Assembly: GCA_963674965.2 (NCBI GenBank)
Contig: CAXXFL010000001.1
Span: 1,248,001 to 1,312,000 of the forward strand
From: a bacterium
GTDB lineage: Bacteria; RBG-13-61-14; DATKZS01
Length of the DNA: 64,000 nucleotides
Direction: 5' to 3'
Made by a program: the position numbers and the translations under genes. Of this stretch, positions 1 through 64,000 are shown piece after piece. Under the pieces are notes generated by a model. The model saw only the letters and a list, made by a program, of their open reading frames with translations, did not search any database and was not told where the DNA came from. The first letter of the stretch is position 1; the number at the start of each line of letters is the position of its first letter.

Positions 1-117
1 GTTGTCCATGTCCGGTTTCTCGGGGGCGTCAACGAAGTCGTGGATCATGGCCGCGATCATGTTACGCATGGTCTCGTTGTTTCCCTCGCCAAACTCGAAG
101 TCGGGGTCGCACTGCAT
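1..117 (-). CDS. 5' part of a hypothetical protein (MQCDPDFEFGEGNNETMRNMIAAMIHDF...), truncated by the window edge
   Basis: ATG at 117 on the minus strand with GGAAAGGA SD-like sequence upstream; open to position 1; family not recognised. Confidence 0.5.
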   Translation of the reverse strand, partial: MQCDPDFEFGEGNNETMRNMIAAMIHDFVDAPEKPDMDN

Positions 118-157
118 TTTTCTATCCTTTCCGGGCGCCAAGGCCGGCGTCCGCTAG

Positions 158-171
158 ACTGACGCGTCAGT
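158..171. promoter_or_regulatory. Perfect 14-bp palindrome ACTGACGCGTCAGT, candidate repressor operator
   Basis: Self-complementary; about 40 bp upstream of the start codon at 117. Confidence 0.4.
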
Positions 172-248
172 TAAACTATTGAATTTATAAGGATATTATT
201 ACCCATGACCAGCCGCGTGTCAACCGTTTTTTCGTTAAATAATTATGC

Positions 249-1205
249 GGCTATATAGTTAACTCCGAATATGTGACTCCTCCGGATGTGGCGCATGCCC
301 TTATAAGCCGGTCGAAGAGTTCCTTTTCCCAGCGGCGGCGGTTGAAGCGATAGCAAAACTCGTCGAGGTAACTCTGCAGGTGCTTCCTGCCGATCCCGTG
401 GAAGGTCACGAGCAGGAAGGCCTTCGAATTCGAGGCCAGGATGTGGACCCATTTCAAAGCCGCGTGGCGCCTTTGCCGGAGACCTGGCGGACGTGTCCGT
501 GTCCCAATTCCTCGACAATATTATACGAGAGCCAACCGTCGGTGACGACCTCCTGCCCCGGCGCCACGTCGGCGCCGATCACATCCTTGAAGGTGGCGCC
601 GTCGAGGCCGCCAATGACCCGCATCCGGGCGAAGCCGATCCCGCGACCGCCCTTATCGCCATCGAAAGTAGAGGCCTCGATCATGACCGGCGCCTTGCTC
701 GTGCCCAGGCCGCGCTTGCCGCCGCCCTCCTTCTTGCCGCCGTAATACGACTCGTCCACCTCGATAACTCCCCGCAACGTATACAGTTCGTTGCTATCGG
801 ACATGGCCCGACGGATTTTATGAAGCATGGTCCAGGCAACGTAATAACTCACGCCGAGTTTTTTCGAGAGTCGCAAGGCGCTAAGCCCGCGCTTGTCGTT
901 GGCCACAAGATATATCGCCCAGAACCACTTCCGAAGCGGAGTGCGGGTCCGGTGCATGACCGTGCCGGCGGTGACGGAGGTCTGGTGGCCGCATGACTTG
1001 CACTGGTAAATCTTGCGCCTGGGCAGGTCGAAATACTCGCCGTGGCCGCACCTCGGGCACGAGAATCCATCGGGCCATTTAAGCTTGAAAAGGCGCTTTC
1101 GGCAAGCCTCCTCGGTCCTAAACCTCCTCTGAAATTCCATAATACCCAGCTCGCCATACTTTTTGTCCATAGTGCATTCCTTTCATATTAGGACTCAACT
1201 ATATA
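249..1205 (-). mobile_element. IS1595-family insertion sequence (degenerate)
   Basis: Terminal IR GGCTATATAGTTAACTCCGAATATG (249-273); imperfect partner CATATTAGGACTCAACTATATA (1184-1205, 19/22 match, terminal GCC missing); encloses the transposase. Confidence 0.8.
251..1170 (-). pseudogene. IS1595-family transposase, frameshifted near 455-465
   Basis: N-terminal Zn ribbon (CPRCG...YQCKSC), VEVDESY and VVTDGW DDE motifs in ORF 454-1170; C-terminal KHLQSYLDEFCYRFNRR in a separate frame (251-457). Confidence 0.85.
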
Positions 1206-1212
1206 ATTTATT

Positions 1213-2646
1213 CTGAACTTTAGAACTTTTTAGTCTGGTTTGCACGTATCGACATTAAGCAGCCTCCTTGAGGGGCGTAATTTCCTCTGGTTTGGGGTCG
1301 GAATGGAAAGCGGGAGAAATTCGCAAAGCCTTGTAGAAAGCGCGTCGGAGCCGACCGACGCTTGGGGGGCCGCTCGGGTCCCACCACGGTTCGGCCTCGA
1401 TCTTTTCCGCCTCCGGGACGCAAAGGGCAAGCAGGCCCAAAAGGCCGTAGGCGACCAGGCAGAGGTTGGCGTGGCGCTTGATGGCCGTGAACGACCTCTG
1501 GCGATAGTCGCCGAAACCGCCCGCCGTCTTCACCTCCCGGAACAACTCCTCGATCTTCCAGCGGCCCGAATACGTTTCCAGCGCCCGCTCCGGCTTCATC
1601 TCGACGTCGGTGGTGAAAAACACGTTCATTTTTTTGCCGGAGCGCCGGGGGAAAATGATGACGAGTATCGGCTTGTCGCCGAGGGTGGCGCTGGGGACCA
1701 TCACCCCGACGAAGGCCTCGATGGTAACGGTCTTGCCGTAAATCCTGGCCTTGATTTTTTCGCGCTTCGATCTTTTCAACCACAGTTGTTGGGGGCTGAA
1801 CTTCTTGCCGCGCTTGGGCGGCCTTCCCGGACCATTCTTCCTTTTGGGGAGTTCGTAGAGCGCCGCGTTCGAGCGGAGGCGGCTGATCAGGACCACCTCT
1901 TTGCCGTCGAACTCGAGACCGGCCAACTTGGCCTTGGCGTAGAGGTTGTCCACCACCAGGACCAGTCTCCGAGCGGGCCAGGAGAACCTTTTTATCATCA
2001 TGGCGGCCAACTCGATCTTGGTTTTGAACTCCCATCCCTTGGGGCAAAACTTTTCCTGGACGAAGAGCAGCGCCGAGAGGGGGAAGGCGAACCACTTGCC
2101 CCCGCGCTCCCATAGAAGCGCCATCACCACCCAGCAGTGGCCGAGCACCCGGCGCTTTTGATGGCCGGGGTTTTTGTCCGTCGGGTCCGGGTAATAGCCC
2201 AGACCGAAGAACTTCTTGCCCCATTTCTTGACCAGGGTGTCGTCGACGGCGACGACGATCTCGTCCATGATCTTGAGTCGTTGGGCCACCAGGTCGAGCA
2301 GGCATTGACTCACCTTTTGGCAGGACCACCGGCCCTTGCGCATGAAAGCGTAGGGCGTGGTCCAGTGCATGACCCGGTGGACTTGGGTGAGGCGCATGAC
2401 CTCGGTCACGCAGTGCTGGAGACCGAACAGCGCCGCGTGGGCGATAATGAAGGTCTGGAAGTGCTCGAACCCGGGCTTGGAGAAGCAGTTGACAAATACA
2501 AGCATCAGCGGCAACATAAGAGCTTGAGCGTTCATCAGCGTTCACTCCCGCGTTATGAGGGCCGATCACACCTCTCATTATACGGGAAAAACTGGTGAAC
2601 GCTATTTTTACATGGTGGAACATGGCTAAAAAGTTCTAAAGTTCAG
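1213..2646 (-). mobile_element. Intact insertion sequence, 1434 bp (IS701-like / IS4-superfamily DDE)
   Basis: Perfect 21-bp inverted repeats CTGAACTTTAGAACTTTTTAG (1213-1233) and CTAAAAAGTTCTAAAGTTCAG (2626-2646); flanking 8-bp direct repeat AATTTATT (1205-1212, 2647-2654). Confidence 0.92.
1255..2535 (-). CDS. DDE transposase (IS701-like, DDE_5-type)
   Basis: VAVDDTLVKKWG, GHCWV, VVDNLYA and YSGRWKIEELFREVK (Y-R-E-K) motifs; lies inside the IRs. Confidence 0.88.
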   Translation of the reverse strand: MNAQALMLPLMLVFVNCFSKPGFEHFQTFIIAHAALFGLQHCVTEVMRLTQVHRVMHWTTPYAFMRKGRWSCQKVSQCLLDLVAQRLKIMDEIVVAVDDTLVKKWGKKFFGLGYYPDPTDKNPGHQKRRVLGHCWVVMALLWERGGKWFAFPLSALLFVQEKFCPKGWEFKTKIELAAMMIKRFSWPARRLVLVVDNLYAKAKLAGLEFDGKEVVLISRLRSNAALYELPKRKNGPGRPPKRGKKFSPQQLWLKRSKREKIKARIYGKTVTIEAFVGVMVPSATLGDKPILVIIFPRRSGKKMNVFFTTDVEMKPERALETYSGRWKIEELFREVKTAGGFGDYRQRSFTAIKRHANLCLVAYGLLGLLALCVPEAEKIEAEPWWDPSGPPSVGRLRRAFYKALRISPAFHSDPKPEEITPLKEAA

Positions 2647-2805
2647 AATTTATTTAAAGCGAATTGGACCGCTTGTCAACGGTCCTGGCAAACGATAAAA
2701 TTACGCTAATTGGAAGAGAGGTTTAGAGGATTTCTTTCTGAGGGAACTCGAGAACCATCCACATTTTCATTATATCCACAAGGCTTTTTAGATGTATAGA
2801 GATAA

Positions 2806-2821
2806 TGTTTCACGTGAAACA
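2806..2821. promoter_or_regulatory. parS: parS centromere-like site (perfect)
   Basis: TGTTTCACGTGAAACA equals the canonical Spo0J/ParB parS palindrome. Confidence 0.9.
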
Positions 2822-2830
2822 ATAGGGCTG

Positions 2831-2846
2831 GGTTTCACGTGAAAAC
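2831..2846. promoter_or_regulatory. parS: Second, imperfect parS site overlapping the rsmG stop codon
   Basis: GGTTTCACGTGAAAAC; central TTTCACGTGAAA intact. Confidence 0.65.
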
Positions 2847-3488
2847 TTTTCGGTAGACCACTATCTTTCTTCCGGCCTTTTTTCCTGGAATATCGTATTC
2901 TTTCTCAGACTCCATTTCCAGTCCATGAATTTCCTCGGTCCTTTCATTTATCCCCTTAAGAAGCGCCATGCGGCCTCCTTCCTTTAAATATTTTCCGCCT
3001 TTTGCGAAAATATAACTCGCGTCTCCAACCGCTTTGGAAATCATGATAGTGAAAGCCTCAATGTACTCCCCTCCAAGGCCTTCGACCCTCGAATTGATCG
3101 CCCTGGCGTTAAGCAATCCCAGCCTCCTTATGGCCTCATCCATGAATGTACACCTCTTCCGCCTAGAATCCACCAGGTCGAAACTGACCGACTCCATGAC
3201 TATGGCCAAAGGAATGCCCGGTATGCCCGCCCCGCTGCCGAAATCCATTACTCGAGGATTTTCCTGCCCCTTAATAATAACCTCCATGATAGGCGCCAGG
3301 ACCATTGAATCCAGGATCAACTCGATTATCCTCTCCCGCTCTCCCTTTACTCCCGTCAGGTTCATCCTTGCCGACCATTTGTCCAGCAGTATTAGATAGG
3401 AGACTATCTTGTCCACCATGCCTTCATCCAATTCAACTCCCAGCTTCACGGACTCGACAATTAAAAGATCCCGGTTAGACTCTTCCAT
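2835..3488 (-). CDS. rsmG: 16S rRNA m7G527 methyltransferase RsmG (GidB)
   Basis: WSARMNLT, MDFGSGAGIPGIPLAI, LVDSRRKR; directly downstream of mnmG. Confidence 0.92.
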   Translation of the reverse strand: MEESNRDLLIVESVKLGVELDEGMVDKIVSYLILLDKWSARMNLTGVKGERERIIELILDSMVLAPIMEVIIKGQENPRVMDFGSGAGIPGIPLAIVMESVSFDLVDSRRKRCTFMDEAIRRLGLLNARAINSRVEGLGGEYIEAFTIMISKAVGDASYIFAKGGKYLKEGGRMALLKGINERTEEIHGLEMESEKEYDIPGKKAGRKIVVYRKVFT

Positions 3489-3501
3489 TCCCCTTCCCCG
3501 G

Positions 3502-5376
<1,875 letters not shown>

Positions 5377-5421
5377 AAAATCATTCTACCACGTTTTCCC
5401 AAACCCCTCCCCAAAAAGTTC

Positions 5422-5449
5422 TTGCCATACAATATGGGTCTGGTATAAT
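5422..5449 (+). promoter_or_regulatory. Sigma70-like promoter, divergent from mnmG
   Basis: TTGCCA-16 bp-TATAAT with extended TGn motif. Confidence 0.5.
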
Positions 5450-5480
5450 CATGTAGATATTTCCCTATTTTCCAGAATGT

Positions 5481-5835
5481 GGCTATGCGGTTAACTCCGA
5501 ATATGTGACTCCTCCGGATGTGGCGCATGCCCTGATAAGCCGGTCGAAGAGTTCCTTTTCCCAGCGGCGGCGGTTGAAGCGATAGCAAAACTCGTCGAGG
5601 TAACTCTGCAGGTGCTTCCTGCCGATCCCGTGGAAGCTCCCGAGCAGGAAGGCCTTCGAATTTGAGTCCAGGATATGGACCCATTTCATCGCCGCTTTGG
5701 CGCCTTTGCCGGAGACCTGGCGGACGCGTTCGTGTCACAATGCCTGGGTGGTATTATAATAGAGCCAGCCGTATGTAACTACCTCTTGCCCCGGCGTTAT
5801 GTCGGCTCCGGTCGCGCTATGTTTAAAAATGTGGT
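5481..5835 (-). mobile_element. IS1595-family remnant (downstream end and 3' part of transposase only)
   Basis: Begins GGCTATGCGGTTAACTCCGAATATG; close match to 249-600 that decays after about 5720; encodes KHLQSYLDEFCYRFNRR; right boundary approximate. Confidence 0.85.
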
Positions 5836-5849
5836 GATGGTCCCGGGCT

Positions 5850-7007
5850 TTATAGCATTTTAGCAAGGATTATTGACCTCAGATACTCGGCCTCTTCCAT
5901 GGAAACGCCTATAGCGAAGCTGACTTCACGGTCGGCGGTTCGGGCAATGATACCGGCTGAGGGTTTGTGCTTGTCCCTCTTCGACCAGGCGCTGACGCCC
6001 GTCACCTGCAGATCGATAATGTCTCCTGTCCTGATAACGTCCTGCTTTTCAAAGATTACTCCCTTCATGTATACGTCCAGGACGTTGTTGCCGGCCTTGA
6101 TCTCGGTCCTTGCCAAGTAGGCGGTGAGTGCCTTCTTGACCAGGCCGGCCAGGGGAAGAAAGACCAGGACCAGACCCAGGGCGACGTACATGGCGGCCCT
6201 TACTCCCGGCGGCGTTTTGGTGGCTATCAGCCAGGGCCCGAATTGGTATACCAGGAAACCGTATATCGCCGGCGGAACGAGGGTCCCCGCTACTTGCAAT
6301 GGCCGCAAAGGCCTTTCCTTTAAAGATATTCTAAGCCATCCCGGGCCTTCCTCAACTTGGGCCAACCCCTTTTCTGGTGGAGGAGAGTATGGCATATCTC
6401 CAGCTTCACGAGTCCGTTGCACCAGGTTGAGGGCCGCTCTTTCCGGCGGGATGGTCTCCGTCTCGGAAAAGCAGGAGTTCTCGAGGGGCATGTCAAGAAA
6501 CAAGGCCAGTTCGACCGCCGTCCGCCTCGAAGCCGCATAATCGGTCGAGCCGAAAACTCTGACCCTGTCATTCTGACCGATAAGTTCCACCGGGAAGGAG
6601 TCCGCCGAGTCCGAATCTCCCTCATCCCGTCGGAGGCTTACCTTGTTAAAGCGGCTTAGGTCTCGCTCGTCGGAGCCTCGCCACCAGAGCAAGCTCTTCC
6701 AAATAACAACCCGCCCCAAGGCCCGGTCGATGGAAGCCCCCCTTTTCCCGAACATAATCCAGGAGCCCACTCCCACAAAAGCGGCGGCCATAATCGCCAT
6801 GGCCGGCCCGCCCCACCAGGGCAACTGGTCCCGATTCTCCACCGGTATCAGGCCGGCCGCGCCCAGCAGGATCAGAATCCCCGCCAGAAAAAAAGGAAGC
6901 CCGATCAACCCCGCAAACCCGCCCCCCTCCGAGCGTTCCCACTTGTCGGGGTCCTTTGTAAATCGCCTGTATCCGCCCATCTTCATGGTAGAAGAATAAT
7001 CGGCCAT
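5850..7007 (-). CDS. Hypothetical membrane protein (two repeats of a TM pair plus soluble domain)
   Basis: About 385-aa ORF with four hydrophobic segments; family not recognised. Confidence 0.7.
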   Translation of the reverse strand: MADYSSTMKMGGYRRFTKDPDKWERSEGGGFAGLIGLPFFLAGILILLGAAGLIPVENRDQLPWWGGPAMAIMAAAFVGVGSWIMFGKRGASIDRALGRVVIWKSLLWWRGSDERDLSRFNKVSLRRDEGDSDSADSFPVELIGQNDRVRVFGSTDYAASRRTAVELALFLDMPLENSCFSETETIPPERAALNLVQRTREAGDMPYSPPPEKGLAQVEEGPGWLRISLKERPLRPLQVAGTLVPPAIYGFLVYQFGPWLIATKTPPGVRAAMYVALGLVLVFLPLAGLVKKALTAYLARTEIKAGNNVLDVYMKGVIFEKQDVIRTGDIIDLQVTGVSAWSKRDKHKPSAGIIARTADREVSFAIGVSMEEAEYLRSIILAKML

Positions 7008-7068
7008 CAAGATAATAGCCAGAAAAATCTCCTCCCGGCAAAAAATTTCAAGCCTTCTATAAAAGTGC

Positions 7069-7096
7069 TTGCCACACGAATCAGCTTTGTTATAAT
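7069..7096 (+). promoter_or_regulatory. Sigma70-like promoter
   Basis: TTGCCA-16 bp-TATAAT with TGn extension, upstream of ORF 7181. Confidence 0.5.
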
Positions 7097-7180
7097 CTCA
7101 GTTGTAATCCGTCCCCTTTAAAAGCTGGGGCGGCCAATATAAAAGTACGGAGCATAAGGCGAATCAGGAGAGTGTCGGCC

Positions 7181-7519
7181 ATGGAAATTACATATTTTGG
7201 GATGGGGGACATTGGCCTTTATGTCTTTTCGATTTTCTGCATTGCTTTTACAATCGTTCGGAAAAAACAATTGGGAAGTGAAAAGAGAATCGATTATAAA
7301 TTCGATATCCCCATATTCTTTCTTTTCATTACCTTGCAAACCATTGTTTATACTCAACTTTCGGATTACAGCGTGCTTGCCCTTATTATCAATATTGCCT
7401 CCTGCGCTTTGGCTTACTGCACGGAAGGAGCGTACATCTCGCTCAAGGGAAAAGAATTTGCCGACGCGGCGAAGCAATATGATATCGACGCCCAGGCGGC
7501 GCGTGGGTCTGGGAGGTAG
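7181..7519 (+). CDS. Small hypothetical membrane protein
   Basis: AGGAG upstream of ATG 7181; three hydrophobic stretches; AT-rich. Confidence 0.5.
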   Translation: MEITYFGMGDIGLYVFSIFCIAFTIVRKKQLGSEKRIDYKFDIPIFFLFITLQTIVYTQLSDYSVLALIINIASCALAYCTEGAYISLKGKEFADAAKQYDIDAQAARGSGR

Positions 7520-7574
7520 TCGTTTATCTTGTGGATGCATTCAGTTAATTCTATAAATCTTTTCCCCTCTGGCG

Positions 7575-8807
7575 ATGAAAAAGGATATGCAATCTATGAC
7601 TAACAAGGACCACATGCTTTCGGTCATGCGGGGGGAAGATGTTGAGGTTATCCCTTACGCTCCTCGTCTGGATTTATGGTGGCTGTCGAACAGGCTGAGG
7701 GGGACCCTGCCCGATCGCTTCAATGACATGAGGCCCGACGATATCGCCAGGGCCGAGGGCTGGGCCTGCTATCATATGGTGCCCGACTTCACCAACCTGA
7801 CGAGCGGGCCGGAGGGCACGCTCCATCGCGCCATCGGGCTTTACGACTTTAAGCAATCGGTATATCGCTGGCGTTTCTCGGGTGACGTGGAGGTCAATGT
7901 TAACAACCGGGACGACGGCTTGCAGGAGATCGAGTATCGCACTCCCGCGGGCGTGGTCTCGACCATTGGCGGCCATACGGAGGAGATGAAGAAGCAGGGA
8001 GCGTCCCTTGGCTGGACCCGGAAGCACCTGGTGGAGGACCCGAAGGATATCGAGGCTGCCGGATACCTCTTCTCCAGCCTCGAGGTTTTCGCCAACTACG
8101 ACGGCGGTCTCGAATATATAAACGAGATCGGCGGATGCGGCGCGGTGGCGGCCGGCGGTCCTTCTTTGGGCGCTTCTCCCATGCACCTTATTCAAAAGGA
8201 GCTGATCGACCCTACGGAATTTTTCATCTGGCAAAAGGAGCGCCCTAAAGAGCTGGCCGATCTGTCGGAGAAGGTATCCGTTTATTACGACAAGGCCCTT
8301 TCCATAATCGAGTATTCCCCGGCGGAGGTGGTGATGTGGGGAGGAAATTACGACGCCATGCTGACATATCCGCCCTATTTCGAAAGAGACATTCTTCCCT
8401 GGTTGCAAAAAGCTTCCGCCCGTCTTCAGGGCAAGGGCAAGCTCGTGGTCACCCATACGGACGGCGAGAACCAGGGCCTTATGGACCTGATAGCGGCCTC
8501 GGGCGTGGACATGGCCGAATCCATAACGCCCTTCCCCATGACCAAGCTCACAGTCAAGGATTATTATGAGCAATGGTCTCCGAAGCTTACCTTAATGGGG
8601 CTTATTCCCGAGTGCGTTCTGCTTGCCAACGAAACCAGCGACGCGAGTTTCGAGGCCTTCCTGGACGAGCTTTTCAAGTCGATCGCCCCTGGCCGCCGCG
8701 TCATCCTGGGCATAGCCGACTCGACCCCTCCCAACGCGTCCTTCGACAGGCTGAGGCGTATTGGCGATCGAGTGGCCAAGGAGTGTAGAATACCCATACA
8801 ATATTAA
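7575..8807 (+). CDS. Uroporphyrinogen decarboxylase / MtaA-CmuA methyltransferase family protein
   Basis: URO-D-like features: YRTPAG, THTDGEN, ESITPFP, ILGIADSTPPNA. Confidence 0.75.
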   Translation: MKKDMQSMTNKDHMLSVMRGEDVEVIPYAPRLDLWWLSNRLRGTLPDRFNDMRPDDIARAEGWACYHMVPDFTNLTSGPEGTLHRAIGLYDFKQSVYRWRFSGDVEVNVNNRDDGLQEIEYRTPAGVVSTIGGHTEEMKKQGASLGWTRKHLVEDPKDIEAAGYLFSSLEVFANYDGGLEYINEIGGCGAVAAGGPSLGASPMHLIQKELIDPTEFFIWQKERPKELADLSEKVSVYYDKALSIIEYSPAEVVMWGGNYDAMLTYPPYFERDILPWLQKASARLQGKGKLVVTHTDGENQGLMDLIAASGVDMAESITPFPMTKLTVKDYYEQWSPKLTLMGLIPECVLLANETSDASFEAFLDELFKSIAPGRRVILGIADSTPPNASFDRLRRIGDRVAKECRIPIQY

Positions 8808-8856
8808 CTCCATCTTAGCGCATGGGACCTGGTAATGACTTTATGGAGGCTTTGAC

Positions 8857-10035
8857 ATGAATCAAAAGATCTCGAGAAGGAAAGCTATAAGCGGATCGGT
8901 CTTGGCCGCGGCCGGTTTGGGCACTGGCGGTCTCGTTGTCGGCTGCGCGGCGAAGAAGGACCGCAGGCCGCCGGAGATGGGGCCGGGGTATCCGTTTTAC
9001 TGCACCGAGGCGCCGGAGATTACCGAGCCGGGTCCTCTCATACGGGAGGACGGGACCGGCAGATGCGGCTGGTGTCGTAAGCCGATCCTCGACCTGAACC
9101 TGGAGGACGCAAGATTTTACGGGCTTCCCTATTTCCAGCGTTACCGCCTCAAGAAGTGGGAGATGTACTACGTGGTCACGCCGGATTTTTATCTTACCTT
9201 TATCATCGCCTGGATCGGTTACGCGGCCTTTTGCGAGGCCGCCATTTACGACAGGTCAAGCAAAGATCGCGAGTCCGTTTTCCACCTGAAGCCGCCCCAG
9301 CCGGAAATCCAGATGATGCGAAACCCCACCGGCGGCGTGACGGAATTTAACAGCCGCGCTCTTTCCATGTCATTTGACGTGGAAGGCGACCTCCGCGTCA
9401 TCAAGACCAAGGCGGCCAAGCTTGGCGGCCTTCCTTTTGAATGCGAACTCGAGCTTATCCATCCCGAGGCGGACGACTGTATTTGCGGCTCCCACCTCAT
9501 GCATCCCAGGCGCGCCTACTTCGGGCAGAAAATAACGGGCATGAAGACCGGAGGAAGGTGGAAGCTTGGCGGCGAGGTCCATAATCTCGACCCCGAGGAA
9601 TGCGTTAGCATGCTCGATTTCGGCCGGGGCCATTACCCGCCCCGCAAGTTCTGGTACTGGTCCATCAGCTCGGGCCGGGCCAAGGACGGGGGCATGGTGG
9701 GCTGGAACCTGGGCCACGGCAACAACCCGGACGAGACCGTCGAGAACAGCGTCTTCTATAACGGCGCCATCCATAAAATGACCAGTCCCGTCGAGGTGGA
9801 CTTTACCTACGACAACTTAGACAAGCCCTGGCGAATCCAGACCCGGGACGGAAGATGCGATCTTTCCATGGTCCCCGAGACTGTGAGCTACATGGATGTC
9901 TCTCTTGGATACCTTTACTCTCACGGCCGCTCCGCCCTGGGTATATATAAAGGATTCGTAACCCTTGACGACGGCAAAAAGATCGAGCTGGAGAATCTCT
10001 TCGGCATCTTCGAATGGGTCGATCAAAGATGGTGA
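8857..10035 (+). CDS. Tat-exported lipoprotein, DUF2804-like
   Basis: SRRKAI twin-arginine signal followed by VVGC lipobox; GWCRKPILDLNLE, RLKKWEMY, LDFGRG, GWNLGHG, EN motifs. Confidence 0.7.
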   Translation: MNQKISRRKAISGSVLAAAGLGTGGLVVGCAAKKDRRPPEMGPGYPFYCTEAPEITEPGPLIREDGTGRCGWCRKPILDLNLEDARFYGLPYFQRYRLKKWEMYYVVTPDFYLTFIIAWIGYAAFCEAAIYDRSSKDRESVFHLKPPQPEIQMMRNPTGGVTEFNSRALSMSFDVEGDLRVIKTKAAKLGGLPFECELELIHPEADDCICGSHLMHPRRAYFGQKITGMKTGGRWKLGGEVHNLDPEECVSMLDFGRGHYPPRKFWYWSISSGRAKDGGMVGWNLGHGNNPDETVENSVFYNGAIHKMTSPVEVDFTYDNLDKPWRIQTRDGRCDLSMVPETVSYMDVSLGYLYSHGRSALGIYKGFVTLDDGKKIELENLFGIFEWVDQRW

Positions 10036-10369
10036 TTTGACATTTGTAATTCGTTTTTTTAAAAGACCCGTTTTTGCCTCTTTATACCGCCATGTTTAAA
10101 AATAATCGCGTGGTTTTTCAACCCCCATTATTTTAGTGTGGCGGGTTTTTCTATCGTTTCATGCTCTTTCTTAAAAATATGCTAGACAAATCCCCATCGC
10201 TGGCTTAATATCTGCCTTTTTTCTCCCTTCTTCGTCTTGATTAATCCCATTTCATTTCCATTACTCCTCCAATTCACTGATTTTCCAATGTATATTTATA
10301 CCGGTTTTTTATTGCATTCCAATCGGTAAAGTGCTATCTTTATCTAAAATACAAAAATGGAGGGCCAAG

Positions 10370-12295
10370 ATGAACTATGTCAAGCAGCCGGTACTTTTGT
10401 TGATAGTATTAATATCGTTTATCCCTTCTTTTTCCTTCGGCGAACAATGGAGCGATCCTCAATTTCTATCCGGTTTGAACACCGAAGCCCGCGACCTCGA
10501 GACCTTCGTTACCGCCGATGGCAAAACATTATACTTCTCCTCGGACAGGCATGATCATATCGATTTAAAAGAAAATTTAGATATTTATGTATCTCACTTG
10601 ATAGACGGCCAATGGTCCGAAGCCGAAAGAATTCCCGAGCCGATCAGCGTTGAAGGCTACTGGGACGGCCATCCTTCCCTTACCCTGGACGGACGCTATA
10701 TGTATTTTCATTCCTCCCGTCCCGGGACTTACGGATCGAGAGATATTTGGGTCGCCGAAAACATTAACGGAGTATGGCAAGAGCCCGTTAACCTCGGCCC
10801 GAATATAAACTCTGATGCCATCGATTATAACCCGTCTATTTCCGTGGACGGCCAGAGCCTCATGTTTGCATCCGATCGCTCGGGCGGCCATGGCAATAAA
10901 GACCTCTATATTGCGCGAAAGATCGATGGGGTCTGGCAACCGGCCGAGAATATGGGCCCGAATATAAACAGTAACTTCGACGATTCTCATCCCAGTTTTT
11001 CTTATACCGGAAAATACGTTTTTTTCGCGTCCATGCGATATAACCGTCCTTATGACGTTTATCGCTCGGAAAAAATTAACGGCGCCTATCAAGCGCCGGT
11101 TAACGTCGGCCCTCCCATTAACACGGAAAAAGACAACATCCCGGCCTTTTTCCTCGATTGCTCCGATACCTTGTATATATCGAGCATCGTCGACTATGGA
11201 GACAAATTCAACTGGGATATCGGGGTTTCATCTTGGCTCGATCCGCCGCACGATAATCCCTGCGATAACCTGATTATTCCGGAAGGACAATGGAGAGTAC
11301 GCGTAACTCTTTTAAAGGCCAGCGCCGAGCTTAGAAACGACCTTTATATCGACCAGCCCATCTCCATGCTCCTAATCCGCAACAGCCTCAAAAACGTGGG
11401 GGCCGTGGTTTCCACGCCTTTCCTCGAGGCCGAAGAACTGGTTTTCTATATTCACGTTAAGGGTCAACCTTATGGATTGGGCGAATACGACCATTATTCC
11501 AATTCCGAGTTCGCCTCGGTCGAGAGGATCGATCCTCTTCGCTATATCGTCGGGTTCGAGGACCTGCCTGCCGACATGGCTGACTGGGACTATGACGACA
11601 CCGTTCTTTTAGTTGAACTCATCGGGACCGAGGTCAATATCTGGGAAGATCAAAATTTCCTGGGTGAAAATCAGATTATCGGCGAGACCCCGATCGACTT
11701 TGTTTCCAGGCTTGATTTAGACCTCTCTTATGGAGCCGCCATTCATGCCACGGCCGATATCGACGGCCATGGACTGGATGATACCACCTTCTCGGCCCTT
11801 ATCGAGGGCGATCCCGATTTATACGCGGACCTTCTTGTTGACGTGCCTTTCACGGAGCCCGAGAATTTTCTGAAGCTGGAGCTTCTGAACGGCCAGACTT
11901 CCGTGCCGGATAATGCCAGTATTAAACTGCAAGTCGATCTTGACTCCGATTACGTCTCCAAAAGAAAAAATAACTCAAAGCTTCGGTTATTCCGTTTTAA
12001 CGAGGATACTCATACCTGGCATAAGCTTTACGGCCAATCCTTCTCTTCTCGAAAGACCCTTGAGGCGAGCGTTTCATCGGTTGGTCTTTTCGTACTGGCC
12101 ACCTCCATCGACGACGATTCCGAAGACGACTCTTTACTCAATTCCAGCGATGGCGGCGACTCCGACGTCGTATGCGGCCAGCTTGGGGGCCATATTCCAT
12201 CTCGGCCGGTAATCCTTTCCTTTTTGTCAATATTGTTTCTCCCGCTCTTCGCGGCCTTTGCTCTGCGTCTCCGGAAAAAAACGCATCGCCTTTAA
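10370..12295 (+). CDS. Secreted WD40-like (PD40) beta-propeller protein with DUF4114-like domain and C-terminal membrane anchor
   Basis: Signal peptide; repeated PSxSxDGxxxYFxSxR / NxGPxIN units; GFEDL...DWDYDD; C-terminal Gly/Cys-TM-basic tail; GGAGG before ATG 10370. Confidence 0.8.
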   Translation: MNYVKQPVLLLIVLISFIPSFSFGEQWSDPQFLSGLNTEARDLETFVTADGKTLYFSSDRHDHIDLKENLDIYVSHLIDGQWSEAERIPEPISVEGYWDGHPSLTLDGRYMYFHSSRPGTYGSRDIWVAENINGVWQEPVNLGPNINSDAIDYNPSISVDGQSLMFASDRSGGHGNKDLYIARKIDGVWQPAENMGPNINSNFDDSHPSFSYTGKYVFFASMRYNRPYDVYRSEKINGAYQAPVNVGPPINTEKDNIPAFFLDCSDTLYISSIVDYGDKFNWDIGVSSWLDPPHDNPCDNLIIPEGQWRVRVTLLKASAELRNDLYIDQPISMLLIRNSLKNVGAVVSTPFLEAEELVFYIHVKGQPYGLGEYDHYSNSEFASVERIDPLRYIVGFEDLPADMADWDYDDTVLLVELIGTEVNIWEDQNFLGENQIIGETPIDFVSRLDLDLSYGAAIHATADIDGHGLDDTTFSALIEGDPDLYADLLVDVPFTEPENFLKLELLNGQTSVPDNASIKLQVDLDSDYVSKRKNNSKLRLFRFNEDTHTWHKLYGQSFSSRKTLEASVSSVGLFVLATSIDDDSEDDSLLNSSDGGDSDVVCGQLGGHIPSRPVILSFLSILFLPLFAAFALRLRKKTHRL

Positions 12296-12301
12296 TGATT
12301 T

Positions 12302-12338
12302 TTTGGGTACGGCCCTATTTGCCGGGGTCGTACCCAAA
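12302..12338. terminator. Hairpin between convergent genes, probable bidirectional terminator
   Basis: TTTGGGTACGGCCC-9 nt-GGGTCGTACCCAAA (one G-U pair). Confidence 0.6.
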
Positions 12339-12352
12339 TGCTTTAATTTAAA

Positions 12353-13168
12353 TCATGTAGCTTCATTACGTTTCCCTGTGGCTTTAAAAAATGTATAGCA
12401 GAACACGCCGTCTTTTTCGGCGGTCCTATACAATTCTTCGATTCCCCTGTCGAAAATCTCCGCTTCGATCAGGTTTGAGGCCAGGGCAGACTCTCGGATG
12501 CCCTCTATCATGGCTGTGAAGGTTTTCCTGGTGAATCCTTCCACCAACTCGGGCTTATTTGAATCAGCGTAGACCATTCGTGGAGATACTCTTATATCCT
12601 TAAATCCGGCTTGGGTAAGAAGAGGGTAAAGCGCGCGGCCGATGTTGGCGTTGCCTCCCGACCGCCTCTGGAGCTCGACCTGGCACGCGATGGCCCGCCG
12701 GGCCGCCTCGCCGTCAGGATAAAAATAGGCCGATCCGTGATCTCCCTCGATTACCGTTATCGTCCCTCCTGGCTTCAGATATTTTTTCAATCCGACAAGC
12801 ACGTCAACCGGCTGGTGAAGGTGTTCCAATACGAAGCAAAGGAAAAGATGATCGAATTCCTGTGACTGGAAGGGAAGCTCAAAAATGTCCGCCTCCATTA
12901 CGCTTACATTTATAAGCCCAGCTTTTTCAACTTTTCTTTTGGTTTCCTTGACCGACTCCTCGGAAATATCTATGGAGACTATTGATGCACCAGGACTTTT
13001 TGAAGCCAAAGTAATGGTTTGCGCGCCCACGCCGCACCCGGCCTCCAGGACTTTTTCACCATCTTGATAAAACGTATCCGAGTGAAGCAGTTCTGCTAGA
13101 GTTTTCGCCTGGTCCTGAAGTCGGATATTCTCTCTTCGATCATAGCCATGTACGTATGGCCGTCTCAT
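12353..13168 (-). CDS. Class I SAM-dependent methyltransferase
   Basis: VLEAGCGVGAQT, SIDIS, LKPGG motifs. Confidence 0.9.
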   Translation of the reverse strand: MRRPYVHGYDRRENIRLQDQAKTLAELLHSDTFYQDGEKVLEAGCGVGAQTITLASKSPGASIVSIDISEESVKETKRKVEKAGLINVSVMEADIFELPFQSQEFDHLFLCFVLEHLHQPVDVLVGLKKYLKPGGTITVIEGDHGSAYFYPDGEAARRAIACQVELQRRSGGNANIGRALYPLLTQAGFKDIRVSPRMVYADSNKPELVEGFTRKTFTAMIEGIRESALASNLIEAEIFDRGIEELYRTAEKDGVFCYTFFKATGKRNEAT

Positions 13169-13245
13169 TAATTTCCTCCTATTATCAAATTAATTTTACC
13201 CTTGCGCTGTGATAATCAAACCATAAAAAACGTCGGCTTTCTTTT

Positions 13246-14103
13246 TTAAGACTTTTCCGAAGTAATCGCGGTCTCGATAACAACCCGGTCTTTTCCCGCT
13301 TGTTTGGCTTTATACATTAGCTTGTCAGCTTGCTTAATGAGTTCCTCCGTCGTTTCGGGCGGTAAATCGAATGATGCCAGGCCTATGCTGAAGGTTGCTG
13401 GATTACCGTTTAAAATAATGGATTCTTTCATCTTTTTTTGGACCCTCTTGATATATGCCTCGGCTTCCGCCGCCGCCGTTTCTGGTAGAAGCAAAACAAA
13501 TTCGTCGCCGCCCGTTCTCGAGGCATAGTCCGTAGACCTGATATTCTCCTTAATAACCGATCCCACGTCCTTTATAACCTTGTCGCCCAAAACGTGTCCG
13601 TAGGTGTCGTTGACGCTTTTAAAATCGTCAAAGTCAAGAAAAATAATGGACAAAGGATGCCCATATCTTCTGGATCTTTCGATCTCTTTTTGGGCGACCT
13701 CGGAGAAGCTCCCGTTATTCAAAAGACCGGAAAGGGAATCTATCCGGGCCATTTCCCGCTCCTTTTCCAATTCCTTGTGCCTGTTCGATACTAGCATGAC
13801 TGTAATAATAAAAAAGACCAGTCGCACTGAAGAATTCCAATAAGGTACCATCGGGTGCAAATATGATTCCGCCACCATGAAGTCGGCCAGGTACCAGGCA
13901 ACGGCGCATACTACCGCTAACAATATCCCGGCCCTTTTGCCCAGGTACCATGTCCCAATAAATATCGGCAAAATGTAAAAGATGGAAAAGCAAATCTCCC
14001 ATCTCTCCAGGTAATCCAGGAGCCCGATCCCGGCTATTAATAAAAAACAGCCCACATAGATTGTGAAGCGGCTGGTGACCTTTTCCTCGATGTTATTGCC
14101 CAT
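13246..14103 (-). CDS. Membrane-anchored diguanylate cyclase (GGDEF)
   Basis: About four N-terminal TM helices; DSLSGLLN, DFDDFKSVNDTYGH, RSTD I-site, GGDEF. Confidence 0.93.
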   Translation of the reverse strand: MGNNIEEKVTSRFTIYVGCFLLIAGIGLLDYLERWEICFSIFYILPIFIGTWYLGKRAGILLAVVCAVAWYLADFMVAESYLHPMVPYWNSSVRLVFFIITVMLVSNRHKELEKEREMARIDSLSGLLNNGSFSEVAQKEIERSRRYGHPLSIIFLDFDDFKSVNDTYGHVLGDKVIKDVGSVIKENIRSTDYASRTGGDEFVLLLPETAAAEAEAYIKRVQKKMKESIILNGNPATFSIGLASFDLPPETTEELIKQADKLMYKAKQAGKDRVVIETAITSEKS

Positions 14104-14228
14104 AACTTATCTTTTACCCTTTTATCAATAATGATTTGGACTTTTGCTTATCCTCTAAAGTTCCAGCTCCCTGAGGTCGCGAAAGATTTCGTTATTTTTG
14201 ATATGGCGCCTAACTTGCAAATATAATA

Positions 14229-15767
14229 TCATTTATCGGATACGTTTTCTCCCCTTTTCGCCGCCGGTTTGGCGCTCAGAAGAAAGGCCGGTAAAAGCCC
14301 AAGTATCGTAATGCCCGCCGCCAGAACGAACACGTCGTCAAAGGCCCTGACCGCCGCCGCCCTCTGGATGATTCCCAGTATCGCGGCTCTGCCCGTTTCC
14401 GTGCCCGCTCCGGTGATTGATGAAAGACTCGAGAGGTTAATTCCGGCCCCGATAATTTCCTTATGCATGGCCTGCCGGTTGGTAAGCACGGTGGATAAAA
14501 GGGCAATGCCCAGCGACCCGCCCGCTCGCTGGGCCACGTTTAATAAGCCCGAGGCGATGCCCGCGTGCCTTGGCTCCACCGCGTTCATGGCCGCCGTGGC
14601 CACGGGAGTCAGCATCAAGGCTATTCCCGCGCCCCTGAAGAATTGCGGATAGATGATGGCCCAAGATGACGAGTCGTAATCGAGGTCCCTGTACATCCAC
14701 AAGGAAACGCAGGTAAAGACAACGCCAAACACGGCGGGCCATCTGGCGCCGTATTTGTCGGTTATAGTCCCGGATATGGGCATGAACACGGCTATGGTCA
14801 CGGCGGCAGGGACCAGAATTATTCCCGTTTGTACGGCCGTCCTTCCTTGAAGGTTCTCCAGGAAAACGGGAAGAAGGAAAACCGCGCCAAACAGGGCCAC
14901 CGCTCTTACCAGCGCCAGCAAAAGACCCACTGAAAAGTCCTTGTGCCGGAACATCTGGAAGGGAACCACCGGGTGCGCCGCCGTAAGCTCGGCCGAGACA
15001 AAGCCGCTAAAAGCCAGGGCCGCTCCCGCTAAATAGTATCTAACCTCATTGGCGTCCCATCCGTTCTGCTGCGCCTCGTCAAGCCCCATTAATAGACAGA
15101 TAAGAAAAACCGAGAGCGAGATAAACCCATACCAGTCAAATGGCGTGGGCTGAGCCGTCTCCTCTTTTTTTCCGATTACTCCGGCTCCGAAAATCATGAG
15201 CAGGACACCCACGGGGATATTGACGGTAAACACCGACCTCCACCCGAAGTACTCCGTCAGGTATCCGCCCAGGGTCGGCCCTATTGTGGGAGCGACCATG
15301 GCGCCTATGCCCCAAATCCCTATGGCTCGTCCCCTTTCGCCGGGCCCGAAGACTTTAATAATCATGGCCATGCCGGCGGGCTGCATTATGCCCGCTCCCG
15401 CCGCCTGGATAATCCTGGCCAGGATCAGTGAGTCTACGTTCCAGGCCATCGAGCACATGGCGGACCCGACCGTGAAGACGGCCAGGCAGCCCAGGTACAT
15501 TCTTCCATATCCGACCCGATCGCCGATCCAGCCGGTCAAGGGCATGGATACGGCGGCGGCCAGCATAAAGGCGGTTAGAATCCATTCCGCGTCGTCCAGC
15601 GGAACGCCCAAAGCGGTCATTATATAAGGCAGGCCCACGTTGACGATGCTGGAATCGAGGATCGCCATGAAGGTCCCGGTCATGACCACGAACATAAGCG
15701 GCCACTTGGGCCACGGGGCCTCGAATCCAGGACCCGTGTCCATTCCGGATTTCCGGTCCGCCGACAT
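14229..15767 (-). CDS. DHA2-family (EmrB/QacA) MFS efflux permease
   Basis: FMAILDSSIVNV, GWIGDRVG, GPTLGGYL, WRSVFTVNIPVG; about 14 TM. Confidence 0.93.
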   Translation of the reverse strand: MSADRKSGMDTGPGFEAPWPKWPLMFVVMTGTFMAILDSSIVNVGLPYIMTALGVPLDDAEWILTAFMLAAAVSMPLTGWIGDRVGYGRMYLGCLAVFTVGSAMCSMAWNVDSLILARIIQAAGAGIMQPAGMAMIIKVFGPGERGRAIGIWGIGAMVAPTIGPTLGGYLTEYFGWRSVFTVNIPVGVLLMIFGAGVIGKKEETAQPTPFDWYGFISLSVFLICLLMGLDEAQQNGWDANEVRYYLAGAALAFSGFVSAELTAAHPVVPFQMFRHKDFSVGLLLALVRAVALFGAVFLLPVFLENLQGRTAVQTGIILVPAAVTIAVFMPISGTITDKYGARWPAVFGVVFTCVSLWMYRDLDYDSSSWAIIYPQFFRGAGIALMLTPVATAAMNAVEPRHAGIASGLLNVAQRAGGSLGIALLSTVLTNRQAMHKEIIGAGINLSSLSSITGAGTETGRAAILGIIQRAAAVRAFDDVFVLAAGITILGLLPAFLLSAKPAAKRGENVSDK

Positions 15768-15775
15768 GCGGGCCC

Positions 15776-16903
15776 CTACCCGGCCTTTTGATGGTCTGGG
15801 CTTATATGGACCCTTACTTCAACGTTCAGTCCAGGATAAAAAGGGGGATGGTCCTTGGCGTCGATGGCGATGTAAACGGGTATCCTTTGCGTGACCTTGA
15901 TAAAGTTGCCGCTCGTCGATCCGGCGGGAAGAAGGGAAAACTCAGAGATGGCCGCTCCCAAAACGCTCCTCACGTGTCCCTCGAACTTCTGCCCGGGGTA
16001 GGCGTCCACCGTAAATGTAACCTTGTCGTTGGCAGATATTCCCGCGAACTGGTCCTCCTTAAAGTTGGCCTCGATCCAGGAGGAGGAAAGCTCGGATACG
16101 CTGAATATGGTTTGGCCCGGCGCGACAACCTGGCCTGGCTCGACGTGGCGCCGGGAAATCTGGCCCGCCACCGGGGCCGTTACCGTCGCCTGGGCAAGAT
16201 TGTCTTCAGCCAGCGACAGCCTGGCCTCGGCGAGGGCCAGGTTGGACTCGGCCATGGCCACCTGGTTCTCGAGTATGGAAATCCCCATCTCGGCCGGGGC
16301 CTTTGCCGCGGAGACTTGTTCAGCCCCGCTGGATTTAAGAAGCCCAAGTTTTTCCTGGGCCGCCTCCAGCATGGCCTCGGAGGAATCGAGGCCTACGTGA
16401 GCCTTATCTATCTCTACCGTGGCTACCACGCCTTCCAGATTGTCCAGACGCCTTTTCATCTTGCGGCTAAGCTCCTCGCTGGAGGACGCCGCTCTAAGCT
16501 CCGCTTCAGCCATGGCCACGTTTTTATCGAGAGTCGTTTTGCCTTTGGTAAGGTTCAGTTTGGCCGACTCCAGCTCCGCCCTGGCCGCTTCCACTCCGGC
16601 GGACGCCTGGTCCCTCTGGGCTTTGTAAGGCATGTCTTCCAGGCGGGCGAGCATTTCACCCTTTTCGACCATGTCGCCTTCCTTGGCCATAAGCTCGATT
16701 ACTCTTCCGCCAACCCGGCTCGAACAGGGCGCAAGTATGGTTTTTATCACCGCGTCGTCGGTGTATACCGTGCCTCTCGAGACGAAAAGCCAGTACAATC
16801 CGTATCCGGCGCACCCTATCGCCAATAGTAAAATGGGCACAATGTAGCGTAGCTTTCCGCCTGGCGTCTTGTTATTTTGTTTATTATCCGTCATAGCACT
16901 CAT
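15776..16903 (-). CDS. EmrA/HlyD-family membrane fusion protein
   Basis: YTDDA, coiled coil, TAPVAG, FSLLP..SGNFIKVTQRIPV. Confidence 0.92.
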   Translation of the reverse strand: MSAMTDNKQNNKTPGGKLRYIVPILLLAIGCAGYGLYWLFVSRGTVYTDDAVIKTILAPCSSRVGGRVIELMAKEGDMVEKGEMLARLEDMPYKAQRDQASAGVEAARAELESAKLNLTKGKTTLDKNVAMAEAELRAASSSEELSRKMKRRLDNLEGVVATVEIDKAHVGLDSSEAMLEAAQEKLGLLKSSGAEQVSAAKAPAEMGISILENQVAMAESNLALAEARLSLAEDNLAQATVTAPVAGQISRRHVEPGQVVAPGQTIFSVSELSSSWIEANFKEDQFAGISANDKVTFTVDAYPGQKFEGHVRSVLGAAISEFSLLPAGSTSGNFIKVTQRIPVYIAIDAKDHPPFYPGLNVEVRVHISPDHQKAG

Positions 16904-16931
16904 TTAAATCACCATATGTTTTTACCGTCCG

Positions 16932-18008
16932 TTATGCTATACCGCCCGCGCCGTTTTCGTCAAACGGCATTTGGCCTGCCTTATTGGCGCCTTCAACCTC
17001 TATGATATGTCCGTCGGGCCGGATCATTTCCATGTTGACTATTACGCCCAGAAACTCCTTGATTAAAAGCGCCTGAGTTCTGGTATGCTCGGTTATCTCC
17101 GAGGTCAGCATCCGCCCCCCTTTGGCAAGGGCCATGGGCAGGAGAAGCTGATCGGCCAGGTTCGGATCGACTGGGGCTTTACTTCGGGCGAAATTTTTCG
17201 CGCTTCTGGCGGCTTCCTTGGCTACCCGCTCGGCTTGCTTCCCTTTTTCCCCGAAAGCCGTGAAAAGAGCGATCCTTTTTTGCGACTCGTACCGGATCAT
17301 CACCGCGTTGCCCGGACCCATCTCTCCCGGCAGGGCCTCGACCGTAATTTCCTCCGGCTCGATACGAAGGCTTTTGGCTGCTTCCATCTTTTCCCGGTCC
17401 GCCACGTGGTGAGGGAGGTTGGTTATAAGCACCGTCACCTTCGGCTCTCCCCAATCCACTTCGCCGGTAAGGTCCAATGGTCCTTCCATCTCTTGCCACG
17501 GCTTGATCCTGGCCTTGATGGCCCCGCCTCCCTTGGGGTAGAAGCCGTACCTGATCAGCTCTATCTCCGCCAACATGCCCATCCTGGCCGCGGCGGGCAG
17601 AAAACACTCGATAAGGAAGTCCGTCGGCGGCGCCATGGGATTATGGGTACCGCCATGAATCATGACCGTCGATTCCCCGTCCGCGGACGCCAGTATCGGC
17701 AAAACGGTCTGAAAGATAAGGGAGGTGCTTCCAGCCGTGCCCAGCTCGAAGGAATAGTGTCCGGCCCTGGGCCTTCCCGTCTCGAGTATAAGCTCCGTGG
17801 ACCCCTTCTTCGCTCCTATCAGCTCGCCGCCGCATATCTTTTTTGCCGCCCTCGCCGAGGCCAGGTGCTGGGCGGCCAGGCCCGGCCTTGGTCTTCTCGC
17901 CCTGATATTCTCGATATGGACTTTGGCGCCAAGTATCGCCGCCAGAGATATCGAACTTCTCAGTATCTGTCCACCGCCCTCGCCAAAGCTTCCGTCAATC
18001 TTGATCAT
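16932..18008 (-). CDS. rtcA: RNA 3'-terminal phosphate cyclase
   Basis: IDGSFGEGGGQILRS, RPRPGLAAQHL, GFYPKGGG, LADQL, catalytic His in ITEHTRT. Confidence 0.93.
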   Translation of the reverse strand: MIKIDGSFGEGGGQILRSSISLAAILGAKVHIENIRARRPRPGLAAQHLASARAAKKICGGELIGAKKGSTELILETGRPRAGHYSFELGTAGSTSLIFQTVLPILASADGESTVMIHGGTHNPMAPPTDFLIECFLPAAARMGMLAEIELIRYGFYPKGGGAIKARIKPWQEMEGPLDLTGEVDWGEPKVTVLITNLPHHVADREKMEAAKSLRIEPEEITVEALPGEMGPGNAVMIRYESQKRIALFTAFGEKGKQAERVAKEAARSAKNFARSKAPVDPNLADQLLLPMALAKGGRMLTSEITEHTRTQALLIKEFLGVIVNMEMIRPDGHIIEVEGANKAGQMPFDENGAGGIA

Positions 18009-18153
18009 CCGCCGCTCACTCCATTTTGAACTGTTGGCACTATATTCCCTATCCGGTTTTGGTTCAACGCCCGTTATTCGCGAAGATGCACTCCGCGATG
18101 TATAATAACTTGACGGCTAATCGTTTATCCAAGCCTGAAGCGGAGTTATCAAT

Positions 18154-19260
18154 ATGAAGCGGAAAATCAGTCGCAGGCAATTCGCGGCCGCCTCGGCCTC
18201 TTTGGCCTCCGGGCTTACCATCCTTCCCGGTAAAAAGTCATGGTCCGCCGCCAAAACCACCGACGCCCTTGATAAAAAAATCGGCCGCCTATTCACCCTT
18301 AACATGTTCTGGAAGTACCCGCCCGATTTTTTCCTTTCCCTCATGGAAAACTATCAGGTCGGCGGCGCCTATATTGACCGCAACGCCTTGTCCGATTTTG
18401 CGACGGCCGAGAAGGCGATAAAGAGGATTGTTTCGGCCGCTTCCGATCCCGTCATTATCATAACCGACTGCGAGGGGGGCAAGGTCAACCGCGCCAGAAA
18501 AGTTGTCCCCTTCGAGAGCGCCCGCGAGCTCGGCGCCAGGTTCATTTCAGGAGAGCTCGACGGCCCCGGCTTTTTCTCCGCTTTTTCGAAAAAGCTCGAG
18601 CCTCTTTCCGGGCTCGGTTTTAATTTCAATTTCGATCCCGTCCTTGACCTGGACGGTCCCTATATAGGAAGCCGCTCCTATGGCAAGGACCCGGAAAAGG
18701 TGGCGGATATGGCGGTCAAGATGGTGGCCGCGTATCGCGACCTGGGCATGCACGGCGTAATCAAGCACTTTCCCGGCATGGGCACGGTCCGGCAGGACCC
18801 GCACGCCGATTTCTTCCCCTCCATCGATCCTCCCCTCGAGGTCCTGATGGAACGGGAACTCGTTCCCTTCAAGGCGGCCATGGAAAAAGGCGCTTCTTCG
18901 GTGCTCGTCGGACATTGCAAGATGAGCTGTATTGACGATTCACTTCCCGCTTCCCTTTCTCCCTCGGTCATGAGCTTTATCAGGAAGGACCTGGCTTTTA
19001 AAGGATTAATCTGGCCGGACAGCCTGACCATGGGCGCCGTCTATAAATACCAGAAGTCCCGCGGCGTTCCGTCGGACCGCTTGATCCGTCAATCCTGCGT
19101 CGACGCCCTCAAGGCGGGAGTGGACCAGATATTCAACTTCAGGCTTAATCCGGCCGACTTTCCGCTGGTGGTGAGGGCCGTAAGGGAGGCCGTTATTTCC
19201 AAGGAAATACCCGAGTCGCGCATAGACGAGGCCCAGGCCCGAAGCCGCTCTTTATTTTAG
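18154..19260 (+). CDS. GH3 beta-N-acetylhexosaminidase (NagZ-like), Tat-exported
   Basis: SRRQF Tat signal; DCEGG, RSYG, KHFPG...DPH, PDSLTM. Confidence 0.85.
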   Translation: MKRKISRRQFAAASASLASGLTILPGKKSWSAAKTTDALDKKIGRLFTLNMFWKYPPDFFLSLMENYQVGGAYIDRNALSDFATAEKAIKRIVSAASDPVIIITDCEGGKVNRARKVVPFESARELGARFISGELDGPGFFSAFSKKLEPLSGLGFNFNFDPVLDLDGPYIGSRSYGKDPEKVADMAVKMVAAYRDLGMHGVIKHFPGMGTVRQDPHADFFPSIDPPLEVLMERELVPFKAAMEKGASSVLVGHCKMSCIDDSLPASLSPSVMSFIRKDLAFKGLIWPDSLTMGAVYKYQKSRGVPSDRLIRQSCVDALKAGVDQIFNFRLNPADFPLVVRAVREAVISKEIPESRIDEAQARSRSLF

Positions 19261-19267
19261 CGTCGTC

Positions 19268-20074
19268 CTACGGTTTGATATGGATTAAAATCTTGATTTT
19301 GGTCTCGCCGATCTGAATGACGTCTCCCGTCCTCACGATCACGGCGCTTACGTATCTTTCGTTAAGCCTGGTCCCGTTCGAGCTGGCCAGGTCTTTGAGC
19401 GTCATCTTGTCCTTGTTATGCACCTCGAGCTGGCAATGCTTTTTCGAAATGGTCTTGTCCGCTATTTGCAGGTCCGCCTCGCTCGAGCGCCCTATTACGG
19501 TCGAACGTTTTATCGCCTGGAATTTCTTTCCCTTGTCCGGCCCGTCGAAAACCTCGAGCACGAGATGAATGTTCTTTTGCACCTCGGGATTGTCCAGGGC
19601 CTTACGAATAACGGTTACGTCCTCGTCCTCCTCTTCACTCGATATCACCCTGCTGTCGGTTGACTCCGGGTCGTCCGGGTCAGGCATGAACGCCGCGTAC
19701 TTGTCCTCCACCAGGCTAACCAGTATCTTCGTGTCGCCCACTTGTATCTCGTCCAGATTGTTGACCCGGCCGCTCTCCACTTGCTCGCCATTGATCCTGG
19801 TGCCGTTGGTGCTGTTATTGTCGGTGATGAAGAGCTTGCCGCCCTCGAAGTCCAATATGGCGTGGCGTCCGCTGACGGTGGGATCGCTCAACACTATGTC
19901 CGCCGCCTTGCGCCCAATCACCGTCCTGGTTGCGGACAGCTCTCGCTTCTCCCCCTTGTCCGGGCCGTCGGTTATCTCGAGACTAACAAACACTCCGTCG
20001 GGAAGGGTCTGCGATTTGTCTTGCGACTCCAAGGAGCCGGATACCGTCTCGTCATTATCCGTATTATCCGTCAT
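19268..20074 (-). CDS. Tandem FHA-domain protein
   Basis: Two FHA repeats (IGR...S..HA/HC...S.NGT) joined by an acidic linker. Confidence 0.9.
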   Translation of the reverse strand: MTDNTDNDETVSGSLESQDKSQTLPDGVFVSLEITDGPDKGEKRELSATRTVIGRKAADIVLSDPTVSGRHAILDFEGGKLFITDNNSTNGTRINGEQVESGRVNNLDEIQVGDTKILVSLVEDKYAAFMPDPDDPESTDSRVISSEEEDEDVTVIRKALDNPEVQKNIHLVLEVFDGPDKGKKFQAIKRSTVIGRSSEADLQIADKTISKKHCQLEVHNKDKMTLKDLASSNGTRLNERYVSAVIVRTGDVIQIGETKIKILIHIKP

Positions 20075-20202
20075 TATTTTCTCCAGTTATTCAAAAGCCC
20101 TTTAGAGCGTGGATTACACAAGGCGCGGGTGTCCGTGGCTTAGCGAAAAGATTATACAACATAACCCGCGCCAAGGTCATCAAAAAATCCTCCGAGCGAG
20201 AT

Positions 20203-21540
20203 TTATAATAATACCATGCTTAAAACGACGGCGGCCAGAATCCCGCCCGAAAGCGCAAACATGAAGGGATGGACCTCTTTATACCTTCCCGACGCGGCCA
20301 TGAGTATCGGCCAGGTTACGAACCCGGCCACCAGCCCCTTCGAGATGCTGAAGGTCAAGGGCATTATAATCATGGTAAAGAAAGCCGGCAGGGCCTGGGC
20401 GAAATCCTCCCAGTCAACCTTCCTCACGCTTCCCATCATCAGGCAGCCCACCACCACCAACGCTGGAGCGGTCACGAACTCCTTGGCGAAAAGTCCGACC
20501 AGCGGCGAAAAGAAAACGGCGGCGATGAAAAGAAGCGCCGTGATGATGCCGGCGAACCCCGTTCTCGCCCCCGCGGCCACGCCCGCGGCGCTTTCTATAT
20601 AGGATGTTGTGGTTGACGTTCCCAATAACGCCCCGCCAATCGTGCCCACCGCGTCGGCCGTAAGCGCCCTGGTCGCTCGCGGAAGCTTTCCCTCATCGTC
20701 GAGAAAGCCCGCCCGCTCCGATACCCCCACCAGGGTCCCCACCGTGTCGAACAGGTCGAAAAAAAGCAGAACAAATGTCAGGGCCACCAGCTCCCACCTG
20801 GAGAATACCCCGAAAATATCCAGCTTGAAGGCCGTGGCCGACAGGGCCGGTTTCATGCTGATCACGTTTCCCCAAAAACCCACTCCCTCCGCTGGTTTTA
20901 TCAGCCCGGAAACAACGCCCATTATTCCCGCCGCCAGGATGCCGAACAGTACGGCGCCCTTTATTCCCGCGGCCATCATGCCCGCGGTCAAGGCTATGGC
21001 CGCGAGGCTTATCATGGTGGCCGTATTGTTCAGGTCGCCCAGACGCACCAGGGTTACCGGATCGTCCACGATGACTCCGGCGTTTTTTAGCCCGATAAAG
21101 GCAATAAATATGCCGATGCCGGCGGCGATCGAGGTCTTGAGAGACTCGGGTATGGCGTTGATTAACATCTCCCTGGCTTTAATGAAAGTGAGGCCGAGAA
21201 AGATTATGCCCGACACGAACACCATGCCCAGGGCCGTCTGCCAGGGCACGTTAAAGCCCTTGACAATCTCGAAGGCGAAGAAGGCGTTAAGGCCCATGCC
21301 GGGCGCCAGGGCGATGGGGTACCTGGCGGCCAGGGCCATAACCAGCGTGGCCAGAGCCGAGGCGAGGCAGGTAGCGGTCATGACCGAGGCGAAATCCATG
21401 CCGGCGGCCTGAAGAATTCCCGGGTTGACGAAGATGATATAGGCCATGGTCATGAAGGTGGTCAGGCCTCCGGCAATCTCGGTCCTCATGTCCGTGCCCA
21501 GTCTCTCGAACTCGAAATACTTCCTTATTGCCTCAAGCAT
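20203..21540 (-). CDS. NCS2/AzgA-family purine permease
   Basis: TTFMTMAYIIFVNP, LAPGMGLNAFF, FDLFDTVGT, YIESAAG. Confidence 0.93.
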   Translation of the reverse strand: MLEAIRKYFEFERLGTDMRTEIAGGLTTFMTMAYIIFVNPGILQAAGMDFASVMTATCLASALATLVMALAARYPIALAPGMGLNAFFAFEIVKGFNVPWQTALGMVFVSGIIFLGLTFIKAREMLINAIPESLKTSIAAGIGIFIAFIGLKNAGVIVDDPVTLVRLGDLNNTATMISLAAIALTAGMMAAGIKGAVLFGILAAGIMGVVSGLIKPAEGVGFWGNVISMKPALSATAFKLDIFGVFSRWELVALTFVLLFFDLFDTVGTLVGVSERAGFLDDEGKLPRATRALTADAVGTIGGALLGTSTTTSYIESAAGVAAGARTGFAGIITALLFIAAVFFSPLVGLFAKEFVTAPALVVVGCLMMGSVRKVDWEDFAQALPAFFTMIIMPLTFSISKGLVAGFVTWPILMAASGRYKEVHPFMFALSGGILAAVVLSMVLL

Positions 21541-21711
21541 TTTGAACCCCCCTTAAGCCCGGCAATATGGATTGATTATCATGGGAGCGGCGACCTTGTC
21601 AAAATCCGGGTTTTATCTTTTCTCCTTTGGAACATAAATCTCCTCTTGACCTTACTCGGATAATTATACATAATCTAGCTTGGATAAATCCATTTTAAAG
21701 GTAAAAAGACC

Positions 21712-23358
21712 ATGCCTGACATAATCGCGAAAATCAGGTCCGCCATCAATAGCAGCATTACTTACAGGATCGTTATTTTCCTGTCCTTGCTTCTTATTCT
21801 AATCATGGCGGTCAATTATATCCTTGCCTCTCGCGTCAAGGAAAGTTTCCTTACCTACCAGGAGGAATCTCTGATCGTCTACGCCAAGACCCTCTCTCGT
21901 CTTCTCAGCGAGTCCGTGCCCATTCGCGAGGCCATCGTCAACGACGACAGGGAATTGATCAATGGCGCGCTTTCCACCATGCGCGAGGACATTGACGTCA
22001 CCTATATCGTTTATTACCTTTATAATGACTATGAACAAAAAATGACTCTTCTTTACGAGGATTACCCTTCTTCCTATACCAAGGAAGACTTCGATTTTCC
22101 CGCAAAGGTCCTTGATACCTCCGGCGAGGTAACCATAAAGGAATTAAGCCCCAAATCCGACGAAAGCGTCAGGATACTCGACGTAACCAGCGTCATGAAC
22201 AGCAAAACCGGCGAGGTAATCGGCTGGTCGCGCGTGGGCGTTTCCACCGCCCAATCCCTGTCCATGGCCAATTACGTGACGTTTATGGCCATGTTTTCCA
22301 TTGCCGCCGTTTTCGTGTTCGGTTTCTTCCTGGCCTATTACATCTACCGCAGCGCGACCAAACCCGTTATCGAGATCGCCGATTCCGTGAAAAAGGTCGC
22401 CGCCGGCAACCTTGACATAGAGATCGACGAGTCATTCGGCGGTGAAATAGGCGAGTTGGTCGAGTCCTTCAACCAGATGACCCAAAACCTTCGCTCCGAA
22501 AAAGAACAGAACCAGTTGATAATGAACCGCCTCTCCGAGACGATCGAGCTTATTAACGAAACCTCGGGAGACATATACTCGATCAGCGCACAGCAGTCGT
22601 CCGGCGCCACCGAACAGGCATCCTCCGTTTACCAGGCCTCCAGCACCAGCAAGGAAATCGCCGCCAGTTCCAACCGCATCGCCGAGACCACCGAGCAAAT
22701 GGCCTCCGAGGCCAAGATGGCCTCGAAAGCCTGCGAGCAGGCACGTGAAGAAATTCAAGAGGCCATGGCCCAGGTGACCGACGCCTCGAACAAGGTTGAC
22801 GAGGTGGCCAACAGAGTGGTCGAACTTGGCGAGAAGAGTCAAAGAATCTCGGGCATCATCGACATCATTAATGAAATAAGCCAGCATACCAACCTTTTGG
22901 CCCTTAACGCCGCCATCGAGGCCTCGGGCGCGAGCGAGGCGGGAAAGCGCTTTTCCGTCGTGGCCAAGGAAATTAGGCGTCTCGCCGAGAAGACCATCGA
23001 GTCGACCAAGGTGGTAAGGAACCTGATCGAGGAAATACAGACCGCCACCAACTCGACGGTCATGGTTACCGAGCAGAGCATGAAGAGCGCCAAGGAAGTG
23101 GCAAACATCATCTCGCGCATGGACGAGAGCGTTCAGCGCATCAACTCCATGGTCGACAAGACCCTTAAGGCCAGCACGGAGATCACTCTTTCCACCCGTC
23201 AGCAGACGACGGCCTGCGAGCAGATGGTCTCGACCATCATGGAAGTTTCCGAGGTCGCCAGCGAGGTAGAAAAGGGGGCCAAGGAAACCGAGGAATCTGT
23301 TTCGAAGTTACGTGAAATGTCGGGCAGCTTGCTCTCCCTTAATAAGGAAAGACTTTAA
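21712..23358 (+). CDS. Methyl-accepting chemotaxis protein (TM-sensor-TM-HAMP-MA)
   Basis: [48 protein letters not shown]. Confidence 0.93.
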
Positions 23359-23613
23359 AAAGTCCTTATAACGAAAGGCCCGGAGCGGTTTACATCCTCT
23401 TGCCATATTGTATATTTTACGTTTTCATCCGCCTAAGGGGCCGCGTAACAATCCGGCGCTGGTACTTTTAAAAAAAAATCCCATCTCCTCTTTCAAACTG
23501 CCCGAACATATCACTACTGCATGGCCCTGCAATTTAGGAGAGTTATGTTAGTAATGAGTTAAAATTGGATTTATATAAAATGTGACCTGTTCGGCTTGGG
23601 CATAAATTTTTCC

Positions 23614-23641
23614 TTGACAATCGGACTCGCTCTGGTAGAGT
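23614..23641 (+). promoter_or_regulatory. Candidate dnaA promoter
   Basis: TTGACA-16 bp-TAGAGT with TGn extension. Confidence 0.45.
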
Positions 23642-23768
23642 ACCCATTCACTGGGGGTTGCGACTTGATCGACCCGTTAATCTTATAGTCGCCGCTTGGA
23701 GTTTTGCCGCCATCATAAAATTCCAGACGGCCGCCAAAAAACAGCCTTAAATTAAATATATGAATCGT

Positions 23769-23801
23769 TTTTCCACGGGTTGTGTATAAACCTGTTGATA
23801 A
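23769..23801. promoter_or_regulatory. DnaA-box cluster upstream of dnaA
   Basis: TTTTCCACG (23769-77), TGTGTATAA (reverse complement TTATACACA, 23781-89), TGTTGATAA (23793-801). Confidence 0.75.
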
Positions 23802-23871
23802 CTTTCTTTTGCTCAAAACGGGAGAATGGTCTTTTACTTTTTTTTATCTGAAGGATTGAAACGGAAAAACC

Positions 23872-25251
23872 ATGCATAAAGAAAAAGTCTGGAACAAGAT
23901 TCTAAGCGAGCTATCGCTCGAAATCGACCAAAACAACTTGACCAAGTTCCGTTCACTGCTTACCCTTGGCGACGTAAACCAGGAAAAGCTCATTATCCGA
24001 GCTTCCAACCGGTTCGTTTACGACTGGGTAAGAAAAAACTATCACAGCCAGATCGAGAACGCCGCTGGAGCGGCCCTTGGCAACAACGTTAAACTCCTTC
24101 TGGAGATCGACCGAAGCCCTGAGAAGATTGATAACGCCGCTCCTCTTTCGTCCGACTCCATTGCTTCCTCTTTCCCGGTCAAATCACCCGATTCTTCCTC
24201 GCGCTTGCCCCTTCCCAAGCATCCCATGCTTGTTCCCGAGATGACCTTCGAAAATTTCATCGTCGGTCCTTCCAACCAGTTCGCTCACGCCGCCTGCAAG
24301 GCCTTCTCCGAAAAGAACGCCAGAAACTACAACCCCATGTTCATCTATGGAGGAGTGGGCCTGGGCAAGACCCATCTTCTCAACGCGGTGGGCAACCGTA
24401 TGCATGATATTAACCCCTCCCTCAAGATCATTTCCATTCAGGCCGAGAGCTTTATCCGTGACATGATCGAGGCCATCCGCAAGGAAAAGATGGAGGAGTT
24501 CAGGAGCAAATACCGAAACCAGTGCGACGTTCTTTTAATGGACGACGTTTACATCCTGGCCGGCAAGGAGAGGACCCAGGAGGAGTTTTTTTATACCTTT
24601 AACGAACTGATCAAAAACGGCAAGAAGATTATCTTTACTTCCGACAAGATGCCTCGGGAGATGACTACACTGGAGGAAAGGCTGAAAAGCCGTTTCGAGA
24701 GCGGCATGATGGTGGATATCCAGCCTCCCGAGTTCGAGACCAGGCTGGCCATCATGAAGTACTTCGCCGAGGTCGAAAGGATGATACTTCCCGACGACGT
24801 TGCTTTCTTTATGGCCGACAAAATCCGCTCCAACATCAGAAAACTCAAAGGCTGCATGATAAGGCTCGCGGCCCTCAGTTCTCTTTCCGGTACTCCTATA
24901 ACTTTGGACTTGGCCAACGACATCATGATGGCCATCATCGAGGACGAGGATTCAAAGCTCACTTCAGAACTCATTATGAAAATCGTGGCCGATTACTTCA
25001 AGATCAAGGTATCCGATCTTAAATCTCCCAAGCGAAACAGAAAGTACACCGTGCCCAGGCAGATAGCCATGTATCTTTGCCGGCAGCTCTGCGATATGTC
25101 TTTTCCCGAGATCGGCCAGGCCTTCGGGGGAAGGGACCACTCGACCGTTATCCATTCCTGTAAGAAGATAGGCGTCGAGAAGAATACCGATCGCGAACTC
25201 GAAAGACATATCGATTGCCTTAAAAAGCAGCTTAAAATAAACCACTCGTAA
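23872..25251 (+). CDS. dnaA: Chromosomal replication initiator DnaA
   Basis: All four domains; YNPMFIYGGVGLGKTHLL, MDD, RLKSRF, PRQIAMYL, GGRDHSTVIH. Confidence 0.98.
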   Translation: MHKEKVWNKILSELSLEIDQNNLTKFRSLLTLGDVNQEKLIIRASNRFVYDWVRKNYHSQIENAAGAALGNNVKLLLEIDRSPEKIDNAAPLSSDSIASSFPVKSPDSSSRLPLPKHPMLVPEMTFENFIVGPSNQFAHAACKAFSEKNARNYNPMFIYGGVGLGKTHLLNAVGNRMHDINPSLKIISIQAESFIRDMIEAIRKEKMEEFRSKYRNQCDVLLMDDVYILAGKERTQEEFFYTFNELIKNGKKIIFTSDKMPREMTTLEERLKSRFESGMMVDIQPPEFETRLAIMKYFAEVERMILPDDVAFFMADKIRSNIRKLKGCMIRLAALSSLSGTPITLDLANDIMMAIIEDEDSKLTSELIMKIVADYFKIKVSDLKSPKRNRKYTVPRQIAMYLCRQLCDMSFPEIGQAFGGRDHSTVIHSCKKIGVEKNTDRELERHIDCLKKQLKINHS

Positions 25252-25289
25252 ACTCGGAGGTGAAATGTCGTCCGTTTCCTTATATTCGC

Positions 25290-25554
25290 CTTTCGTCGAG
25301 GCATCCGTTGATATTTACCCTGTTAACTACAGTATCAACAACTTTGTAGGTAACCTGTTGAAAGTCGTCTCAACCTTCTCCACAACTGGTATCCACAATT
25401 TTTCCACGGGCCTTTCAAGCCTTTTAGAATACATGTCAAAAACGTCTAAGTCTTTGCGTTCACAAGTAGCCTTTCCATTCAACCCAGGCTTTTTAACATA
25501 ACCACTGGCTTTACTGTTAGTGTATTTTTTGATAATTAAATATATGAATATAAA
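25290..25554. other. Probable replication origin (oriC unwinding region) in the dnaA-dnaN spacer
   Basis: Degenerate DnaA boxes GTATCAACA 25332, TGTTGAAAG 25356, TTCTCCACA 25376, GTATCCACA 25389, TTTTCCACG 25400; box-GGC-trio-like tract and AT-rich run at 25490-25554. Confidence 0.75.
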
Positions 25555-25597
25555 GACGGCTGTTGAACGTACACCGGAATAACATGGAGGAGCATGG

Positions 25598-26707
25598 ATG
25601 GAACTTACTATCGAAAGGGACGCTTTTATAAAGATACTGGGAAAAGTACAAGGCATCGTGGAGAAAAGAAACGCCATGCCCATACTGAGCAATACGCTGC
25701 TTCGAGCCTCTGACCAGAGTCTCGAGATACTGGCCACGGACCTCGAGGCCACCGTTATCGACACCTGCCCGGTGGACCTGTCCGAGGAGGGTTCAGTAAC
25801 GCTTAACGCCAAGAAGCTTTTCGAGATAGTCAAGGAAATGCCTGATGGTCCATTGTTTTTAAAGTCCGATGACGAATATCACGTCGAGGTAAAAAGCGGC
25901 AAGGTAAGATACGAGATAATGGGCATGTCCAGCGACGATTACCCGAAAATTCCCGATCCCTCGGACTTTTCCTTTATCTCGGTCCCGGGTCCCTTGCTTT
26001 ACGAGATGATCCATAAAACCATCTACGCCACGGCCGGTGAGGAGGCCAGGTTTTCCCTTAACGGCGTTCTTTTCGAGAAGACCGAGGAAGGTGAAGGGGT
26101 CCGCATGGTGGCGACAGACGGGCACAGGCTGGCCAAAATCGAGCGCATGATCGAGGGAGCTGGTAACATAGCCGTCGAAAAGCAGGTAATCCTTCCCAGG
26201 AAGGGCATGTCCGAGTCCATGAAGCTTCTCGATGGGGTCGAGAACGAGGTGGGTCTGGCCATCAAGGAAAAACAGGCGGCCGTGAAAATAGGGGATACCG
26301 TGCTGATTATGAGGCTGGTTGACGGCAAGTTCCCCGATTACAGGAAAGTTATCATCGAGGGATGCGACCAGAAGGCCACGGCTTCCAAGGAAGAGCTTAT
26401 AAGGAATTTAAGAAGGGCGTCCCTCATGGTGGACGACAAGGCAAGGGCAGTTAAGTTCGAGTTCACGCCGGGAAACTTGAGACTCGAGAGCAAGAATATT
26501 AACGGAAGCTCATCAAGCGAACTCGATATAGATTACGATGGCGATAAGATGTCCATCGGTTTTAACGACAGGTATTTCGTGGACATTATGAACGCCACTA
26601 AAAGCGAGAAGATCGAAATAAACTTAAGGGACGAGCAGTCGCCGGCTCTCGTTACGATTCCGGACGAGGAAAATTACGTCTGCGTCATCATGCCCATGAG
26701 GCTGTGA
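25598..26707 (+). CDS. dnaN: DNA polymerase III beta sliding clamp
   Basis: ATDLE, VATDGHRL, RLVDGKFPDY, C-terminal IMPMRL; follows dnaA. Confidence 0.97.
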   Translation: MELTIERDAFIKILGKVQGIVEKRNAMPILSNTLLRASDQSLEILATDLEATVIDTCPVDLSEEGSVTLNAKKLFEIVKEMPDGPLFLKSDDEYHVEVKSGKVRYEIMGMSSDDYPKIPDPSDFSFISVPGPLLYEMIHKTIYATAGEEARFSLNGVLFEKTEEGEGVRMVATDGHRLAKIERMIEGAGNIAVEKQVILPRKGMSESMKLLDGVENEVGLAIKEKQAAVKIGDTVLIMRLVDGKFPDYRKVIIEGCDQKATASKEELIRNLRRASLMVDDKARAVKFEFTPGNLRLESKNINGSSSSELDIDYDGDKMSIGFNDRYFVDIMNATKSEKIEINLRDEQSPALVTIPDEENYVCVIMPMRL

Positions 26708-26799
26708 AGTATTCCTGGTTGGACAAAGACGCCTTTTAATATGACGCAAAACTCTATCATGGCCGAGGAAGGAATTTTCCTTCCTCAGGACCAGCCGTT

Positions 26800-27948
26800 A
26801 TGACCAGACCAACCATCGCATATATAAATCTCGAAGCGCTTATAAACAACTTCCAGGTCATCAAATCTCTTCTGATCGAATCGGGAAGAGATGAAAACTC
26901 CGTTATTTGCGCCGTCAAGGCCAACGCTTATGGCCATGGAGCGATAAGGATTACGCGGACCCTTGAGGAAGCTGGAGCTCGTTTTTTCGCCGTTTCCTGC
27001 ATCGAGGAGGCCGTCGAGCTTCGAGAGGCTGGTATCGAATCCGATATTTTAGTCCTCAGTCCAGTTAGGTCTGGCGAGGTAAAGGAACTCCTGAAAGGTC
27101 GATTTATCGGCGTCCTTATTGGAGAGGAAGATATTGAAATCATCGAGAATGAAATATCAAATATAAAAGCAGCCCATTCTCCTCTTCAACTTTTCTTGAA
27201 AATCGATACGGGAATGGGACGCGCGGGCATCTTTCCCGAGCAGCTCGAGTCTTTTGCCGTTCGCGCCAACTCATGCCCTTTGATTAAGGTTACCGGCCTT
27301 CTATCTCATCTTTCATGCGCCGGCGGCGGGGATGAGGATGACCAAAAATATACGATGACTCAAATAGAAGATTTTGAACTGGCTATCAAAACGTCCCGTT
27401 CATTATTTAAAGATATAAAACATTATTCCCTGGCCAATTCGGCTGGAATAATATCCTTTCCGAAATCCATGGTGGGACTCGTAAGACCAGGAATAGCCCT
27501 TTATGGCGTAAGTCCTTTTAATGACGATATTTCCTCTCTCGGCTTCAAGCCCGTAATGAGCGTCGAGACAAAGATAGACAGGATTCGGGATTTTCCCGCC
27601 GGCTCTTGTATTTCTTATGGACGCGTGACAAAACTGAAAAGACCTTCCCGAGTGGCTATGATTCCCATCGGCTACGAGGACGGACTGCAAAGAAGGCTAA
27701 GCCCCGGATTCAACCTTGGAGTAAGGGGAAAACCCGCGCCCATACTGGGAGTGGTTACCATGGATTACGCCATGATAGACGTAACGGACATTAAAGACGC
27801 CGCGCCTGAAGACAGGGTCCTGGTTTTGGGTAGAGAGGGTAATCTTAGGATTTGCGCCGAGGATCACGCCGCTCGAGCCGGTACCATCGCCTATGAAATT
27901 CTTACCTCAATAGGAAACAGGGTCAGAAGGATTTACACGAACGGCTAG
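26800..27948 (+). CDS. alr: Alanine racemase
   Basis: AVKANAYGHG PLP lysine, KIDTGMGRAG, VRPGIALYG, ISYG, TIAYE. Confidence 0.95.
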   Translation: MTRPTIAYINLEALINNFQVIKSLLIESGRDENSVICAVKANAYGHGAIRITRTLEEAGARFFAVSCIEEAVELREAGIESDILVLSPVRSGEVKELLKGRFIGVLIGEEDIEIIENEISNIKAAHSPLQLFLKIDTGMGRAGIFPEQLESFAVRANSCPLIKVTGLLSHLSCAGGGDEDDQKYTMTQIEDFELAIKTSRSLFKDIKHYSLANSAGIISFPKSMVGLVRPGIALYGVSPFNDDISSLGFKPVMSVETKIDRIRDFPAGSCISYGRVTKLKRPSRVAMIPIGYEDGLQRRLSPGFNLGVRGKPAPILGVVTMDYAMIDVTDIKDAAPEDRVLVLGREGNLRICAEDHAARAGTIAYEILTSIGNRVRRIYTNG

Positions 27949-27981
27949 GTTTTTGAGAGCATATAGACTTTTGGAGGGTCC

Positions 27982-29259
27982 ATGAAAGTATTGGTGGTAG
28001 GTTCCGGAGGAAGGGAGCACGCGCTTTGCTACAAAATATCCGCTTCCGACCAAGTTGAAGAGGTATACTGCGCTCCCGGGAACGGCGGCATATCCGAGCA
28101 GGCAAAGCTTCTTGAATTGTCCGCGATCGATCTGGATGGAATTGTCAAGGCATCTCATGACCTATCCATCGACCTGGTGGTGGTGGGACCGGAGGATCCG
28201 CTCTCGAAGGGACTTACCGACGCTCTGGAGGCTGAGGGCAAGTTGGTATTCGGCTGCTCGGGAAAGGCCGCGAGGCTTGAGGGCAGCAAGGTTTTCGCTA
28301 AAAAGCTTATGCGGGACAAAGGCATACCAACTGGCGACTTCGAGGCCTTCGAGGATAAAAAAGAAGCCGAGAAATTCGTAAGAGGCTATAAAGGCAAGCT
28401 GGTTGTAAAGGCCGACGGCCTGGCCGCGGGCAAGGGAGTAATGGTATGCGATAACGAAAGTGAGGCCCTTTCCGCCGTCGATTTGGTGATGGGCCAGAAG
28501 GCCTTCGGAGGCGCGGGCGATAAAGTACTCATCGAGGAGCGACTTTTCGGGGAGGAGGCAAGCTTTCTCGTTTTTACCGATGGAAAGAACATTGTTCCAC
28601 TTGCGGGCTCGCAGGACCATAAAGCCGTTTACGATGGCGATAAGGGGCCCAACACGGGTGGAATGGGAGCTTACTCTCCCGCGCCCGTAATTGACGATAA
28701 GATGCATGATCGGGTTATCAATGAAGTTATTACTCCAACCATCGAGGCCATGAACGAGAGGGGAATACCATATAAAGGCGTGCTTTACGCGGGCCTTATG
28801 ATAACCGAGCACGGACCCCAGGTGCTCGAGTTCAACTGCAGGTTCGGCGACCCCGAGACTCAGCCTCTTCTTTTCAGAATGAAAAGCGACATTATTGATT
28901 TCCTTCTGGCTTGCGCCAGGGCGGACGGGTCCTTGTCGAGTCTTGAAATTGAATGGGGAGACCCGACCGTTTGCGTGGTCATGGCAAGCAAGGGTTATCC
29001 GGGAAATTACGAGAAAGGCAAGGTAATATCCGGCATCGAGGAGGCCAACAAGATAGACGGCGCTTACGTTTTCCACGCGGGCACGGATAAAAAAGACGGC
29101 AAGATTCTAACCTCGGGCGGACGGGTCCTTGGCGTAACCGCCTCGGGACCGGATATTAAAAAAGCCATCGACAAAGCCTATAAGGCGGTAATGAAAATCT
29201 CGTGGGAAGGCGCCTACTACAGGAAAGACATAGGACAAAAAGCCCTCGGGCGTAAATAG
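27982..29259 (+). CDS. purD: Phosphoribosylamine-glycine ligase
   Basis: VGSGGREHAL, VKADGLAAGKGV, GPNTGGMGAYSP, EFNCRFGDPETQ. Confidence 0.98.
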   Translation: MKVLVVGSGGREHALCYKISASDQVEEVYCAPGNGGISEQAKLLELSAIDLDGIVKASHDLSIDLVVVGPEDPLSKGLTDALEAEGKLVFGCSGKAARLEGSKVFAKKLMRDKGIPTGDFEAFEDKKEAEKFVRGYKGKLVVKADGLAAGKGVMVCDNESEALSAVDLVMGQKAFGGAGDKVLIEERLFGEEASFLVFTDGKNIVPLAGSQDHKAVYDGDKGPNTGGMGAYSPAPVIDDKMHDRVINEVITPTIEAMNERGIPYKGVLYAGLMITEHGPQVLEFNCRFGDPETQPLLFRMKSDIIDFLLACARADGSLSSLEIEWGDPTVCVVMASKGYPGNYEKGKVISGIEEANKIDGAYVFHAGTDKKDGKILTSGGRVLGVTASGPDIKKAIDKAYKAVMKISWEGAYYRKDIGQKALGRK

Positions 29260-29270
29260 GCGGACCCCTT

Positions 29271-30002
29271 TTGAAACTGGAAATCTGCCAGGATAAAAAA
29301 GACCTTGGCATAAAGGCCGCGTCACGGGGAGCGGGGCTTATAAAAAGGGCCATAAGCGAAACAGGATCGGCCCGGATAATTCTCGCCACCGGCGCCTCAC
29401 AGTTCGAGACCCTGTCGCGCCTCGTTTCCGAGCCGGACGTGGACTGGAAAAAAGTCATTGCCTTCCATCTCGATGAATACGTTGGTCTTCCTTTTTCCCA
29501 CCCGGCCTCTTTCCGAAAGTACTTGAAGGAGAGGTTCGCCGACAAGGTACCAATCGGAAGCTTCGTCTATATCGACGGCGAGAATAACCCGGAAAAAGAA
29601 TTGAAGAGGCTGGGAAGACTGATCGAGTCCGCTCCCGTTGACGTGGCCTTCGTTGGGGTGGGCGAAAACGGCCATCTCGCCTTTAACGACCCGCCGGCCG
29701 ATTTCAATACTGACGAACCCTATATAATCGTTCGGCTAAACCGTGAATGTAAGCGCCAGCAGGTGGGCGAGGGCTGGTTCGGCTCGGTAGCCGAAGTCCC
29801 TGACAAGGCTATATCCATGTCTATAAGGCAAATAATGCGGAGCCAAAAAATTATCTGCGCCGTGCCCGACCTCCGAAAAGCCCGGGCCGTAAAGAACTGC
29901 TTTCAGGGCGACGTAACGCCGAACGCTCCCGCCTCAATATTGAGGGAACATGATATGTCCTTTGTTTTCCTGGACCGCGAGTCTTCTTCGATGCTGGATT
30001 AA
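29271..30002 (+). CDS. nagB: Glucosamine-6-phosphate deaminase family protein
   Basis: LATGASQ, FHLDEY, GVGENGHLAFNDP, PASIL. Confidence 0.85.
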   Translation: MKLEICQDKKDLGIKAASRGAGLIKRAISETGSARIILATGASQFETLSRLVSEPDVDWKKVIAFHLDEYVGLPFSHPASFRKYLKERFADKVPIGSFVYIDGENNPEKELKRLGRLIESAPVDVAFVGVGENGHLAFNDPPADFNTDEPYIIVRLNRECKRQQVGEGWFGSVAEVPDKAISMSIRQIMRSQKIICAVPDLRKARAVKNCFQGDVTPNAPASILREHDMSFVFLDRESSSMLD

Positions 30003-30025
30003 GGGGAGATGATCAGGGAGTTATA

Positions 30026-30655
30026 TTACCATCTCTCGTGGGATATGAGCCCGAGGACCTTGCTCAGGTGTTTGATAAGGGCTTCCTTGTTGTCCACCGG
30101 ACCCAAAGTGGCGTACTTGGCGGGGTTCAGATACCTTATGACTTTCTTGAAGGTGTCGTCGCATGGCTTGTTGGTCAGAAACAGTATGGGTATGGTATCG
30201 TGTTCCTGATAGGTCCTTTCGATGGCCCTTAGGCCTATCATGGCGTTAATACCATTCAGAAATGGCATGGGCACGTCCGTAACCACAAGGTCGAGCCTAC
30301 CGTTGCCGCCGCGGTTTTCGACCTCGCCGATGACGTGGACGATCATTTCCTCGCCGTTTTCTTTGGAGACGACCCGGCGGGCAAGTTGCTTTTCCGTCAT
30401 TTTATCCACCAGGAGTTGGCGGATGCCGGGAGAATATCCCACTACCATGATGGTATCGAGGTTTGGAATGCTGATGGAATCGTCGGTAAAACTTACTTCA
30501 TCGAGCGATATGGTTTTTTCCTCGGGTTCTTCTTTAATGATGGAACCGCACATACTGCAACGCGGAACGCGTTTACCCTGCGGTCCCATCGCGAAGACGA
30601 TCTCGGACTCGTTCTGGCAATTGTCGCAAAAGACTCTTTCACCCGGTTTCGGCAT
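30026..30655 (-). CDS. Zn-ribbon plus atypical receiver-domain protein
   Basis: CDNC...CSMC at the N-terminus; LDLVVTDVPMPFLNG and IPILFLT receiver motifs; TTGACA-17-TATACT promoter upstream. Confidence 0.75.
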   Translation of the reverse strand: MPKPGERVFCDNCQNESEIVFAMGPQGKRVPRCSMCGSIIKEEPEEKTISLDEVSFTDDSISIPNLDTIMVVGYSPGIRQLLVDKMTEKQLARRVVSKENGEEMIVHVIGEVENRGGNGRLDLVVTDVPMPFLNGINAMIGLRAIERTYQEHDTIPILFLTNKPCDDTFKKVIRYLNPAKYATLGPVDNKEALIKHLSKVLGLISHERW

Positions 30656-30871
30656 GGACCCTCGCTATGAAGTATAGAATAAATTTGGGTTTTTGTCAAA
30701 ATACTCCGTTAATTTTATTGAACAAAAGACAATTGGCGGACGGGAGCTTCCCCCCAAACCTGTCGTTGCATCTGGAAGCTCACCGTCCGCGCCCTGTTTT
30801 TGTGTCTGTAAGAATAGACGGGCAAGAAAAAATATTCTTGCACAAAATTATGGTATTTTAACGGGGGTGAA

Positions 30872-31336
30872 ATGAAAAAATTTCTTTTTCCCATTTTGTC
30901 GATAATGATCTGTTTTTTCGCGTGCGGCGCCGAAACCAGGGTCGTCCGGGTAATCGACGGCGATACGGTGGTGGTAAAAGAAGGAGCGGAGAAAGTTAGA
31001 ATCCGGCTGATTGGGGTTGACGCTCCTGAAATAGTTCATCCCGATTACGAGAAAAACGATTATTACGGACCCGAGTCCAAAGCCTGCCTGGCCCAAATGA
31101 TCGAGGGAACCACAGTTTTGCTCGTTTACGACGGGCCGGGAAAGAAGCCGAAAAAAGACGACTACGGACGGACTTTAGCCTATATCTATAAAAACGGCGA
31201 GAACGTTAACGCGGCAATGATACAAAAGGGGTGCGCTCGGGCCTACCGAAAGTATCCTCATTCCGAGCGCGATAGGTTCATCGATCTCGAGATGGAGTCA
31301 AAAAAGGCGAAAAGGGGCATGTGGTCGAAAAGGTGA
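30872..31336 (+). CDS. Thermonuclease (SNase) family protein, exported/lipoprotein
   Basis: VIDGDT, IRLIGVDAPE, DDYGRTLAY, AKRGMW. Confidence 0.92.
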   Translation: MKKFLFPILSIMICFFACGAETRVVRVIDGDTVVVKEGAEKVRIRLIGVDAPEIVHPDYEKNDYYGPESKACLAQMIEGTTVLLVYDGPGKKPKKDDYGRTLAYIYKNGENVNAAMIQKGCARAYRKYPHSERDRFIDLEMESKKAKRGMWSKR

Positions 31337-31603
31337 GATGGGGCAATTTGCCGAATCTTGATCCAGGGCATGAAAATTTCAAAGCCGGGCAAAATTTTTT
31401 AACGTTCAAGTTTAAGAAATAATTCTAAATATTACTGATACTTAAAGATAAGCTCAAAATTAAGATCATTTTGCGGAATCCTTTTTTGCGCCGGAGCATC
31501 TAAACTTATAAAGGGAAGCCTCCAAGCTCCCGCCAGGGCCGCGCTTCTAGCCTTGGCCGAGATTTTACGGCGCCATCCGCGCCGGGACTGAAAGGGCCGA
31601 TAA

Positions 31604-31632
31604 TTGACGGCCGAGAAAAGGGTGATTACATT
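31604..31632 (+). promoter_or_regulatory. Sigma70-like promoter of the candidate sRNA
   Basis: TTGACG-17 bp-TACATT. Confidence 0.6.
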
Positions 31633-31637
31633 TAAGC

Positions 31638-31736
31638 TGGAGGCAATACCTCCCTGGACCACTGGGGAAAACCCTGGGTCAAAGCAAGGTCGGCAGGTCT
31701 TTCCTCCTCCTTCTACTGCCGACCTTGCCGTTTATT
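31638..31736 (+). ncRNA. Candidate sRNA of about 100 nt, three hairpins, C/U-rich terminator loop
   Basis: Promoter directly upstream; no ORF; perfect 13-bp stem 31684-96/31716-28 enclosing GTCTTTCCTCCTCCTTCTA; T-rich tail. Confidence 0.55.
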
Positions 31737-32031
31737 GTATTGATGGGAGGTGAAGGCGCGAGTTGCGCTTAGGGACCCGACGCGCTTTCTTCTAAAGAGG
31801 ACGGGTTATTAAGTCAGGGTAACGGCTTCACGTCAAGAAGCGATACAAATTTTCGCGTAATTCCTCATTGCAGTTACTTGCAAGTCTACGGTGGAAACCG
31901 GATACCGGTAAAACGCGGCTGAATAAGAGCAAATTATTTCCTCTATCGTTCTCGTAAGATTCATCCCTTGCCCACATTTAACCTTTTCTTAAAGTCGATT
32001 TTAAGAAAATCAGACCAAGTATTTTAATAGC

Positions 32032-32060
32032 TTGACAATTTTATTTTATTTTGCTAAATT
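32032..32060 (+). promoter_or_regulatory. Sigma70-like promoter for the 32290 gene
   Basis: TTGACA-17 bp-TAAATT with TGn extension in AT-rich context. Confidence 0.55.
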
Positions 32061-32289
32061 GATAGTAAGGTACAGGCAAGGTACATGCTATTAAGGGGAA
32101 GAATCTCTATATTATTAACGAGCATCCCAATTAAGCGGGTTCTTTGCCTGGAAGCGGTTCAGTTATCAACCGGCGAAGGCGTGAAGTATTCGGGCTTTCG
32201 CTCCTGGACGTTGAGGAGATGGCCGGTTCCCAGCCCCGGGAAGCGTCCGTCATCGTTAAGGCTGGGGGCACAAAAAAGGAGTGGGAGGC

Positions 32290-33642
32290 ATGAGTTCTAA
32301 CCATAATAATGGGATCATAAGGCGTTTCGCGCCGCTGGGCATGGCTATCGTCCTGGCGGTAAGTCTCGGTTTCTTCGCGCAGTTGTCGTGCGGTCTTGGC
32401 CAGTCCAGCGATTTCGGCAAGGACGACCTGGACGACACCTCGGCTGAAAACGCGCCCGTCTACGAGGGAGTGGCGGTTACCTTGACAGGCGACTCTCTGC
32501 TCGGCGCCTTGGCCGTGGCCGACAACGGCGAGATCATGGCGGCTATAAACGATTATATTACGGACCCCAATACCGGCGCGGAATTGTTTGTCGGCTACAA
32601 GGGCGTTATATGGTACGACCCGGCAAGCGGCAATTATTTCATACTCTATTACGATTCGGGATCACCGGTATTAAGTTACGTGGATCAATATCTGTTCTTT
32701 ATGATGAACTTCTCCTCCATGGGCGTCGACATGGCCGTGCTCGAGCCGGAGTCCCTGGGTGGACAGATCGAGACGGCGCGGTCCACGCCCTACATGAGTT
32801 TTCAGCTTTTCAACTCCTCCCGTTCAGCCTACAGCCTCTACTCATTAGGTGGAGTTTTCCGTAGCGCCGCCATCGGCATGAACCTTCACGCCTGCACCCT
32901 CGAGTATTACGGGGGCGACAATTTCACCTCCATACCGGCTTACTATTACCCGTGCACCGAGGCCGCGCCCATTACGGGCCCTCAATCGGGCAATACTCTT
33001 ATCACCGGCAAGGCCGGAATGATCGCCTATCTTTCCCAGTTGGGCCCGGCTGACGAAACGGGACTTACCCTTACCAAAAGGGTGTTCGAGTCCGAGATGT
33101 GCACTACTCCCCTCGATGAATGCATCGAAGCCTATCTTGCGCAGGTCAGGCCCATAGTGCTGGACGCGAATACCGACGTAGGCGACGCCGGCATGACCCT
33201 TAGGTTGGCCCAGGGCTCCCTCGAGTACGGCTCGGGCGATATTCAGGTCACCCTGGCATGGGACACGGACACCGACGTTGACCTGCACGTATTCGATCCG
33301 AATTTCACCGGTACTGAAGCACCTGGGACCTCTGGGGACGGGCATATCTATTTCGCCCAGAAAACCGCCAACTCGGGCGGAAAGTTGGACGTTGACGATA
33401 TCAACGGATTAGGACCCGAAAATATCTATTGGAACGCGGGCGCCGCTATTAACGGCAACTACAGGGTCTACGTGTTTTACTGGTCTGATTACGTCGAACC
33501 CCCCGCCGCTATCACTACCAACTACAGGGTGCTGGTCAAGAGCGGAGAATACTTCAAAACCTTTGACGGAGACCTCCTCGTGGATGGAGCGGATTGGGAT
33601 TCTATCGTGACATTCCCCTGGCCCGCCGTTGCCTTTCCCTGA
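32290..33642 (+). CDS. Lipoprotein with C-terminal YfaP/DUF2135-like domain
   Basis: Signal peptide ending QLSC; IQVTLAWDTDTDVDLHVFDP, LDVDDINGLGPENI, G.YRVYVFY. Confidence 0.78.
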   Translation: MSSNHNNGIIRRFAPLGMAIVLAVSLGFFAQLSCGLGQSSDFGKDDLDDTSAENAPVYEGVAVTLTGDSLLGALAVADNGEIMAAINDYITDPNTGAELFVGYKGVIWYDPASGNYFILYYDSGSPVLSYVDQYLFFMMNFSSMGVDMAVLEPESLGGQIETARSTPYMSFQLFNSSRSAYSLYSLGGVFRSAAIGMNLHACTLEYYGGDNFTSIPAYYYPCTEAAPITGPQSGNTLITGKAGMIAYLSQLGPADETGLTLTKRVFESEMCTTPLDECIEAYLAQVRPIVLDANTDVGDAGMTLRLAQGSLEYGSGDIQVTLAWDTDTDVDLHVFDPNFTGTEAPGTSGDGHIYFAQKTANSGGKLDVDDINGLGPENIYWNAGAAINGNYRVYVFYWSDYVEPPAAITTNYRVLVKSGEYFKTFDGDLLVDGADWDSIVTFPWPAVAFP

Positions 33643-33665
33643 TAATTAATAGCCACGAAAGAACC

Positions 33666-33697
33666 GGGGCGACGTCAACTGGCGCCGCCCCTTTTTT
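33666..33697 (+). terminator. Rho-independent terminator
   Basis: GGGGCG...CGCCCC stem followed by TTTTTT. Confidence 0.7.
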
Positions 33698-33711
33698 CTT
33701 CCGCCTCACGG

Positions 33712-34308
33712 CTAAAAAATTATCATTTCCTCGCCCGTCCAGATAACGGCCACGATCTTGGCCTCCTTGTCTCCATGGCGGGCCACGCGGTGGGGTATGT
33801 TCGAGTCGTAGTAAATCGAGTCTCCCTCTTTAAGTATCTCCGAGGCCTCGCCCAGGATGACCTCGATCTCCCCCTCGAGCACGAAGATGAACTCCTCCCC
33901 CGCGTGCTGGTTAAGGTCGGTCTGGGGGACCTCCGCCTCCGTAAGGGTAACCACGAAGGGCTCCATTTTCCTGTTCTTCTTGGCGAAACCCAGGGCCTCG
34001 TAGGAGTAGCCGTAGCTAAGGCCCTCGGTGGAGGCGAACCTGCTGGCGACGGGACGGTCGTCTCGACGCACGAGGCAAAAAGGAGACTCGGCCTGGTCGG
34101 AAAAAAACATGCCCGTGGGTATCCCCATGGCCTTGGCCAGCCGAATAAGAGTTCCAAGCGGAGGCGATACCATATGGTTCTCAATCTGGGAAAGCACCGA
34201 GCTGGAGATGCCGCTTCGTTTGGCGACTTCGTCCAGGCTAAGGGCCTTATCCTCTCTTAAAAGTTTAATCCTCTCGCCAACTTTGACCTCATCGCGGGGG
34301 TTGGACAT
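33712..34308 (-). CDS. XRE-family HTH plus cupin transcriptional regulator
   Basis: LSQIEN..SPPLGTL HTH; MEPF, HAGEEFIFVLEG, GDSIYYDS.IPH. Confidence 0.92.
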   Translation of the reverse strand: MSNPRDEVKVGERIKLLREDKALSLDEVAKRSGISSSVLSQIENHMVSPPLGTLIRLAKAMGIPTGMFFSDQAESPFCLVRRDDRPVASRFASTEGLSYGYSYEALGFAKKNRKMEPFVVTLTEAEVPQTDLNQHAGEEFIFVLEGEIEVILGEASEILKEGDSIYYDSNIPHRVARHGDKEAKIVAVIWTGEEMIIF

Positions 34309-34371
34309 GGTAAACCTCCATTGGACAAAAAGTGTTGATTCGGCGGGTCCGGGTTTTTAAACGGAGCCGCG

Positions 34372-34920
34372 CTATTTCCCGTTGTTGCAAAGCTCGAGGC
34401 CCTTGCCGATGGCCTCCATGTTCTTGGGAATGAACTTCCTGTTGCGCTCGGACAACGCCGCGGCCATGCCTTCCTCGATAGACTCGACCTTGACCGCGCC
34501 GGTCCGGCCCACGTAAAGGCCAAGGGCGATCATGTTCGCAAGACGCGTGTTCCCCATCTCGGCGGCCATCTCGTTGAAGGGATGGGCCTCCAGTATAACG
34601 TCCTTTCTCGTCATCATCGAGGCCGGCACCAGGGAGCCGTTAACGATAAGAAGACCATCGGGCAACACCTTGCCCTCGTACAGCCTGAAAGCCTTGGTGC
34701 TCATGGTGATCATGGCCTGGGGGGTAGTGACCGCCGGGCTTCCAACTGGAAGGTCCGACATAACGACCGTGCAGTTGGCGTTTCCACCCCGCATCTCGAC
34801 CCCGTAGCTGGGCAAAAAAGTAACCTCGCGTCCCTCGGCCAGGGCCGCCTCCGCGATGATGTTGCCTATCAGCAAAATTCCCTGACCGCCGTCGCCGGCA
34901 ATAAACACGTCGTTTATCAT
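34372..34920 (-). CDS. 2-oxoacid:ferredoxin oxidoreductase gamma subunit
   Basis: AGDGGQGI, PSYGVEMRGG, ANMIALG. Confidence 0.92.
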   Translation of the reverse strand: MINDVFIAGDGGQGILLIGNIIAEAALAEGREVTFLPSYGVEMRGGNANCTVVMSDLPVGSPAVTTPQAMITMSTKAFRLYEGKVLPDGLLIVNGSLVPASMMTRKDVILEAHPFNEMAAEMGNTRLANMIALGLYVGRTGAVKVESIEEGMAAALSERNRKFIPKNMEAIGKGLELCNNGK

Positions 34921-34959
34921 GCTTCTTCTCCGATCCTGGACCTTTCCCGCCGGGCCTTC

Positions 34960-35739
34960 CTAGAGGTGCTCGGCTTCCTTTTTATCCTTAAATACTCCCA
35001 GCGGGAAATAAGGTATCATCTCTTCGGCAACCCTTTCCATGGCCCGGGCGGGCGTCATGCCCCAGTCGGTGGGACAGGCGGACAAGACCTCGACGAAGCC
35101 AAAGCCGTCCCTTTCCACCTGGGCCTCGAAGGCCTGGAAGATAAGCTTCCTGGCCCGTTTCAGGTTGGCCGGCTTATTCACGGCGGCCCGGGCCACGAAG
35201 GACGGCCCCTCCATGACGGCGAGAATCTCGCACATCCGCATGGGGTATCCGGCCCCGTGCCAGTCCCGTCCGTAAGGAGACGTCGTTGTCACCTGGCCGA
35301 GCAAGGTTGTGGGCGCCATCTGGCCTCCCGTCATGCCGTAGGTGGTGTTGTTGACGAAGACCACGGTCATTTTCTCGCCTCGGTTGGCGGCGTGGATAAT
35401 CTCGGCCGTGCCGATGGCCGCCAGGTCTCCGTCTCCCTGGTATGTGAACACGTACTTGTCAGGGAGGGCCCTTCTAAGTCCCGTGGCCACCGCCGGCGCC
35501 CGGCCGTGAGGGGCCTCGACCACGTCGGTCTTGATATAGTTGTAAAGGAAAACCGAGCAGCCCACGCTGGCGGCGCCTACCGTCCTTTCACGGATACCGA
35601 AATGATCGATGGCCTCGGCCACCAGACGATGGATTATCCCGTGGTTGCAGCCGGGGCAAAAGTGGGTGGGAACGTCGCAAAGCGACTCGGGACGAGGGTT
35701 CTTAAGTTTCAAGGCGGTTTCGCTCATTTTCTTCTCCAT
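34960..35739 (-). CDS. 2-oxoacid:ferredoxin oxidoreductase beta (TPP-binding) subunit, Vor type
   Basis: [38 protein letters not shown]. Confidence 0.92.
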
Positions 35740-35755
35740 GGCCGGGACCTAAAAG

Positions 35756-36823
35756 TCATCCCGGATAGGCCTCCATGATCTCGTGATAAATATCGTCCGG
35801 CGTGGGAAGAGAACCCGCGCCGTTGGGCCGGCCGTAAAAATTGATCTTAGCCTTCCTGCCCGCCGACATACGAACGTCCTCCAGGAGTTGGCCCGTGCTA
35901 AGCTCGGTGACCAAAAAGGTCTTGCCCGCGTCGGCAAGCTCGGCGATGGCGTCCTCCGGGAAAGGGCAGATAGTGATGGGCCGAAGCAGGCCGACCTTTT
36001 TTCCCTCGGATCGCGCCCGGTCGATCGAGGTCTTGCTGATCCGGGCGGGGCTGCCGAAGGCGACCACCACCAACTCGGCGTCGTCGAGTTTATACCTCTC
36101 GAAGCGAGTCTCCTTGTCCTTGATTTCCAGGAACTTTTTATGCAGCTTCCAGCAATGGGCCTCGAGCTCGCCCTCCCCAAGGTAAAGGGACTTGACCACG
36201 CGAGGGTCCCTGCCCTCGGCGCCCGTCGTAATCCAATCCTTTCCCGGCAGGGGCGGGAACTCGGGCGCGCTCGTGTCAACGGCTTCCTTCATCTGACCGA
36301 GCATGGCGTCGGCCAGAACGATAACGGGCGTACGGTAGCGCTGGGAAAGGTCGAAGGCGAGAATGGTATGGTCCCACATCTCCTGGACCGACGCCGGCGC
36401 CAGCGCGGGAGTGCGGTAATCCCCGTGGCCGCCGCCCCGGGTGGCCTGGAAATAGTCTCCCTGGCTGGGTGAGATGCCTCCCAGGCCGGGACCCGAGCGC
36501 TGAACGTTAACGATAACGCCCGGCACCTCCGAGCCAGCCATGTAAGAGATACCCTCCTGCATTAATGATATGCCGGGGCCCGAGCTGGAGGTCATGACCT
36601 TGACCCCAGCGCTGCCCGCGCCCAGCAGCATGTTGATCGAGGCCACCTCGCTCTCGGCCTGAAGAAAAACGCCGCCAAGCTTTGGAAAGGCCCGGCTTAA
36701 ATACTCGGGTATCTCGGACTGGGGAGTGATCGGGTAGCCGAAATAATAGCGGCAGCCGGCCTCGATGGCCGCCATGGCGACGGCGTCGTTGCCCTTGATA
36801 AGTTTCTTTTTCTTTTTGTCCAT
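35756..36823 (-). CDS. vorB: 2-oxoacid (2-oxoisovalerate):ferredoxin oxidoreductase alpha subunit, VorB type
   Basis: KGNDAVA, GYPITPQSE, QAESE, TSSSGPG, GGGHGDY. Confidence 0.88.
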   Translation of the reverse strand: MDKKKKKLIKGNDAVAMAAIEAGCRYYFGYPITPQSEIPEYLSRAFPKLGGVFLQAESEVASINMLLGAGSAGVKVMTSSSGPGISLMQEGISYMAGSEVPGVIVNVQRSGPGLGGISPSQGDYFQATRGGGHGDYRTPALAPASVQEMWDHTILAFDLSQRYRTPVIVLADAMLGQMKEAVDTSAPEFPPLPGKDWITTGAEGRDPRVVKSLYLGEGELEAHCWKLHKKFLEIKDKETRFERYKLDDAELVVVAFGSPARISKTSIDRARSEGKKVGLLRPITICPFPEDAIAELADAGKTFLVTELSTGQLLEDVRMSAGRKAKINFYGRPNGAGSLPTPDDIYHEIMEAYPG

Positions 36824-36876
36824 CCGGTTCCACCAAAATTTTTATCGATTATTAGGCAAGAGGAAAAGGACCGGGC

Positions 36877-37080
36877 CTACTTATAGACCTCGATGGCCGT
36901 GTCCGGGCACATGTCGGCGCAGACGCCGCAACCGGTGCATTCTTCCTCGTTGTCCTGGCGGCAGAAGAAATAACCAGAGGAGTTCATCTCGTCTCCTATT
37001 ACCAGGCAGCCCTTGGTGCAAAAGGTCACGCAAAGGCCGCATTCCTTGCACCTCTCCTTGTTAATCAAAACCTTCGCCAT
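36877..37080 (-). CDS. 2x[4Fe-4S] ferredoxin (delta subunit)
   Basis: CKECGLCVTFC and CTGCGVCADMCP. Confidence 0.92.
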   Translation of the reverse strand: MAKVLINKERCKECGLCVTFCTKGCLVIGDEMNSSGYFFCRQDNEEECTGCGVCADMCPDTAIEVYK

Positions 37081-37190
37081 ATTGATTCCCTATTATTATC
37101 TTTATTGCATTATCCGAACGTTATAGAAAAGCTCGGCGTCACGGCGGCTTTTGGTTTCGGACCAGACGGTAAACCGACGGGTTAATGATA

Positions 37191-38396
37191 TCAGGAAAAT
37201 ACTTGGCTTTCCAAAAGAAGCGGGGCCGAAAGAGTCTCGGCCGACCGGGTCGCCGCGTTTTTCTCGTTAAAACCGCCTTGATGGGCGGGGCCCTGGGCCA
37301 GGTCATCTCTCGAGGCCACGGCGTAGGGGACCGCCCCTCCCCGGTGGCCCCTTTCCCTGACCGGCGTTTCGTGGTCGGGAAGGAGAAGGACCCTGTAGTC
37401 GTCGAATTTTGTCAGCCCCTCGAGCACCGTTCCCACCGCTCTTTTATCGAAATCCTCGATGGCCTTGATTTTCAGGTCCAGGTCTCCCTCGTGCCCGGCC
37501 TCGTCCGGGGCCTCGACGTGAAGAAATACAAAGTCCACTTCCTCGAGCACCTCGAGAACGGCCATGGCCTTGCCCTCATAGTCGGTATCCACGTAGCCCG
37601 TCGCGCCGGGGACCTCGACTATCTTCATCTTCAACATGCGGGCCAGCCCTCGAATGAGGTCAACTCCCGTGACCACGGCGCTCGAAAGCCCGTGCCTCTC
37701 TGAAAAGGGCGGCAGGGCCGCGGGCCGGCCCATGCCCCAGAACCAGACGCCGTTAATCGGAGGCTTGCCCAATTTCTTTCTCGCCTGGTTGACGGGATGG
37801 TCCTTTAAAAGGTCGATGGCCTTTTGCTGAAGACCCTCGATGAATTCTCCGCCCGGGCCAGAGGGAGCAATGTCCCGTATAGGCTTTCCCGCGTAGTCGT
37901 GAGGCGGCTTTAAGTCGGGGGAACCGTCAAAGCCCGTCACGAGGCACAGGTTTCTGAAACTTACTCCGGGCACGAACTTGACGTCCTTGCCCGCCATCAT
38001 GGTCTTGATGGTCTCGATGATGGCCCTTTGTTCGTCCCAGGTGGGATGGCCGCCGCTGTAATCGGCCATAACAAGCTCGCCGTCCTTGTGGGCCAGGCTG
38101 ACAAGGTTCATACGAAAGGCCACTTGCCCGGGCTTGAGAGTTATGCCCAGAGCGGCGGCCTCGATGGCCGCCCGGCCCGTGTAGTACATATCCGGGTCGA
38201 AGCCCAATATGGACATGTTCGCCACGTCGCTGCCCGGTTCCATACCGGCGGGCACCGTCTCGACCAGGCCCAGCCGGCCCGAGTCGGCGATCAGGTCCAT
38301 GTTAGGAGTATCGGCCAACTCGAGAGGCGTTTTGTTGTCCCGTTCGGATTGGGGGTCGTCGGCCATGCCGTCGCCCAGTAATACAATGTATTTCAT
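37191..38396 (-). CDS. Cofactor-independent phosphoglycerate mutase (ApgM type)
   Basis: MKYIVLLGDGMAD, TPLELADTPNMD, GSDVAN, HVEAPDEAGH, PDHETP; start moved to ATG 38396. Confidence 0.88.
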   Translation of the reverse strand: MKYIVLLGDGMADDPQSERDNKTPLELADTPNMDLIADSGRLGLVETVPAGMEPGSDVANMSILGFDPDMYYTGRAAIEAAALGITLKPGQVAFRMNLVSLAHKDGELVMADYSGGHPTWDEQRAIIETIKTMMAGKDVKFVPGVSFRNLCLVTGFDGSPDLKPPHDYAGKPIRDIAPSGPGGEFIEGLQQKAIDLLKDHPVNQARKKLGKPPINGVWFWGMGRPAALPPFSERHGLSSAVVTGVDLIRGLARMLKMKIVEVPGATGYVDTDYEGKAMAVLEVLEEVDFVFLHVEAPDEAGHEGDLDLKIKAIEDFDKRAVGTVLEGLTKFDDYRVLLLPDHETPVRERGHRGGAVPYAVASRDDLAQGPAHQGGFNEKNAATRSAETLSAPLLLESQVFS

Positions 38397-38542
38397 TACA
38401 GGTACCAGGACCGCCTTTATCAATAAGATAAGATCGATTATCAAGTATAGCGTTATTGTCGTGATTTCGCCAGCTTGGAACTTTCATTCTCGCCGTCCCT
38501 CCGGGATGGTCCCTTCGGACGGCCCATAAATAACGCGGTTAA

Positions 38543-39886
38543 CTATCGATATCCGATGGAGGCGGTTAGGGTCGGGGTCTCGTGAATTTTTCCGGCCGCC
38601 AGGATCGAGTCCATTTTCGCGCCCACCGCCATGGCGACTACTCGTCCGCTTCCTTTTGGCGTCTTCAGCGCGTATCCGGCGGGGATGGGGACCCAGCCCT
38701 TTTCTATGGGCTTTGTCCAGCCGGGGTTATATAGGACCAGCATCCGGGGCTCCATTCCGATCTTCCTTGAAAGCTCGGCCAGGGTATAAGCCCGGGGAAG
38801 CTTCACCAGATCGTAGCTGGAGGGATCGGGAGCATAAGATTTGATCTTATTTCCCGCGATAATTTTCTCCGCCCGGATAACGCCCAGAAGCCTGGCGTAA
38901 AAGTTCTCGACCGCGTAACCGAAGGCCGCGTGATTGTAGCGATCCAAGACCTCGATCAAGGTGTCGGACCCGGTCCTTTTTACGGCCCGGGCCATGCGGT
39001 TGGTTCCCGCGTTGTAGGCCGTGACCGCCAGGGGCCAAGACCCGAGACGCTCATGGCCGTCCGCGAGGATGTCCGCCGCCATCTCCGCGCCTTTAAGCGG
39101 ATTTCGCCTCTCGTCGATCACGTCGTTGATGACCATGCGGGGACGGGCCGTCCCATAGAGTATCTGCCACGCGCCGGCGGCGCCCCTGCTCGAGAGCGCG
39201 TCCCGATCGAACATGCTCTCAACGTAAACCAGCCGGGTCAGGGAAGCGGGCATGCCGCGCCTGGTAAAAGTCCTTTCCATGGCGGGCATGTAGGGGGCCG
39301 CCCTGGTAATGGCGGACTCGAGCTCGTTGCGTCGGCCGCGAAGAACGCCGATGGCCCCGCTCCGAGCGGCCAGGGCGAAGCGGTCGCGTCCGGGCACGCG
39401 GTCGAATTTATGGTAGAGTTTTAAAAGCTCCTCGGCGTCGCTCTTTTCACGGATCGCGGCGACGGGGTCTGGACAGTGGTTGACCACGTCGTGAAGAACG
39501 TAAAGTCTCGCTCGAAGCCTGGCCAGGGCGCGGTCTTTTCCGCGCGGCCGGTCGGACACGTCGAAATAGATTATGGATGGGTGGTCGCGGTTGAACGCGA
39601 TTAAACGAGAATGGTCGTATTTTCCGTAAACGGCCTCCCAAAGCCTCACTTTTTCGCGGAGCTCGCGAGGAAGGGGAAGCCCGTCCACCTTGTCGGCCGC
39701 CATAATGAAAGCGGCTTCGGCCTCGAGAGAATCGACCAGCTTCCCATCCGGTCTTAGGGGAACCGCCATCGAGGCCGAACCGACGGCGTGCTTTACAACC
39801 GCCCTGGCGTCCGGCCGGGAGGCGTCAAGCCCGAAGGCCAGCAAAGCCGCGGCGATGGCCAGTATGATTCTGGTTTTAATTCTCAT
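38543..39886 (-). CDS. Lytic transglycosylase (MltD-like SLT, degenerate LysM)
   Basis: VESMF..ALS..GAAGAWQ, DERR, WPLAVTAYNAG; signal peptide. Confidence 0.85.
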   Translation of the reverse strand: MRIKTRIILAIAAALLAFGLDASRPDARAVVKHAVGSASMAVPLRPDGKLVDSLEAEAAFIMAADKVDGLPLPRELREKVRLWEAVYGKYDHSRLIAFNRDHPSIIYFDVSDRPRGKDRALARLRARLYVLHDVVNHCPDPVAAIREKSDAEELLKLYHKFDRVPGRDRFALAARSGAIGVLRGRRNELESAITRAAPYMPAMERTFTRRGMPASLTRLVYVESMFDRDALSSRGAAGAWQILYGTARPRMVINDVIDERRNPLKGAEMAADILADGHERLGSWPLAVTAYNAGTNRMARAVKRTGSDTLIEVLDRYNHAAFGYAVENFYARLLGVIRAEKIIAGNKIKSYAPDPSSYDLVKLPRAYTLAELSRKIGMEPRMLVLYNPGWTKPIEKGWVPIPAGYALKTPKGSGRVVAMAVGAKMDSILAAGKIHETPTLTASIGYR

Positions 39887-40042
39887 ATAATGGTTTCGTC
39901 GGCCAGGGGAAGATATAATAATTTTGTCTTCGACGTAAGGCGCGATCTTCGAGCGTGGCGGCGGCTGGCTTTCGAACTTGTAACAATCGCGGCGAACGGG
40001 AGCTCGTCGTGGAATACCCCTTGCAATTTAGAGATTAAGCTC

Positions 40043-41584
40043 ATGCGACTAGGTTTGTCAAGTAACTCGATTAAATTACTGGCCTGTATATTGCTGGTCG
40101 GGTCCTGTTCCCAGGCTAAAGACCAAAAAGGCCCGGACAGGACAATAACGGTCGGCCTGGAAGGTACCCCAAAAATACTGGACAGCCGCCTGGCCATGGA
40201 CGCCTATTCCTCCCGAATCCTGCCCCTTATCTACGAGGGACTGGTAAGGGTGGACCAAAACGGAGAGCCGACGCCCCGCTTGGCCGAGTATTGGGAAAAC
40301 CCCGACCCCCTTACCTATATATTCCATTTGCGCAGAGGAAGGCGCTGCCCGGACGGGACCGAGATAAAGGCGAAAGACGTTAAATACACTCTTCTCAGCC
40401 TGGGAGACCCCGACCTCAAATCTCCCCGCAAATACGTTTTCAACAGGATCGCCTCGGTCGAGACGGATGGCGACTGCGCGGTAAAGATAACTCTAAAGGA
40501 AGTCTACGCCCCCATCTTGACCGAGCTTAACTTCGGGATCGTGCCCGAGGCCGCCGCCGGCTTGGAGTCCTTTCGGGAAAAGCCCTTCGGCTCGGGACCC
40601 TTCATGGTCGAGTCCTTCGAGCCGGGCGAGGGGGTCATATTGTCGCCCAACCCCCATTACGCCGGCGAGAAGCCGACCATGGACCGCGTTGTCTTCCGCG
40701 TGCTCCAGGACCCGGTCACCAGGGTCATGGCCCTCGAGAGCGGGGAGGTGGACCTTTTGCAGAACTCCGTGCCCCCCGACGACCTCGCGCTCTTACGGGA
40801 AAACCCGAAGATAGAGGTCATAGTCGAGCCGGGCATCAACTACAATTATATCGGGTTCAACCTCGAGGACCCCATCTTGAAAAAGCGGGAGGTCAGGCGG
40901 GCCATCGCCCACGCCATCGACAGGGAGAGCCTGGCCGGGTGCCTTTTAAAAGGCACGGTGGACCCGGCCTCCGGCCTTCTCGCGCCTTCCAACTGGGCTT
41001 ATAACGGCGCCGTCGAGGTTTACGAGTACGACCCCGAGCTGGCCCGCCGGATTCTGGACGAGGCCGGGTACGAGGACCCCGACGGAGAAGGGCCGCTTCC
41101 CCGCTTCGAGCTGGTCTATAAAACCAGCACCGACAAGACGCGCCGGTGGGTGGCCGAGGCGGTCGCATATCAACTTGGACTGGTTGGGATCGAGGTCGAG
41201 ACCAGGTCGCACGAGTGGGGAACTTTTTACGAGGACATAAAAGCCGGCCGCTTCCAGATGTACTCTCTTAGCTGGGTGGGAATTACCGAGCCGGACATAT
41301 ATCACTTCGCCCTGCACTCGGACAGCGTTCCTCCCTCGGGCGGCAACAGGAACCGCTACCGGAACAAAGAAATGGACGCGCTTCTCGACCGGGGCAGACT
41401 GGTAACGGACGCGGCCGAGCGCCGCCGGATTTACGGCGAGGTCCAGGCCATCGCGGCCAGGGACCTGCCATATATAAGTCTTTGGTACGCCCGCAACGTG
41501 GTGGCCATGGACGGAAGGCTTTCCGGCTTCAAGATATACCCGGGCGGCGACTACGAGTCGCTGGCGTGGATGACCCGCCGCTGA
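40043..41584 (+). CDS. Family 5 (peptide/nickel) ABC substrate-binding lipoprotein
   Basis: Lipobox VGSC; IYEGLV, PRLAE.W, GSGPF, VRRAIAHAIDR; start moved to ATG 40043. Confidence 0.9.
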   Translation: MRLGLSSNSIKLLACILLVGSCSQAKDQKGPDRTITVGLEGTPKILDSRLAMDAYSSRILPLIYEGLVRVDQNGEPTPRLAEYWENPDPLTYIFHLRRGRRCPDGTEIKAKDVKYTLLSLGDPDLKSPRKYVFNRIASVETDGDCAVKITLKEVYAPILTELNFGIVPEAAAGLESFREKPFGSGPFMVESFEPGEGVILSPNPHYAGEKPTMDRVVFRVLQDPVTRVMALESGEVDLLQNSVPPDDLALLRENPKIEVIVEPGINYNYIGFNLEDPILKKREVRRAIAHAIDRESLAGCLLKGTVDPASGLLAPSNWAYNGAVEVYEYDPELARRILDEAGYEDPDGEGPLPRFELVYKTSTDKTRRWVAEAVAYQLGLVGIEVETRSHEWGTFYEDIKAGRFQMYSLSWVGITEPDIYHFALHSDSVPPSGGNRNRYRNKEMDALLDRGRLVTDAAERRRIYGEVQAIAARDLPYISLWYARNVVAMDGRLSGFKIYPGGDYESLAWMTRR

Positions 41585-41707
41585 AGAGGCTCTCTTTCAC
41601 TTCCGAGCGCTTTTCGGGCAAAACCTTTCTCTCCGATTTCCTTGGCCAATCCCGGCTTTTGTTCGTCCGTATTGCATGACTCGAAGAATCAAGATATATT
41701 TTGGGCC

Positions 41708-43042
41708 ATGGTCAGCAGGATAGCCGGATTGCGAGGGGTGGCCGAGGAGGCGTACAAGGAAGCCCTTCTCGCCGCGGACCCGGAGGAGGCGATCCACCGT
41801 TATTTCAGGGTCAGGAACAACGTGCTCCGAGTGGGAGACGTGGATTATTTCCTTTCCCGGTTCGAGCGGATATTCGTCGTCGGCGCGGGCAAGGCCTCGG
41901 TCAAAATGGCCAACGCCGTCGAGAGGATACTCGGCGCCCGCGTCTCGGGCGGCATCATCATTACCAACCGGGCCCAGCCCAACCGCCTTCGCAACATCCT
42001 GGTCCGCGAGGCTGGCCATCCCCTGCCCGACGAGGACGGGGTCAGGGCCACGGAGGAGTTGCTCGAGTTCGTCGAGCCCATGACCGAGCGGGACCTGGTC
42101 ATATGCGTAATCTCCGGCGGAGGCTCGGCCCTTTTGACCTCTCCCCTTGACGGCGTCGAGGTGTCGGACCTCCAAAAGGCCACGCGCCTTTTCCTTTCCT
42201 CGGGCATGACCATCCATGAGATCAACGCCGTAAGAAAGCACGTCGAGAAGGTGAAGGGGGGAAGGCTGGCCGAGAAAATCTTTCCCGCCACCACCATCAC
42301 CCTCATTCTTTCCGACGTTATCGGCGACAACCTCGACGTTATCGCCAGCGGGCCCACCAGTCCGGACACGCAGACCTTCGCCGACGCGGTCGAGATACTC
42401 AACCGTCGCGGGATATGGACCGAGGTCCCCGAGTCGGTCAGGGCCGTCCTGGAAAAGGGGGAAAAGGGCGAGCTGCCGGAGACGCCCAAGGAGGACAGCG
42501 AGGCCTTCAGGCGCGTCCACCACCAGATCATCGGCTCGAACCGGCTCTCGCTCATCTCCGCCGATTACAGGGCCCATCGGCTGGGCATGTCCACCATGAT
42601 CCTATCCTCGAGCGTCTCGGGAGAGTCGCGCGAGATAGCCCATTTCTACGCCGCCCTGGCCAGGGAAATCCACGCGCACGGAAGGCCCCTGCACCCGCCG
42701 GCCTGTCTGATAGCGGGGGGCGAGACCACCGTAACCGTCGCGGGCTCGGGCAAGGGTGGAAGATGCCAGGAGTTGGCCCTGGCCGTGGCCAGGGACATAA
42801 AGGACGTGCCCGGCGTGGTTTTTCTGGCCGCGGGAACGGACGGCCTGGACGGGCCGACCGACGCGGCCGGCGCGTTAGTGGACTCGACCACCGTCGCCCG
42901 GGCCAAGAGAAAGGGACTAAATCCCTACGAGGTTTTGATAAACAACGACTCGTACAACCTGTTTAAAGAGCTTGGAGACCTTTTTACCACCGGTCCCACC
43001 GGCACGAACGTGATGGACATTCACATCCTGCTGGTGGGATGA
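41708..43042 (+). CDS. Glycerate kinase (DUF4147/MOFRL)
   Basis: VGAGKAS, AGHPLPD, ISGGGSAL, VKGGRL, GGETTV, GTDGLDG, TGTNVMD. Confidence 0.92.
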   Translation: MVSRIAGLRGVAEEAYKEALLAADPEEAIHRYFRVRNNVLRVGDVDYFLSRFERIFVVGAGKASVKMANAVERILGARVSGGIIITNRAQPNRLRNILVREAGHPLPDEDGVRATEELLEFVEPMTERDLVICVISGGGSALLTSPLDGVEVSDLQKATRLFLSSGMTIHEINAVRKHVEKVKGGRLAEKIFPATTITLILSDVIGDNLDVIASGPTSPDTQTFADAVEILNRRGIWTEVPESVRAVLEKGEKGELPETPKEDSEAFRRVHHQIIGSNRLSLISADYRAHRLGMSTMILSSSVSGESREIAHFYAALAREIHAHGRPLHPPACLIAGGETTVTVAGSGKGGRCQELALAVARDIKDVPGVVFLAAGTDGLDGPTDAAGALVDSTTVARAKRKGLNPYEVLINNDSYNLFKELGDLFTTGPTGTNVMDIHILLVG

Positions 43043-43129
43043 AACCTTTTCAAGGCCCGGGAAGTCCGATAAAAACCAGCCCAGGCCGGGAACCTCCCGA
43101 GACGGGCCGGCCATAAACGGAGGATCGCC

Positions 43130-43942
43130 ATGTGGCTGACAATGGAACGCATGCTCGATTACGCCAAACCCGGCGAGTACGCGCTGGGCGCCTTTCACGC
43201 CATCAACCTCGAGCAGATGCAGGGAATCCTCGAGGCCGCCTTCGAGGAGCGGGCGCCAGTTATCGTGTCCATGGACGAGAGGGCCGCCATGTACGCCGGG
43301 ATCGGGCCCTTCCTGTCCATGAGCAAAGAGCTGGCCGAGGAAGTACCCGTGCCCGTGGCCGTGCAGTTCGATCACGTCCGCGACCTCGACCTTATCAAGC
43401 AGGCCTTGGCCAAGGGCATTACCGCGGTTTTATGCGACGTTCGCGAGATACCCCTGTACCGTTCTCTGGACAAGCTCCAAAAGATTAAAAAGGAGTGCGA
43501 CAAGACCGGGGCCCTGCTCGAGATCGAGATGCTTCTTCCCTCCGCCGACGACCTCGAGGCCCTGTCAAGGACCTTCAAGACCATCGGCCAGGTGGCCCCC
43601 TATTCCATCTGCGTCTCCGCCGACCAGGAGCACAAGACCCGGCCCCATCCCGATTTCTTCGAGATGGCGAAGAATTTAAATAAAAGCACGGACGTCAACT
43701 TCAGCCTGGCGGGCGCGGGACAATGGCCGGACGAGGACCTGAAGAAGGCCATCGAGTCGGGCGCGTGGAAGGTATCGATCGGGACCAGGATCAACCGGGG
43801 CTTCACCGAGGGGTTAAAGCAATTCCTCGACAAACACCCCGAGAGAATACATCCGCGCTCCTATCTGGGCGCCGCGCGGGATTCCTTCCGGGCCGAGGTG
43901 GCCCAGTGTATCCGACTGCTCGGATCGTCGGGAAAAATCTAG
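43130..43942 (+). CDS. Class II fructose-bisphosphate aldolase homologue with degenerate active site
   Basis: YALGAF, PVI, VPVAVQFDH, HPRSYLG match the FBA-II layout; metal and phosphate motifs altered. Confidence 0.75.
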   Translation: MWLTMERMLDYAKPGEYALGAFHAINLEQMQGILEAAFEERAPVIVSMDERAAMYAGIGPFLSMSKELAEEVPVPVAVQFDHVRDLDLIKQALAKGITAVLCDVREIPLYRSLDKLQKIKKECDKTGALLEIEMLLPSADDLEALSRTFKTIGQVAPYSICVSADQEHKTRPHPDFFEMAKNLNKSTDVNFSLAGAGQWPDEDLKKAIESGAWKVSIGTRINRGFTEGLKQFLDKHPERIHPRSYLGAARDSFRAEVAQCIRLLGSSGKI

Positions 43943-44049
43943 AGTTATCTCTTTTACAATGATATGATTGAGACGGCGGAGCGCCCGGGCGGCTATCCGG
44001 TCGTCGGCGCTCGCCCATATTCGTGGAAAAGACGAAAGGAGTTTTAGCC

Positions 44050-44871
44050 ATGAAGAAATCAACGGCAGTCATCGCGGCGTTAATCTGTTTGTCAGCCCTT
44101 TTCAGCGCGTCGGCAGACAAGGAGAGGGTCCTGCGGCTGGCCACCACCACCAGCACTCAAAACAGCGGGCTGCTGGACGACCTTTTACCCCGGTTCGAAA
44201 AGTCCCACGGAGTAAAAGTCCACGTCATCGCGGTCGGTACGGGCAAGGCCCTCAAGTTGGGCGAGAACGGCGACGTGGACCTGGTCATGGTACACGCGCC
44301 CGCGGCCGAGATGGACTTTATGGACTCTGACTTCGGCGTCAACCGCCGTCCGTTCATGAAGAACGACTTCATCCTGGTGGGACCATCCTCGGACCCGGCC
44401 GGCCTTAAGGGTTCGGCCAACCTGGCCGAGGCCCTTGCCAAGATAAAGAAATCCGAGACGGCCCAGTTCATCTCGCGTGGAGACGACTCGGGCACGCATA
44501 AAAAGGAACTCGAGCTGTGGGAAAAAGCCGGGGGCAAGCCCTCGGGCGGCAATTACCTCGAGATCGGGCAGGGCATGGGGGCGGCCCTTCGCATGGCCGA
44601 CGAAAAGGACGCTTACACTCTTTCCGACCGGGGCACCTACTTGGCCATGAAGGACCAGATGGACCTGGCCATTTTGTTCGAGGGCGACGCGGGGCTTGAC
44701 AATCCTTACGCGGTCATAGCCGTCAATCCCGCCCGGTATCCGGACTCCAACTATATGGACGCCATGCTTCTTATAGCCTGGCTGACCTCACCTGAGGGCC
44801 AGAAGGCGATCGGAGACTTCCGCGTCGGCGGCGAGTTGCTTTTCCATCCCACCGCCATACCCGCGAAGTAA
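44050..44871 (+). CDS. tupA: Tungstate ABC transporter substrate-binding protein
   Basis: LATTTSTQNSGLL, VGTGKAL..GENGDVD, FISRGDDSGTHKKE, YTLSDRGT. Confidence 0.92.
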   Translation: MKKSTAVIAALICLSALFSASADKERVLRLATTTSTQNSGLLDDLLPRFEKSHGVKVHVIAVGTGKALKLGENGDVDLVMVHAPAAEMDFMDSDFGVNRRPFMKNDFILVGPSSDPAGLKGSANLAEALAKIKKSETAQFISRGDDSGTHKKELELWEKAGGKPSGGNYLEIGQGMGAALRMADEKDAYTLSDRGTYLAMKDQMDLAILFEGDAGLDNPYAVIAVNPARYPDSNYMDAMLLIAWLTSPEGQKAIGDFRVGGELLFHPTAIPAK

Positions 44872-44892
44872 TAGGGGGCAAACCCGCTTTAT

Positions 44893-45564
44893 ATGGACTC
44901 GCCTCTCGAAATAGTACGCGGGGCCGAGGTCGCGGAAATCACGTGGCTTTCCTTCCGCGTGTCCCTTTCGGCCACGGCCATCGCCTCGGCCATGGCCGTG
45001 CCGGCCGGCCTGGTCCTCTCGAGCAAGGACTTCCCGGGCAAGGGAAAGGTCGTCACCATTCTCAACACCCTGCTGTCCCTGCCCACCGTTACCATCGGAC
45101 TTCTCCTTTACCTGGTCCTGTCCAAGAGCGGGCCCTTGAGCGGACTCTCGCTCCTTTACACTCCAACCGCCATTATTATCGGCCAGGTGGTCCTGGCCCT
45201 TCCCATCATCACCGCCCTTACTTACGCGGCCGTGGACGGCGTGGACGAGCGGGTCAGGTACACGGCCCTGACCCTGGGAGCGGGCAGGTGGCAGGCGGCC
45301 TGGGCCGTTCTTGCCGAGGCGAGGACGGGAATAATGGCGGGGGTGGTGGCCGGTTTCGGCCGGGTTATTTCCGAGGTCGGCAGCGTGCAGATGCTGGGCG
45401 GCAATATCAAGGGCTATACCAGGACCTTTACCACCGCCATCGCCCTGGACACCAGCAGGGGAGACTTCATGAGGTCCGTGGTCCTGGCTATAATACTCTT
45501 GGCCGTGGCCCTGTTAGTCAACGCCGTTGTACATAGGACGTTGTCTTCCAAAAAGAACAAGTGA
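44893..45564 (+). CDS. tupB: Tungstate ABC transporter permease
   Basis: FPGK, LPTV.IGL, GFGRVISEVG...GGNIKGYTR..TTAI. Confidence 0.9.
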   Translation: MDSPLEIVRGAEVAEITWLSFRVSLSATAIASAMAVPAGLVLSSKDFPGKGKVVTILNTLLSLPTVTIGLLLYLVLSKSGPLSGLSLLYTPTAIIIGQVVLALPIITALTYAAVDGVDERVRYTALTLGAGRWQAAWAVLAEARTGIMAGVVAGFGRVISEVGSVQMLGGNIKGYTRTFTTAIALDTSRGDFMRSVVLAIILLAVALLVNAVVHRTLSSKKNK

Positions 45565-45612
45565 TATAATCGATAAAAATAGTGAAACCGTTTCGACAAT
45601 AAGGTTAATTAT

Positions 45613-46533
45613 TTGATATTGCGCGCAAAAAACATCGTCAAATCCTTCTCCGGCGTAATGGCGGTCAAAGCCGACGAACTTGGTTTTGAAAGGGGCGAGA
45701 TAACGGCCCTGGTCGGACCTAACGGCGCGGGGAAATCGACACTGCTTAAGATACTGGCGCTGCTAGATTATCCCGACCAGGGCGCGGTCTTTTTAAATGA
45801 GAAGCCCATCCAGGGCCACGGCTCCTGGTTCAAGGCCCGGAAAAAAATCACCATGGTCGATCAAAAGCCCTTTGCCTTTAACGGCTCGGTAAATCAAAAC
45901 GCCGCCTATGGGCTAAAGCTGCGGGGGCTGAGCGCGACCGAGATTCAAAAACGCGTGGACGGGGCCCTTTGTCTCTTCGGCCTGGAGGGCTTTCAAAAAA
46001 GGCGGGCCCGTACTTTAAGCGGCGGCGAAATCCAGCGCTTGGCCATTGCCCGCGCCGTGGTGCTCGAGCCGGACGTTCTTATTCTTGACGAGCCCACGGC
46101 CCACGTGGACGAGGGCAAGGTCAGGCGAGTGGAAGAGGTGATACGGGACTTAAGCCGCGAAAAAGGGACCGCGGTAATTATCGCCACCCACGACCAGGAC
46201 CAGGCCGTCCGACTGGCGAGCCGGACGATCAGGATGGAAAGAGGGACGCTCCTCGATTGCGGATCGCGGGTCCTGGCGGGGAAATTGACGAGAAGAGATG
46301 GGGGCCTTTATCTGGAGGTCGAGGGCAACTGGACCGGGCCGGACAAAACGTCGATTTGCTCGCTTAAGCTGGGAGACGGAGAAATCATTGTCACCATGGG
46401 AAGCGAATGCCCTCAGACTCGAGTGACCATTCCCAACGTAAGGGAAGTGGGGCCGGCGCCCGGCGAGGAAGTGACGGTGGAAAGCCTCGGGAGAACGGCC
46501 GCCGAGCCGGAAGTTGAAGAGGACGTCCGATGA
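45613..46533 (+). CDS. tupC: Tungstate ABC transporter ATPase
   Basis: GPNGAGKST, LSGGE, ILDEPT; follows tupAB. Confidence 0.85.
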   Translation: MILRAKNIVKSFSGVMAVKADELGFERGEITALVGPNGAGKSTLLKILALLDYPDQGAVFLNEKPIQGHGSWFKARKKITMVDQKPFAFNGSVNQNAAYGLKLRGLSATEIQKRVDGALCLFGLEGFQKRRARTLSGGEIQRLAIARAVVLEPDVLILDEPTAHVDEGKVRRVEEVIRDLSREKGTAVIIATHDQDQAVRLASRTIRMERGTLLDCGSRVLAGKLTRRDGGLYLEVEGNWTGPDKTSICSLKLGDGEIIVTMGSECPQTRVTIPNVREVGPAPGEEVTVESLGRTAAEPEVEEDVR

Positions 46534-46573
46534 GTCGTAAAATTCCGGAAGCTTTGGGAAGGAGGGGTTGTAA

Positions 46574-48163
46574 ATGAGCCTTCCACTAGAGGGCATACGG
46601 GTCCTGGATTTGTCTCGGGGCGTGGCGGCCTCCTTTTGCACTCTGGTCCTGGCCGAGTATGGGGCGGAGGTGATCAAGGTCGAGTCCCCGGATGGAGACA
46701 TGGTACGCGGCCAGGAGCCCCTCGAGCACGGCATGGGCGCGGTCTTCACCGCTCTCAACCGCAACAAGCGCAGCATCGTCTTGAACCTGAAGGACGACAA
46801 GGAGCGGGACAAGTTTCTCAAACTTGCCGCCACCGCCGACGTGGTGGTGGAGAATTATCGTCCCGGGGTCATGGAGAGCCTGGACCTGTCTTACGGGCGC
46901 CTGGCCGAGCTTAACCGGCGACTTATCGTGTGCTCGGTGTCGGCCTTCGGACAATCTGGCGAGTGGTCGAAAAAGGCCGCGCACGAGATCAACATCCTTG
47001 GCCTGAGCGGCATGCTTAAGGGTCTTTGCGACGCCGATGGCAACCCCGTGCTTCCCGTCACCCACCTGGCGGCGATGGTTGGAGGCTCGATGTGGGCCCT
47101 GGTCGGGATTCTCCTGGCCCTGATCGAGCGCGGCTCGAGCGGCTCGGGCATGCATCTGGACGTGGGCATCCTTCACGGCATCCAGTCGATCATGGCCCCC
47201 GAGATACTGACCGAGCTGATCAGCGGGGAGGAGCAGGTTTCCGGCAAGGCGTGGAACTCCGGCCCCACGCCCAGCAACTGCGTTTACCGGACCAGGGACG
47301 GAAAGTGGATAACCTTCGCGCCCATGGAGGCCAAGTACTGGAGTAATTTTTGCGAGCTCTTCGAGGCGGACAATCTCGCCGAGGCCGGCTTTCCGCACGG
47401 CGAGCGGGCGAAATGGGTCAAGACCCGGGTGGGCGGCATAATCGGCTCGCTGACTTTGGAGGAGTTTTTCGAGAAGGCCTCGGAAAAGGAGATCATGGCC
47501 GAGCCCATGCTGGGAATATCCGAGGCCCTGAAGCTGCGGCCGGTCAAGCAAAAGGGAACGGTGTTCCTTATAAAGAACCGGGAGGGCAAACTCTTTACCC
47601 AGCTTAAGCTGCCCCTTTCCTTTTCCGCTCCCTGCCCCGAGAACCCGCCCCCAGAAAAGGGCGAGCACGACGGCATCTACCTCACCCAACTGGCGGAAAG
47701 AGATGACTTAAAAACGATCCTGATCGTCTATCACTCGCAGGGCGGCGCCACGGAAAGCATGGCCCGGGCTTTCGCCAAGGGCGCCTCCAAGGTATCCAAC
47801 GTCAGGGTGAAACTTATGCGGGCCTCCGAGGCCACGGCCGGCGACCTTCTGGAGTGCAAGGGACTGGCCATAGGATCGCCTGAATATTTCGGATACATGG
47901 CCGGACAGATCAAGGACTTCTTCGACCGGACCTACGACGAGATAGGCGACCGCACCTTCCGACTGCCCTACGTGACCTTCGTCTGCGCCGGCAACGACGG
48001 GAGGGGAACCATCGCCGGCATCGAGCGCATAGCCGCGGGCTACAAGTGGAAGAAGGTGGCCGACTCCGCCCGCGTGGTGGGGGCCCCCAACGAGAAGACC
48101 TTCATGCGCCTCGAGGAACTGGGCGAAACCCTGGCCGCCGGCGTCGAGATGGGCATCTATTAA
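46574..48163 (+). CDS. CaiB/BaiF (family III CoA-transferase) domain fused to a flavodoxin/WrbA-like domain
   Basis: PLEGIRVLDLS, GAEVIKVE, NRNKRSI, ENYRPGV; C-terminal ILIVYHSQGGAT, GSPEYFGYMAG.IKDFFDR. Confidence 0.85.
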   Translation: MSLPLEGIRVLDLSRGVAASFCTLVLAEYGAEVIKVESPDGDMVRGQEPLEHGMGAVFTALNRNKRSIVLNLKDDKERDKFLKLAATADVVVENYRPGVMESLDLSYGRLAELNRRLIVCSVSAFGQSGEWSKKAAHEINILGLSGMLKGLCDADGNPVLPVTHLAAMVGGSMWALVGILLALIERGSSGSGMHLDVGILHGIQSIMAPEILTELISGEEQVSGKAWNSGPTPSNCVYRTRDGKWITFAPMEAKYWSNFCELFEADNLAEAGFPHGERAKWVKTRVGGIIGSLTLEEFFEKASEKEIMAEPMLGISEALKLRPVKQKGTVFLIKNREGKLFTQLKLPLSFSAPCPENPPPEKGEHDGIYLTQLAERDDLKTILIVYHSQGGATESMARAFAKGASKVSNVRVKLMRASEATAGDLLECKGLAIGSPEYFGYMAGQIKDFFDRTYDEIGDRTFRLPYVTFVCAGNDGRGTIAGIERIAAGYKWKKVADSARVVGAPNEKTFMRLEELGETLAAGVEMGIY

Positions 48164-49668
48164 TTCAGCGGGTCGTAGTCGTCCTTGGCCGGCGCTCCCA
48201 GCTTGACAAGGACCGCGCCGCGGGGACTGACCTCGGTTTCGAACGCGCCGTCGAACTCTCCCAGGTCCTGTTGCAGCCACAGGTCGCGAGCGGGCTGAGG
48301 ACCGGAAAGACCGACGTCCGAGAACTCGACCTTTACCCGGGCTTCCTTGTCCGAGCGGTTGAAGAGGGCCACGGCCCGGGTCCCGTCCCATAAAGGCCTC
48401 GACCATACCTCGGTCTCGCCGCTTTTAGCCACTCGAGACCCCTGCTTGCCCAGGGGGTCCTGGTTGACCTCGATCACGTCGTGGTTCGTGAGGACGTCCA
48501 GGGTGAACTTGTCCATGTCCGCCATGTCGCAGCCGATTAATAAGGGCGAGGCCAGCATGCTCCAGAGCGTTATGTGCGTGACCTGCTCGTCGGGAGTAAG
48601 GCGGGTTTCCTTGACGTTCGGTCCCCACCCGACCTTGCCCACCACCAGCATGTCGGGGTCGTTCCAGTGGCCCGGACCCGCGTAGGGCTCGAGACCGTTT
48701 TGCCCGAAGCCTATCTTGGACATGCTGCCCCAGGTATCGCGGATATCGCCCGTCGTGCGCCACAGGTTGCCGCCCACTTCCTCGCCCCAGGTCTCGACGT
48801 CCTTCAGGCCGTACTCGCAGATGCTGTAAACGATGTCCCGGTCAAGAGAAGCCAGAATCTCGCCCATCTCCCGGTAGGGCTTGACGTACTGCTTTTTAAG
48901 GACCGTCATTTTCATGGGACCGTAGCTGCAAAGGTCGTATTTAAGATAATCGATGCCCCAGGCCGCGTAGGTCTCGGCGTCCTGCCGCTCGTGGCCGTAG
49001 CTGCCCTCGTACTGGCCGCAGGTCTTCGGGCCGGGCGAGGAATAGATACCCAGCTTAAGTCCCTTGCCGTGAACGTAGTCGGAAAGGGAATTCATGTCGG
49101 GGAACTTGTCGTTGGTGAGAATCTCCCCGTTTTCGGCCCGGCCGTTTTCCCAGCCGTCGTCAATGTTGATATAAGAGTAGCCCTTGGCCGCCAGGCCGCT
49201 CGAGACCATGGCGTCCGCCGCGGCCCTGACCTTGTCGTCCGAAACCGAAAGGCCCCACACGTTCCATGAGTTCCAGCCCATGGGCGGGGTCTGGGCCAGC
49301 TTGCCCTTGCCCGCGACGATGACCAGGTTGCGGGAATATTCACCCTTGTCTCCCACCACCGTGACGCGGGAGACGAAAACTCCATCCTCCTGGACCGAGC
49401 CGGAAATGATTCCCGAGCTTTTATCGATGGTAAGGCCCTCGGGCAACCCCGCCGCCATGTACTCGAGGGGCCCATCCCCGGTGGCCGGAACGAGGAATAA
49501 AAAGGGCCGGCCCGGCGTCGTGCCCACCGCCCTGGGCCCGTGAATCCTGGGCTCGGGCGGGTCCTGGCCGTTGACCTCGGCGGCCGCGGCCAAGAAAGAT
49601 AGCATCATCGCGGCCAGGGCGATAATGGCCGAGCCCATAAACCGGTTTCTTTTCTTAATCTCGTACAC
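48160..49668 (-). CDS. GH27 alpha-galactosidase with N-terminal Ig-like domain, secreted
   Basis: TPPMGWNSWN, IDDGW, GIDYLKYD, WRTTGDI, WNDPDML; GTG start at 49668 after GGAGG gives a signal peptide. Confidence 0.92.
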   Translation of the reverse strand: MYEIKKRNRFMGSAIIALAAMMLSFLAAAAEVNGQDPPEPRIHGPRAVGTTPGRPFLFLVPATGDGPLEYMAAGLPEGLTIDKSSGIISGSVQEDGVFVSRVTVVGDKGEYSRNLVIVAGKGKLAQTPPMGWNSWNVWGLSVSDDKVRAAADAMVSSGLAAKGYSYINIDDGWENGRAENGEILTNDKFPDMNSLSDYVHGKGLKLGIYSSPGPKTCGQYEGSYGHERQDAETYAAWGIDYLKYDLCSYGPMKMTVLKKQYVKPYREMGEILASLDRDIVYSICEYGLKDVETWGEEVGGNLWRTTGDIRDTWGSMSKIGFGQNGLEPYAGPGHWNDPDMLVVGKVGWGPNVKETRLTPDEQVTHITLWSMLASPLLIGCDMADMDKFTLDVLTNHDVIEVNQDPLGKQGSRVAKSGETEVWSRPLWDGTRAVALFNRSDKEARVKVEFSDVGLSGPQPARDLWLQQDLGEFDGAFETEVSPRGAVLVKLGAPAKDDYDPLN

Positions 49669-49691
49669 TTTTATCCTCCCGAAAAAATATA

Positions 49692-51380
49692 TCAGTTGCC
49701 TTTGTTTTTTATTTTCGCCCAGGCGTCGCGCAGAGTGACCGAGCGGTTGAAGACCAGCCTTTCCCCCGTCGAGTCCGGGTCCACGCTGAAATATCCCTTT
49801 CTCTCGAACTGGTAAAAGTCCTCGGGTTTGGCCCCCTTCAGGCTGGGCTCGACGAAGCACTCGGGCAGGACCTCGAGGGAATCGGGATTAAGGCCGTCCA
49901 GCCAGTCCCCGCCTTCCTCCACGTCGCCGGGATACTCGTTGGTAAACAGGCGGTCGTAGAGCCTGACCTCGGCCCGCAGGGCGCGCCGGGCCGACACCCA
50001 GTGGAGGGTCGCCTTGACCTTGCGTCCATCCTGGGCGTCGCCTCCCCTGGTGGCCGGATCGTAAGAGCATTTAAGCAACGTCACCTCGCCGTCCGCGTTC
50101 TTGACAACTTCATCGCACTTGATGAAGTAGGCGTAACGGAGGCGGACCTCTTTTCCCGGGGCCAGGCGGTAAAACTTCTTGGGAGGGTCCTCCATGAAGT
50201 CCTCCCTCTCGATGTACAGCTCCCGAGAGAAGGGGACCTTGCGCGTGCCCATGGACTCGTCCTCGGGGTTGTTGACCGCCTCGAACTCCTCCTCCATATC
50301 CGCGGGATAATTGGTTATCTCGATCTTGAGAGGATCGAGAACGCCCATTACCCGAGGGGCCCGTTTATTCAGGTCCTCCCTCAGGCAGTGCTCGAGAAGG
50401 GCAACGTCAACCGTGCTGTCGGCCTTGGCCACGCCGATCCGGCGGCAAAAAGCCTTGATAGACTCGGCCGTGTAGCCCCGCCTGCGAAGGCCGGAGATGG
50501 TGGGCATGCGCGGATCGCTCCAGCCCTTGACGTGCCCCTCCTTGACCAGGGTGATGAGCTTGCGCTTGCTCAGGACCGTGTAGGTCAGGTTGAGCCGGGC
50601 GAACTCGATCTGCTGGGGATGGTGGATGCCCAGTTGATTTATATACCAGTCGTAAAGGGGCCTGTGGTCCTCGAACTCGAGAGTGCATATCGAGTGGGTG
50701 ATGCCCTCGGTCGAGTCCGACTGGCCGTGGGCCCAGTCGTACATGGGATAGATGACCCACTTGCTTTTAGTCCTCGGGTGGGGCGCCTTGAGTATCCTGT
50801 ACATGACCGGGTCCCTCAGGTTGAGGTTGGGAGAGGCCATGTCTATCTTGGCCCGGAGCACCCTGGTCCCCTCCGCGAACTCACCCGCCTTCATGCGAGC
50901 GAAAAGATCGAGGTTCTCCGCGACCGGCCGTTCGCGAAAAGGACTGTCCTTGCCCGGGCGAGTCAGGGTCCCCCGGTACTCCCGAATCTCGTCGCCCGTA
51001 AGATCGCAAACAAAGGCCTTGCCCGCCTTGATCAACTCGACCGCCCAGTCGTGCAGCCGGTCGAAATAGTCCGAGGCGTAGTAAAGGTGCTCGCCCCAGT
51101 CGAAACCGAGCCACCTTACGTCCTCCTTGATCGACTCGATGTACTCCTCTTCCTCCTTGGTGGGATTGGTGTCGTCAAAGCGGAGGTGACAACGGCCGCC
51201 GTTCTCGGCCGCGATGCTGAAGTTCAGGTTGATGCTTTTGGCGTGCCCGATGTGAAGATAGCCGTTGGGCTCGGGCGGGAACCTGGTGACTACTTTGCCA
51301 TTCCATTTATTCGTCCGTTTGTCCTCGGCGACTACCTGCCGGATGAAGTCCAAAGACGCCGCGCCTGATTCTTCGGCCAT
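49692..51380 (-). CDS. glnS: Glutamine-tRNA ligase
   Basis: [39 protein letters not shown]. Confidence 0.97.
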
Positions 51381-51663
51381 GGGAATTTCCTTTCCTGGAA
51401 AGAGTGTTTATTGCCAAAGGCCCCAAGGGGGACCGTTGATATATCGGCTCGATCCGCCCATTATATAACGAAAATCGAAAATTGCATCAGCGGCGTGAAA
51501 TCTTTTCGCTCAAGGCGCGAGCGGCCAATGCTCTTTCGGCCCCGAAAAAACACTTGATTTTTTCATAATCGCCGACTAATCTTTTGACCAGTATATGACC
51601 CGTTATGAAATCTCTCGTCTTGTCTTTACTCGTTGACGCGACAAAATTTCCCGGATAGAAAAA

Positions 51664-54600
51664 ATGTCGAAAAAGGACATGAGAAAAACCAAGGCCGAAC
51701 TGGTAAAGGAGTTGGAGGAACTCCGGGGGAAAGCCTCGCTTTCTTCGCCCCGTGATTTGGAAGATATCAAGTCGGACCGCAACGAGTTCCATCTAATGGC
51801 CAGGAAAATATTCGACAAATGCCGCGATCTTACGGGCGCCCGGTCCGGTTACGTGGCCTTGCTCAACGAGAGGGGAGACGAGAACGAGGTCATTTTCCTC
51901 GAGGCTGGCGGACTGCCGTGCAGCGTCTCGCCCGACCTGCCCATGCCTATCAGGGGCCTCAGGGCCCAAGCCTACGATCAAGGAAAGGTCGCCCTCGATA
52001 ACGACTTCATGAACGGCGAATGGGCCAAGCTCATGCCCGAGGGTCACGTTGACCTGGACAACGTTCTTTTCGCTCCCCTTAACGTACGCGGCCAAACCAG
52101 GGGCCTTATTGGCCTGGCCAACAAACCGGGCGGGTTCTCCGAACTTGACGCCAGGATTGCCGCCGCCATGGGCGATATTTGCGCCTCCGAGCTGGAAAAG
52201 CACGTCATTCGGGACGAGCTGGCCAGGAGCGAGGCGCTGTTCCGAGAAATGTTCCACGGCCACAGTTCGGTGAAACTGCTCATCGATCCGGAAACGGGCG
52301 AGTTAGTGGCGGCCAATGAGGCCGCCTGCAAATTCTACGGGTACGATGAGGACGTCTTCAAGTCCATGAATATTACACAGATCAACGTCCTACCCGCCCG
52401 GGAAGTATTCGAGAGGATGTCCGCCGCCATCAGCGGGGACGAGTCGAGGTTTTTCTTCCAGCATCGGCTGGCCTCGGGAGAGGTTCGCCACGTTGACGTC
52501 CATTCCTCACCCGTCAAGGCGCTGGGCAAAAAGCTTCTTTACTCGGTAGTTCACGACGTTACCGAAAAGAAGGAGGCGGAACGGGGAATTCGGGACCGCG
52601 AGGAAACTCTTCGCGCTCTGGTTGACGCCTCCCTCGATAAAATAATGCTCATGGACCTGGATGGAACGGCGCTGGCGGTTAACGACGCCTTTGCCAAAGG
52701 TTTCGGACTGGCCGTCAAGGACGTCCTCGGACGAAACGCCTTTGAACTTCTTCCGCCCGAGAACAGAGCGGGGCGAGAGGAAAAAGTCGCGGAGGTTATC
52801 AGGTCGGGCCGGCCGGTTCGTTTCGTGGATAAAAGAGGGGCCGCGGTCCTGGAAAATCACATTAACCCCGTGTTCGACGGGGAAGGCAACGTCGCTCGGC
52901 TGGCCGTTTACGGCCGGGATATTACCGAGCGGCTGGAGGCCGAACAGAAGCTGCGGGAAAGCGAGGCCAAATACCGGCTCATGGCCGATAACGTTTCCGA
53001 CCTGATCTGGGCCATGGACCTCGAGTTGAACCATACTTATATCAGTCCCTCCATCGAGAAGATGTCTGGCTTCACCGCCGAGGAAATCCTGCAAATGAAG
53101 CCCGCGGACTTTATGACCCCCGAGTCTCTGGAGAAGGTCGGTCATCTTTTCCTCCGGGAATTCGCCAAAGTCAAGGAGGACCCCGAGTCGGCCTCCGAGC
53201 CCACGACTTTCGAGCTTGTATATTATAAAAAGGACGGAAATCTTCTTCCCGTCGAGGTAAGCGCGCGTTTCCTGGTTGACGAAAAAGGGAATCCCACCGG
53301 GATTTTGGGGATCACGCGAGACATTTCCGAAAGGAAAAGGGCGGAGGAAAAAGTCCTCGAGAGCGAAAGAGAGCTTCAACTGACCCTCGACGCCACCACC
53401 GACGGCATATGGAAATGGAACTTTTTAACCCACGAGATGTTCTTCAGCAACAAGTACTATGCCATGCTCGGTTACGAGCCGGGAGAGTTCGAGCCCTCCT
53501 ACGAGAACTGGGCCGACCTGATACATCCCGACGACCTCGAGACGACCCTGGCCGTGGCCCGGGAATACCTCGAGACCAAGCCCGACTTTTACCGGAACGA
53601 GTTCAGGCTGAGGACCAAAAGCGGCGATTACCGATGGATCAGCGCCGAGGCCCGGGTGGTGGAAAGGGATGAGTCCGGAGGGGCCGTGAGGATGATCGGC
53701 CATCACCGGGACGTGACCGAGAGAAAACAAAATGAGCGGGCCCTCGAGTTGGCGGCCCGGGAATGGAGCCGGACCTTCGACGCCATTCCCGACTCGGTCA
53801 TGATCATCGACAACTCGTTCAATATTATCCGGGCCAACCGGGCGGCGGTAAGGCTGGCGGGTAACTCGCCGGACGACGTTTTGGGGAGGAAATGTTTCGC
53901 GGTCCTTCACGGAAGCGACGCTCCCCCATCCTTTTGTCCCCACGTCCGGGCGATCAAGGACGGCAAGTCCCACAGCGAGGAAGTATACGAGCCCAAGCTG
54001 GAAGGGCACTTTATCGTCAGCGCTTCCCCCATATTCGACGCCTCGGGCAAGCTGGACCGCGTGGTCCACGTCATGAGGGACGTCACCGAAAGGAAAAACC
54101 AGGAAAACAGGATCAGAGATCAGCACCAGTTCATGGAAAAAGTCTTCGACGCGGCCTCGGAGGGTATCTTCGTTCTCGATCAGGACGCCAGGTACGCGCT
54201 TATAAATCGGTCGTGGGAACAAATTTTCGGGTTCGCGAGAGGGGAATATATCGGGAAAAAAGCGGGAACAACCATTGGCGAGGAATACCGGGACGTGGTG
54301 GCCGAGGCCTTCGATAAAGCCTATAAGGGACAAAGAGAACGCTGCGAGTTCGTATTCAAGGGGAAAGGGGGTAAGGAAAAGATAATCGACCTTGGCCTGA
54401 GCCCGCTTATTTGGCATGAAGAGATGCACGTACTGGGCATGGCCCAGGATATAACCCAGAAGAAAAAAGCGGAACGGGAGCTGAAAAGAAGCCAGGCCGA
54501 GCTGTCCGCCATTCTTCATAACGCGCCGGTCCTGGTAATGCTCGTGGACCGGGAGCGGCGAGTGCTGAAAATCAACGGATACGCGAGCGACCAATCCGGA

Positions 54601-56703
54601 AATCCGCCGGAGAAGCTTATCGGCCTGCGGGGAGGCGAGGCCCTGAGATGCGTCCACCATCTTGACGACCCCGGGGGATGCGGCTATGGGGAGGCCTGTC
54701 GGGAATGCCGCGTAAGACGAGCGGTCATGGATACCTTCGAGACCGGCGAGGGCCGGGAGCGTATCGAGTGCAATTTTTCCTTTATCAAGGAGGGGGACCG
54801 CGAGTCCAGCGAGAAAACTCTCCTGGTTTCGACCGCCCTTCTCGAGGTGGGCGAGACGGAGGCCGCGCTGGTCTGTATCGAGGACGTGACCGATTTGAAG
54901 GAGGTGGAAAAAGCCCTCAGGACCCGGCTCGAGTACGAGCAGGCCCTGGGCGAATGCTCGAAGCTCCTTCTTTCCGAGACGGCGGATGAGGACCCCATCG
55001 AGGACGTCCTTTCAAATCTTCTTCAGACCACCGAGGTCGACCGCGTCTACCGCTTCGAAAACTTCGAGGACCCGGAAAAGGGAACTTGCATGAGGCAGAC
55101 CATCGAGGTCCTCGCGCCCGGCGTCGAGCCGGCCATGGGCCGAGCGCCCATGGAGGGGCTTCCCTATAAAGAAGGCTTCTCGCTATGGCGAAGAGAGCTC
55201 TCCCAGGGCATGCCCATCATGGGCCCGGTTTCCTCCTTCCCTCTCGAGGAAAGGCGAGCGCTCGAGCCAAGGGGAATACTTTCCATCCTCGTTCTGCCCA
55301 TCCAGATAAACGGGGAATGGGAAGGTTTTGTGGGCTTCGACGACGTCACCCGCGGGCGCGGCTGGAGCGAGGAGGACGTGAGATTGATGGAGACGGCCGT
55401 CGAGATGATCCAGTCCCATGAGGAAAGAAAGCGGGCGCGCCTGGGCCTTATCGAGTCCGAAAACCTGTTCCGGCGCCTTTTCGATAACGTGACGAGCGGA
55501 ATAATCATGACGGGCCCGGACGGTAAAATCCTGATGATAAATTCCCACGCCCTCTCCCTTTTGGGCCTCGATGAAGGCATAATCGGCAAGGACCCCGCCG
55601 AGACGGTCCCCGCCGCCGCGCCGCTTTTTTCGCGCCTCCACCTTGGACACCAGAACCGGGCGGAGGTGACCCTGGCCTCGGGCGACGAGCTTCTCCTGGG
55701 CTACACCAGCGTCGAGGTGGACCTGCCGGAGGGAAAGGGACTGATCACCCTCTTCAGGGACATCGGCCGTCTCATGCAGGCCGAGGACAGAAGAAGGCGC
55801 GCCGAGCAGCTCGCCCAGGTGGGAGAGCTGGCCGCCAGGCTGAGCCACGAGATCAAGAACCCCCTGGCCTCGATCATGGCGGGCCTGCAGCTTCTTGACG
55901 GCAACCTGTACCTCCGGTCGGATGACAACCTCGTGCTTCAGACCATTATCGAGGAGGTAAAAAACGTCAGCCACCTGGTGAGCGGCATCCTGGACGCGGC
56001 CCGCTTCGAGGTGGTAAATCCCGAGACGGTGGACCTCGCCACGCTGCTTAGAGACGCGGGGGATTTGTTCTTCAGCCTTTCCAGGAAAAAGGGCATAGAC
56101 GTCCGGGTCGAGGCCGAGACCTCGGGCTTGTCCGTTTTTCTTGACAGGAGGTCCTTTGGCAGGGCCATCGCAAACCTTGTCAACAACTCGATCGAGGCCA
56201 TTTTCACAAATGGAAGAATCGACGTCGTTTCCCGGCTCCTGAGTCCGGCTGAGAAGGGTCTCCTTTTTCCAGGCTTCCAGGGGGAAGTGGCCGAGATACG
56301 GGTGGCGGACGACGGGCCGGGCATTCCGGAGCATGAGTTGGAGAAGGTGTTCAGCCCCTTTTACACGACCAAGGAATCGGGCACGGGCCTGGGCCTGGCC
56401 GTGGCCCGCGACGTGGTCGAGTTCCACGGCGGGGTCATGCGAGCGGGCAACGCCGAGGGCGGAGGCGCCGTTTTCCAGATATATCTGCCGGCCGGCGAGC
56501 GCGCCGTATGCAGCGATATGGGAATATGCTCGGCCGAGGATTGCGACGCCTGTCCGACCAAAAAGTGCGGCATGACCCTGCTTTGCTGGTCCAATAAGGT
56601 CGAGGAGGCAAGGCTCGAGGGGTTCCGCTACCCGGAAAAATGTCCGGACTGCGCGGTGTTCAGGCAGGGAAACCTGTCGCATTTCTATAAACCGAGGGAC
56701 TGA
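51664..56703 (+). CDS. Cytoplasmic multi-sensor histidine kinase (GAF, many PAS, GAF, PAS, HisKA, HATPase, Cys-rich tail)
   Basis: Many (R)D(I/V)TERK PAS ends; H-box LSHEIKNPL; N-box, DDGPGI, FSPFYTTK, GTGLGL; no TM seen; ATG 51679 may be the true start. Confidence 0.92.
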   Translation: MSKKDMRKTKAELVKELEELRGKASLSSPRDLEDIKSDRNEFHLMARKIFDKCRDLTGARSGYVALLNERGDENEVIFLEAGGLPCSVSPDLPMPIRGLRAQAYDQGKVALDNDFMNGEWAKLMPEGHVDLDNVLFAPLNVRGQTRGLIGLANKPGGFSELDARIAAAMGDICASELEKHVIRDELARSEALFREMFHGHSSVKLLIDPETGELVAANEAACKFYGYDEDVFKSMNITQINVLPAREVFERMSAAISGDESRFFFQHRLASGEVRHVDVHSSPVKALGKKLLYSVVHDVTEKKEAERGIRDREETLRALVDASLDKIMLMDLDGTALAVNDAFAKGFGLAVKDVLGRNAFELLPPENRAGREEKVAEVIRSGRPVRFVDKRGAAVLENHINPVFDGEGNVARLAVYGRDITERLEAEQKLRESEAKYRLMADNVSDLIWAMDLELNHTYISPSIEKMSGFTAEEILQMKPADFMTPESLEKVGHLFLREFAKVKEDPESASEPTTFELVYYKKDGNLLPVEVSARFLVDEKGNPTGILGITRDISERKRAEEKVLESERELQLTLDATTDGIWKWNFLTHEMFFSNKYYAMLGYEPGEFEPSYENWADLIHPDDLETTLAVAREYLETKPDFYRNEFRLRTKSGDYRWISAEARVVERDESGGAVRMIGHHRDVTERKQNERALELAAREWSRTFDAIPDSVMIIDNSFNIIRANRAAVRLAGNSPDDVLGRKCFAVLHGSDAPPSFCPHVRAIKDGKSHSEEVYEPKLEGHFIVSASPIFDASGKLDRVVHVMRDVTERKNQENRIRDQHQFMEKVFDAASEGIFVLDQDARYALINRSWEQIFGFARGEYIGKKAGTTIGEEYRDVVAEAFDKAYKGQRERCEFVFKGKGGKEKIIDLGLSPLIWHEEMHVLGMAQDITQKKKAERELKRSQAELSAILHNAPVLVMLVDRERRVLKINGYASDQSGNPPEKLIGLRGGEALRCVHHLDDPGGCGYGEACRECRVRRAVMDTFETGEGRERIECNFSFIKEGDRESSEKTLLVSTALLEVGETEAALVCIEDVTDLKEVEKALRTRLEYEQALGECSKLLLSETADEDPIEDVLSNLLQTTEVDRVYRFENFEDPEKGTCMRQTIEVLAPGVEPAMGRAPMEGLPYKEGFSLWRRELSQGMPIMGPVSSFPLEERRALEPRGILSILVLPIQINGEWEGFVGFDDVTRGRGWSEEDVRLMETAVEMIQSHEERKRARLGLIESENLFRRLFDNVTSGIIMTGPDGKILMINSHALSLLGLDEGIIGKDPAETVPAAAPLFSRLHLGHQNRAEVTLASGDELLLGYTSVEVDLPEGKGLITLFRDIGRLMQAEDRRRRAEQLAQVGELAARLSHEIKNPLASIMAGLQLLDGNLYLRSDDNLVLQTIIEEVKNVSHLVSGILDAARFEVVNPETVDLATLLRDAGDLFFSLSRKKGIDVRVEAETSGLSVFLDRRSFGRAIANLVNNSIEAIFTNGRIDVVSRLLSPAEKGLLFPGFQGEVAEIRVADDGPGIPEHELEKVFSPFYTTKESGTGLGLAVARDVVEFHGGVMRAGNAEGGGAVFQIYLPAGERAVCSDMGICSAEDCDACPTKKCGMTLLCWSNKVEEARLEGFRYPEKCPDCAVFRQGNLSHFYKPRD

Positions 56704-58095
56704 ATGCAGGCAACCGTTTTAATCGTGGACGACAACGCCGAACTGGCGGGCTTTCTCGAAAGACTGCTCGCCGCCGAGGGCTTCGACGCGTCCTCCTCCA
56801 ACGACGCGGCGCAGGCCAGGAAAGACATGGCCCGCCTGTACCCCGACGCCGTCCTAATGGACATCAAGCTTCCCGACGCCAATGGCGTAGAACTTTTAAG
56901 CGAGATGAAAAAACTCTACCCCGAGACCCAGTTCATCATGATGACCGCCTTCGCCAGCGTGAAGACGGCCATTAAAAGCATCAAAATCGGGGCCTACGAT
57001 TACCTCTCCAAGCCGTTCGACTCGGGCGAAATGATATACCTTCTAAACAACGCGCTCCAGGAAAAGGCCATGAGGGAAGAGCTGGCCCTGCTTCGTTCCG
57101 AGCGCGCGGCGCCCTCATCCAAGTCCGGCGTCCTCGAGTATCCGAGCTCGGTCATGAAAACCACCATGGCCATGTGCGAAAAAATCGCGCCCGGCAAGGG
57201 CAACGTGCTGCTTACGGGCGAGAGCGGGGTGGGCAAAAATTACCTGGCGGGCGTCATCCATACCCTCTCGAGCCGGGTGAAAGGGCCCTTCTTCGATATT
57301 AACTGCGCATCTCTCGCGCCCTCCCTCATCGAGTCGGAGCTCTTCGGCCACGAGCCCGGGGCCTTTACCGGCGCCAGGGGAAGGAGAAGGGGACTGATCG
57401 AGCTGGCCCATAACGGGACCCTTTTTCTCGACGAGATTGGCGACATGCCAGTCGAGCTGCAGGCCAAGCTGCTTTCCTTCCTTGACACGCACAAGCTTCG
57501 AAGGCTGGGAGGCGAGAAAGTCGTCGAGGTCGACGTAAGGATTATCGCCGCCACCAACCGGGACCTTAAAAAACTCATCGGCGAGGGACGCTTCCGGGAG
57601 GACCTTTTTTATCGTCTGAACGTCGTGTCCATTGAAATCCCGCCGCTGCGCGCCCGCAAGGAGGACATACCCCTTCTCGTGGAGGAGATATGCCGGAGGA
57701 TCGCCTATGACATGGGACTTTCCCGGACCCCCCGGCCTTCACGCTCGGTCCTTAATAAACTGAAAGCCCACTCCTGGCCGGGAAACGTAAGGGAACTGAG
57801 AAACGCCCTGGAGCGGGCCATCATGCTCGCTCCCGACAAGACCGAGATTGCCGACCTCAGGCTGGAAGAAGGTCCCGGCGGCCACGCGACCGGCCCGGCC
57901 GGGGGCGACGCGATCTACGAGGTACGCCTTCCTCCAGAGGGAGTGGACCTCAAAGCCGTTAACAGGGACGTGTCACGGGCCCTGATCGAGGAAGCCCTGC
58001 GCCGCGCCGAGACCAAAAAGGAAGCGGCCGACCTGTTGGGCGTGACCAAGGACTCCCTGGCCCATTCGATCAAGACGCTGAAGATCAAGGCGTGA
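56704..58095 (+). CDS. Sigma-54-dependent NtrC-family response regulator (REC-AAA+-HTH)
   Basis: VDD, MDIKLPD, KP; GESGVGK, ESELFGHEPGAFTGA, LFLDEIG, WPGNVREL, AADLLG. Confidence 0.95.
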   Translation: MQATVLIVDDNAELAGFLERLLAAEGFDASSSNDAAQARKDMARLYPDAVLMDIKLPDANGVELLSEMKKLYPETQFIMMTAFASVKTAIKSIKIGAYDYLSKPFDSGEMIYLLNNALQEKAMREELALLRSERAAPSSKSGVLEYPSSVMKTTMAMCEKIAPGKGNVLLTGESGVGKNYLAGVIHTLSSRVKGPFFDINCASLAPSLIESELFGHEPGAFTGARGRRRGLIELAHNGTLFLDEIGDMPVELQAKLLSFLDTHKLRRLGGEKVVEVDVRIIAATNRDLKKLIGEGRFREDLFYRLNVVSIEIPPLRARKEDIPLLVEEICRRIAYDMGLSRTPRPSRSVLNKLKAHSWPGNVRELRNALERAIMLAPDKTEIADLRLEEGPGGHATGPAGGDAIYEVRLPPEGVDLKAVNRDVSRALIEEALRRAETKKEAADLLGVTKDSLAHSIKTLKIKA

Positions 58096-58217
58096 TTCTT
58101 ACCGCAAAGCGTGATTTTCACGCGCCGCCATTTTCTCTTTGCATAACCTTCAAATCCCCAATGATATTTGGAATTATCCTCGGGTCTGGATAGGCCGAGC
58201 GCGTGAAAAGCACGCGC
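58090..58217. promoter_or_regulatory. Candidate enhancer (UAS) palindromes GCGTG-N5-CACGC
   Basis: GCGTGATTTTCACGC 58109-23, GCGTGAAAAGCACGC 58201-15, degenerate copy 58090-105. Confidence 0.6.
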
Positions 58218-58314
58218 CGGCGAACCCTTGCCTCCATGGCCGGCGATTAAACGATTACCAATTTTTCCTTTATATTGCGGCGGTTATAAAAAGCTCGATG
58301 GTCCTTGCCCTTTA

Positions 58315-58330
58315 TGGCACGCCGCGTGCT
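58315..58330 (+). promoter_or_regulatory. Sigma-54 (-24/-12) promoter
   Basis: TGGCACGCCGCGTGCT has exact GG-N10-GC spacing and a TGGCACG -24 box; ends 37 bp before ATG 58368. Confidence 0.75.
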
Positions 58331-58367
58331 TATTAGGTGAATAATCGCTTCCGGCAAAGGCAAGGAC

Positions 58368-59048
58368 ATGATTATTCTAATCGTTGAAGACAATTTAAAC
58401 CTGGCGACGTTTACCTCGCGCAACATCATGAAGGAGAAGCCTTCATGGAAGGTCCTGGTCACGGGCTCGTGCTTCGAGGCCCGGAACGTCACGGACCATA
58501 TCACGCCGGATATAGCCCTGATAGACCTTAGCCTGCCGGACGGAAACGGTCTCGATCTTTTGTTCGAGCTTAGGATCAAGTGCCAGAACATGCCCGCCAT
58601 ACTTACCAGCGCCTCGGTCTCGAAGAAATTAACCGACGAGGTAAACAGCCTGGGCGGATACATGGTGTTGGAAAAGCCCTTCGACTTCCGGGACCTGGTG
58701 GCCGTGCTCGAGGACGCCGGAGGGAGGACCGGCCAAAGGAGCGTGGACGCGGAGGACCTGGAATCGCGGCGGCGGGAGGAAAAAGCCGACGGGGACTTGA
58801 GCCCGTATTCGCCCTGGACCTATTCCCCCAAAAGCGGGCTTAACTATCACCAGATGCTGAACCGCCTTTCGGGCCTGCTCGCCGGTATCCGGGCCTTCGA
58901 GGCCGAAGTCTGCGCCGCGGCGGGAGACGAGCGGGCCGTCCGCGAGGCGGCGGGCGAATACGTGGACAGGCTCTGCCGGATCGTCGGCGACATGACCCGG
59001 ATGGTCAATAGCGCCCGGGCGGCCGAGCCGGGAAAGGGCCGGCAATGA
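58368..59048 (+). CDS. Receiver-domain protein with C-terminal HisKA/DHp-like helices
   Basis: LIVED, LIDLSLPDGNG, TS, EKPF; tail YHQMLNRLSGLLAG...VDRLCRIV. Confidence 0.8.
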   Translation: MIILIVEDNLNLATFTSRNIMKEKPSWKVLVTGSCFEARNVTDHITPDIALIDLSLPDGNGLDLLFELRIKCQNMPAILTSASVSKKLTDEVNSLGGYMVLEKPFDFRDLVAVLEDAGGRTGQRSVDAEDLESRRREEKADGDLSPYSPWTYSPKSGLNYHQMLNRLSGLLAGIRAFEAEVCAAAGDERAVREAAGEYVDRLCRIVGDMTRMVNSARAAEPGKGRQ

Positions 59049-59791
59049 GCAAGGAGCTGGAAATACTGTTCGTTGACGACGACCCCGACGTGAGCTGGTC
59101 CTTGTGCCGGCTGCTCACGCGCTCCGGCTTCTCGGTCATAACCTGCGGGGACGGGGCCGAGGCCATACCCATCCTGGAGGAAAAAAACTTCGACGTGCTT
59201 ATTACCGACGTCCAGATGCCCCAGGTAAACGGGCTGGCCCTCCTCGAGTGGGTCAGGCAAAATCGGCCCGCCACCAAGGTAGTGGTGATCACGGCCTATG
59301 GCTCGCCCACGGTGAAGCACCTGAGCATGCGGAAGGGGGCCCTTCTTTACCTCGAGAAGCCTCTCGATCCCGATCTTTTGATCGAGGTCCTTCGCGAGTC
59401 GGAGAAGGAGGAGACCTTTTACGGGAACGTGCATCGGATCGATCTTTTCGATTACGTTCAGCTTTTAATCCTTACCCGCAGCAAGGCGGTTCTGGAAATC
59501 CATTCCCGAAACGGGAGGATGGGATTGCTTTTTTTTCATGGAGGCGAGGCCGTGCACGCCGAAACGGAGGCCCTGCGGGGCGAAGAGGCCTTCAACAAGC
59601 TCCTGGCCCTCGAGGGAGGAAGCTTTAACACGCTGCCCTGGCGCGAGCCCCTGGAGCGGACCATCCAGCGTGGAGGCGAGTCCCTTCTCATGGAGGCGGC
59701 CAGGATCAAGGACGAGTCCTCCCAGGAGGAGGCGCGGGGCGAGGAAAACGCGTGGGCGGAAGCGGGACTGGAGGAATGGGGAGAGGAATAA
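59045..59791 (+). CDS. Response regulator, REC plus DUF4388-like domain
   Basis: FVDDD, ITDVQMP, TAYG, EKP; then G....IDLFDYVQL...G.LFF.GG..VHA...GEEAF...SLLMEAAR..DE. Confidence 0.85.
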   Translation: MSKELEILFVDDDPDVSWSLCRLLTRSGFSVITCGDGAEAIPILEEKNFDVLITDVQMPQVNGLALLEWVRQNRPATKVVVITAYGSPTVKHLSMRKGALLYLEKPLDPDLLIEVLRESEKEETFYGNVHRIDLFDYVQLLILTRSKAVLEIHSRNGRMGLLFFHGGEAVHAETEALRGEEAFNKLLALEGGSFNTLPWREPLERTIQRGGESLLMEAARIKDESSQEEARGEENAWAEAGLEEWGEE

Positions 59792-59809
59792 ATCCCCCGG
59801 GGAGGAAAG

Positions 59810-60289
59810 GTGAAAGGAATGGAAATAAACAAGGGCAAAGACGACGTGAAACAAATACTGGCTTCGCTTATCGATGCGTCCGGCGCCATGACCGCCCTTC
59901 TGGTGACCAAGCAGGGAAGCATCGTCTCGGACGCGGGCGATAAAAGCTACCTTAACATCACGGCCATGGCCGCCTTAATCGCGGGAATGTTCTCCGCCAC
60001 CAGGGAGGTGGCCAGGCTGGTGGGCGAAACCGAGTTTTCCATCCTTCTTCAGCAGGGCAAGAAAAGACATATACATATCTCGCTGATCACCGACGAGATC
60101 ATGATGGTGATAGTTTTCGAGGACTACAACCGAATCGGCCAGGTCAGGCACGAGGCCAGGAAAGCGAGCGAGCGCCTTGGCGCCTCGCTCGCTCCTGGCC
60201 GGGCCGAGCTCATGTCGGCCAAGGACATTTCCATGCCCGAGTTCAAGGAGTACGCCCTTAACCTGATCGACCGCATTTTTCAGGGGTAA
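59810..60289 (+). CDS. mglB: MglB-type roadblock/LC7 protein (MglA GAP homologue)
   Basis: ALLV..G, AALIAG.FSAT...ARLVGE.EFS.L.QG, G.VR, C-terminal ..IDRIF helix; directly before mglA. Confidence 0.85.
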   Translation: MKGMEINKGKDDVKQILASLIDASGAMTALLVTKQGSIVSDAGDKSYLNITAMAALIAGMFSATREVARLVGETEFSILLQQGKKRHIHISLITDEIMMVIVFEDYNRIGQVRHEARKASERLGASLAPGRAELMSAKDISMPEFKEYALNLIDRIFQG

Positions 60290-60300
60290 AGGCCGGCAAG

Positions 60301-60882
60301 ATGCCATATATCAACTACCAGGAAAAAGAGTTCAACTTCAAGATCGTGTATTACGGTCCCGGCATGAGCGGCAAGACGACGAACCTGGTTTACATACACA
60401 GGTCGCTCGACCCGGACCGCAAGGGCGAGCTGGTGATCCTGGACACGGAGGAGGAAAGGACCCTGTTCTTCGATTTCTTTCCCCTCGACCTGGGCGAGAT
60501 AGAGGGCTTCAACGTCAGGTTCAACATGTACACGGTCCCCGGCCAGGTCATGTACGAGGCCAGCAGGAAGCTCATCCTGGAAGGATCGGACGGCGTCATC
60601 TTCGTGGCCGACTCCCGCCCCGAGCGTTATGAGGCCAACATCGAGCTGTATCGGATGATGATCGCCAACCTCGAGTCCTACGGGCACGACCCCAAGACTT
60701 TTCCCACCGTGCTCCAGTACAACAAAAGGGACATGCCCGATCCCATTCCCGTCGGGTCCATCGAGAGGGACCTGGGACTTAACGGCATACCGGTTTTCGA
60801 GTCCGTCGCCACCAAGGGCGTCGGCGTAATGGACACCATCCGGAGAACGAGCCAGATGGTGATCGAGAAATTCCACCTATAA
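60301..60882 (+). CDS. mglA: MglA-type small Ras-like GTPase
   Basis: KIVYYGPGMSGKTTNL, ERTLFFDF, YTVPGQ, DGVIFVADS, QYNKRD, VAT.G.GV. Confidence 0.93.
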   Translation: MPYINYQEKEFNFKIVYYGPGMSGKTTNLVYIHRSLDPDRKGELVILDTEEERTLFFDFFPLDLGEIEGFNVRFNMYTVPGQVMYEASRKLILEGSDGVIFVADSRPERYEANIELYRMMIANLESYGHDPKTFPTVLQYNKRDMPDPIPVGSIERDLGLNGIPVFESVATKGVGVMDTIRRTSQMVIEKFHL

Positions 60883-60898
60883 GGACGCGGGACCCAAA

Positions 60899-61651
60899 AT
60901 GGCGCTAAGAGGAAGCCTGGAAGACATGGACGTGTTCGAGCTTGTCCAGTTTCCCCATCAGGGAAGAAAAAGCGGCGAGTTGATACTCGTGGGCTCCGAG
61001 CACGAGGCGAGACTCTATTACCAAAAAGGAAAGCTCGTTCACGCCAGATACCTCGAGACAAAGGGACTCGATGTCCTGGTCGAGGTCCTGGGATGGTCGG
61101 AGGGAGTGTTCGAGTTCAGGCCCAACGAGGACTCGCCCGAAACCTCCATTGAGATGGACCTTCACCGGGCCGTTATGCAGGCGTTGAAAATCAAAGACGA
61201 GAAAACCATGACCAATGAGGCCGGGGAAAACGATAGCGAAAATTTGGTCCCTGAAAAACCCGATACCGAGACGGGCATGGATATCGCGGCGGACGATACG
61301 GCTAAATGGGCCAATTTCAAAGAGGCGGCGCAAAAAGAGAAGCCCATCCTCAGCGCGGTCCTGGTAAACGAGTCGGGACAATGCCTGGCCAGGGCGGGTA
61401 GAAATAAATCCGACAACGGCCTGGAAACGGAGAAGGTCAAGGATTTTCTTTTGCAATACGCGCTCGATCATCCCCGGCCGGGAATGAAGCGGATCATCAC
61501 CGAGGACGCGGGAGGAACGGTGGTCATGATCCCCATTTCACGCGGGATGTTTCTCGTGGCCCTGGCGGGCAAGGACGCTTCCCTTGGGGCGGCGTCGCTA
61601 AGCGCCAACCGGTTGGCCGAGTTCGCGGAGCGAAAAGGGGAGCCAAGATGA
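60899..61651 (+). CDS. DUF4388 domain plus divergent roadblock-like C-terminal domain
   Basis: LRGSLEDM...ELVQ...KSG.L...G.LVHA...W.EG.FEF; C-terminal AVLVNESG..LA.AG...A.K.ASLG. Confidence 0.75.
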   Translation: MALRGSLEDMDVFELVQFPHQGRKSGELILVGSEHEARLYYQKGKLVHARYLETKGLDVLVEVLGWSEGVFEFRPNEDSPETSIEMDLHRAVMQALKIKDEKTMTNEAGENDSENLVPEKPDTETGMDIAADDTAKWANFKEAAQKEKPILSAVLVNESGQCLARAGRNKSDNGLETEKVKDFLLQYALDHPRPGMKRIITEDAGGTVVMIPISRGMFLVALAGKDASLGAASLSANRLAEFAERKGEPR

Positions 61652-62025
61652 CGCAACCGGCCGAGAAAATTGCCGCCGCGGCCCGGATTCTTGAGAGTTC
61701 CATCGAGGAGGAAGACCACGTCATGTACGCCTGCCTGATGGACGAGACGGGCAAGAGGGTGGCGGAAAAAGAAGGGGCGAAAACCGTCGAGGAGGCCCGA
61801 TCGATCAGGTCCAGCCTGCACGGTCTGGCCCAAGGCTATCCTCGCGGGGGCCTGGCCAGGGCCTTCATCGAGGACGAGATGGGCACGATCGCCCTGTATT
61901 GCGTCGCCGGCGATCTGTATCTGGCGGTCGCGGCCGAGCCCGGATCGCCTCTCGGAGCCGTCTCGATGACGGCCGGCCGCGTCGCGGAGCGGATAAAAAG
62001 CTCCCTCCAAACGGGACTCGAGTGA
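61648..62025 (+). CDS. Divergent roadblock/LC7-like protein
   Basis: ACLMDETG, FIEDEMG.IAL, LAVAAE..SPLG; resembles the C-terminal domain of the preceding gene; ATGA overlap. Confidence 0.65.
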   Translation: MTQPAEKIAAAARILESSIEEEDHVMYACLMDETGKRVAEKEGAKTVEEARSIRSSLHGLAQGYPRGGLARAFIEDEMGTIALYCVAGDLYLAVAAEPGSPLGAVSMTAGRVAERIKSSLQTGLE

Positions 62026-62029
62026 AGCT

Positions 62030-63082
62030 ATGAACACGGAACTGGAAAATAGTTACAAGCCCTTGTTGATTAAAACGGAGCCTCGCCCGGAAATGACCTT
62101 CGAGAGTTTCGTCACCTGCCGGGCCAACGAGTTTCCGGCCGAGGTGGCCAAGACCCTGGCCGAGGGACACACCCCCGCCTACAACCCGCTTTTTATTTAC
62201 AGCGACGTTGGACTGGGCAAGACCCACCTCCTTTACTCGATCGTCAATGAGGTCAACCGGATAGGCGAGGCTTCCATCGCCATATTCAACGCCGTCGACC
62301 TCGAGGCCGAGTTGGAGAGGGCGGACCGAATAGGCCGGCGGGCGGAGCTTCGGGATTGGCTCATTAAAAAGGACGTCCTTCTTATAGACGACGTCCAGTT
62401 CTGCGAGTCCAGCGAGTCCTTCCAAAAGGAGTTGTTCGCCATAATCAGCGGCATGACCTCGCTGAACAAGAGGGTGGCCATAACCTGCGACGTTCCTCCC
62501 ACCCGGCTCAGGGGCATCGAGAAACGGCTCATCTCCAGGCTGGGGGGAGGAGTTATCGTGAGCTTGCAAATGGCGGACCTGAACGCTCGGATCGAGATTC
62601 TGAGAAGGACCGCCGCCGAGGCCCCCATCGACGAGGACGTTTACAAATACCTGGCCGAGCGCATCGACGACAACGTGCGAAGGCTAAAGGCCGCCGTTTA
62701 CCAGCTTCTGGTCCATCACCGGGAGACGGGAGTGGAGATAAACATCGAGCTGACTCGGGCCATAATACCCATGCCCGAGGACCTGGCTCATGGACCCGCT
62801 CGGGAGGACGAGGCCCGAGGAGCGTCGGGAAAGCGGTCCGGCTCGGAACGGGAAACCTCGGCCTCGGGGATCGACCGGTTCAAGAAAATGCTCCAGAGCG
62901 CTGAAAACGAAAGGGAGCAGGCCCTGGCCCTGCAGATAGCCATAGGCGAACGCATAAGGCAGCTTCGAGGCAAGGAAGAAAACCGGCAGACCCTGGAAAA
63001 ATTAAATAACGCCCTCAGCCTTCTTCGGGCGGGAGAGCTTAAGGCGGCCGTCGAGTTTATGGCCGAGATAGGCGGGGATTGA
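62030..63082 (+). CDS. DnaA-like AAA+ ATPase (domain III only) with unrecognised C-terminal helical region
   Basis: PEMTFESF, YNPLFIYSDVGLGKTHLL, LLIDDVQF, TCD, RLISRL, NVRRL; no domain I and no domain IV signature. Confidence 0.88.
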   Translation: MNTELENSYKPLLIKTEPRPEMTFESFVTCRANEFPAEVAKTLAEGHTPAYNPLFIYSDVGLGKTHLLYSIVNEVNRIGEASIAIFNAVDLEAELERADRIGRRAELRDWLIKKDVLLIDDVQFCESSESFQKELFAIISGMTSLNKRVAITCDVPPTRLRGIEKRLISRLGGGVIVSLQMADLNARIEILRRTAAEAPIDEDVYKYLAERIDDNVRRLKAAVYQLLVHHRETGVEINIELTRAIIPMPEDLAHGPAREDEARGASGKRSGSERETSASGIDRFKKMLQSAENEREQALALQIAIGERIRQLRGKEENRQTLEKLNNALSLLRAGELKAAVEFMAEIGGD

Positions 63083-63249
63083 GGCGTGGAAGAATGATTC
63101 CCACCATCGCGAACGAATTCCGCGGCCGGGTCGAGAGTCCTCCCCTGGACCCGGCGGCGATAACCCATAGAAAAAAGGACGCCCTGAATATAGGTAAGTC
63201 AAACGGATCAAACAACGCAATTAACGGCAATTAGAAAGGAGAAAGAAAA

Positions 63250-63600
63250 ATGGCAAGCAAAGCGAACGGAATCATCAAGGAATTGAGCGGCACGGACGGC
63301 GTTCATGAGGTCCTGGTCGTGGGACGCGACGGTTTCGTAATCGACCACGTGGGCGACATGGACGCGGACGGAGTTGGCGCGGTTGTGTCCACCGCCATCG
63401 GCGCCATCGAGGCCATGGGAAGGGACACGGAGCAGGGAAACCTGTTCGAGATCATGGCCGAGTACAACGAGGGGACCATAATAGCCGCGCCCGTGGGCAG
63501 GGACGCCGTGTTGGGCATGGTCGCCAGCTCGAGCGCCAATCTTGGCGGCATACGCCACGCGGCCAAAAAGGCCATACGTGACCTGGAAAGGGCCCTGTAG
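63250..63600 (+). CDS. Roadblock/LC7 protein
   Basis: GV..VLVVGRDGFVI, EY..G.II.A, ANLG.IR. Confidence 0.88.
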   Translation: MASKANGIIKELSGTDGVHEVLVVGRDGFVIDHVGDMDADGVGAVVSTAIGAIEAMGRDTEQGNLFEIMAEYNEGTIIAAPVGRDAVLGMVASSSANLGGIRHAAKKAIRDLERAL

Positions 63601-63627
63601 GGCGGGGCCGGGAAAAGGAGAGATGAA

Positions 63628-64000
63628 ATGGCGGAAAAAGTAGACGTTAAGGCGGTCGAGGCGATCCTTTACGGGCTCTACAAGGCCCTTCACAAACTGG
63701 CGGGGGCCAGCGCCCCGGCGGTAATGCGCCAGGCGGCGCCGGACATGCTCGAGGAACTGGGCAAGCTGGGGGTGGACTTCTCCTGCGTCGACGACATCGA
63801 CAAGCTTCAGAGCAAGCTGGGAGACACCGTGACCAACACCGGGCTGTGCGACAAGATCGAGTTCTCGAAGAACGGCGACGACCTGACGGCCAAGATACAC
63901 GGATGCTCATTTTACGGCCTGACCAGTCAGCTCAAGTCCGAGGGCATCGAGCCTTTTGGCTGCCCTTTCGCCGCTCTTACCGTGGCCCTGGCCGAGAAGA
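63628..64000 (+). CDS. V4R/MetOD1-like protein, truncated by the window edge (absent from the ORF track)
   Basis: AGGAG then ATG 63628; open to the end: MAEKVDVKAVEAILYGLYKAL...AKIHGCSF...FGCPFAALTVA. Confidence 0.65.
   Translation, partial: MAEKVDVKAVEAILYGLYKALHKLAGASAPAVMRQAAPDMLEELGKLGVDFSCVDDIDKLQSKLGDTVTNTGLCDKIEFSKNGDDLTAKIHGCSFYGLTSQLKSEGIEPFGCPFAALTVALAEK

Follow-up and report, generated by a model that had tools for sequence, protein, structure and literature searches.

An MglA/MglB switch operon with PATAN and roadblock proteins and a DnaA-derived AAA+ ATPase, conserved in several bacterial phyla

Among the small-GTPase polarity switches of bacteria, MglA/MglB has been studied most thoroughly. 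[quoted passage not shown] The conservon of Streptomyces groups a kinase (CvnA), a roadblock protein (CvnB), a DUF742 protein (CvnC) and a GTPase (CvnD), and feedback of the GTPase and roadblock proteins on the kinase has been proposed for it. In Synechocystis the PATAN domain (DUF4388) is reported to be the output part of its regulators and to bind the ATPase PilB1 (bioRxiv 10.1101/2021.06.11.447907), and Wuichet and Sogaard-Andersen had noted in 2014 that MglA/MglB genes occur near PATAN genes (PMC4316618). Here we describe an MglA/MglB switch operon with adaptors and a DnaA-derived ATPase, which is a real and widely conserved unit. It is apparently new to the literature, in which we found no account of an MglA/MglB operon with a DnaA-like ATPase. 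Its features are given below in the coordinates of the window (the whole 64,000-nucleotide stretch analysed), and in L003 coordinates for the genes that lie outside it, downstream in the same operon.

51664..56703, + strand: sensor histidine kinase, 1679 aa (GAF, multiple PAS, GAF, PAS, HisKA and HATPase_c by Pfam)
56704..58095, + strand: NtrC-type sigma-54 activator (REC, Sigma54_activat and HTH_8; Pfam E 2e-65)
~58091-58104, 58109-58123 and 58199-58217: three GTGA-N4/5-(T)CAC palindromes, candidate activator sites read from the sequence
58315 to about 58330, + strand: predicted sigma-54 -24/-12 promoter TGGCACGCCGCGTGC (TGGCAC-N5-GTGCT), 37 nt 5' of g01
58368..59048, + strand: g01, REC with a DHp-like helical C-terminus (Response_reg E 8e-15)
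59045..59791, + strand: g02, REC-PATAN (DUF4388) response regulator (Response_reg E 7.5e-26; DUF4388 E 5.6e-13)
59810..60289, + strand: g03, MglB, putative roadblock GTPase-activating protein (Robl_LC7)
60301..60882, + strand: g04, MglA small GTPase (solved MglA chains matched at E 4e-65 and 1.7e-64)
60899..61651, + strand: g05, fusion of PATAN (DUF4388, E 4.8e-19) with a C-terminal roadblock domain
61648..62025, + strand: g06, separate roadblock-like protein that duplicates the C-terminus of g05
62030..63082, + strand: g07, AAA+ ATPase with DnaA domain III only (Bac_DnaA E 1.2e-35)
63250..63600, + strand: g08, roadblock/LC7 protein (Robl_LC7 E 1.1e-15)
63628..64000, + strand: g09, 155-aa protein cut by the window edge, ending at window-equivalent 64095
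L003 6164-7171: g10, PATAN-like/roadblock protein
L003 7173-7661: ankyrin gene
L003 7710-8831: LRR gene
L003 8828-9214: GNAT gene, end of the operon

All eleven ORFs lie on the + strand at the positions given in the original prediction, and ten of its eleven gene labels hold, the exception being "V4R-like" for g09 (discussed below). The genes form, as had been proposed, a single tight and co-oriented cluster with its own kinase and activator and a sigma-54 promoter ahead, in which junctions range from -4 to 27 bp; the two wider ones are the promoter gap (272 bp) and the gap that precedes g08 (167 bp). The expectation that the cluster runs past the window edge was borne out by the downstream sequence, where it extends to window-equivalent 67214 with the GNAT gene as its last member. 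On the + strand no terminator-like site falls between operon genes, the only one detected being weak and located within g10, and a sigma-70-like site is found only ahead of the next unit. The 167-bp gap contains a G+C-rich hairpin, and comparison of this gap with that of a syntenic genome, G002, revealed nothing conserved. One metatranscriptome contains short, near-identical RNA contigs that map to the kinase, g08 and g09, and no contig in it spans two operon genes by 31 bases.

The upstream genes have the parts of a sigma-54-dependent input. The kinase contains no hydrophobic stretch of the membrane-span type, is predicted to be cytoplasmic and is 45% identical to its counterpart in G002. The activator ORF begins immediately 3' of the kinase stop codon, carries GAFTGA at residue 219 and has an equivalent upstream of the module in 15 of 31 loci. 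All three palindromes, which probably bind the activator, are kept in the intergenic alignment of the source genome (G000) with G002, and at the aligned promoter position G002 has GGCAC-N6-TGCT. In 13 of 32 loci a promoter site with at most one mismatch lies ahead of the first REC gene, compared with 28 of 1795 background windows. The -24 GG/-12 GC element, the GAFTGA activator and an rpoN gene in the genome together mark this as a putative sigma-54 operon. The first gene behind the promoter, g01, was found in 23 of 34 loci; it has no catalytic ATPase domain, its H-box is similar to that of the adjacent kinase, and Asp8, Asp53, His161 and Asn165 are invariant in 21/21 homologues, making it a candidate phosphotransfer protein. 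In operation, the PAS/GAF kinase would phosphorylate the NtrC-type activator, which would act through the three palindromes to fire the promoter, and phosphoryl groups may also pass by way of His161 of g01 to the REC-PATAN regulator g02.

The switch itself is of canonical type. The better of the g04 matches (E 4e-65) is to MglA of T. thermophilus, and 33 MglAs from the clusters show little or no variation in the P-loop, Arg53-Thr54, PGQ82 and NKxD; we take the P-loop and NKxD to have their usual roles in MglA, Arg-Thr to be the switch-1 pair and PGQ to stand in place of DxxGQ. The match to solved MglA and these motifs place g04 in the canonical group. MglA was found in 34 of 36 loci, and MglB in all 35 with enough flank. 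The mglB gene sits 11 bp 5' of mglA, and its product is closest among solved structures to M. xanthus MglB (E 1.6e-14) and T. thermophilus MglB; it scores 58.5 bits against the NCBIfam MglB model, under the 200-bit cut-off, and is assigned here by its roadblock fold, its position beside mglA and its similarity to solved MglB. By homology it would act as the GTPase-activating protein for MglA. A second mglBA pair, which the original prediction had proposed looking for, is present elsewhere in the genome. The operon thus resembles the M. xanthus module in having a bona fide MglA, with the catalytic Arg, Thr and Gln positions, beside MglB, together with additional roadblock paralogues (compare MglC) and response-regulator inputs. 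It differs in adding an AAA+ ATPase derived from DnaA, fusions of PATAN with roadblock and the small protein g09, and in having a predicted sigma-54 promoter together with a kinase and an activator of its own.

Several further proteins carry PATAN or roadblock domains. Against PF14332 (DUF4388, cut-off 25 bits), g02 and g05 pass with 49.4 and 69 bits respectively, and g10 falls below with 21.5 bits. The REC-PATAN regulator was found in 31 of 34 loci and the PATAN-roadblock fusion in all 39 with enough flank. The roadblock assignment of the g05 C-terminus comes from profile comparison (E 5.7e-7 to a solved roadblock; probability 72% and E 3.5e-5 to the g08 family by hhalign), and g06, which has no direct family match in Pfam or NCBIfam, is 28% identical to g05 residues 127-241 (BLASTP E 1e-11) and occurs as a separate gene only in the source genome and G002. 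For g08, found in 28 of 35 loci, the profile matches are to solved Robl (1e-14), CvnB5 (5e-13), MglB (1e-9) and MglC (3e-7). By homology, the extra roadblock domains (the C-termini of g05 and g10, g06 and g08) would form dimers that adjust the switch or determine its location, and the PATAN domains would serve as adaptors. In cyanobacterial PatA-type regulators (PixG, PixE, PatA) DUF4388/PATAN is likewise joined to REC, although in the order PATAN-REC rather than REC-PATAN; here, in addition, a second PATAN is fused to a roadblock domain, and the neighbouring ATPase is of DnaA rather than PilB type. A link to c-di-GMP was considered and dropped, the MshEN motif being sub-threshold in g10 (22 bits against a 38-bit cut-off) and absent from the N-terminal extensions of nine ATPase-family members.

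The clustering of a kinase, roadblock proteins and an MglA-family GTPase recalls the Streptomyces conservon. The operon could accordingly be a device whose GTPase and roadblock proteins mainly exert feedback on the neighbouring kinase/activator pair, with the ATPase as an assembly factor only; at least 11 of 31 loci have, as does this one, a kinase core adjoining the module upstream on the same strand, and g08 is closer to CvnB5 than to MglB. We consider this unlikely. No DUF742 domain occurs among 26 proteins scanned, so that the cluster does not classify as a conservon, and MglA retains NKxD, the lysine of which is often missing in the conservon GTPase group as described by Wuichet and Sogaard-Andersen (PMC4316618). 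Moreover, the kinase here is soluble and of PAS/GAF type, PATAN, REC and AAA+ parts are present, an adjacent kinase or activator is missing in about half of the loci, and Che proteins take their place in Gemmatimonadaceae. The distinction from conservons drawn in the original prediction therefore stands.

The ATPase g07 shares with DnaA and Hda an AAA+ domain III, and its family retains Walker A/B, sensor I, the box VII arginines and sensor II; of the 78 DnaA columns with a conservation of 90% or more, the family preserves 34, among them K178, D235/D236, D269, R281, R285 and R334. Among solved structures it is most similar to DnaA (E 1e-35), and solved Hda is matched only at E 2.3e-6. Nevertheless, it is neither. 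As a DnaA initiator it fails, since Pfam finds Bac_DnaA without DnaA_N or DnaA_C (that is, without domains I and IV), and TIGR00362 is matched only over model positions 101-335 with 196 bits, under the 343.9-bit cut-off; the true DnaA of this genome has domains I, III and IV. As Hda it scores 78.2 bits against TIGR03420 (cut-off 194.8), and no clamp-binding motif was seen by eye in the family alignment. The g07 family forms a clade apart from DnaA (SH-aLRT 100) and has a conserved helical domain peculiar to it at the C-terminus (about residues 280-345), for which no family match was found, only designed helical-repeat and TPR-like chains. One ORF in which MglA and the ATPase appear fused is probably a frameshift of a long-read assembly, because the genes are separate in three sister loci, and it was left out of the evidence.

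It was originally suggested that the GTPase switch acts on a DnaA-type oligomer to affect replication or the cell cycle. In such a scheme the induced ATPase would join DnaA oligomers through its arginine finger, in the manner of Hda, and block or trigger initiation under the gate of MglA and the roadblock proteins; contact with DnaA itself would be just as compatible with the preserved Walker, sensor and arginine-finger residues, and the true dnaA gene lies ~37 kb upstream (window 23860-25251). However, g07 is just 32% identical to that DnaA, and its family is acidic, with a median pI of 5.4 (n=33) versus 9.0 for DnaA (n=59). At the E. coli positions 211 and 245, which we take to be single-strand-DNA contacts, the family has Glu in 73% and Asp in 42% of members respectively, although these positions are only 58% and 65% conserved in the DnaA reference set itself. 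From the absence of domains I and IV, the acidic pI and the acidic residues at 211 and 245, the DNA-binding features seem to have been lost. There are also up to three ATPase copies per genome (in a class for which 122 genomes were covered), and on a complete Gemmatimonadaceae chromosome a related gene lies ~1.9 Mb from dnaA. We therefore set the suggested replication link aside as quite improbable.

The last gene in the window, g09, encodes a protein with three invariant cysteines (Cys74, Cys93 and Cys112) and was found in 18 of 35 loci. It has no match in Pfam, NCBIfam or PDB sequences, some relatives show sub-threshold ATC_hydrolase/MetOD1 matches only, and the family has only 70 representatives among 1.84 billion. 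The V4R label does not hold, since the Pfam V4R model (PF02830) detects two other genes in this genome and misses g09, and the hhalign comparison (E about 0.1) is no better than that of unrelated controls. The pattern Cys...P-x-C...helix...GK-x-x-V-x-E looks V4R-like by eye and is not significant. For a 39%-identical homologue, the nearest structural clusters to its Atlas model are RdxA_C (TM 0.83) and ATC_hydrolase (TM 0.63), with no V4R entry among the neighbours. The accompanying idea of a redox signal, drawn only from the PAS/GAF domains and this small cysteine protein, is not retained.

The cluster is syntenic over its whole length in G002 (45-86% identity). A locus search with a single sequence returned only one relative. 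Profile searching with the DnaA-like protein extended the set to 43 full-length loci, labelled mostly Desulfomonilaceae, Syntrophales, Myxococcota and Chloroflexi; these counts are conditional on the ATPase, through which the loci were located, and related genomes among them are not independent. In one class of 122 genomes, 16 encode the ATPase family; a strong PATAN-roadblock match occurs in 18 genomes of this class, which include all 16. The gene set is thus conserved together across many genomes, so the main ground on which the original prediction was to be abandoned, a gene set that does not travel together, falls away. All-against-all clustering of ORFs from 48 loci yielded no further widespread + strand family beyond those named, and no motility or pilus genes as recurrent neighbours. 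The distribution is patchy (the above 16 of 122, 2 of 13 genomes in the source phylum and at least 4 of 301 sampled Myxococcota) and, with an ATPase alongside ankyrin, LRR and GNAT genes, might suggest an anti-phage defence or mobile-element cargo cluster. This is very hard to credit, as PADLOC gave no match for 12 of 13 proteins and otherwise only generic ankyrin repeats, the genes that recur nearby include no integrase or transposase, the G+C content equals that of the surroundings, and the core parts are all signalling proteins.

In Gemmatimonadaceae a set of MglA, roadblock, PATAN and tandem DnaA-like genes lies within a CheW-CheA-CheC...CheR-CheB operon, a setting reminiscent of the Frz-driven module of M. 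xanthus. This context is consistent with an output module for sensory pathways whose inputs are interchangeable. The tandem ATPase halves fall outside the g07 family clade, and the Che-linked arrangement may for that reason represent a parallel recruitment and not this system.

Our preferred reading, to which we give about even odds, is that this sigma-54-inducible operon encodes a self-contained cytoplasmic signalling module built on the MglA/MglB switch, with the DnaA-derived AAA+ protein as its ATP-dependent effector or scaffold and with spatial control as its output. AAA+ proteins of this kind would assemble head to tail, for which an ATP site and an arginine finger are needed; both are kept, while DNA-binding features are apparently lost. 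The likeliest output would be the polarity or positioning of a cellular machine, for example type IV pili, by analogy with Frz-MglA in Myxococcus and PATAN-PilB in cyanobacteria; seven PilT-family and two PilB proteins score above cut-off in the genome. Replication control is a less likely output than spatial control. More tentatively, it is possible that the GTP cycle of MglA, acting through roadblock dimers and PATAN adaptors, gates an ATP-dependent, DNA-free filament or ring of the AAA+ protein. If so, the module would be a two-nucleotide (GTP and ATP) spatial switch in which an initiator fold is re-used as a cytoplasmic scaffold, one that serves different sensory pathways, two-component/sigma-54 here and chemosensory elsewhere.

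Members of the g07 family are named automatically in public records as "DnaA", "DnaC" or "ATP-binding protein", and recognising the family would correct these annotations. That a dedicated family of DnaA-derived ATPases keeps company with MglA, MglB and PATAN-roadblock proteins in several phyla suggests that such switches have a layer of effectors yet to be studied. It would also mean that the initiator fold has taken up a second career outside DNA replication.

From the Glu/Gln-tRNA synthetase gene to the end of the window (G000:C1:1248001-1312000 in the source genome), all long open reading frames of interest lie on the plus strand, and the series continues in the downstream DNA, as the original prediction had proposed.

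Genes of the cluster and its upstream neighbour (g01-g10 are numbered in order from 58368)
49692-51380, minus strand: Glu/Gln-tRNA synthetase gene, the divergent neighbour at the upstream side of the cluster
51664-56703, plus strand: kinase of 1679 aa with GAF, many PAS, HisKA and HATPase_c domains (Pfam)
56704-58095, plus strand: NtrC-type activator (Pfam; GAFTGA motif present)
g01, plus strand: REC domain with a helical C-terminus (Pfam)
g02, plus strand: REC-DUF4388/PATAN (Pfam)
g03, plus strand: MglB (best solved matches M. xanthus MglB, E 1.6e-14)
g04, plus strand: MglA (solved chains: E 4e-65 against T. thermophilus MglA, 1.7e-64 against M. xanthus MglA)
g05, plus strand: PATAN with C-terminal roadblock (profile against solved roadblock, E 5.7e-7; hhalign against the g08 family, 72% probability)
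g06, plus strand: paralogue of the roadblock part of g05
g07, 62030-63082, plus strand: AAA+ protein with Bac_DnaA only (Pfam)
g08, plus strand: roadblock protein (Pfam and solved-structure profile matches)
g09, cut by the window edge, plus strand: 155 aa, without a Pfam or NCBIfam family match
g10, past the window edge, plus strand: weak PATAN match; C-terminal roadblock (hhalign 96.4% probability, E 1.1e-9)
After g10, beyond the window, plus strand: genes for an ankyrin protein, an LRR protein and a small GNAT protein (fetched downstream DNA)

Pfam domains and the GAFTGA motif agree with the prediction that a kinase and an activator precede the co-oriented genes, and Pfam, solved-structure or profile matches support the labels REC-DUF4388, MglB, MglA, DUF4388-roadblock, roadblock and DnaA-like AAA+. 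Counting g10, the cluster has five roadblock domains and, besides two clear PATAN domains, a weak third; no membrane-span-like stretch was found in any of its proteins. Junctions between genes range from -4 to 27 bp, apart from gaps of 272 bp at the promoter and 167 bp upstream of g08, and two of 68 and 48 bp later in the cluster. No terminator-like site was found between genes on the plus strand, and the single weak one lies within g10. The GNAT gene is followed, after 152 bp that include a sigma-70-like site, by an unrelated gene (9367-10872 of the downstream DNA, L003; window-equivalent 67367-68872), which encodes an unusual MBL-cNMP-Crp fusion: a metallo-beta-lactamase fold linked to a domain that binds cNMP and to a Crp-type HTH. 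The 167 bp that separate the ATPase gene from g08 contain a G+C-rich inverted repeat without a T-run at 63120-63160 (GCCGGGTC ... GACCCGGC), which showed no conservation in G002, a related genome from another genus of the same family. Short contigs of a wastewater metatranscriptome match window positions 56347-56612, 63359-63621 and 63700-63875 with 0-4 differences, so that a near-identical organism was present in that wastewater, and these stretches may be transcribed.

Sequence comparisons set the DnaA-like protein encoded by g07 apart as a distinct family. Among 5.8 billion proteins searched, the top matches after the query are 58 proteins of 303-439 aa (E 7.4e-129 to 9.8e-52, query coverage 79-98%), whose Pfam domains are all of Bac_DnaA/AAA type. 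Next come two longer ATP-binding proteins of Gemmatimonadetes type (about 1e-50), and then, with a drop in score, true DnaA proteins, which contain DnaA_N and DnaA_C (E 1.7e-37, coverage about 64%). An alignment of 33 family members comprises an optional N-terminal helical extension, which g07 itself lacks, the AAA+ core, a variable linker and a conserved C-terminal domain of ~65 aa that had no match to Pfam or solved families. The extension, of ~40 aa in most members (columns 1-60 of the family alignment, A1; consensus LPDFLxxxVxKGIVDExTAxRIEL), was matched by no model at E 0.05; by eye it bears a likeness to the helical “clip” repeats of PilB-type ATPases and to PATAN insertions. In a phylogenetic tree, a branch with SH-aLRT 100 separates 47 family members from 21 DnaA sequences; the underlying alignment took in family-specific C-terminal columns and is thereby biased toward this split. 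The median pI is 5.4 in the family (n=33) and 9.0 in DnaA (n=59). Public records name these proteins variously “DnaA”, “DnaC”, “DnaA/Hda family” or “ATP-binding protein”.

When the family was aligned with E. coli DnaA and 55 true DnaAs, 34 of the 78 AAA+ columns that are at least 90% conserved in DnaA were found to be kept, including K178/T179, D235/D236, D269, R281, R285 and R334 (E. coli numbering). The Glu at position 204, which we take to be required for hydrolysis in E. coli DnaA, is mostly replaced by Ala; positions 211 and 245, where V211 and R245 presumably make single-strand-DNA contacts, carry Glu in 73% and Asp in 42% of the family, respectively. Control of replication, as originally suggested, is conceivable because the oligomerisation residues are intact, and we consider it quite unlikely. 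The true dnaA of the source genome (DnaA_N, Bac_DnaA, Bac_DnaA_C) lies at window 23860-25251 on the plus strand, ~37 kb upstream of the DnaA-like gene, so the window is probably near the replication origin. This proximity is not conserved elsewhere, the two genes being ~1.9 Mb apart in a complete Gemmatimonadaceae chromosome (G044).

Joint conservation of the gene set in other genomes had been named as a check on the original proposal. G002 contains the whole cluster, from kinase to GNAT, in identical order, with identities of 45% (kinase) to 86% (g08 and g09). Among species-representative genomes, a profile search found 50 loci, 43 with a full-length member of the DnaA-like family; 44 loci in 37 assemblies were assigned to the family, the assemblies being labelled mostly Desulfomonilaceae, Syntrophales, Myxococcota, Polyangia, Bradymonadales, Chloroflexi/Dehalococcoidia and Fermentibacteria-type. 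The gene order REC-PATAN, MglB, MglA, PATAN-roadblock, ATPase hardly varies.

Components of the loci (only loci with enough flank are counted; as the loci were found by way of the ATPase, the numbers depend on it, and related genomes are non-independent)
PATAN-roadblock (g05): 39/39
MglB (g03): 35/35
MglA (g04): 34/36
REC-PATAN (g02): 31/34
Roadblock g08: 28/35
REC-DHp (g01): 23/34
g09: 18/35
Activator: 15/32
Ankyrin: 13/32
g10: 4/33

Clustering of all open reading frames in 48 loci revealed no additional widespread plus-strand family. In the reverse direction, 122 genomes of one class were searched for the ATPase family, present in 16, mostly larger genomes with up to 3 copies each, and for PATAN-roadblock, which gave a strong match in 18 genomes including all 16 ATPase carriers; in the other two genomes the match sits at a contig end or close to one. 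The distribution is patchy: within the phylum of the window, 2 of 13 genomes have the module, as do 4 of 301 sampled Myxococcota, the latter a floor set by a strict threshold. A separate mglBA was also sought in the source genome, and a second adjoining mglB-mglA pair, whose MglA is 55% identical to that of the operon, is located at G000:C5:829669-830730 (-); MglA paralogues at C6:1248899 and C4:46801 had no adjacent MglB match with the query used.

The predicted sigma-54 promoter before the operon was borne out by a site, TGGCACGCCGCGTGCT, 37 nt upstream of g01. In G002, the sole close relative with the cluster, GGCAC-N6-TGCT stands at the aligned promoter position, and three GTGA-N4/5-(T)CAC palindromes are kept in the intergenic alignment. 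Scanning for TGGCAC-N5-TTGCW (up to one mismatch, in the 450 bp before the first REC gene) detected a promoter-like site in 13 of 32 related loci and in 28 of 1795 background windows of 450 bp; the site occurs chiefly at loci with an activator gene upstream, a gene that 15 of 31 loci have. Together with the presence of rpoN in the source genome, these observations make activator control of the operon well supported in silico, and such control is not universal across the module's loci. All 21 g01 homologues compared share Asp8 (REC acidic pocket), Asp53 (acceptor) and, in the C-terminal helices, His161 and Asn165; the motif H-x3-N-x-L-x2-L-x-A/G-G is similar to the H-box in the adjoining kinase. 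Since g01 has no ATPase domain, we read it as a REC-DHp phosphotransfer protein, which would pass phosphoryl groups to the REC-PATAN protein.

The earlier label “V4R-like” for g09, called “hypothetical” in public records, is not supported by sequence comparison: the V4R model does not match g09 while finding two real V4R genes elsewhere in the source genome, and profile comparison with V4R scored no better than unrelated controls. The g09 family is small, with 70 representatives at E ≤0.001 among 1.84 billion; within the module it is highly conserved (mean column identity 81%), and three cysteines, Cys74, Cys93 and Cys112, show no variation among 21 sequences. For two homologues in the ESM Atlas the nearest clusters carry RdxA_C, which occurs as a domain after rubredoxin, and ATC_hydrolase; the Atlas model of one, P0126 (39% identical to g09), gives TM 0.83 and 0.63 to these clusters, respectively. 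One distant relative is fused to rubredoxin. A putative role in ligand or redox sensing is possible.

A full-text literature search found no paper joining MglA or PATAN with a DnaA-like ATPase. In the main text of the MglA family survey (Wuichet and Sogaard-Andersen 2014, PMC4316618), PATAN proteins are the only such neighbours mentioned and “DnaA” does not occur. We regard the cluster as an MglA/MglB/PATAN module with an apparently undescribed AAA+ component.

A further context is found in four Gemmatimonadaceae loci (L074-L077), where MglA is directly followed by a ~640-aa protein with two Bac_DnaA domains (e.g. L076 10001-11932). The neighbours in L076 are CheW, CheA, CheC, a 973-aa PATAN protein, TPR, two roadblock proteins, MglA, the tandem ATPase, PATAN, TPR-CheR and CheB. 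Both halves of the tandem ATPase fall outside the single-domain clade in the tree, so this arrangement may represent parallel recruitment. A single open frame over mglA and the first DnaA-like domain in L074 (9401-11719) resembles a fusion; as the genes are separate in the three sister loci and the frame does not extend through the second domain, an assembly frameshift is likelier.

We propose a GTPase switch driven by sensory input, in which an ATP-dependent oligomer of the DnaA-derived protein might serve as effector or scaffold, acting on cell polarity or machine placement; we hold the chances that this is correct to be even. The proposal is guided by analogy with Frz-MglA of Myxococcus, by the Che context in Gemmatimonadaceae, and by PATAN binding to the PilB1 ATPase, reported from experiments in Synechocystis (bioRxiv 10.1101/2021.06.11.447907). 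The source genome encodes many pilus ATPases and flagellins, which is compatible with an action on polarity or placement and is not proof of it. That the operon is instead a conservon-like feedback device appears unlikely, and a role in defence or mobile elements is highly improbable. Whether or not the Gemmatimonadaceae arrangement is a parallel recruitment, the set of MglA, roadblock, PATAN and DnaA-type ATPase is tied to differing sensory inputs in differing lineages, as would be expected of an output module.

Follow-up and report, generated by a model that had tools for sequence, protein, structure and literature searches.

The window, i.e., the whole stretch of 64,000 nucleotides of bacterial DNA analyzed here, carries at positions 62,030 to 63,082 a gene whose product is a member of an uncharacterized protein family derived from domain III of DnaA. 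Judging by its residues, the family appears to have lost both DNA-binding functions of DnaA (domain IV is gone and the positions that contact single-stranded DNA in DnaA are mostly acidic); in place of the DNA-binding parts, it carries a conserved C-terminal four-helix module. This DnaA-like ATPase is a fixed part of a signaling cassette, and it is reasonably probable that it serves as an ATP-driven oligomerizing switch or scaffold of the signaling module. Because a truncated core, a new tail and a conserved signaling cluster come together, an initiator-type ATPase looks here as if it had been reused for signaling rather than for replication. The features of the window on which the argument draws are the following:

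23872..25251, + strand: genuine dnaA, 459 aa (for comparison, outside the cassette)
25598..26707: dnaN, after the genuine dnaA (for comparison, outside the cassette)
51664..56703, + strand: multi-PAS/GAF histidine kinase, 1679 aa, with PAS, GAF, HisKA and HATPase_c domains; ends where the activator gene starts
56704..58095, + strand: NtrC-type sigma-54 activator with receiver, AAA+ and HTH_8 domains (PF00158, E 2e-65; PF00072, E 1.8e-25)
58315..58329, + strand: sigma-54-type promoter-like motif TGGCAC-N5-GTGC with one mismatch, 54 nt before the first cassette gene
58368..59048, + strand: receiver-domain protein, 226 aa (PF00072, E 8e-15)
59045..59791, + strand: response-regulator receiver and PATAN protein (PF00072, E 7.5e-26; PF14332, E 5.6e-13)
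59810..60289, + strand: Roadblock/LC7 protein, MglB-like (PF03259, E 5.1e-8)
60301..60882, + strand: MglA-like small GTPase (Pfam Arf, 23.9 bits; motifs GPGMSGKT, TVPGQ and NKRD)
60899..61651, + strand: PATAN (DUF4388) and Roadblock-like protein (PF14332, E 4.8e-19)
61648..62025, + strand: 125-aa ORF, a stand-alone copy (by hhalign) of the C-terminal Roadblock-like half of the preceding PATAN protein
62030..63082, + strand: DnaA-like AAA+ protein, 350 aa, ATG start, intact frame
62090..62767, + strand: its AAA+ core and lid, residues 21-246 (199 bits against DnaA residues 89-328 of 2z4r)
62858..63070, + strand: its four-helix tail, residues 277-347, the signature of the family, with conserved columns
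63250..63600, + strand: second Roadblock/LC7 protein, 116 aa (PF03259, E 1.1e-15)
63628..64000, + strand: start of a Cys-containing 155-aa ORF of no known family, which runs 93 bases past the window

The first-pass annotation had described the gene as a DnaA paralogue with the AAA+ core alone, about 37 kb from the real dnaA, and domain searches bear this out. The sole Pfam domain of the ORF is Bac_DnaA (PF00308, E 1.2e-35, 123.5 bits, residues 21-177), and neither domain I (PF11638) nor domain IV (PF08299) finds a Pfam match in the protein. In the alignment to E. coli DnaA, the protein begins about 20 residues before domain III and its tail is unrelated to domain IV. The DnaA equivalog model TIGR00362 scores 196.3 bits over residues 15-246, below its cut-off of 343.9; the Hda model TIGR03420 (78.2 bits, cut-off 194.8) and the loader model NF038214 (43 bits, cut-off 200) also stay under theirs. 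The genuine dnaA-dnaN pair lies 36.8 kb upstream, with the cumulative GC-skew minimum near 26 kb, and PF00308 has only two matches in the whole genome: the genuine dnaA and the DnaA-like gene. Over residues 11-246, the protein is 31% identical to the DnaA of the same genome and, as had been noticed before, the two have the motif PEMTFE.F in common.

The ATPase core is that of an initiator. Initiator-type ATPases are marked by a two-helix insert between strands 2 and 3 and, in the AF2 model of the protein (mean pLDDT 84.4), helices 88-100 and 104-112 sit between strands 83-87 and 116-120. The closest solved structures are DnaA domain III of Thermotoga maritima (2z4r, TM 0.88) and Bacillus subtilis (8bv3, TM 0.87), while the Hda structure 3bos reaches a TM of 0.67. 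Aligned with E. coli DnaA, the full set of residues for ATPase activity and oligomerization listed by the first reading is in place: (i) Walker A as S-D-V-G-L-G-K-T, in which the G172 position is Ser; (ii) Walker B D235/D236; (iii) sensor I D269; (iv) R281 and the arginine finger R285; and (v) sensor II R334. Likewise, the changes reported at the ssDNA-contacting positions are there: V211 is replaced by Glu, and K243 and R245 by Ser.

These traits extend beyond the window. Among 108 proteins spanning core to tail, out of 161 examined, the residues of the ATPase and oligomerization set are each kept in 81 to 104: Walker A Lys and the Walker B Asp-Asp pair in 104/108 each, sensor II Arg in 98/108, the arginine finger in 90/108 and sensor I Asp in 81/108. 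The first Walker A position is variable (G in 70, A in 22, S in 14). At the V211 position, Glu prevails (64, with Gln in 15 and Asp in 10), and the R245 position is Asp in 31 and Glu in 24 of the same relatives; the net charge of the insert region averages -1.1 in 21 family members vs. +0.9 in 24 DnaAs. From these residues, the family as a whole, and not just the protein for which it had first been proposed, can probably bind ATP and oligomerize but would not bind oriC. Five positions (nearly) invariant in the 24 DnaAs differ in the 21 family members: E204, F206, W288, R227 and T246. Most members have A, V or S at the E204 position, and only 3/108 have Glu; in DnaA, an E204Q change is described as lowering ATPase activity (PMC5319796). 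Since E204 is lost across the family, ATP turnover may be slow or partner-dependent.

The family is rare (about 110 clusters at 50% identity), and its architecture comprises a DnaA-type AAA+ core, a variable linker and the conserved four-helix tail. In the search with the protein, 58 relatives (P0002-P0059) matched over 79-98% of the length with 194-448 bits, none of them with PF08299, whereas canonical DnaAs began at 148 bits and 59-70% coverage. All of the relatives stem from metagenomes or genomes of uncultured organisms, and a single genome holds one to three copies. Several of them carry in their source the name "chromosomal replication initiator protein DnaA." The literature searched on DnaA with MglA/Roadblock, on PATAN/DUF4388 and on DnaA paralogues held no description of the family.

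A phylogeny against Hda, which had been proposed as a check, was run and did not group the family with Hda. On the AAA+ tree, a branch with 98/97 support divides the family, which includes two nested 280-aa proteins, from DnaA together with Hda and the Hda-like proteins of genomes G015 and G062. The family is thus separate from the DnaA of its own hosts and not nested in the host DnaA clades. DnaC and IstB form long separate branches, and a basal-grade placement of the family obtained from a DnaC/IstB root was set aside, given that such a root rests on very long branches.

The last part of the protein had been seen as an unrelated helical tail of about 100 aa; it is helical indeed, but it consists more exactly of a linker (residues 258-276, pLDDT <50) followed by four helices (277-347). 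These helices have invariant or near-invariant columns in alignments of 25 and of 18 sequences, and they are conserved across phyla; a profile of the tail recovers 110 proteins at E<=1e-3 among 1.84 billion representatives. Relevant to its role, the same tail ends seven PATAN and Roadblock proteins of 350-375 aa without an AAA+ domain, in which Pfam finds DUF4388 in 5/7 and Robl_LC7 in 3/7. As for known folds, no significant Pfam match was obtained for the tail, for the 125-aa and 155-aa ORFs or for the N-terminal extension that relatives have (best E 0.049), an Atlas search with the tail returned no usable match, and Foldseek against the PDB with the tail model alone (pLDDT 80.2) returned generic four-helix bundles at best (E 1.1). 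VIA-align reached a best Z of 7.6, and its rows at Z 5.8-6.5 include the C-terminal helical domains of RFC, MgsA and ORC; these matches are a weak lead, because Z values below about 13 are common for helical bundles. Of 122 genomes of one class, 16 have the tail and 17 have the 155-aa ORF, with 16 genomes carrying both.

The genomic context was compared at 16 loci from 13 genomes. The PATAN and Roadblock-like gene stands directly upstream of the DnaA-like gene at 16/16 loci, and the Roadblock-159 and Roadblock-116 genes are likewise present at 16/16. Orthologues of the 155-aa ORF, whose full length was read from locus L083, occur at 14/16 (61-86% identical); an Atlas search with it gave leads only. 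Orthologues of the MglA-like GTPase, 63-77% identical, are found at 14/16 loci and, because the GTPase is missing at the other two, a direct GTPase-effector relation is doubtful. The 125-aa ORF occurs only in the genome of the window and in genome G005, with its sole orthologue at locus L106; it matches the C-terminal half of the PATAN protein by hhalign with a probability of 99.7% (E 5.6e-27, 106 columns), and that half is itself weakly Roadblock-like (hhalign 57%, E 1e-4). The MglB model NF052242 gives the Roadblock protein at 59810..60289 58.5 bits, under its cut-off of 200. Altogether, the cassette holds four to five Roadblock-type domains. At locus L149, the cassette occurs without the DnaA-like gene, which consequently looks like an add-on that is not essential to the module.

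With regard to expression, at 8 of 11 loci the stretch separating the activator gene from the first cassette gene contains a sigma-54-type motif; across the window, 32 such motifs were found vs. 45 expected, which is not above chance. Scans of positions 56000-64000 for sigma-70 promoters and terminators stayed at chance level, and the + strand of the cassette contains nothing that resembles a terminator. Near-identical contigs from the RNA library of metatranscriptome X4 cover only positions 63359-63621 and 63700-63875, and on the DnaA-like gene that library offers no more than a 50-base piece, which differs at 5 positions; as contigs of an RNA library, they do not establish transcription. A complex prediction between the PATAN and Roadblock-like protein (14 rows) and the DnaA-like protein (18 rows), run without controls, scored 0.00 twice against a mark of 0.32, which speaks neither for binding nor against it.

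Compared with known systems, the protein resembles DnaA in (i) the fold of domain III with the two-helix insert (TM 0.87-0.88; 199 bits to T. maritima DnaA); and (ii) Walker A and B, the sensor I Asp, the equivalents of R281 and R285 and the sensor II Arg. Unlike DnaA, it lacks domains I, II and IV, belongs to a family with acidic residues at the V211 and R245 positions, without E204 and with W288 and R227 changed, has a C-terminal four-helix module of its own, is encoded in a signaling cassette and not beside dnaN, and occurs in one to three copies per genome. Like Hda and HdaA, it is a DnaA-related AAA+ protein with an arginine finger and without domains I and IV. Hda binds the beta clamp through an N-terminal motif of the QLxLxL type; compared with E. 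coli Hda, the DnaA-like protein has no such motif, as stated from the start, and the family consensus also lacks it. Moreover, it is 100-200 aa longer, with its tail, and on the tree neither the Hda of E. coli nor the Hda-like proteins found in G015 and G062 group with the family. DnaC and IstB share with it the broad initiator/loader group of AAA+ proteins, but the DnaA-like protein is much more distant from them by score and tree; no transposase or helicase gene adjoins its gene, whose neighbors are signaling genes. It is rather with the MglA/MglB-PATAN modules that the context agrees, i.e., an MglA-like GTPase with TVPGQ and Roadblock/MglB-like and PATAN proteins as neighbors. In a survey of the small GTPases of prokaryotes, some mglA genes of groups 1 and 5 are reported to have PATAN genes in their vicinity, and DnaA has 0 occurrences in the main text of that survey (PMC4316618). 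No description of an initiator-type ATPase within such a module was found in the literature searched.

Two functional options had been raised for the protein: poisoning or inactivation of DnaA filaments, for which no specific support was found, and a repurposed signaling ATPase, which the context favors. In its fuller form, the former option holds that the protein is a signal-gated DnaA antagonist which co-assembles with ATP-DnaA through the common AAA+ interface, either capping the DnaA filament or inserting its arginine finger into the ATP site of DnaA as Hda does, and would thereby tie the kinase/GTPase cassette to replication initiation. We regard this as unlikely. It is true that the core is closer to DnaA than to other AAA+ proteins (TIGR00362, 196 bits, vs. 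78 for Hda; 31% identity), that the arginine finger and R281 are kept, that the gene lies 36.8 kb from dnaA and that the genome has no Hda (TIGR03420 matches only DnaA, the paralogue and one frame at 32.8 bits). Nevertheless, proximity to dnaA is not conserved: the paralogue and dnaA are on different contigs in G005, G014, G062 and G073, and more than 1.1 Mb separate the paralogue from the end of its contig in G062. Hda-like proteins with the N-terminal clamp motif coexist with the family in G015 and G062, whereas the DnaA-like protein has none; the number of copies in a genome ranges from one to three; E204, W288 and R227 (as well as F206 and T246) differ from their DnaA counterparts; and the family does not branch from host DnaA. 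A related proposal, distinctly unlikely as well, sees the cassette as a sensory device that brakes or accelerates chromosome replication: a signal from the PAS/GAF kinase would pass through the PATAN/Roadblock/MglA-like module and release or activate the ATPase, which, on joining DnaA filaments via the common AAA+ interface, would block or reset initiation. If true, this genome without Hda would have a functional analogue of Hda under the control of a signal.

A different use of the same context, unlikely in our judgment, is that of an assembly or remodeling ATPase modeled on the related loaders DnaC and IstB, in which ATP would serve to load, assemble or dismantle the Roadblock/PATAN complex, the protein not being the scaffold itself. 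The IstB model PF01695 also matches the protein (32.6 bits vs. a cut-off of 24.1), the DnaA-like gene always adjoins the PATAN and Roadblock-like gene, and Roadblock domains, of which the cassette has so many, act as dimers; but the core is far nearer DnaA than the loaders (123.5 vs. 32.6 bits), DnaC and IstB keep to their own long branches, and no feature examined separates remodeling from scaffolding. That the gene is a decaying or non-functional remnant of a duplicated dnaA is extremely improbable. The missing domains I and IV and the Ser in place of the first Walker A glycine might suggest it, but the frame is intact, the fold is confident, the catalytic residues are kept throughout the family of 108 relatives, the first Walker A position varies throughout the family, the tail is conserved in different phyla and the DnaA clades of the hosts do not enclose the family. 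Two other identities were discarded, namely, a defense system (PADLOC has no match for 11 of 12 cassette proteins, and the twelfth matches only generic ankyrin models) and a mobile-element helper, as there is no adjacent transposase.

The repurposed signaling ATPase, on the other hand, agrees with the fixed PATAN/Roadblock/MglA-like context, with the presence of the tail on PATAN-Roadblock proteins devoid of ATPase and with the one to three copies per genome. In such a switch or scaffold, the protein would bind ATP and assemble via its arginine finger into an open, DnaA-like oligomer that would not form on DNA; this oligomer would give the PATAN/Roadblock platform a switch or scaffold that depends on nucleotide, with the helical tail perhaps as the adaptor into the PATAN/Roadblock network. 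We infer both the partners of the protein and its ATP-dependent oligomerization. The cassette probably governs cell polarity or some other localization process under GTPase control.

To our knowledge, nearly all known roles of DnaA-type ATPases lie in DNA replication and its control (DnaA, Hda), and their distant cousins act in helicase loading and transposition. A DnaA-like core without DNA-binding parts, with a private adaptor and within a two-component/small-GTPase/Roadblock/PATAN cassette would put the initiator fold to a non-replicative use. In practical terms, the name "chromosomal replication initiator protein DnaA" given to such proteins misleads origin calling and dnaA copy counts. 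For the biology of these bacteria, the family would add a new component to MglA/MglB/PATAN systems, and it would offer a concrete, testable case of an ATP-dependent filament-former rewired into bacterial polarity-type signaling.

The open reading frame at 62030..63082 (+) is intact and encodes a 350-aa DnaA-like protein whose sole significant Pfam domain is Bac_DnaA (E 1.2e-35, residues 21-177; generic AAA+ matches are weaker). Its top NCBIfam model is DnaA TIGR00362, with 196.3 bits over residues 15-246 (below the cut-off of 343.9), while the Hda model scores well under that (78.2 bits; cut-off 194.8). Aligned with E. coli DnaA, whose numbering is used here, the protein lacks domain I, domain IV and an N-terminal clamp motif. 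It has Ser at the G172 position, retains K178/T179, D235/D236, D269, R281, R285 and R334, and carries Glu at the V211 position and Ser at those of K243 and R245. The first-pass annotation had described a DnaA paralogue reduced to the AAA+ core, with Walker A (its first Gly changed to Ser), Walker B, sensor I, R281/R285 and sensor II kept, the ssDNA-binding positions altered and the clamp motif absent, and the alignment agrees throughout. The genome's real dnaA lies, as also claimed, about 37 kb away:

23872..25251, real dnaA
25598..26707, dnaN

This pair adjoins the cumulative GC-skew minimum, near 26 kb (window 24000-27000), as expected of a replication origin. In the whole genome (6.5 Mb, 97.6% complete), PF00308 has two matches, the real DnaA and the paralogue (31% identity to each other, residues 11-246), and no protein genome-wide reaches the Hda model's cut-off. 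In four genomes (G005, G014, G062 and G073), DnaA and paralogue are on different contigs and, therefore, the 37-kb spacing is not conserved.

The DnaA-like gene represents a family, not a remnant. A protein search with it as query retrieves 58 relatives (P0002-P0059; 303-439 aa, query coverage 79-98%, 194-448 bits), none of which contains the domain IV family PF08299; ordinary DnaAs enter the same search from 148 bits, with coverage of 59-70%. A 25-member alignment shows a conserved AAA+ core, then a linker that varies, and strong conservation again over the C-terminal ~70 residues. Searched against 1.84 billion representative proteins, a tail-only profile finds 110 at E<=1e-3, of which 73 reach E<=1e-10. 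The family profile matches 108 of the 161 proteins examined from core start through tail; most of the family (55/108 by motif search) has an N-terminal extension of ~45 residues which the window protein lacks.

Residues among the 108 members spanning core start to tail
Walker A Lys: 104
Walker B Asp-Asp: 104
Sensor II Arg: 98
Arginine finger: 90
Sensor I Asp: 81
First Walker A position: G 70, A 22, S 14
V211 position: E 64, Q 15, D 10
R245 position: D 31, E 24
K243 position: R 46, N 20
E204 position: A 64, V 12, S 11, E 3

Given this spread at the first Walker A position, the Ser of the window protein is normal variation; its Ser at the K243 position departs from the family rule. The E204 position is almost never Glu. 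An E204Q change is reported to lower DnaA ATPase (PMC5319796), and the loss of E204 suggests that ATP hydrolysis in the family may be slow or partner-dependent. Between 24 DnaAs and 21 family members, F206, W288, R227 and T246 differ too, and the insert region goes from a net charge of +0.9 to one of -1.1. There is no sign of the pseudogene-like decay that had been named as a refuting outcome: the frame is intact and nucleotide-site residues are kept in most of the 108 members. This is a conserved, DnaA-derived AAA+ family under selection for the nucleotide site and the arginine finger, which has lost the DNA-binding determinants of DnaA and possesses a private helical module.

An AlphaFold2 model built from the 25-sequence alignment (mean pLDDT 84.4) places the core closest to DnaA domain III of B. 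subtilis (8bv3; TM 0.87, rmsd 2.6) and T. maritima (2z4r; TM 0.88, rmsd 2.1), against TM 0.67-0.69 for Hda structures. Helices 88-100 and 104-112, modelled between strands 83-87 and 116-120, occupy the site of the initiator-specific insert. The helical tail of about 100 aa proposed earlier holds for its larger part, with four helices at 277-347; residues 258-276 are rather a low-confidence stretch. Folded alone, the tail gave no significant match in a fold search.

The phylogeny suggested by the first-pass annotation separates the family from DnaA and Hda. In a maximum-likelihood tree of the AAA+ domain (54 rows, 230 columns; excluding DnaC and IstB), one branch, supported at 98/97, has on one side 21 family rows plus two nested 280-aa proteins of genome G073, and on the other (i) all 24 DnaAs, including those of the window's genome and four other carriers; (ii) E. 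coli Hda and two Hda-like proteins; and (iii) a tandem-domain group. A quick tree with DnaC and IstB included yields the same split (support 97). Therefore, the family is not a late duplicate of dnaA in its hosts, and it is not Hda either.

Other DnaA-related proteins deserve mention. Tail-less DnaA-like proteins of 280-287 aa (L129 and L131 in G073; L150:2048-2911 in G080) may be, to judge from the two nested ones, an offshoot of the family. The tandem-domain proteins (P0060, P0065, also P0061 and P0075; 481-593 aa) combine two DnaA-type ATPase domains and lack domain IV, with two PF00308 stretches each in P0060 and P0065; they form their own clade (100/100), and one source is named a Gemmatimonadetes MAG. 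The 245-aa Hda-like proteins of two genomes of the Desulfomonilaceae class (L126 in G015, L127 in G062) have an N-terminal QL.LP-type clamp motif and join E. coli Hda on the tree (support 89/83), subject to a long-branch warning.

According to Pfam and NCBIfam annotation, the DnaA-like gene lies inside a run of same-strand genes:

51664-56703 (+), 1679-aa PAS/GAF histidine kinase
56704-58095 (+), NtrC-type sigma-54 activator
58315-58329, sigma-54-type motif
58368-59048 (+), receiver protein
59045-59791 (+), receiver-PATAN protein (PATAN is DUF4388)
59810-60289 (+), Roadblock/MglB-like protein
60301-60882 (+), small GTPase with GPGMSGKT, TVPGQ and NKRD
60899-61651 (+), PATAN protein with Roadblock-like C-terminal half
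61648-62025 (+), 125-aa ORF
62030-63082 (+), DnaA-like gene
63250-63600 (+), second Roadblock protein
63628 on (+; to 64000 in the window, L083:2274-2738 on a contig piece), 155-aa ORF

The hallmark of MglA is reported to be a threonine replacing the usual aspartate (PMC3000849); the genome has four MglA-like GTPases, only one of which adjoins the DnaA-like gene. In 8/11 loci, a -24/-12 motif of sigma-54 type follows the activator gene and precedes the first gene of the cassette, which points to the NtrC-type activator encoded upstream as the driver of the cassette. The 125-aa ORF duplicates the PATAN protein's C-terminal half as a gene of its own (hhalign 99.7%). Only in the window's genome and G005 is the DnaA-like protein without the N-terminal extension, and in both this extra copy lies directly upstream, possibly a swap of interaction modules. 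Past the window, 3' of the cassette (L142:665-3332), come a 335-aa weak-DUF4388 protein, a 162-aa ankyrin-repeat protein and a 373-aa leucine-rich-repeat protein; ankyrin-repeat genes also lie downstream of the cassette in loci L003 and L004.

The cassette proteins were mapped onto 16 loci with a family member, from 13 genomes.

Conservation of cassette genes (loci of 16)
PATAN + Roadblock-like gene directly upstream of the family member: 16
Both Roadblock genes: 16
Receiver-PATAN gene: 15
GTPase: 14 (split in one)
155-aa ORF: 14

Placement in a PATAN/Roadblock/MglA-like cassette is fixed. The GTPase and the 155-aa ORF are absent together from two loci (L100, L102). Six more loci have the 155-aa ORF without the DnaA-like gene; one of these six, L149, has the whole rest of the cassette, the PATAN gene being followed directly by the 155-aa ORF. 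In G062, cassette parts are scattered over three loci, and on a Bradymonadales contig a PATAN-Roadblock gene is just 3' of the family member. The cassette is therefore modular, and the DnaA-like gene is an add-on to it, never found without the PATAN + Roadblock-like gene. The 155-aa Cys-containing protein comes next after the GTPase in conservation among cassette members (61-86% identity); it belongs to no Pfam family, and its Atlas matches (RdxA_C, MJ0207 and ATC_hydrolase-like clusters, 0.91-0.95) are leads only.

The tail is not confined to the ATPases. Seven proteins of 350-375 aa match the family profile in the tail alone, and the rest of each reads as a PATAN domain with a Roadblock-like domain after it (Pfam: DUF4388 in 5/7, Robl_LC7 in 3/7). 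An adaptor serving a single network would be expected to show this pattern, with the same tail ending ATPases in some cases and PATAN-Roadblock proteins in others, and we infer that the tail ties the DnaA-like protein to the PATAN/Roadblock network. The protein would form ATP-dependent, DnaA-like open oligomers acting as a switch or scaffold on a PATAN/Roadblock platform, and its tail would be the adaptor.

The first-pass annotation had proposed either a DnaA poison or a signalling ATPase, and cassette placement favours the latter. Some probability is kept for capping or inactivation of DnaA filaments, given that the AAA+ faces are DnaA-like and the window's genome is without Hda. Nevertheless, this is disfavoured by the altered positions in DnaA's interface region, by the lack of linkage to dnaA, by Hda-like proteins that coexist with a family member in G015 and G062, and by copy number: the tail occurs in 16/122 genomes of the Desulfomonilaceae class, whose sizes all fall within 4.7-10 Mb and which have one to three copies each (the 155-aa ORF in 17/122, 16 of them shared). 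In the window's phylum, 2 of the 13 genomes in the collection have the tail.

Family members are named at source 'DnaA/Hda family protein', 'ATP-binding protein' or 'chromosomal replication initiator protein DnaA', and NCBIfam and Pfam have no curated model for either the family or its tail. A survey of small GTPases in prokaryotes reports PATAN genes near some mglA genes, DnaA being absent from its main text (PMC4316618), and full-text searches turned up no account of this family. The proteins described here belong to the DnaA/Hda group of AAA+ proteins, with an architecture and a functional context that are both new.
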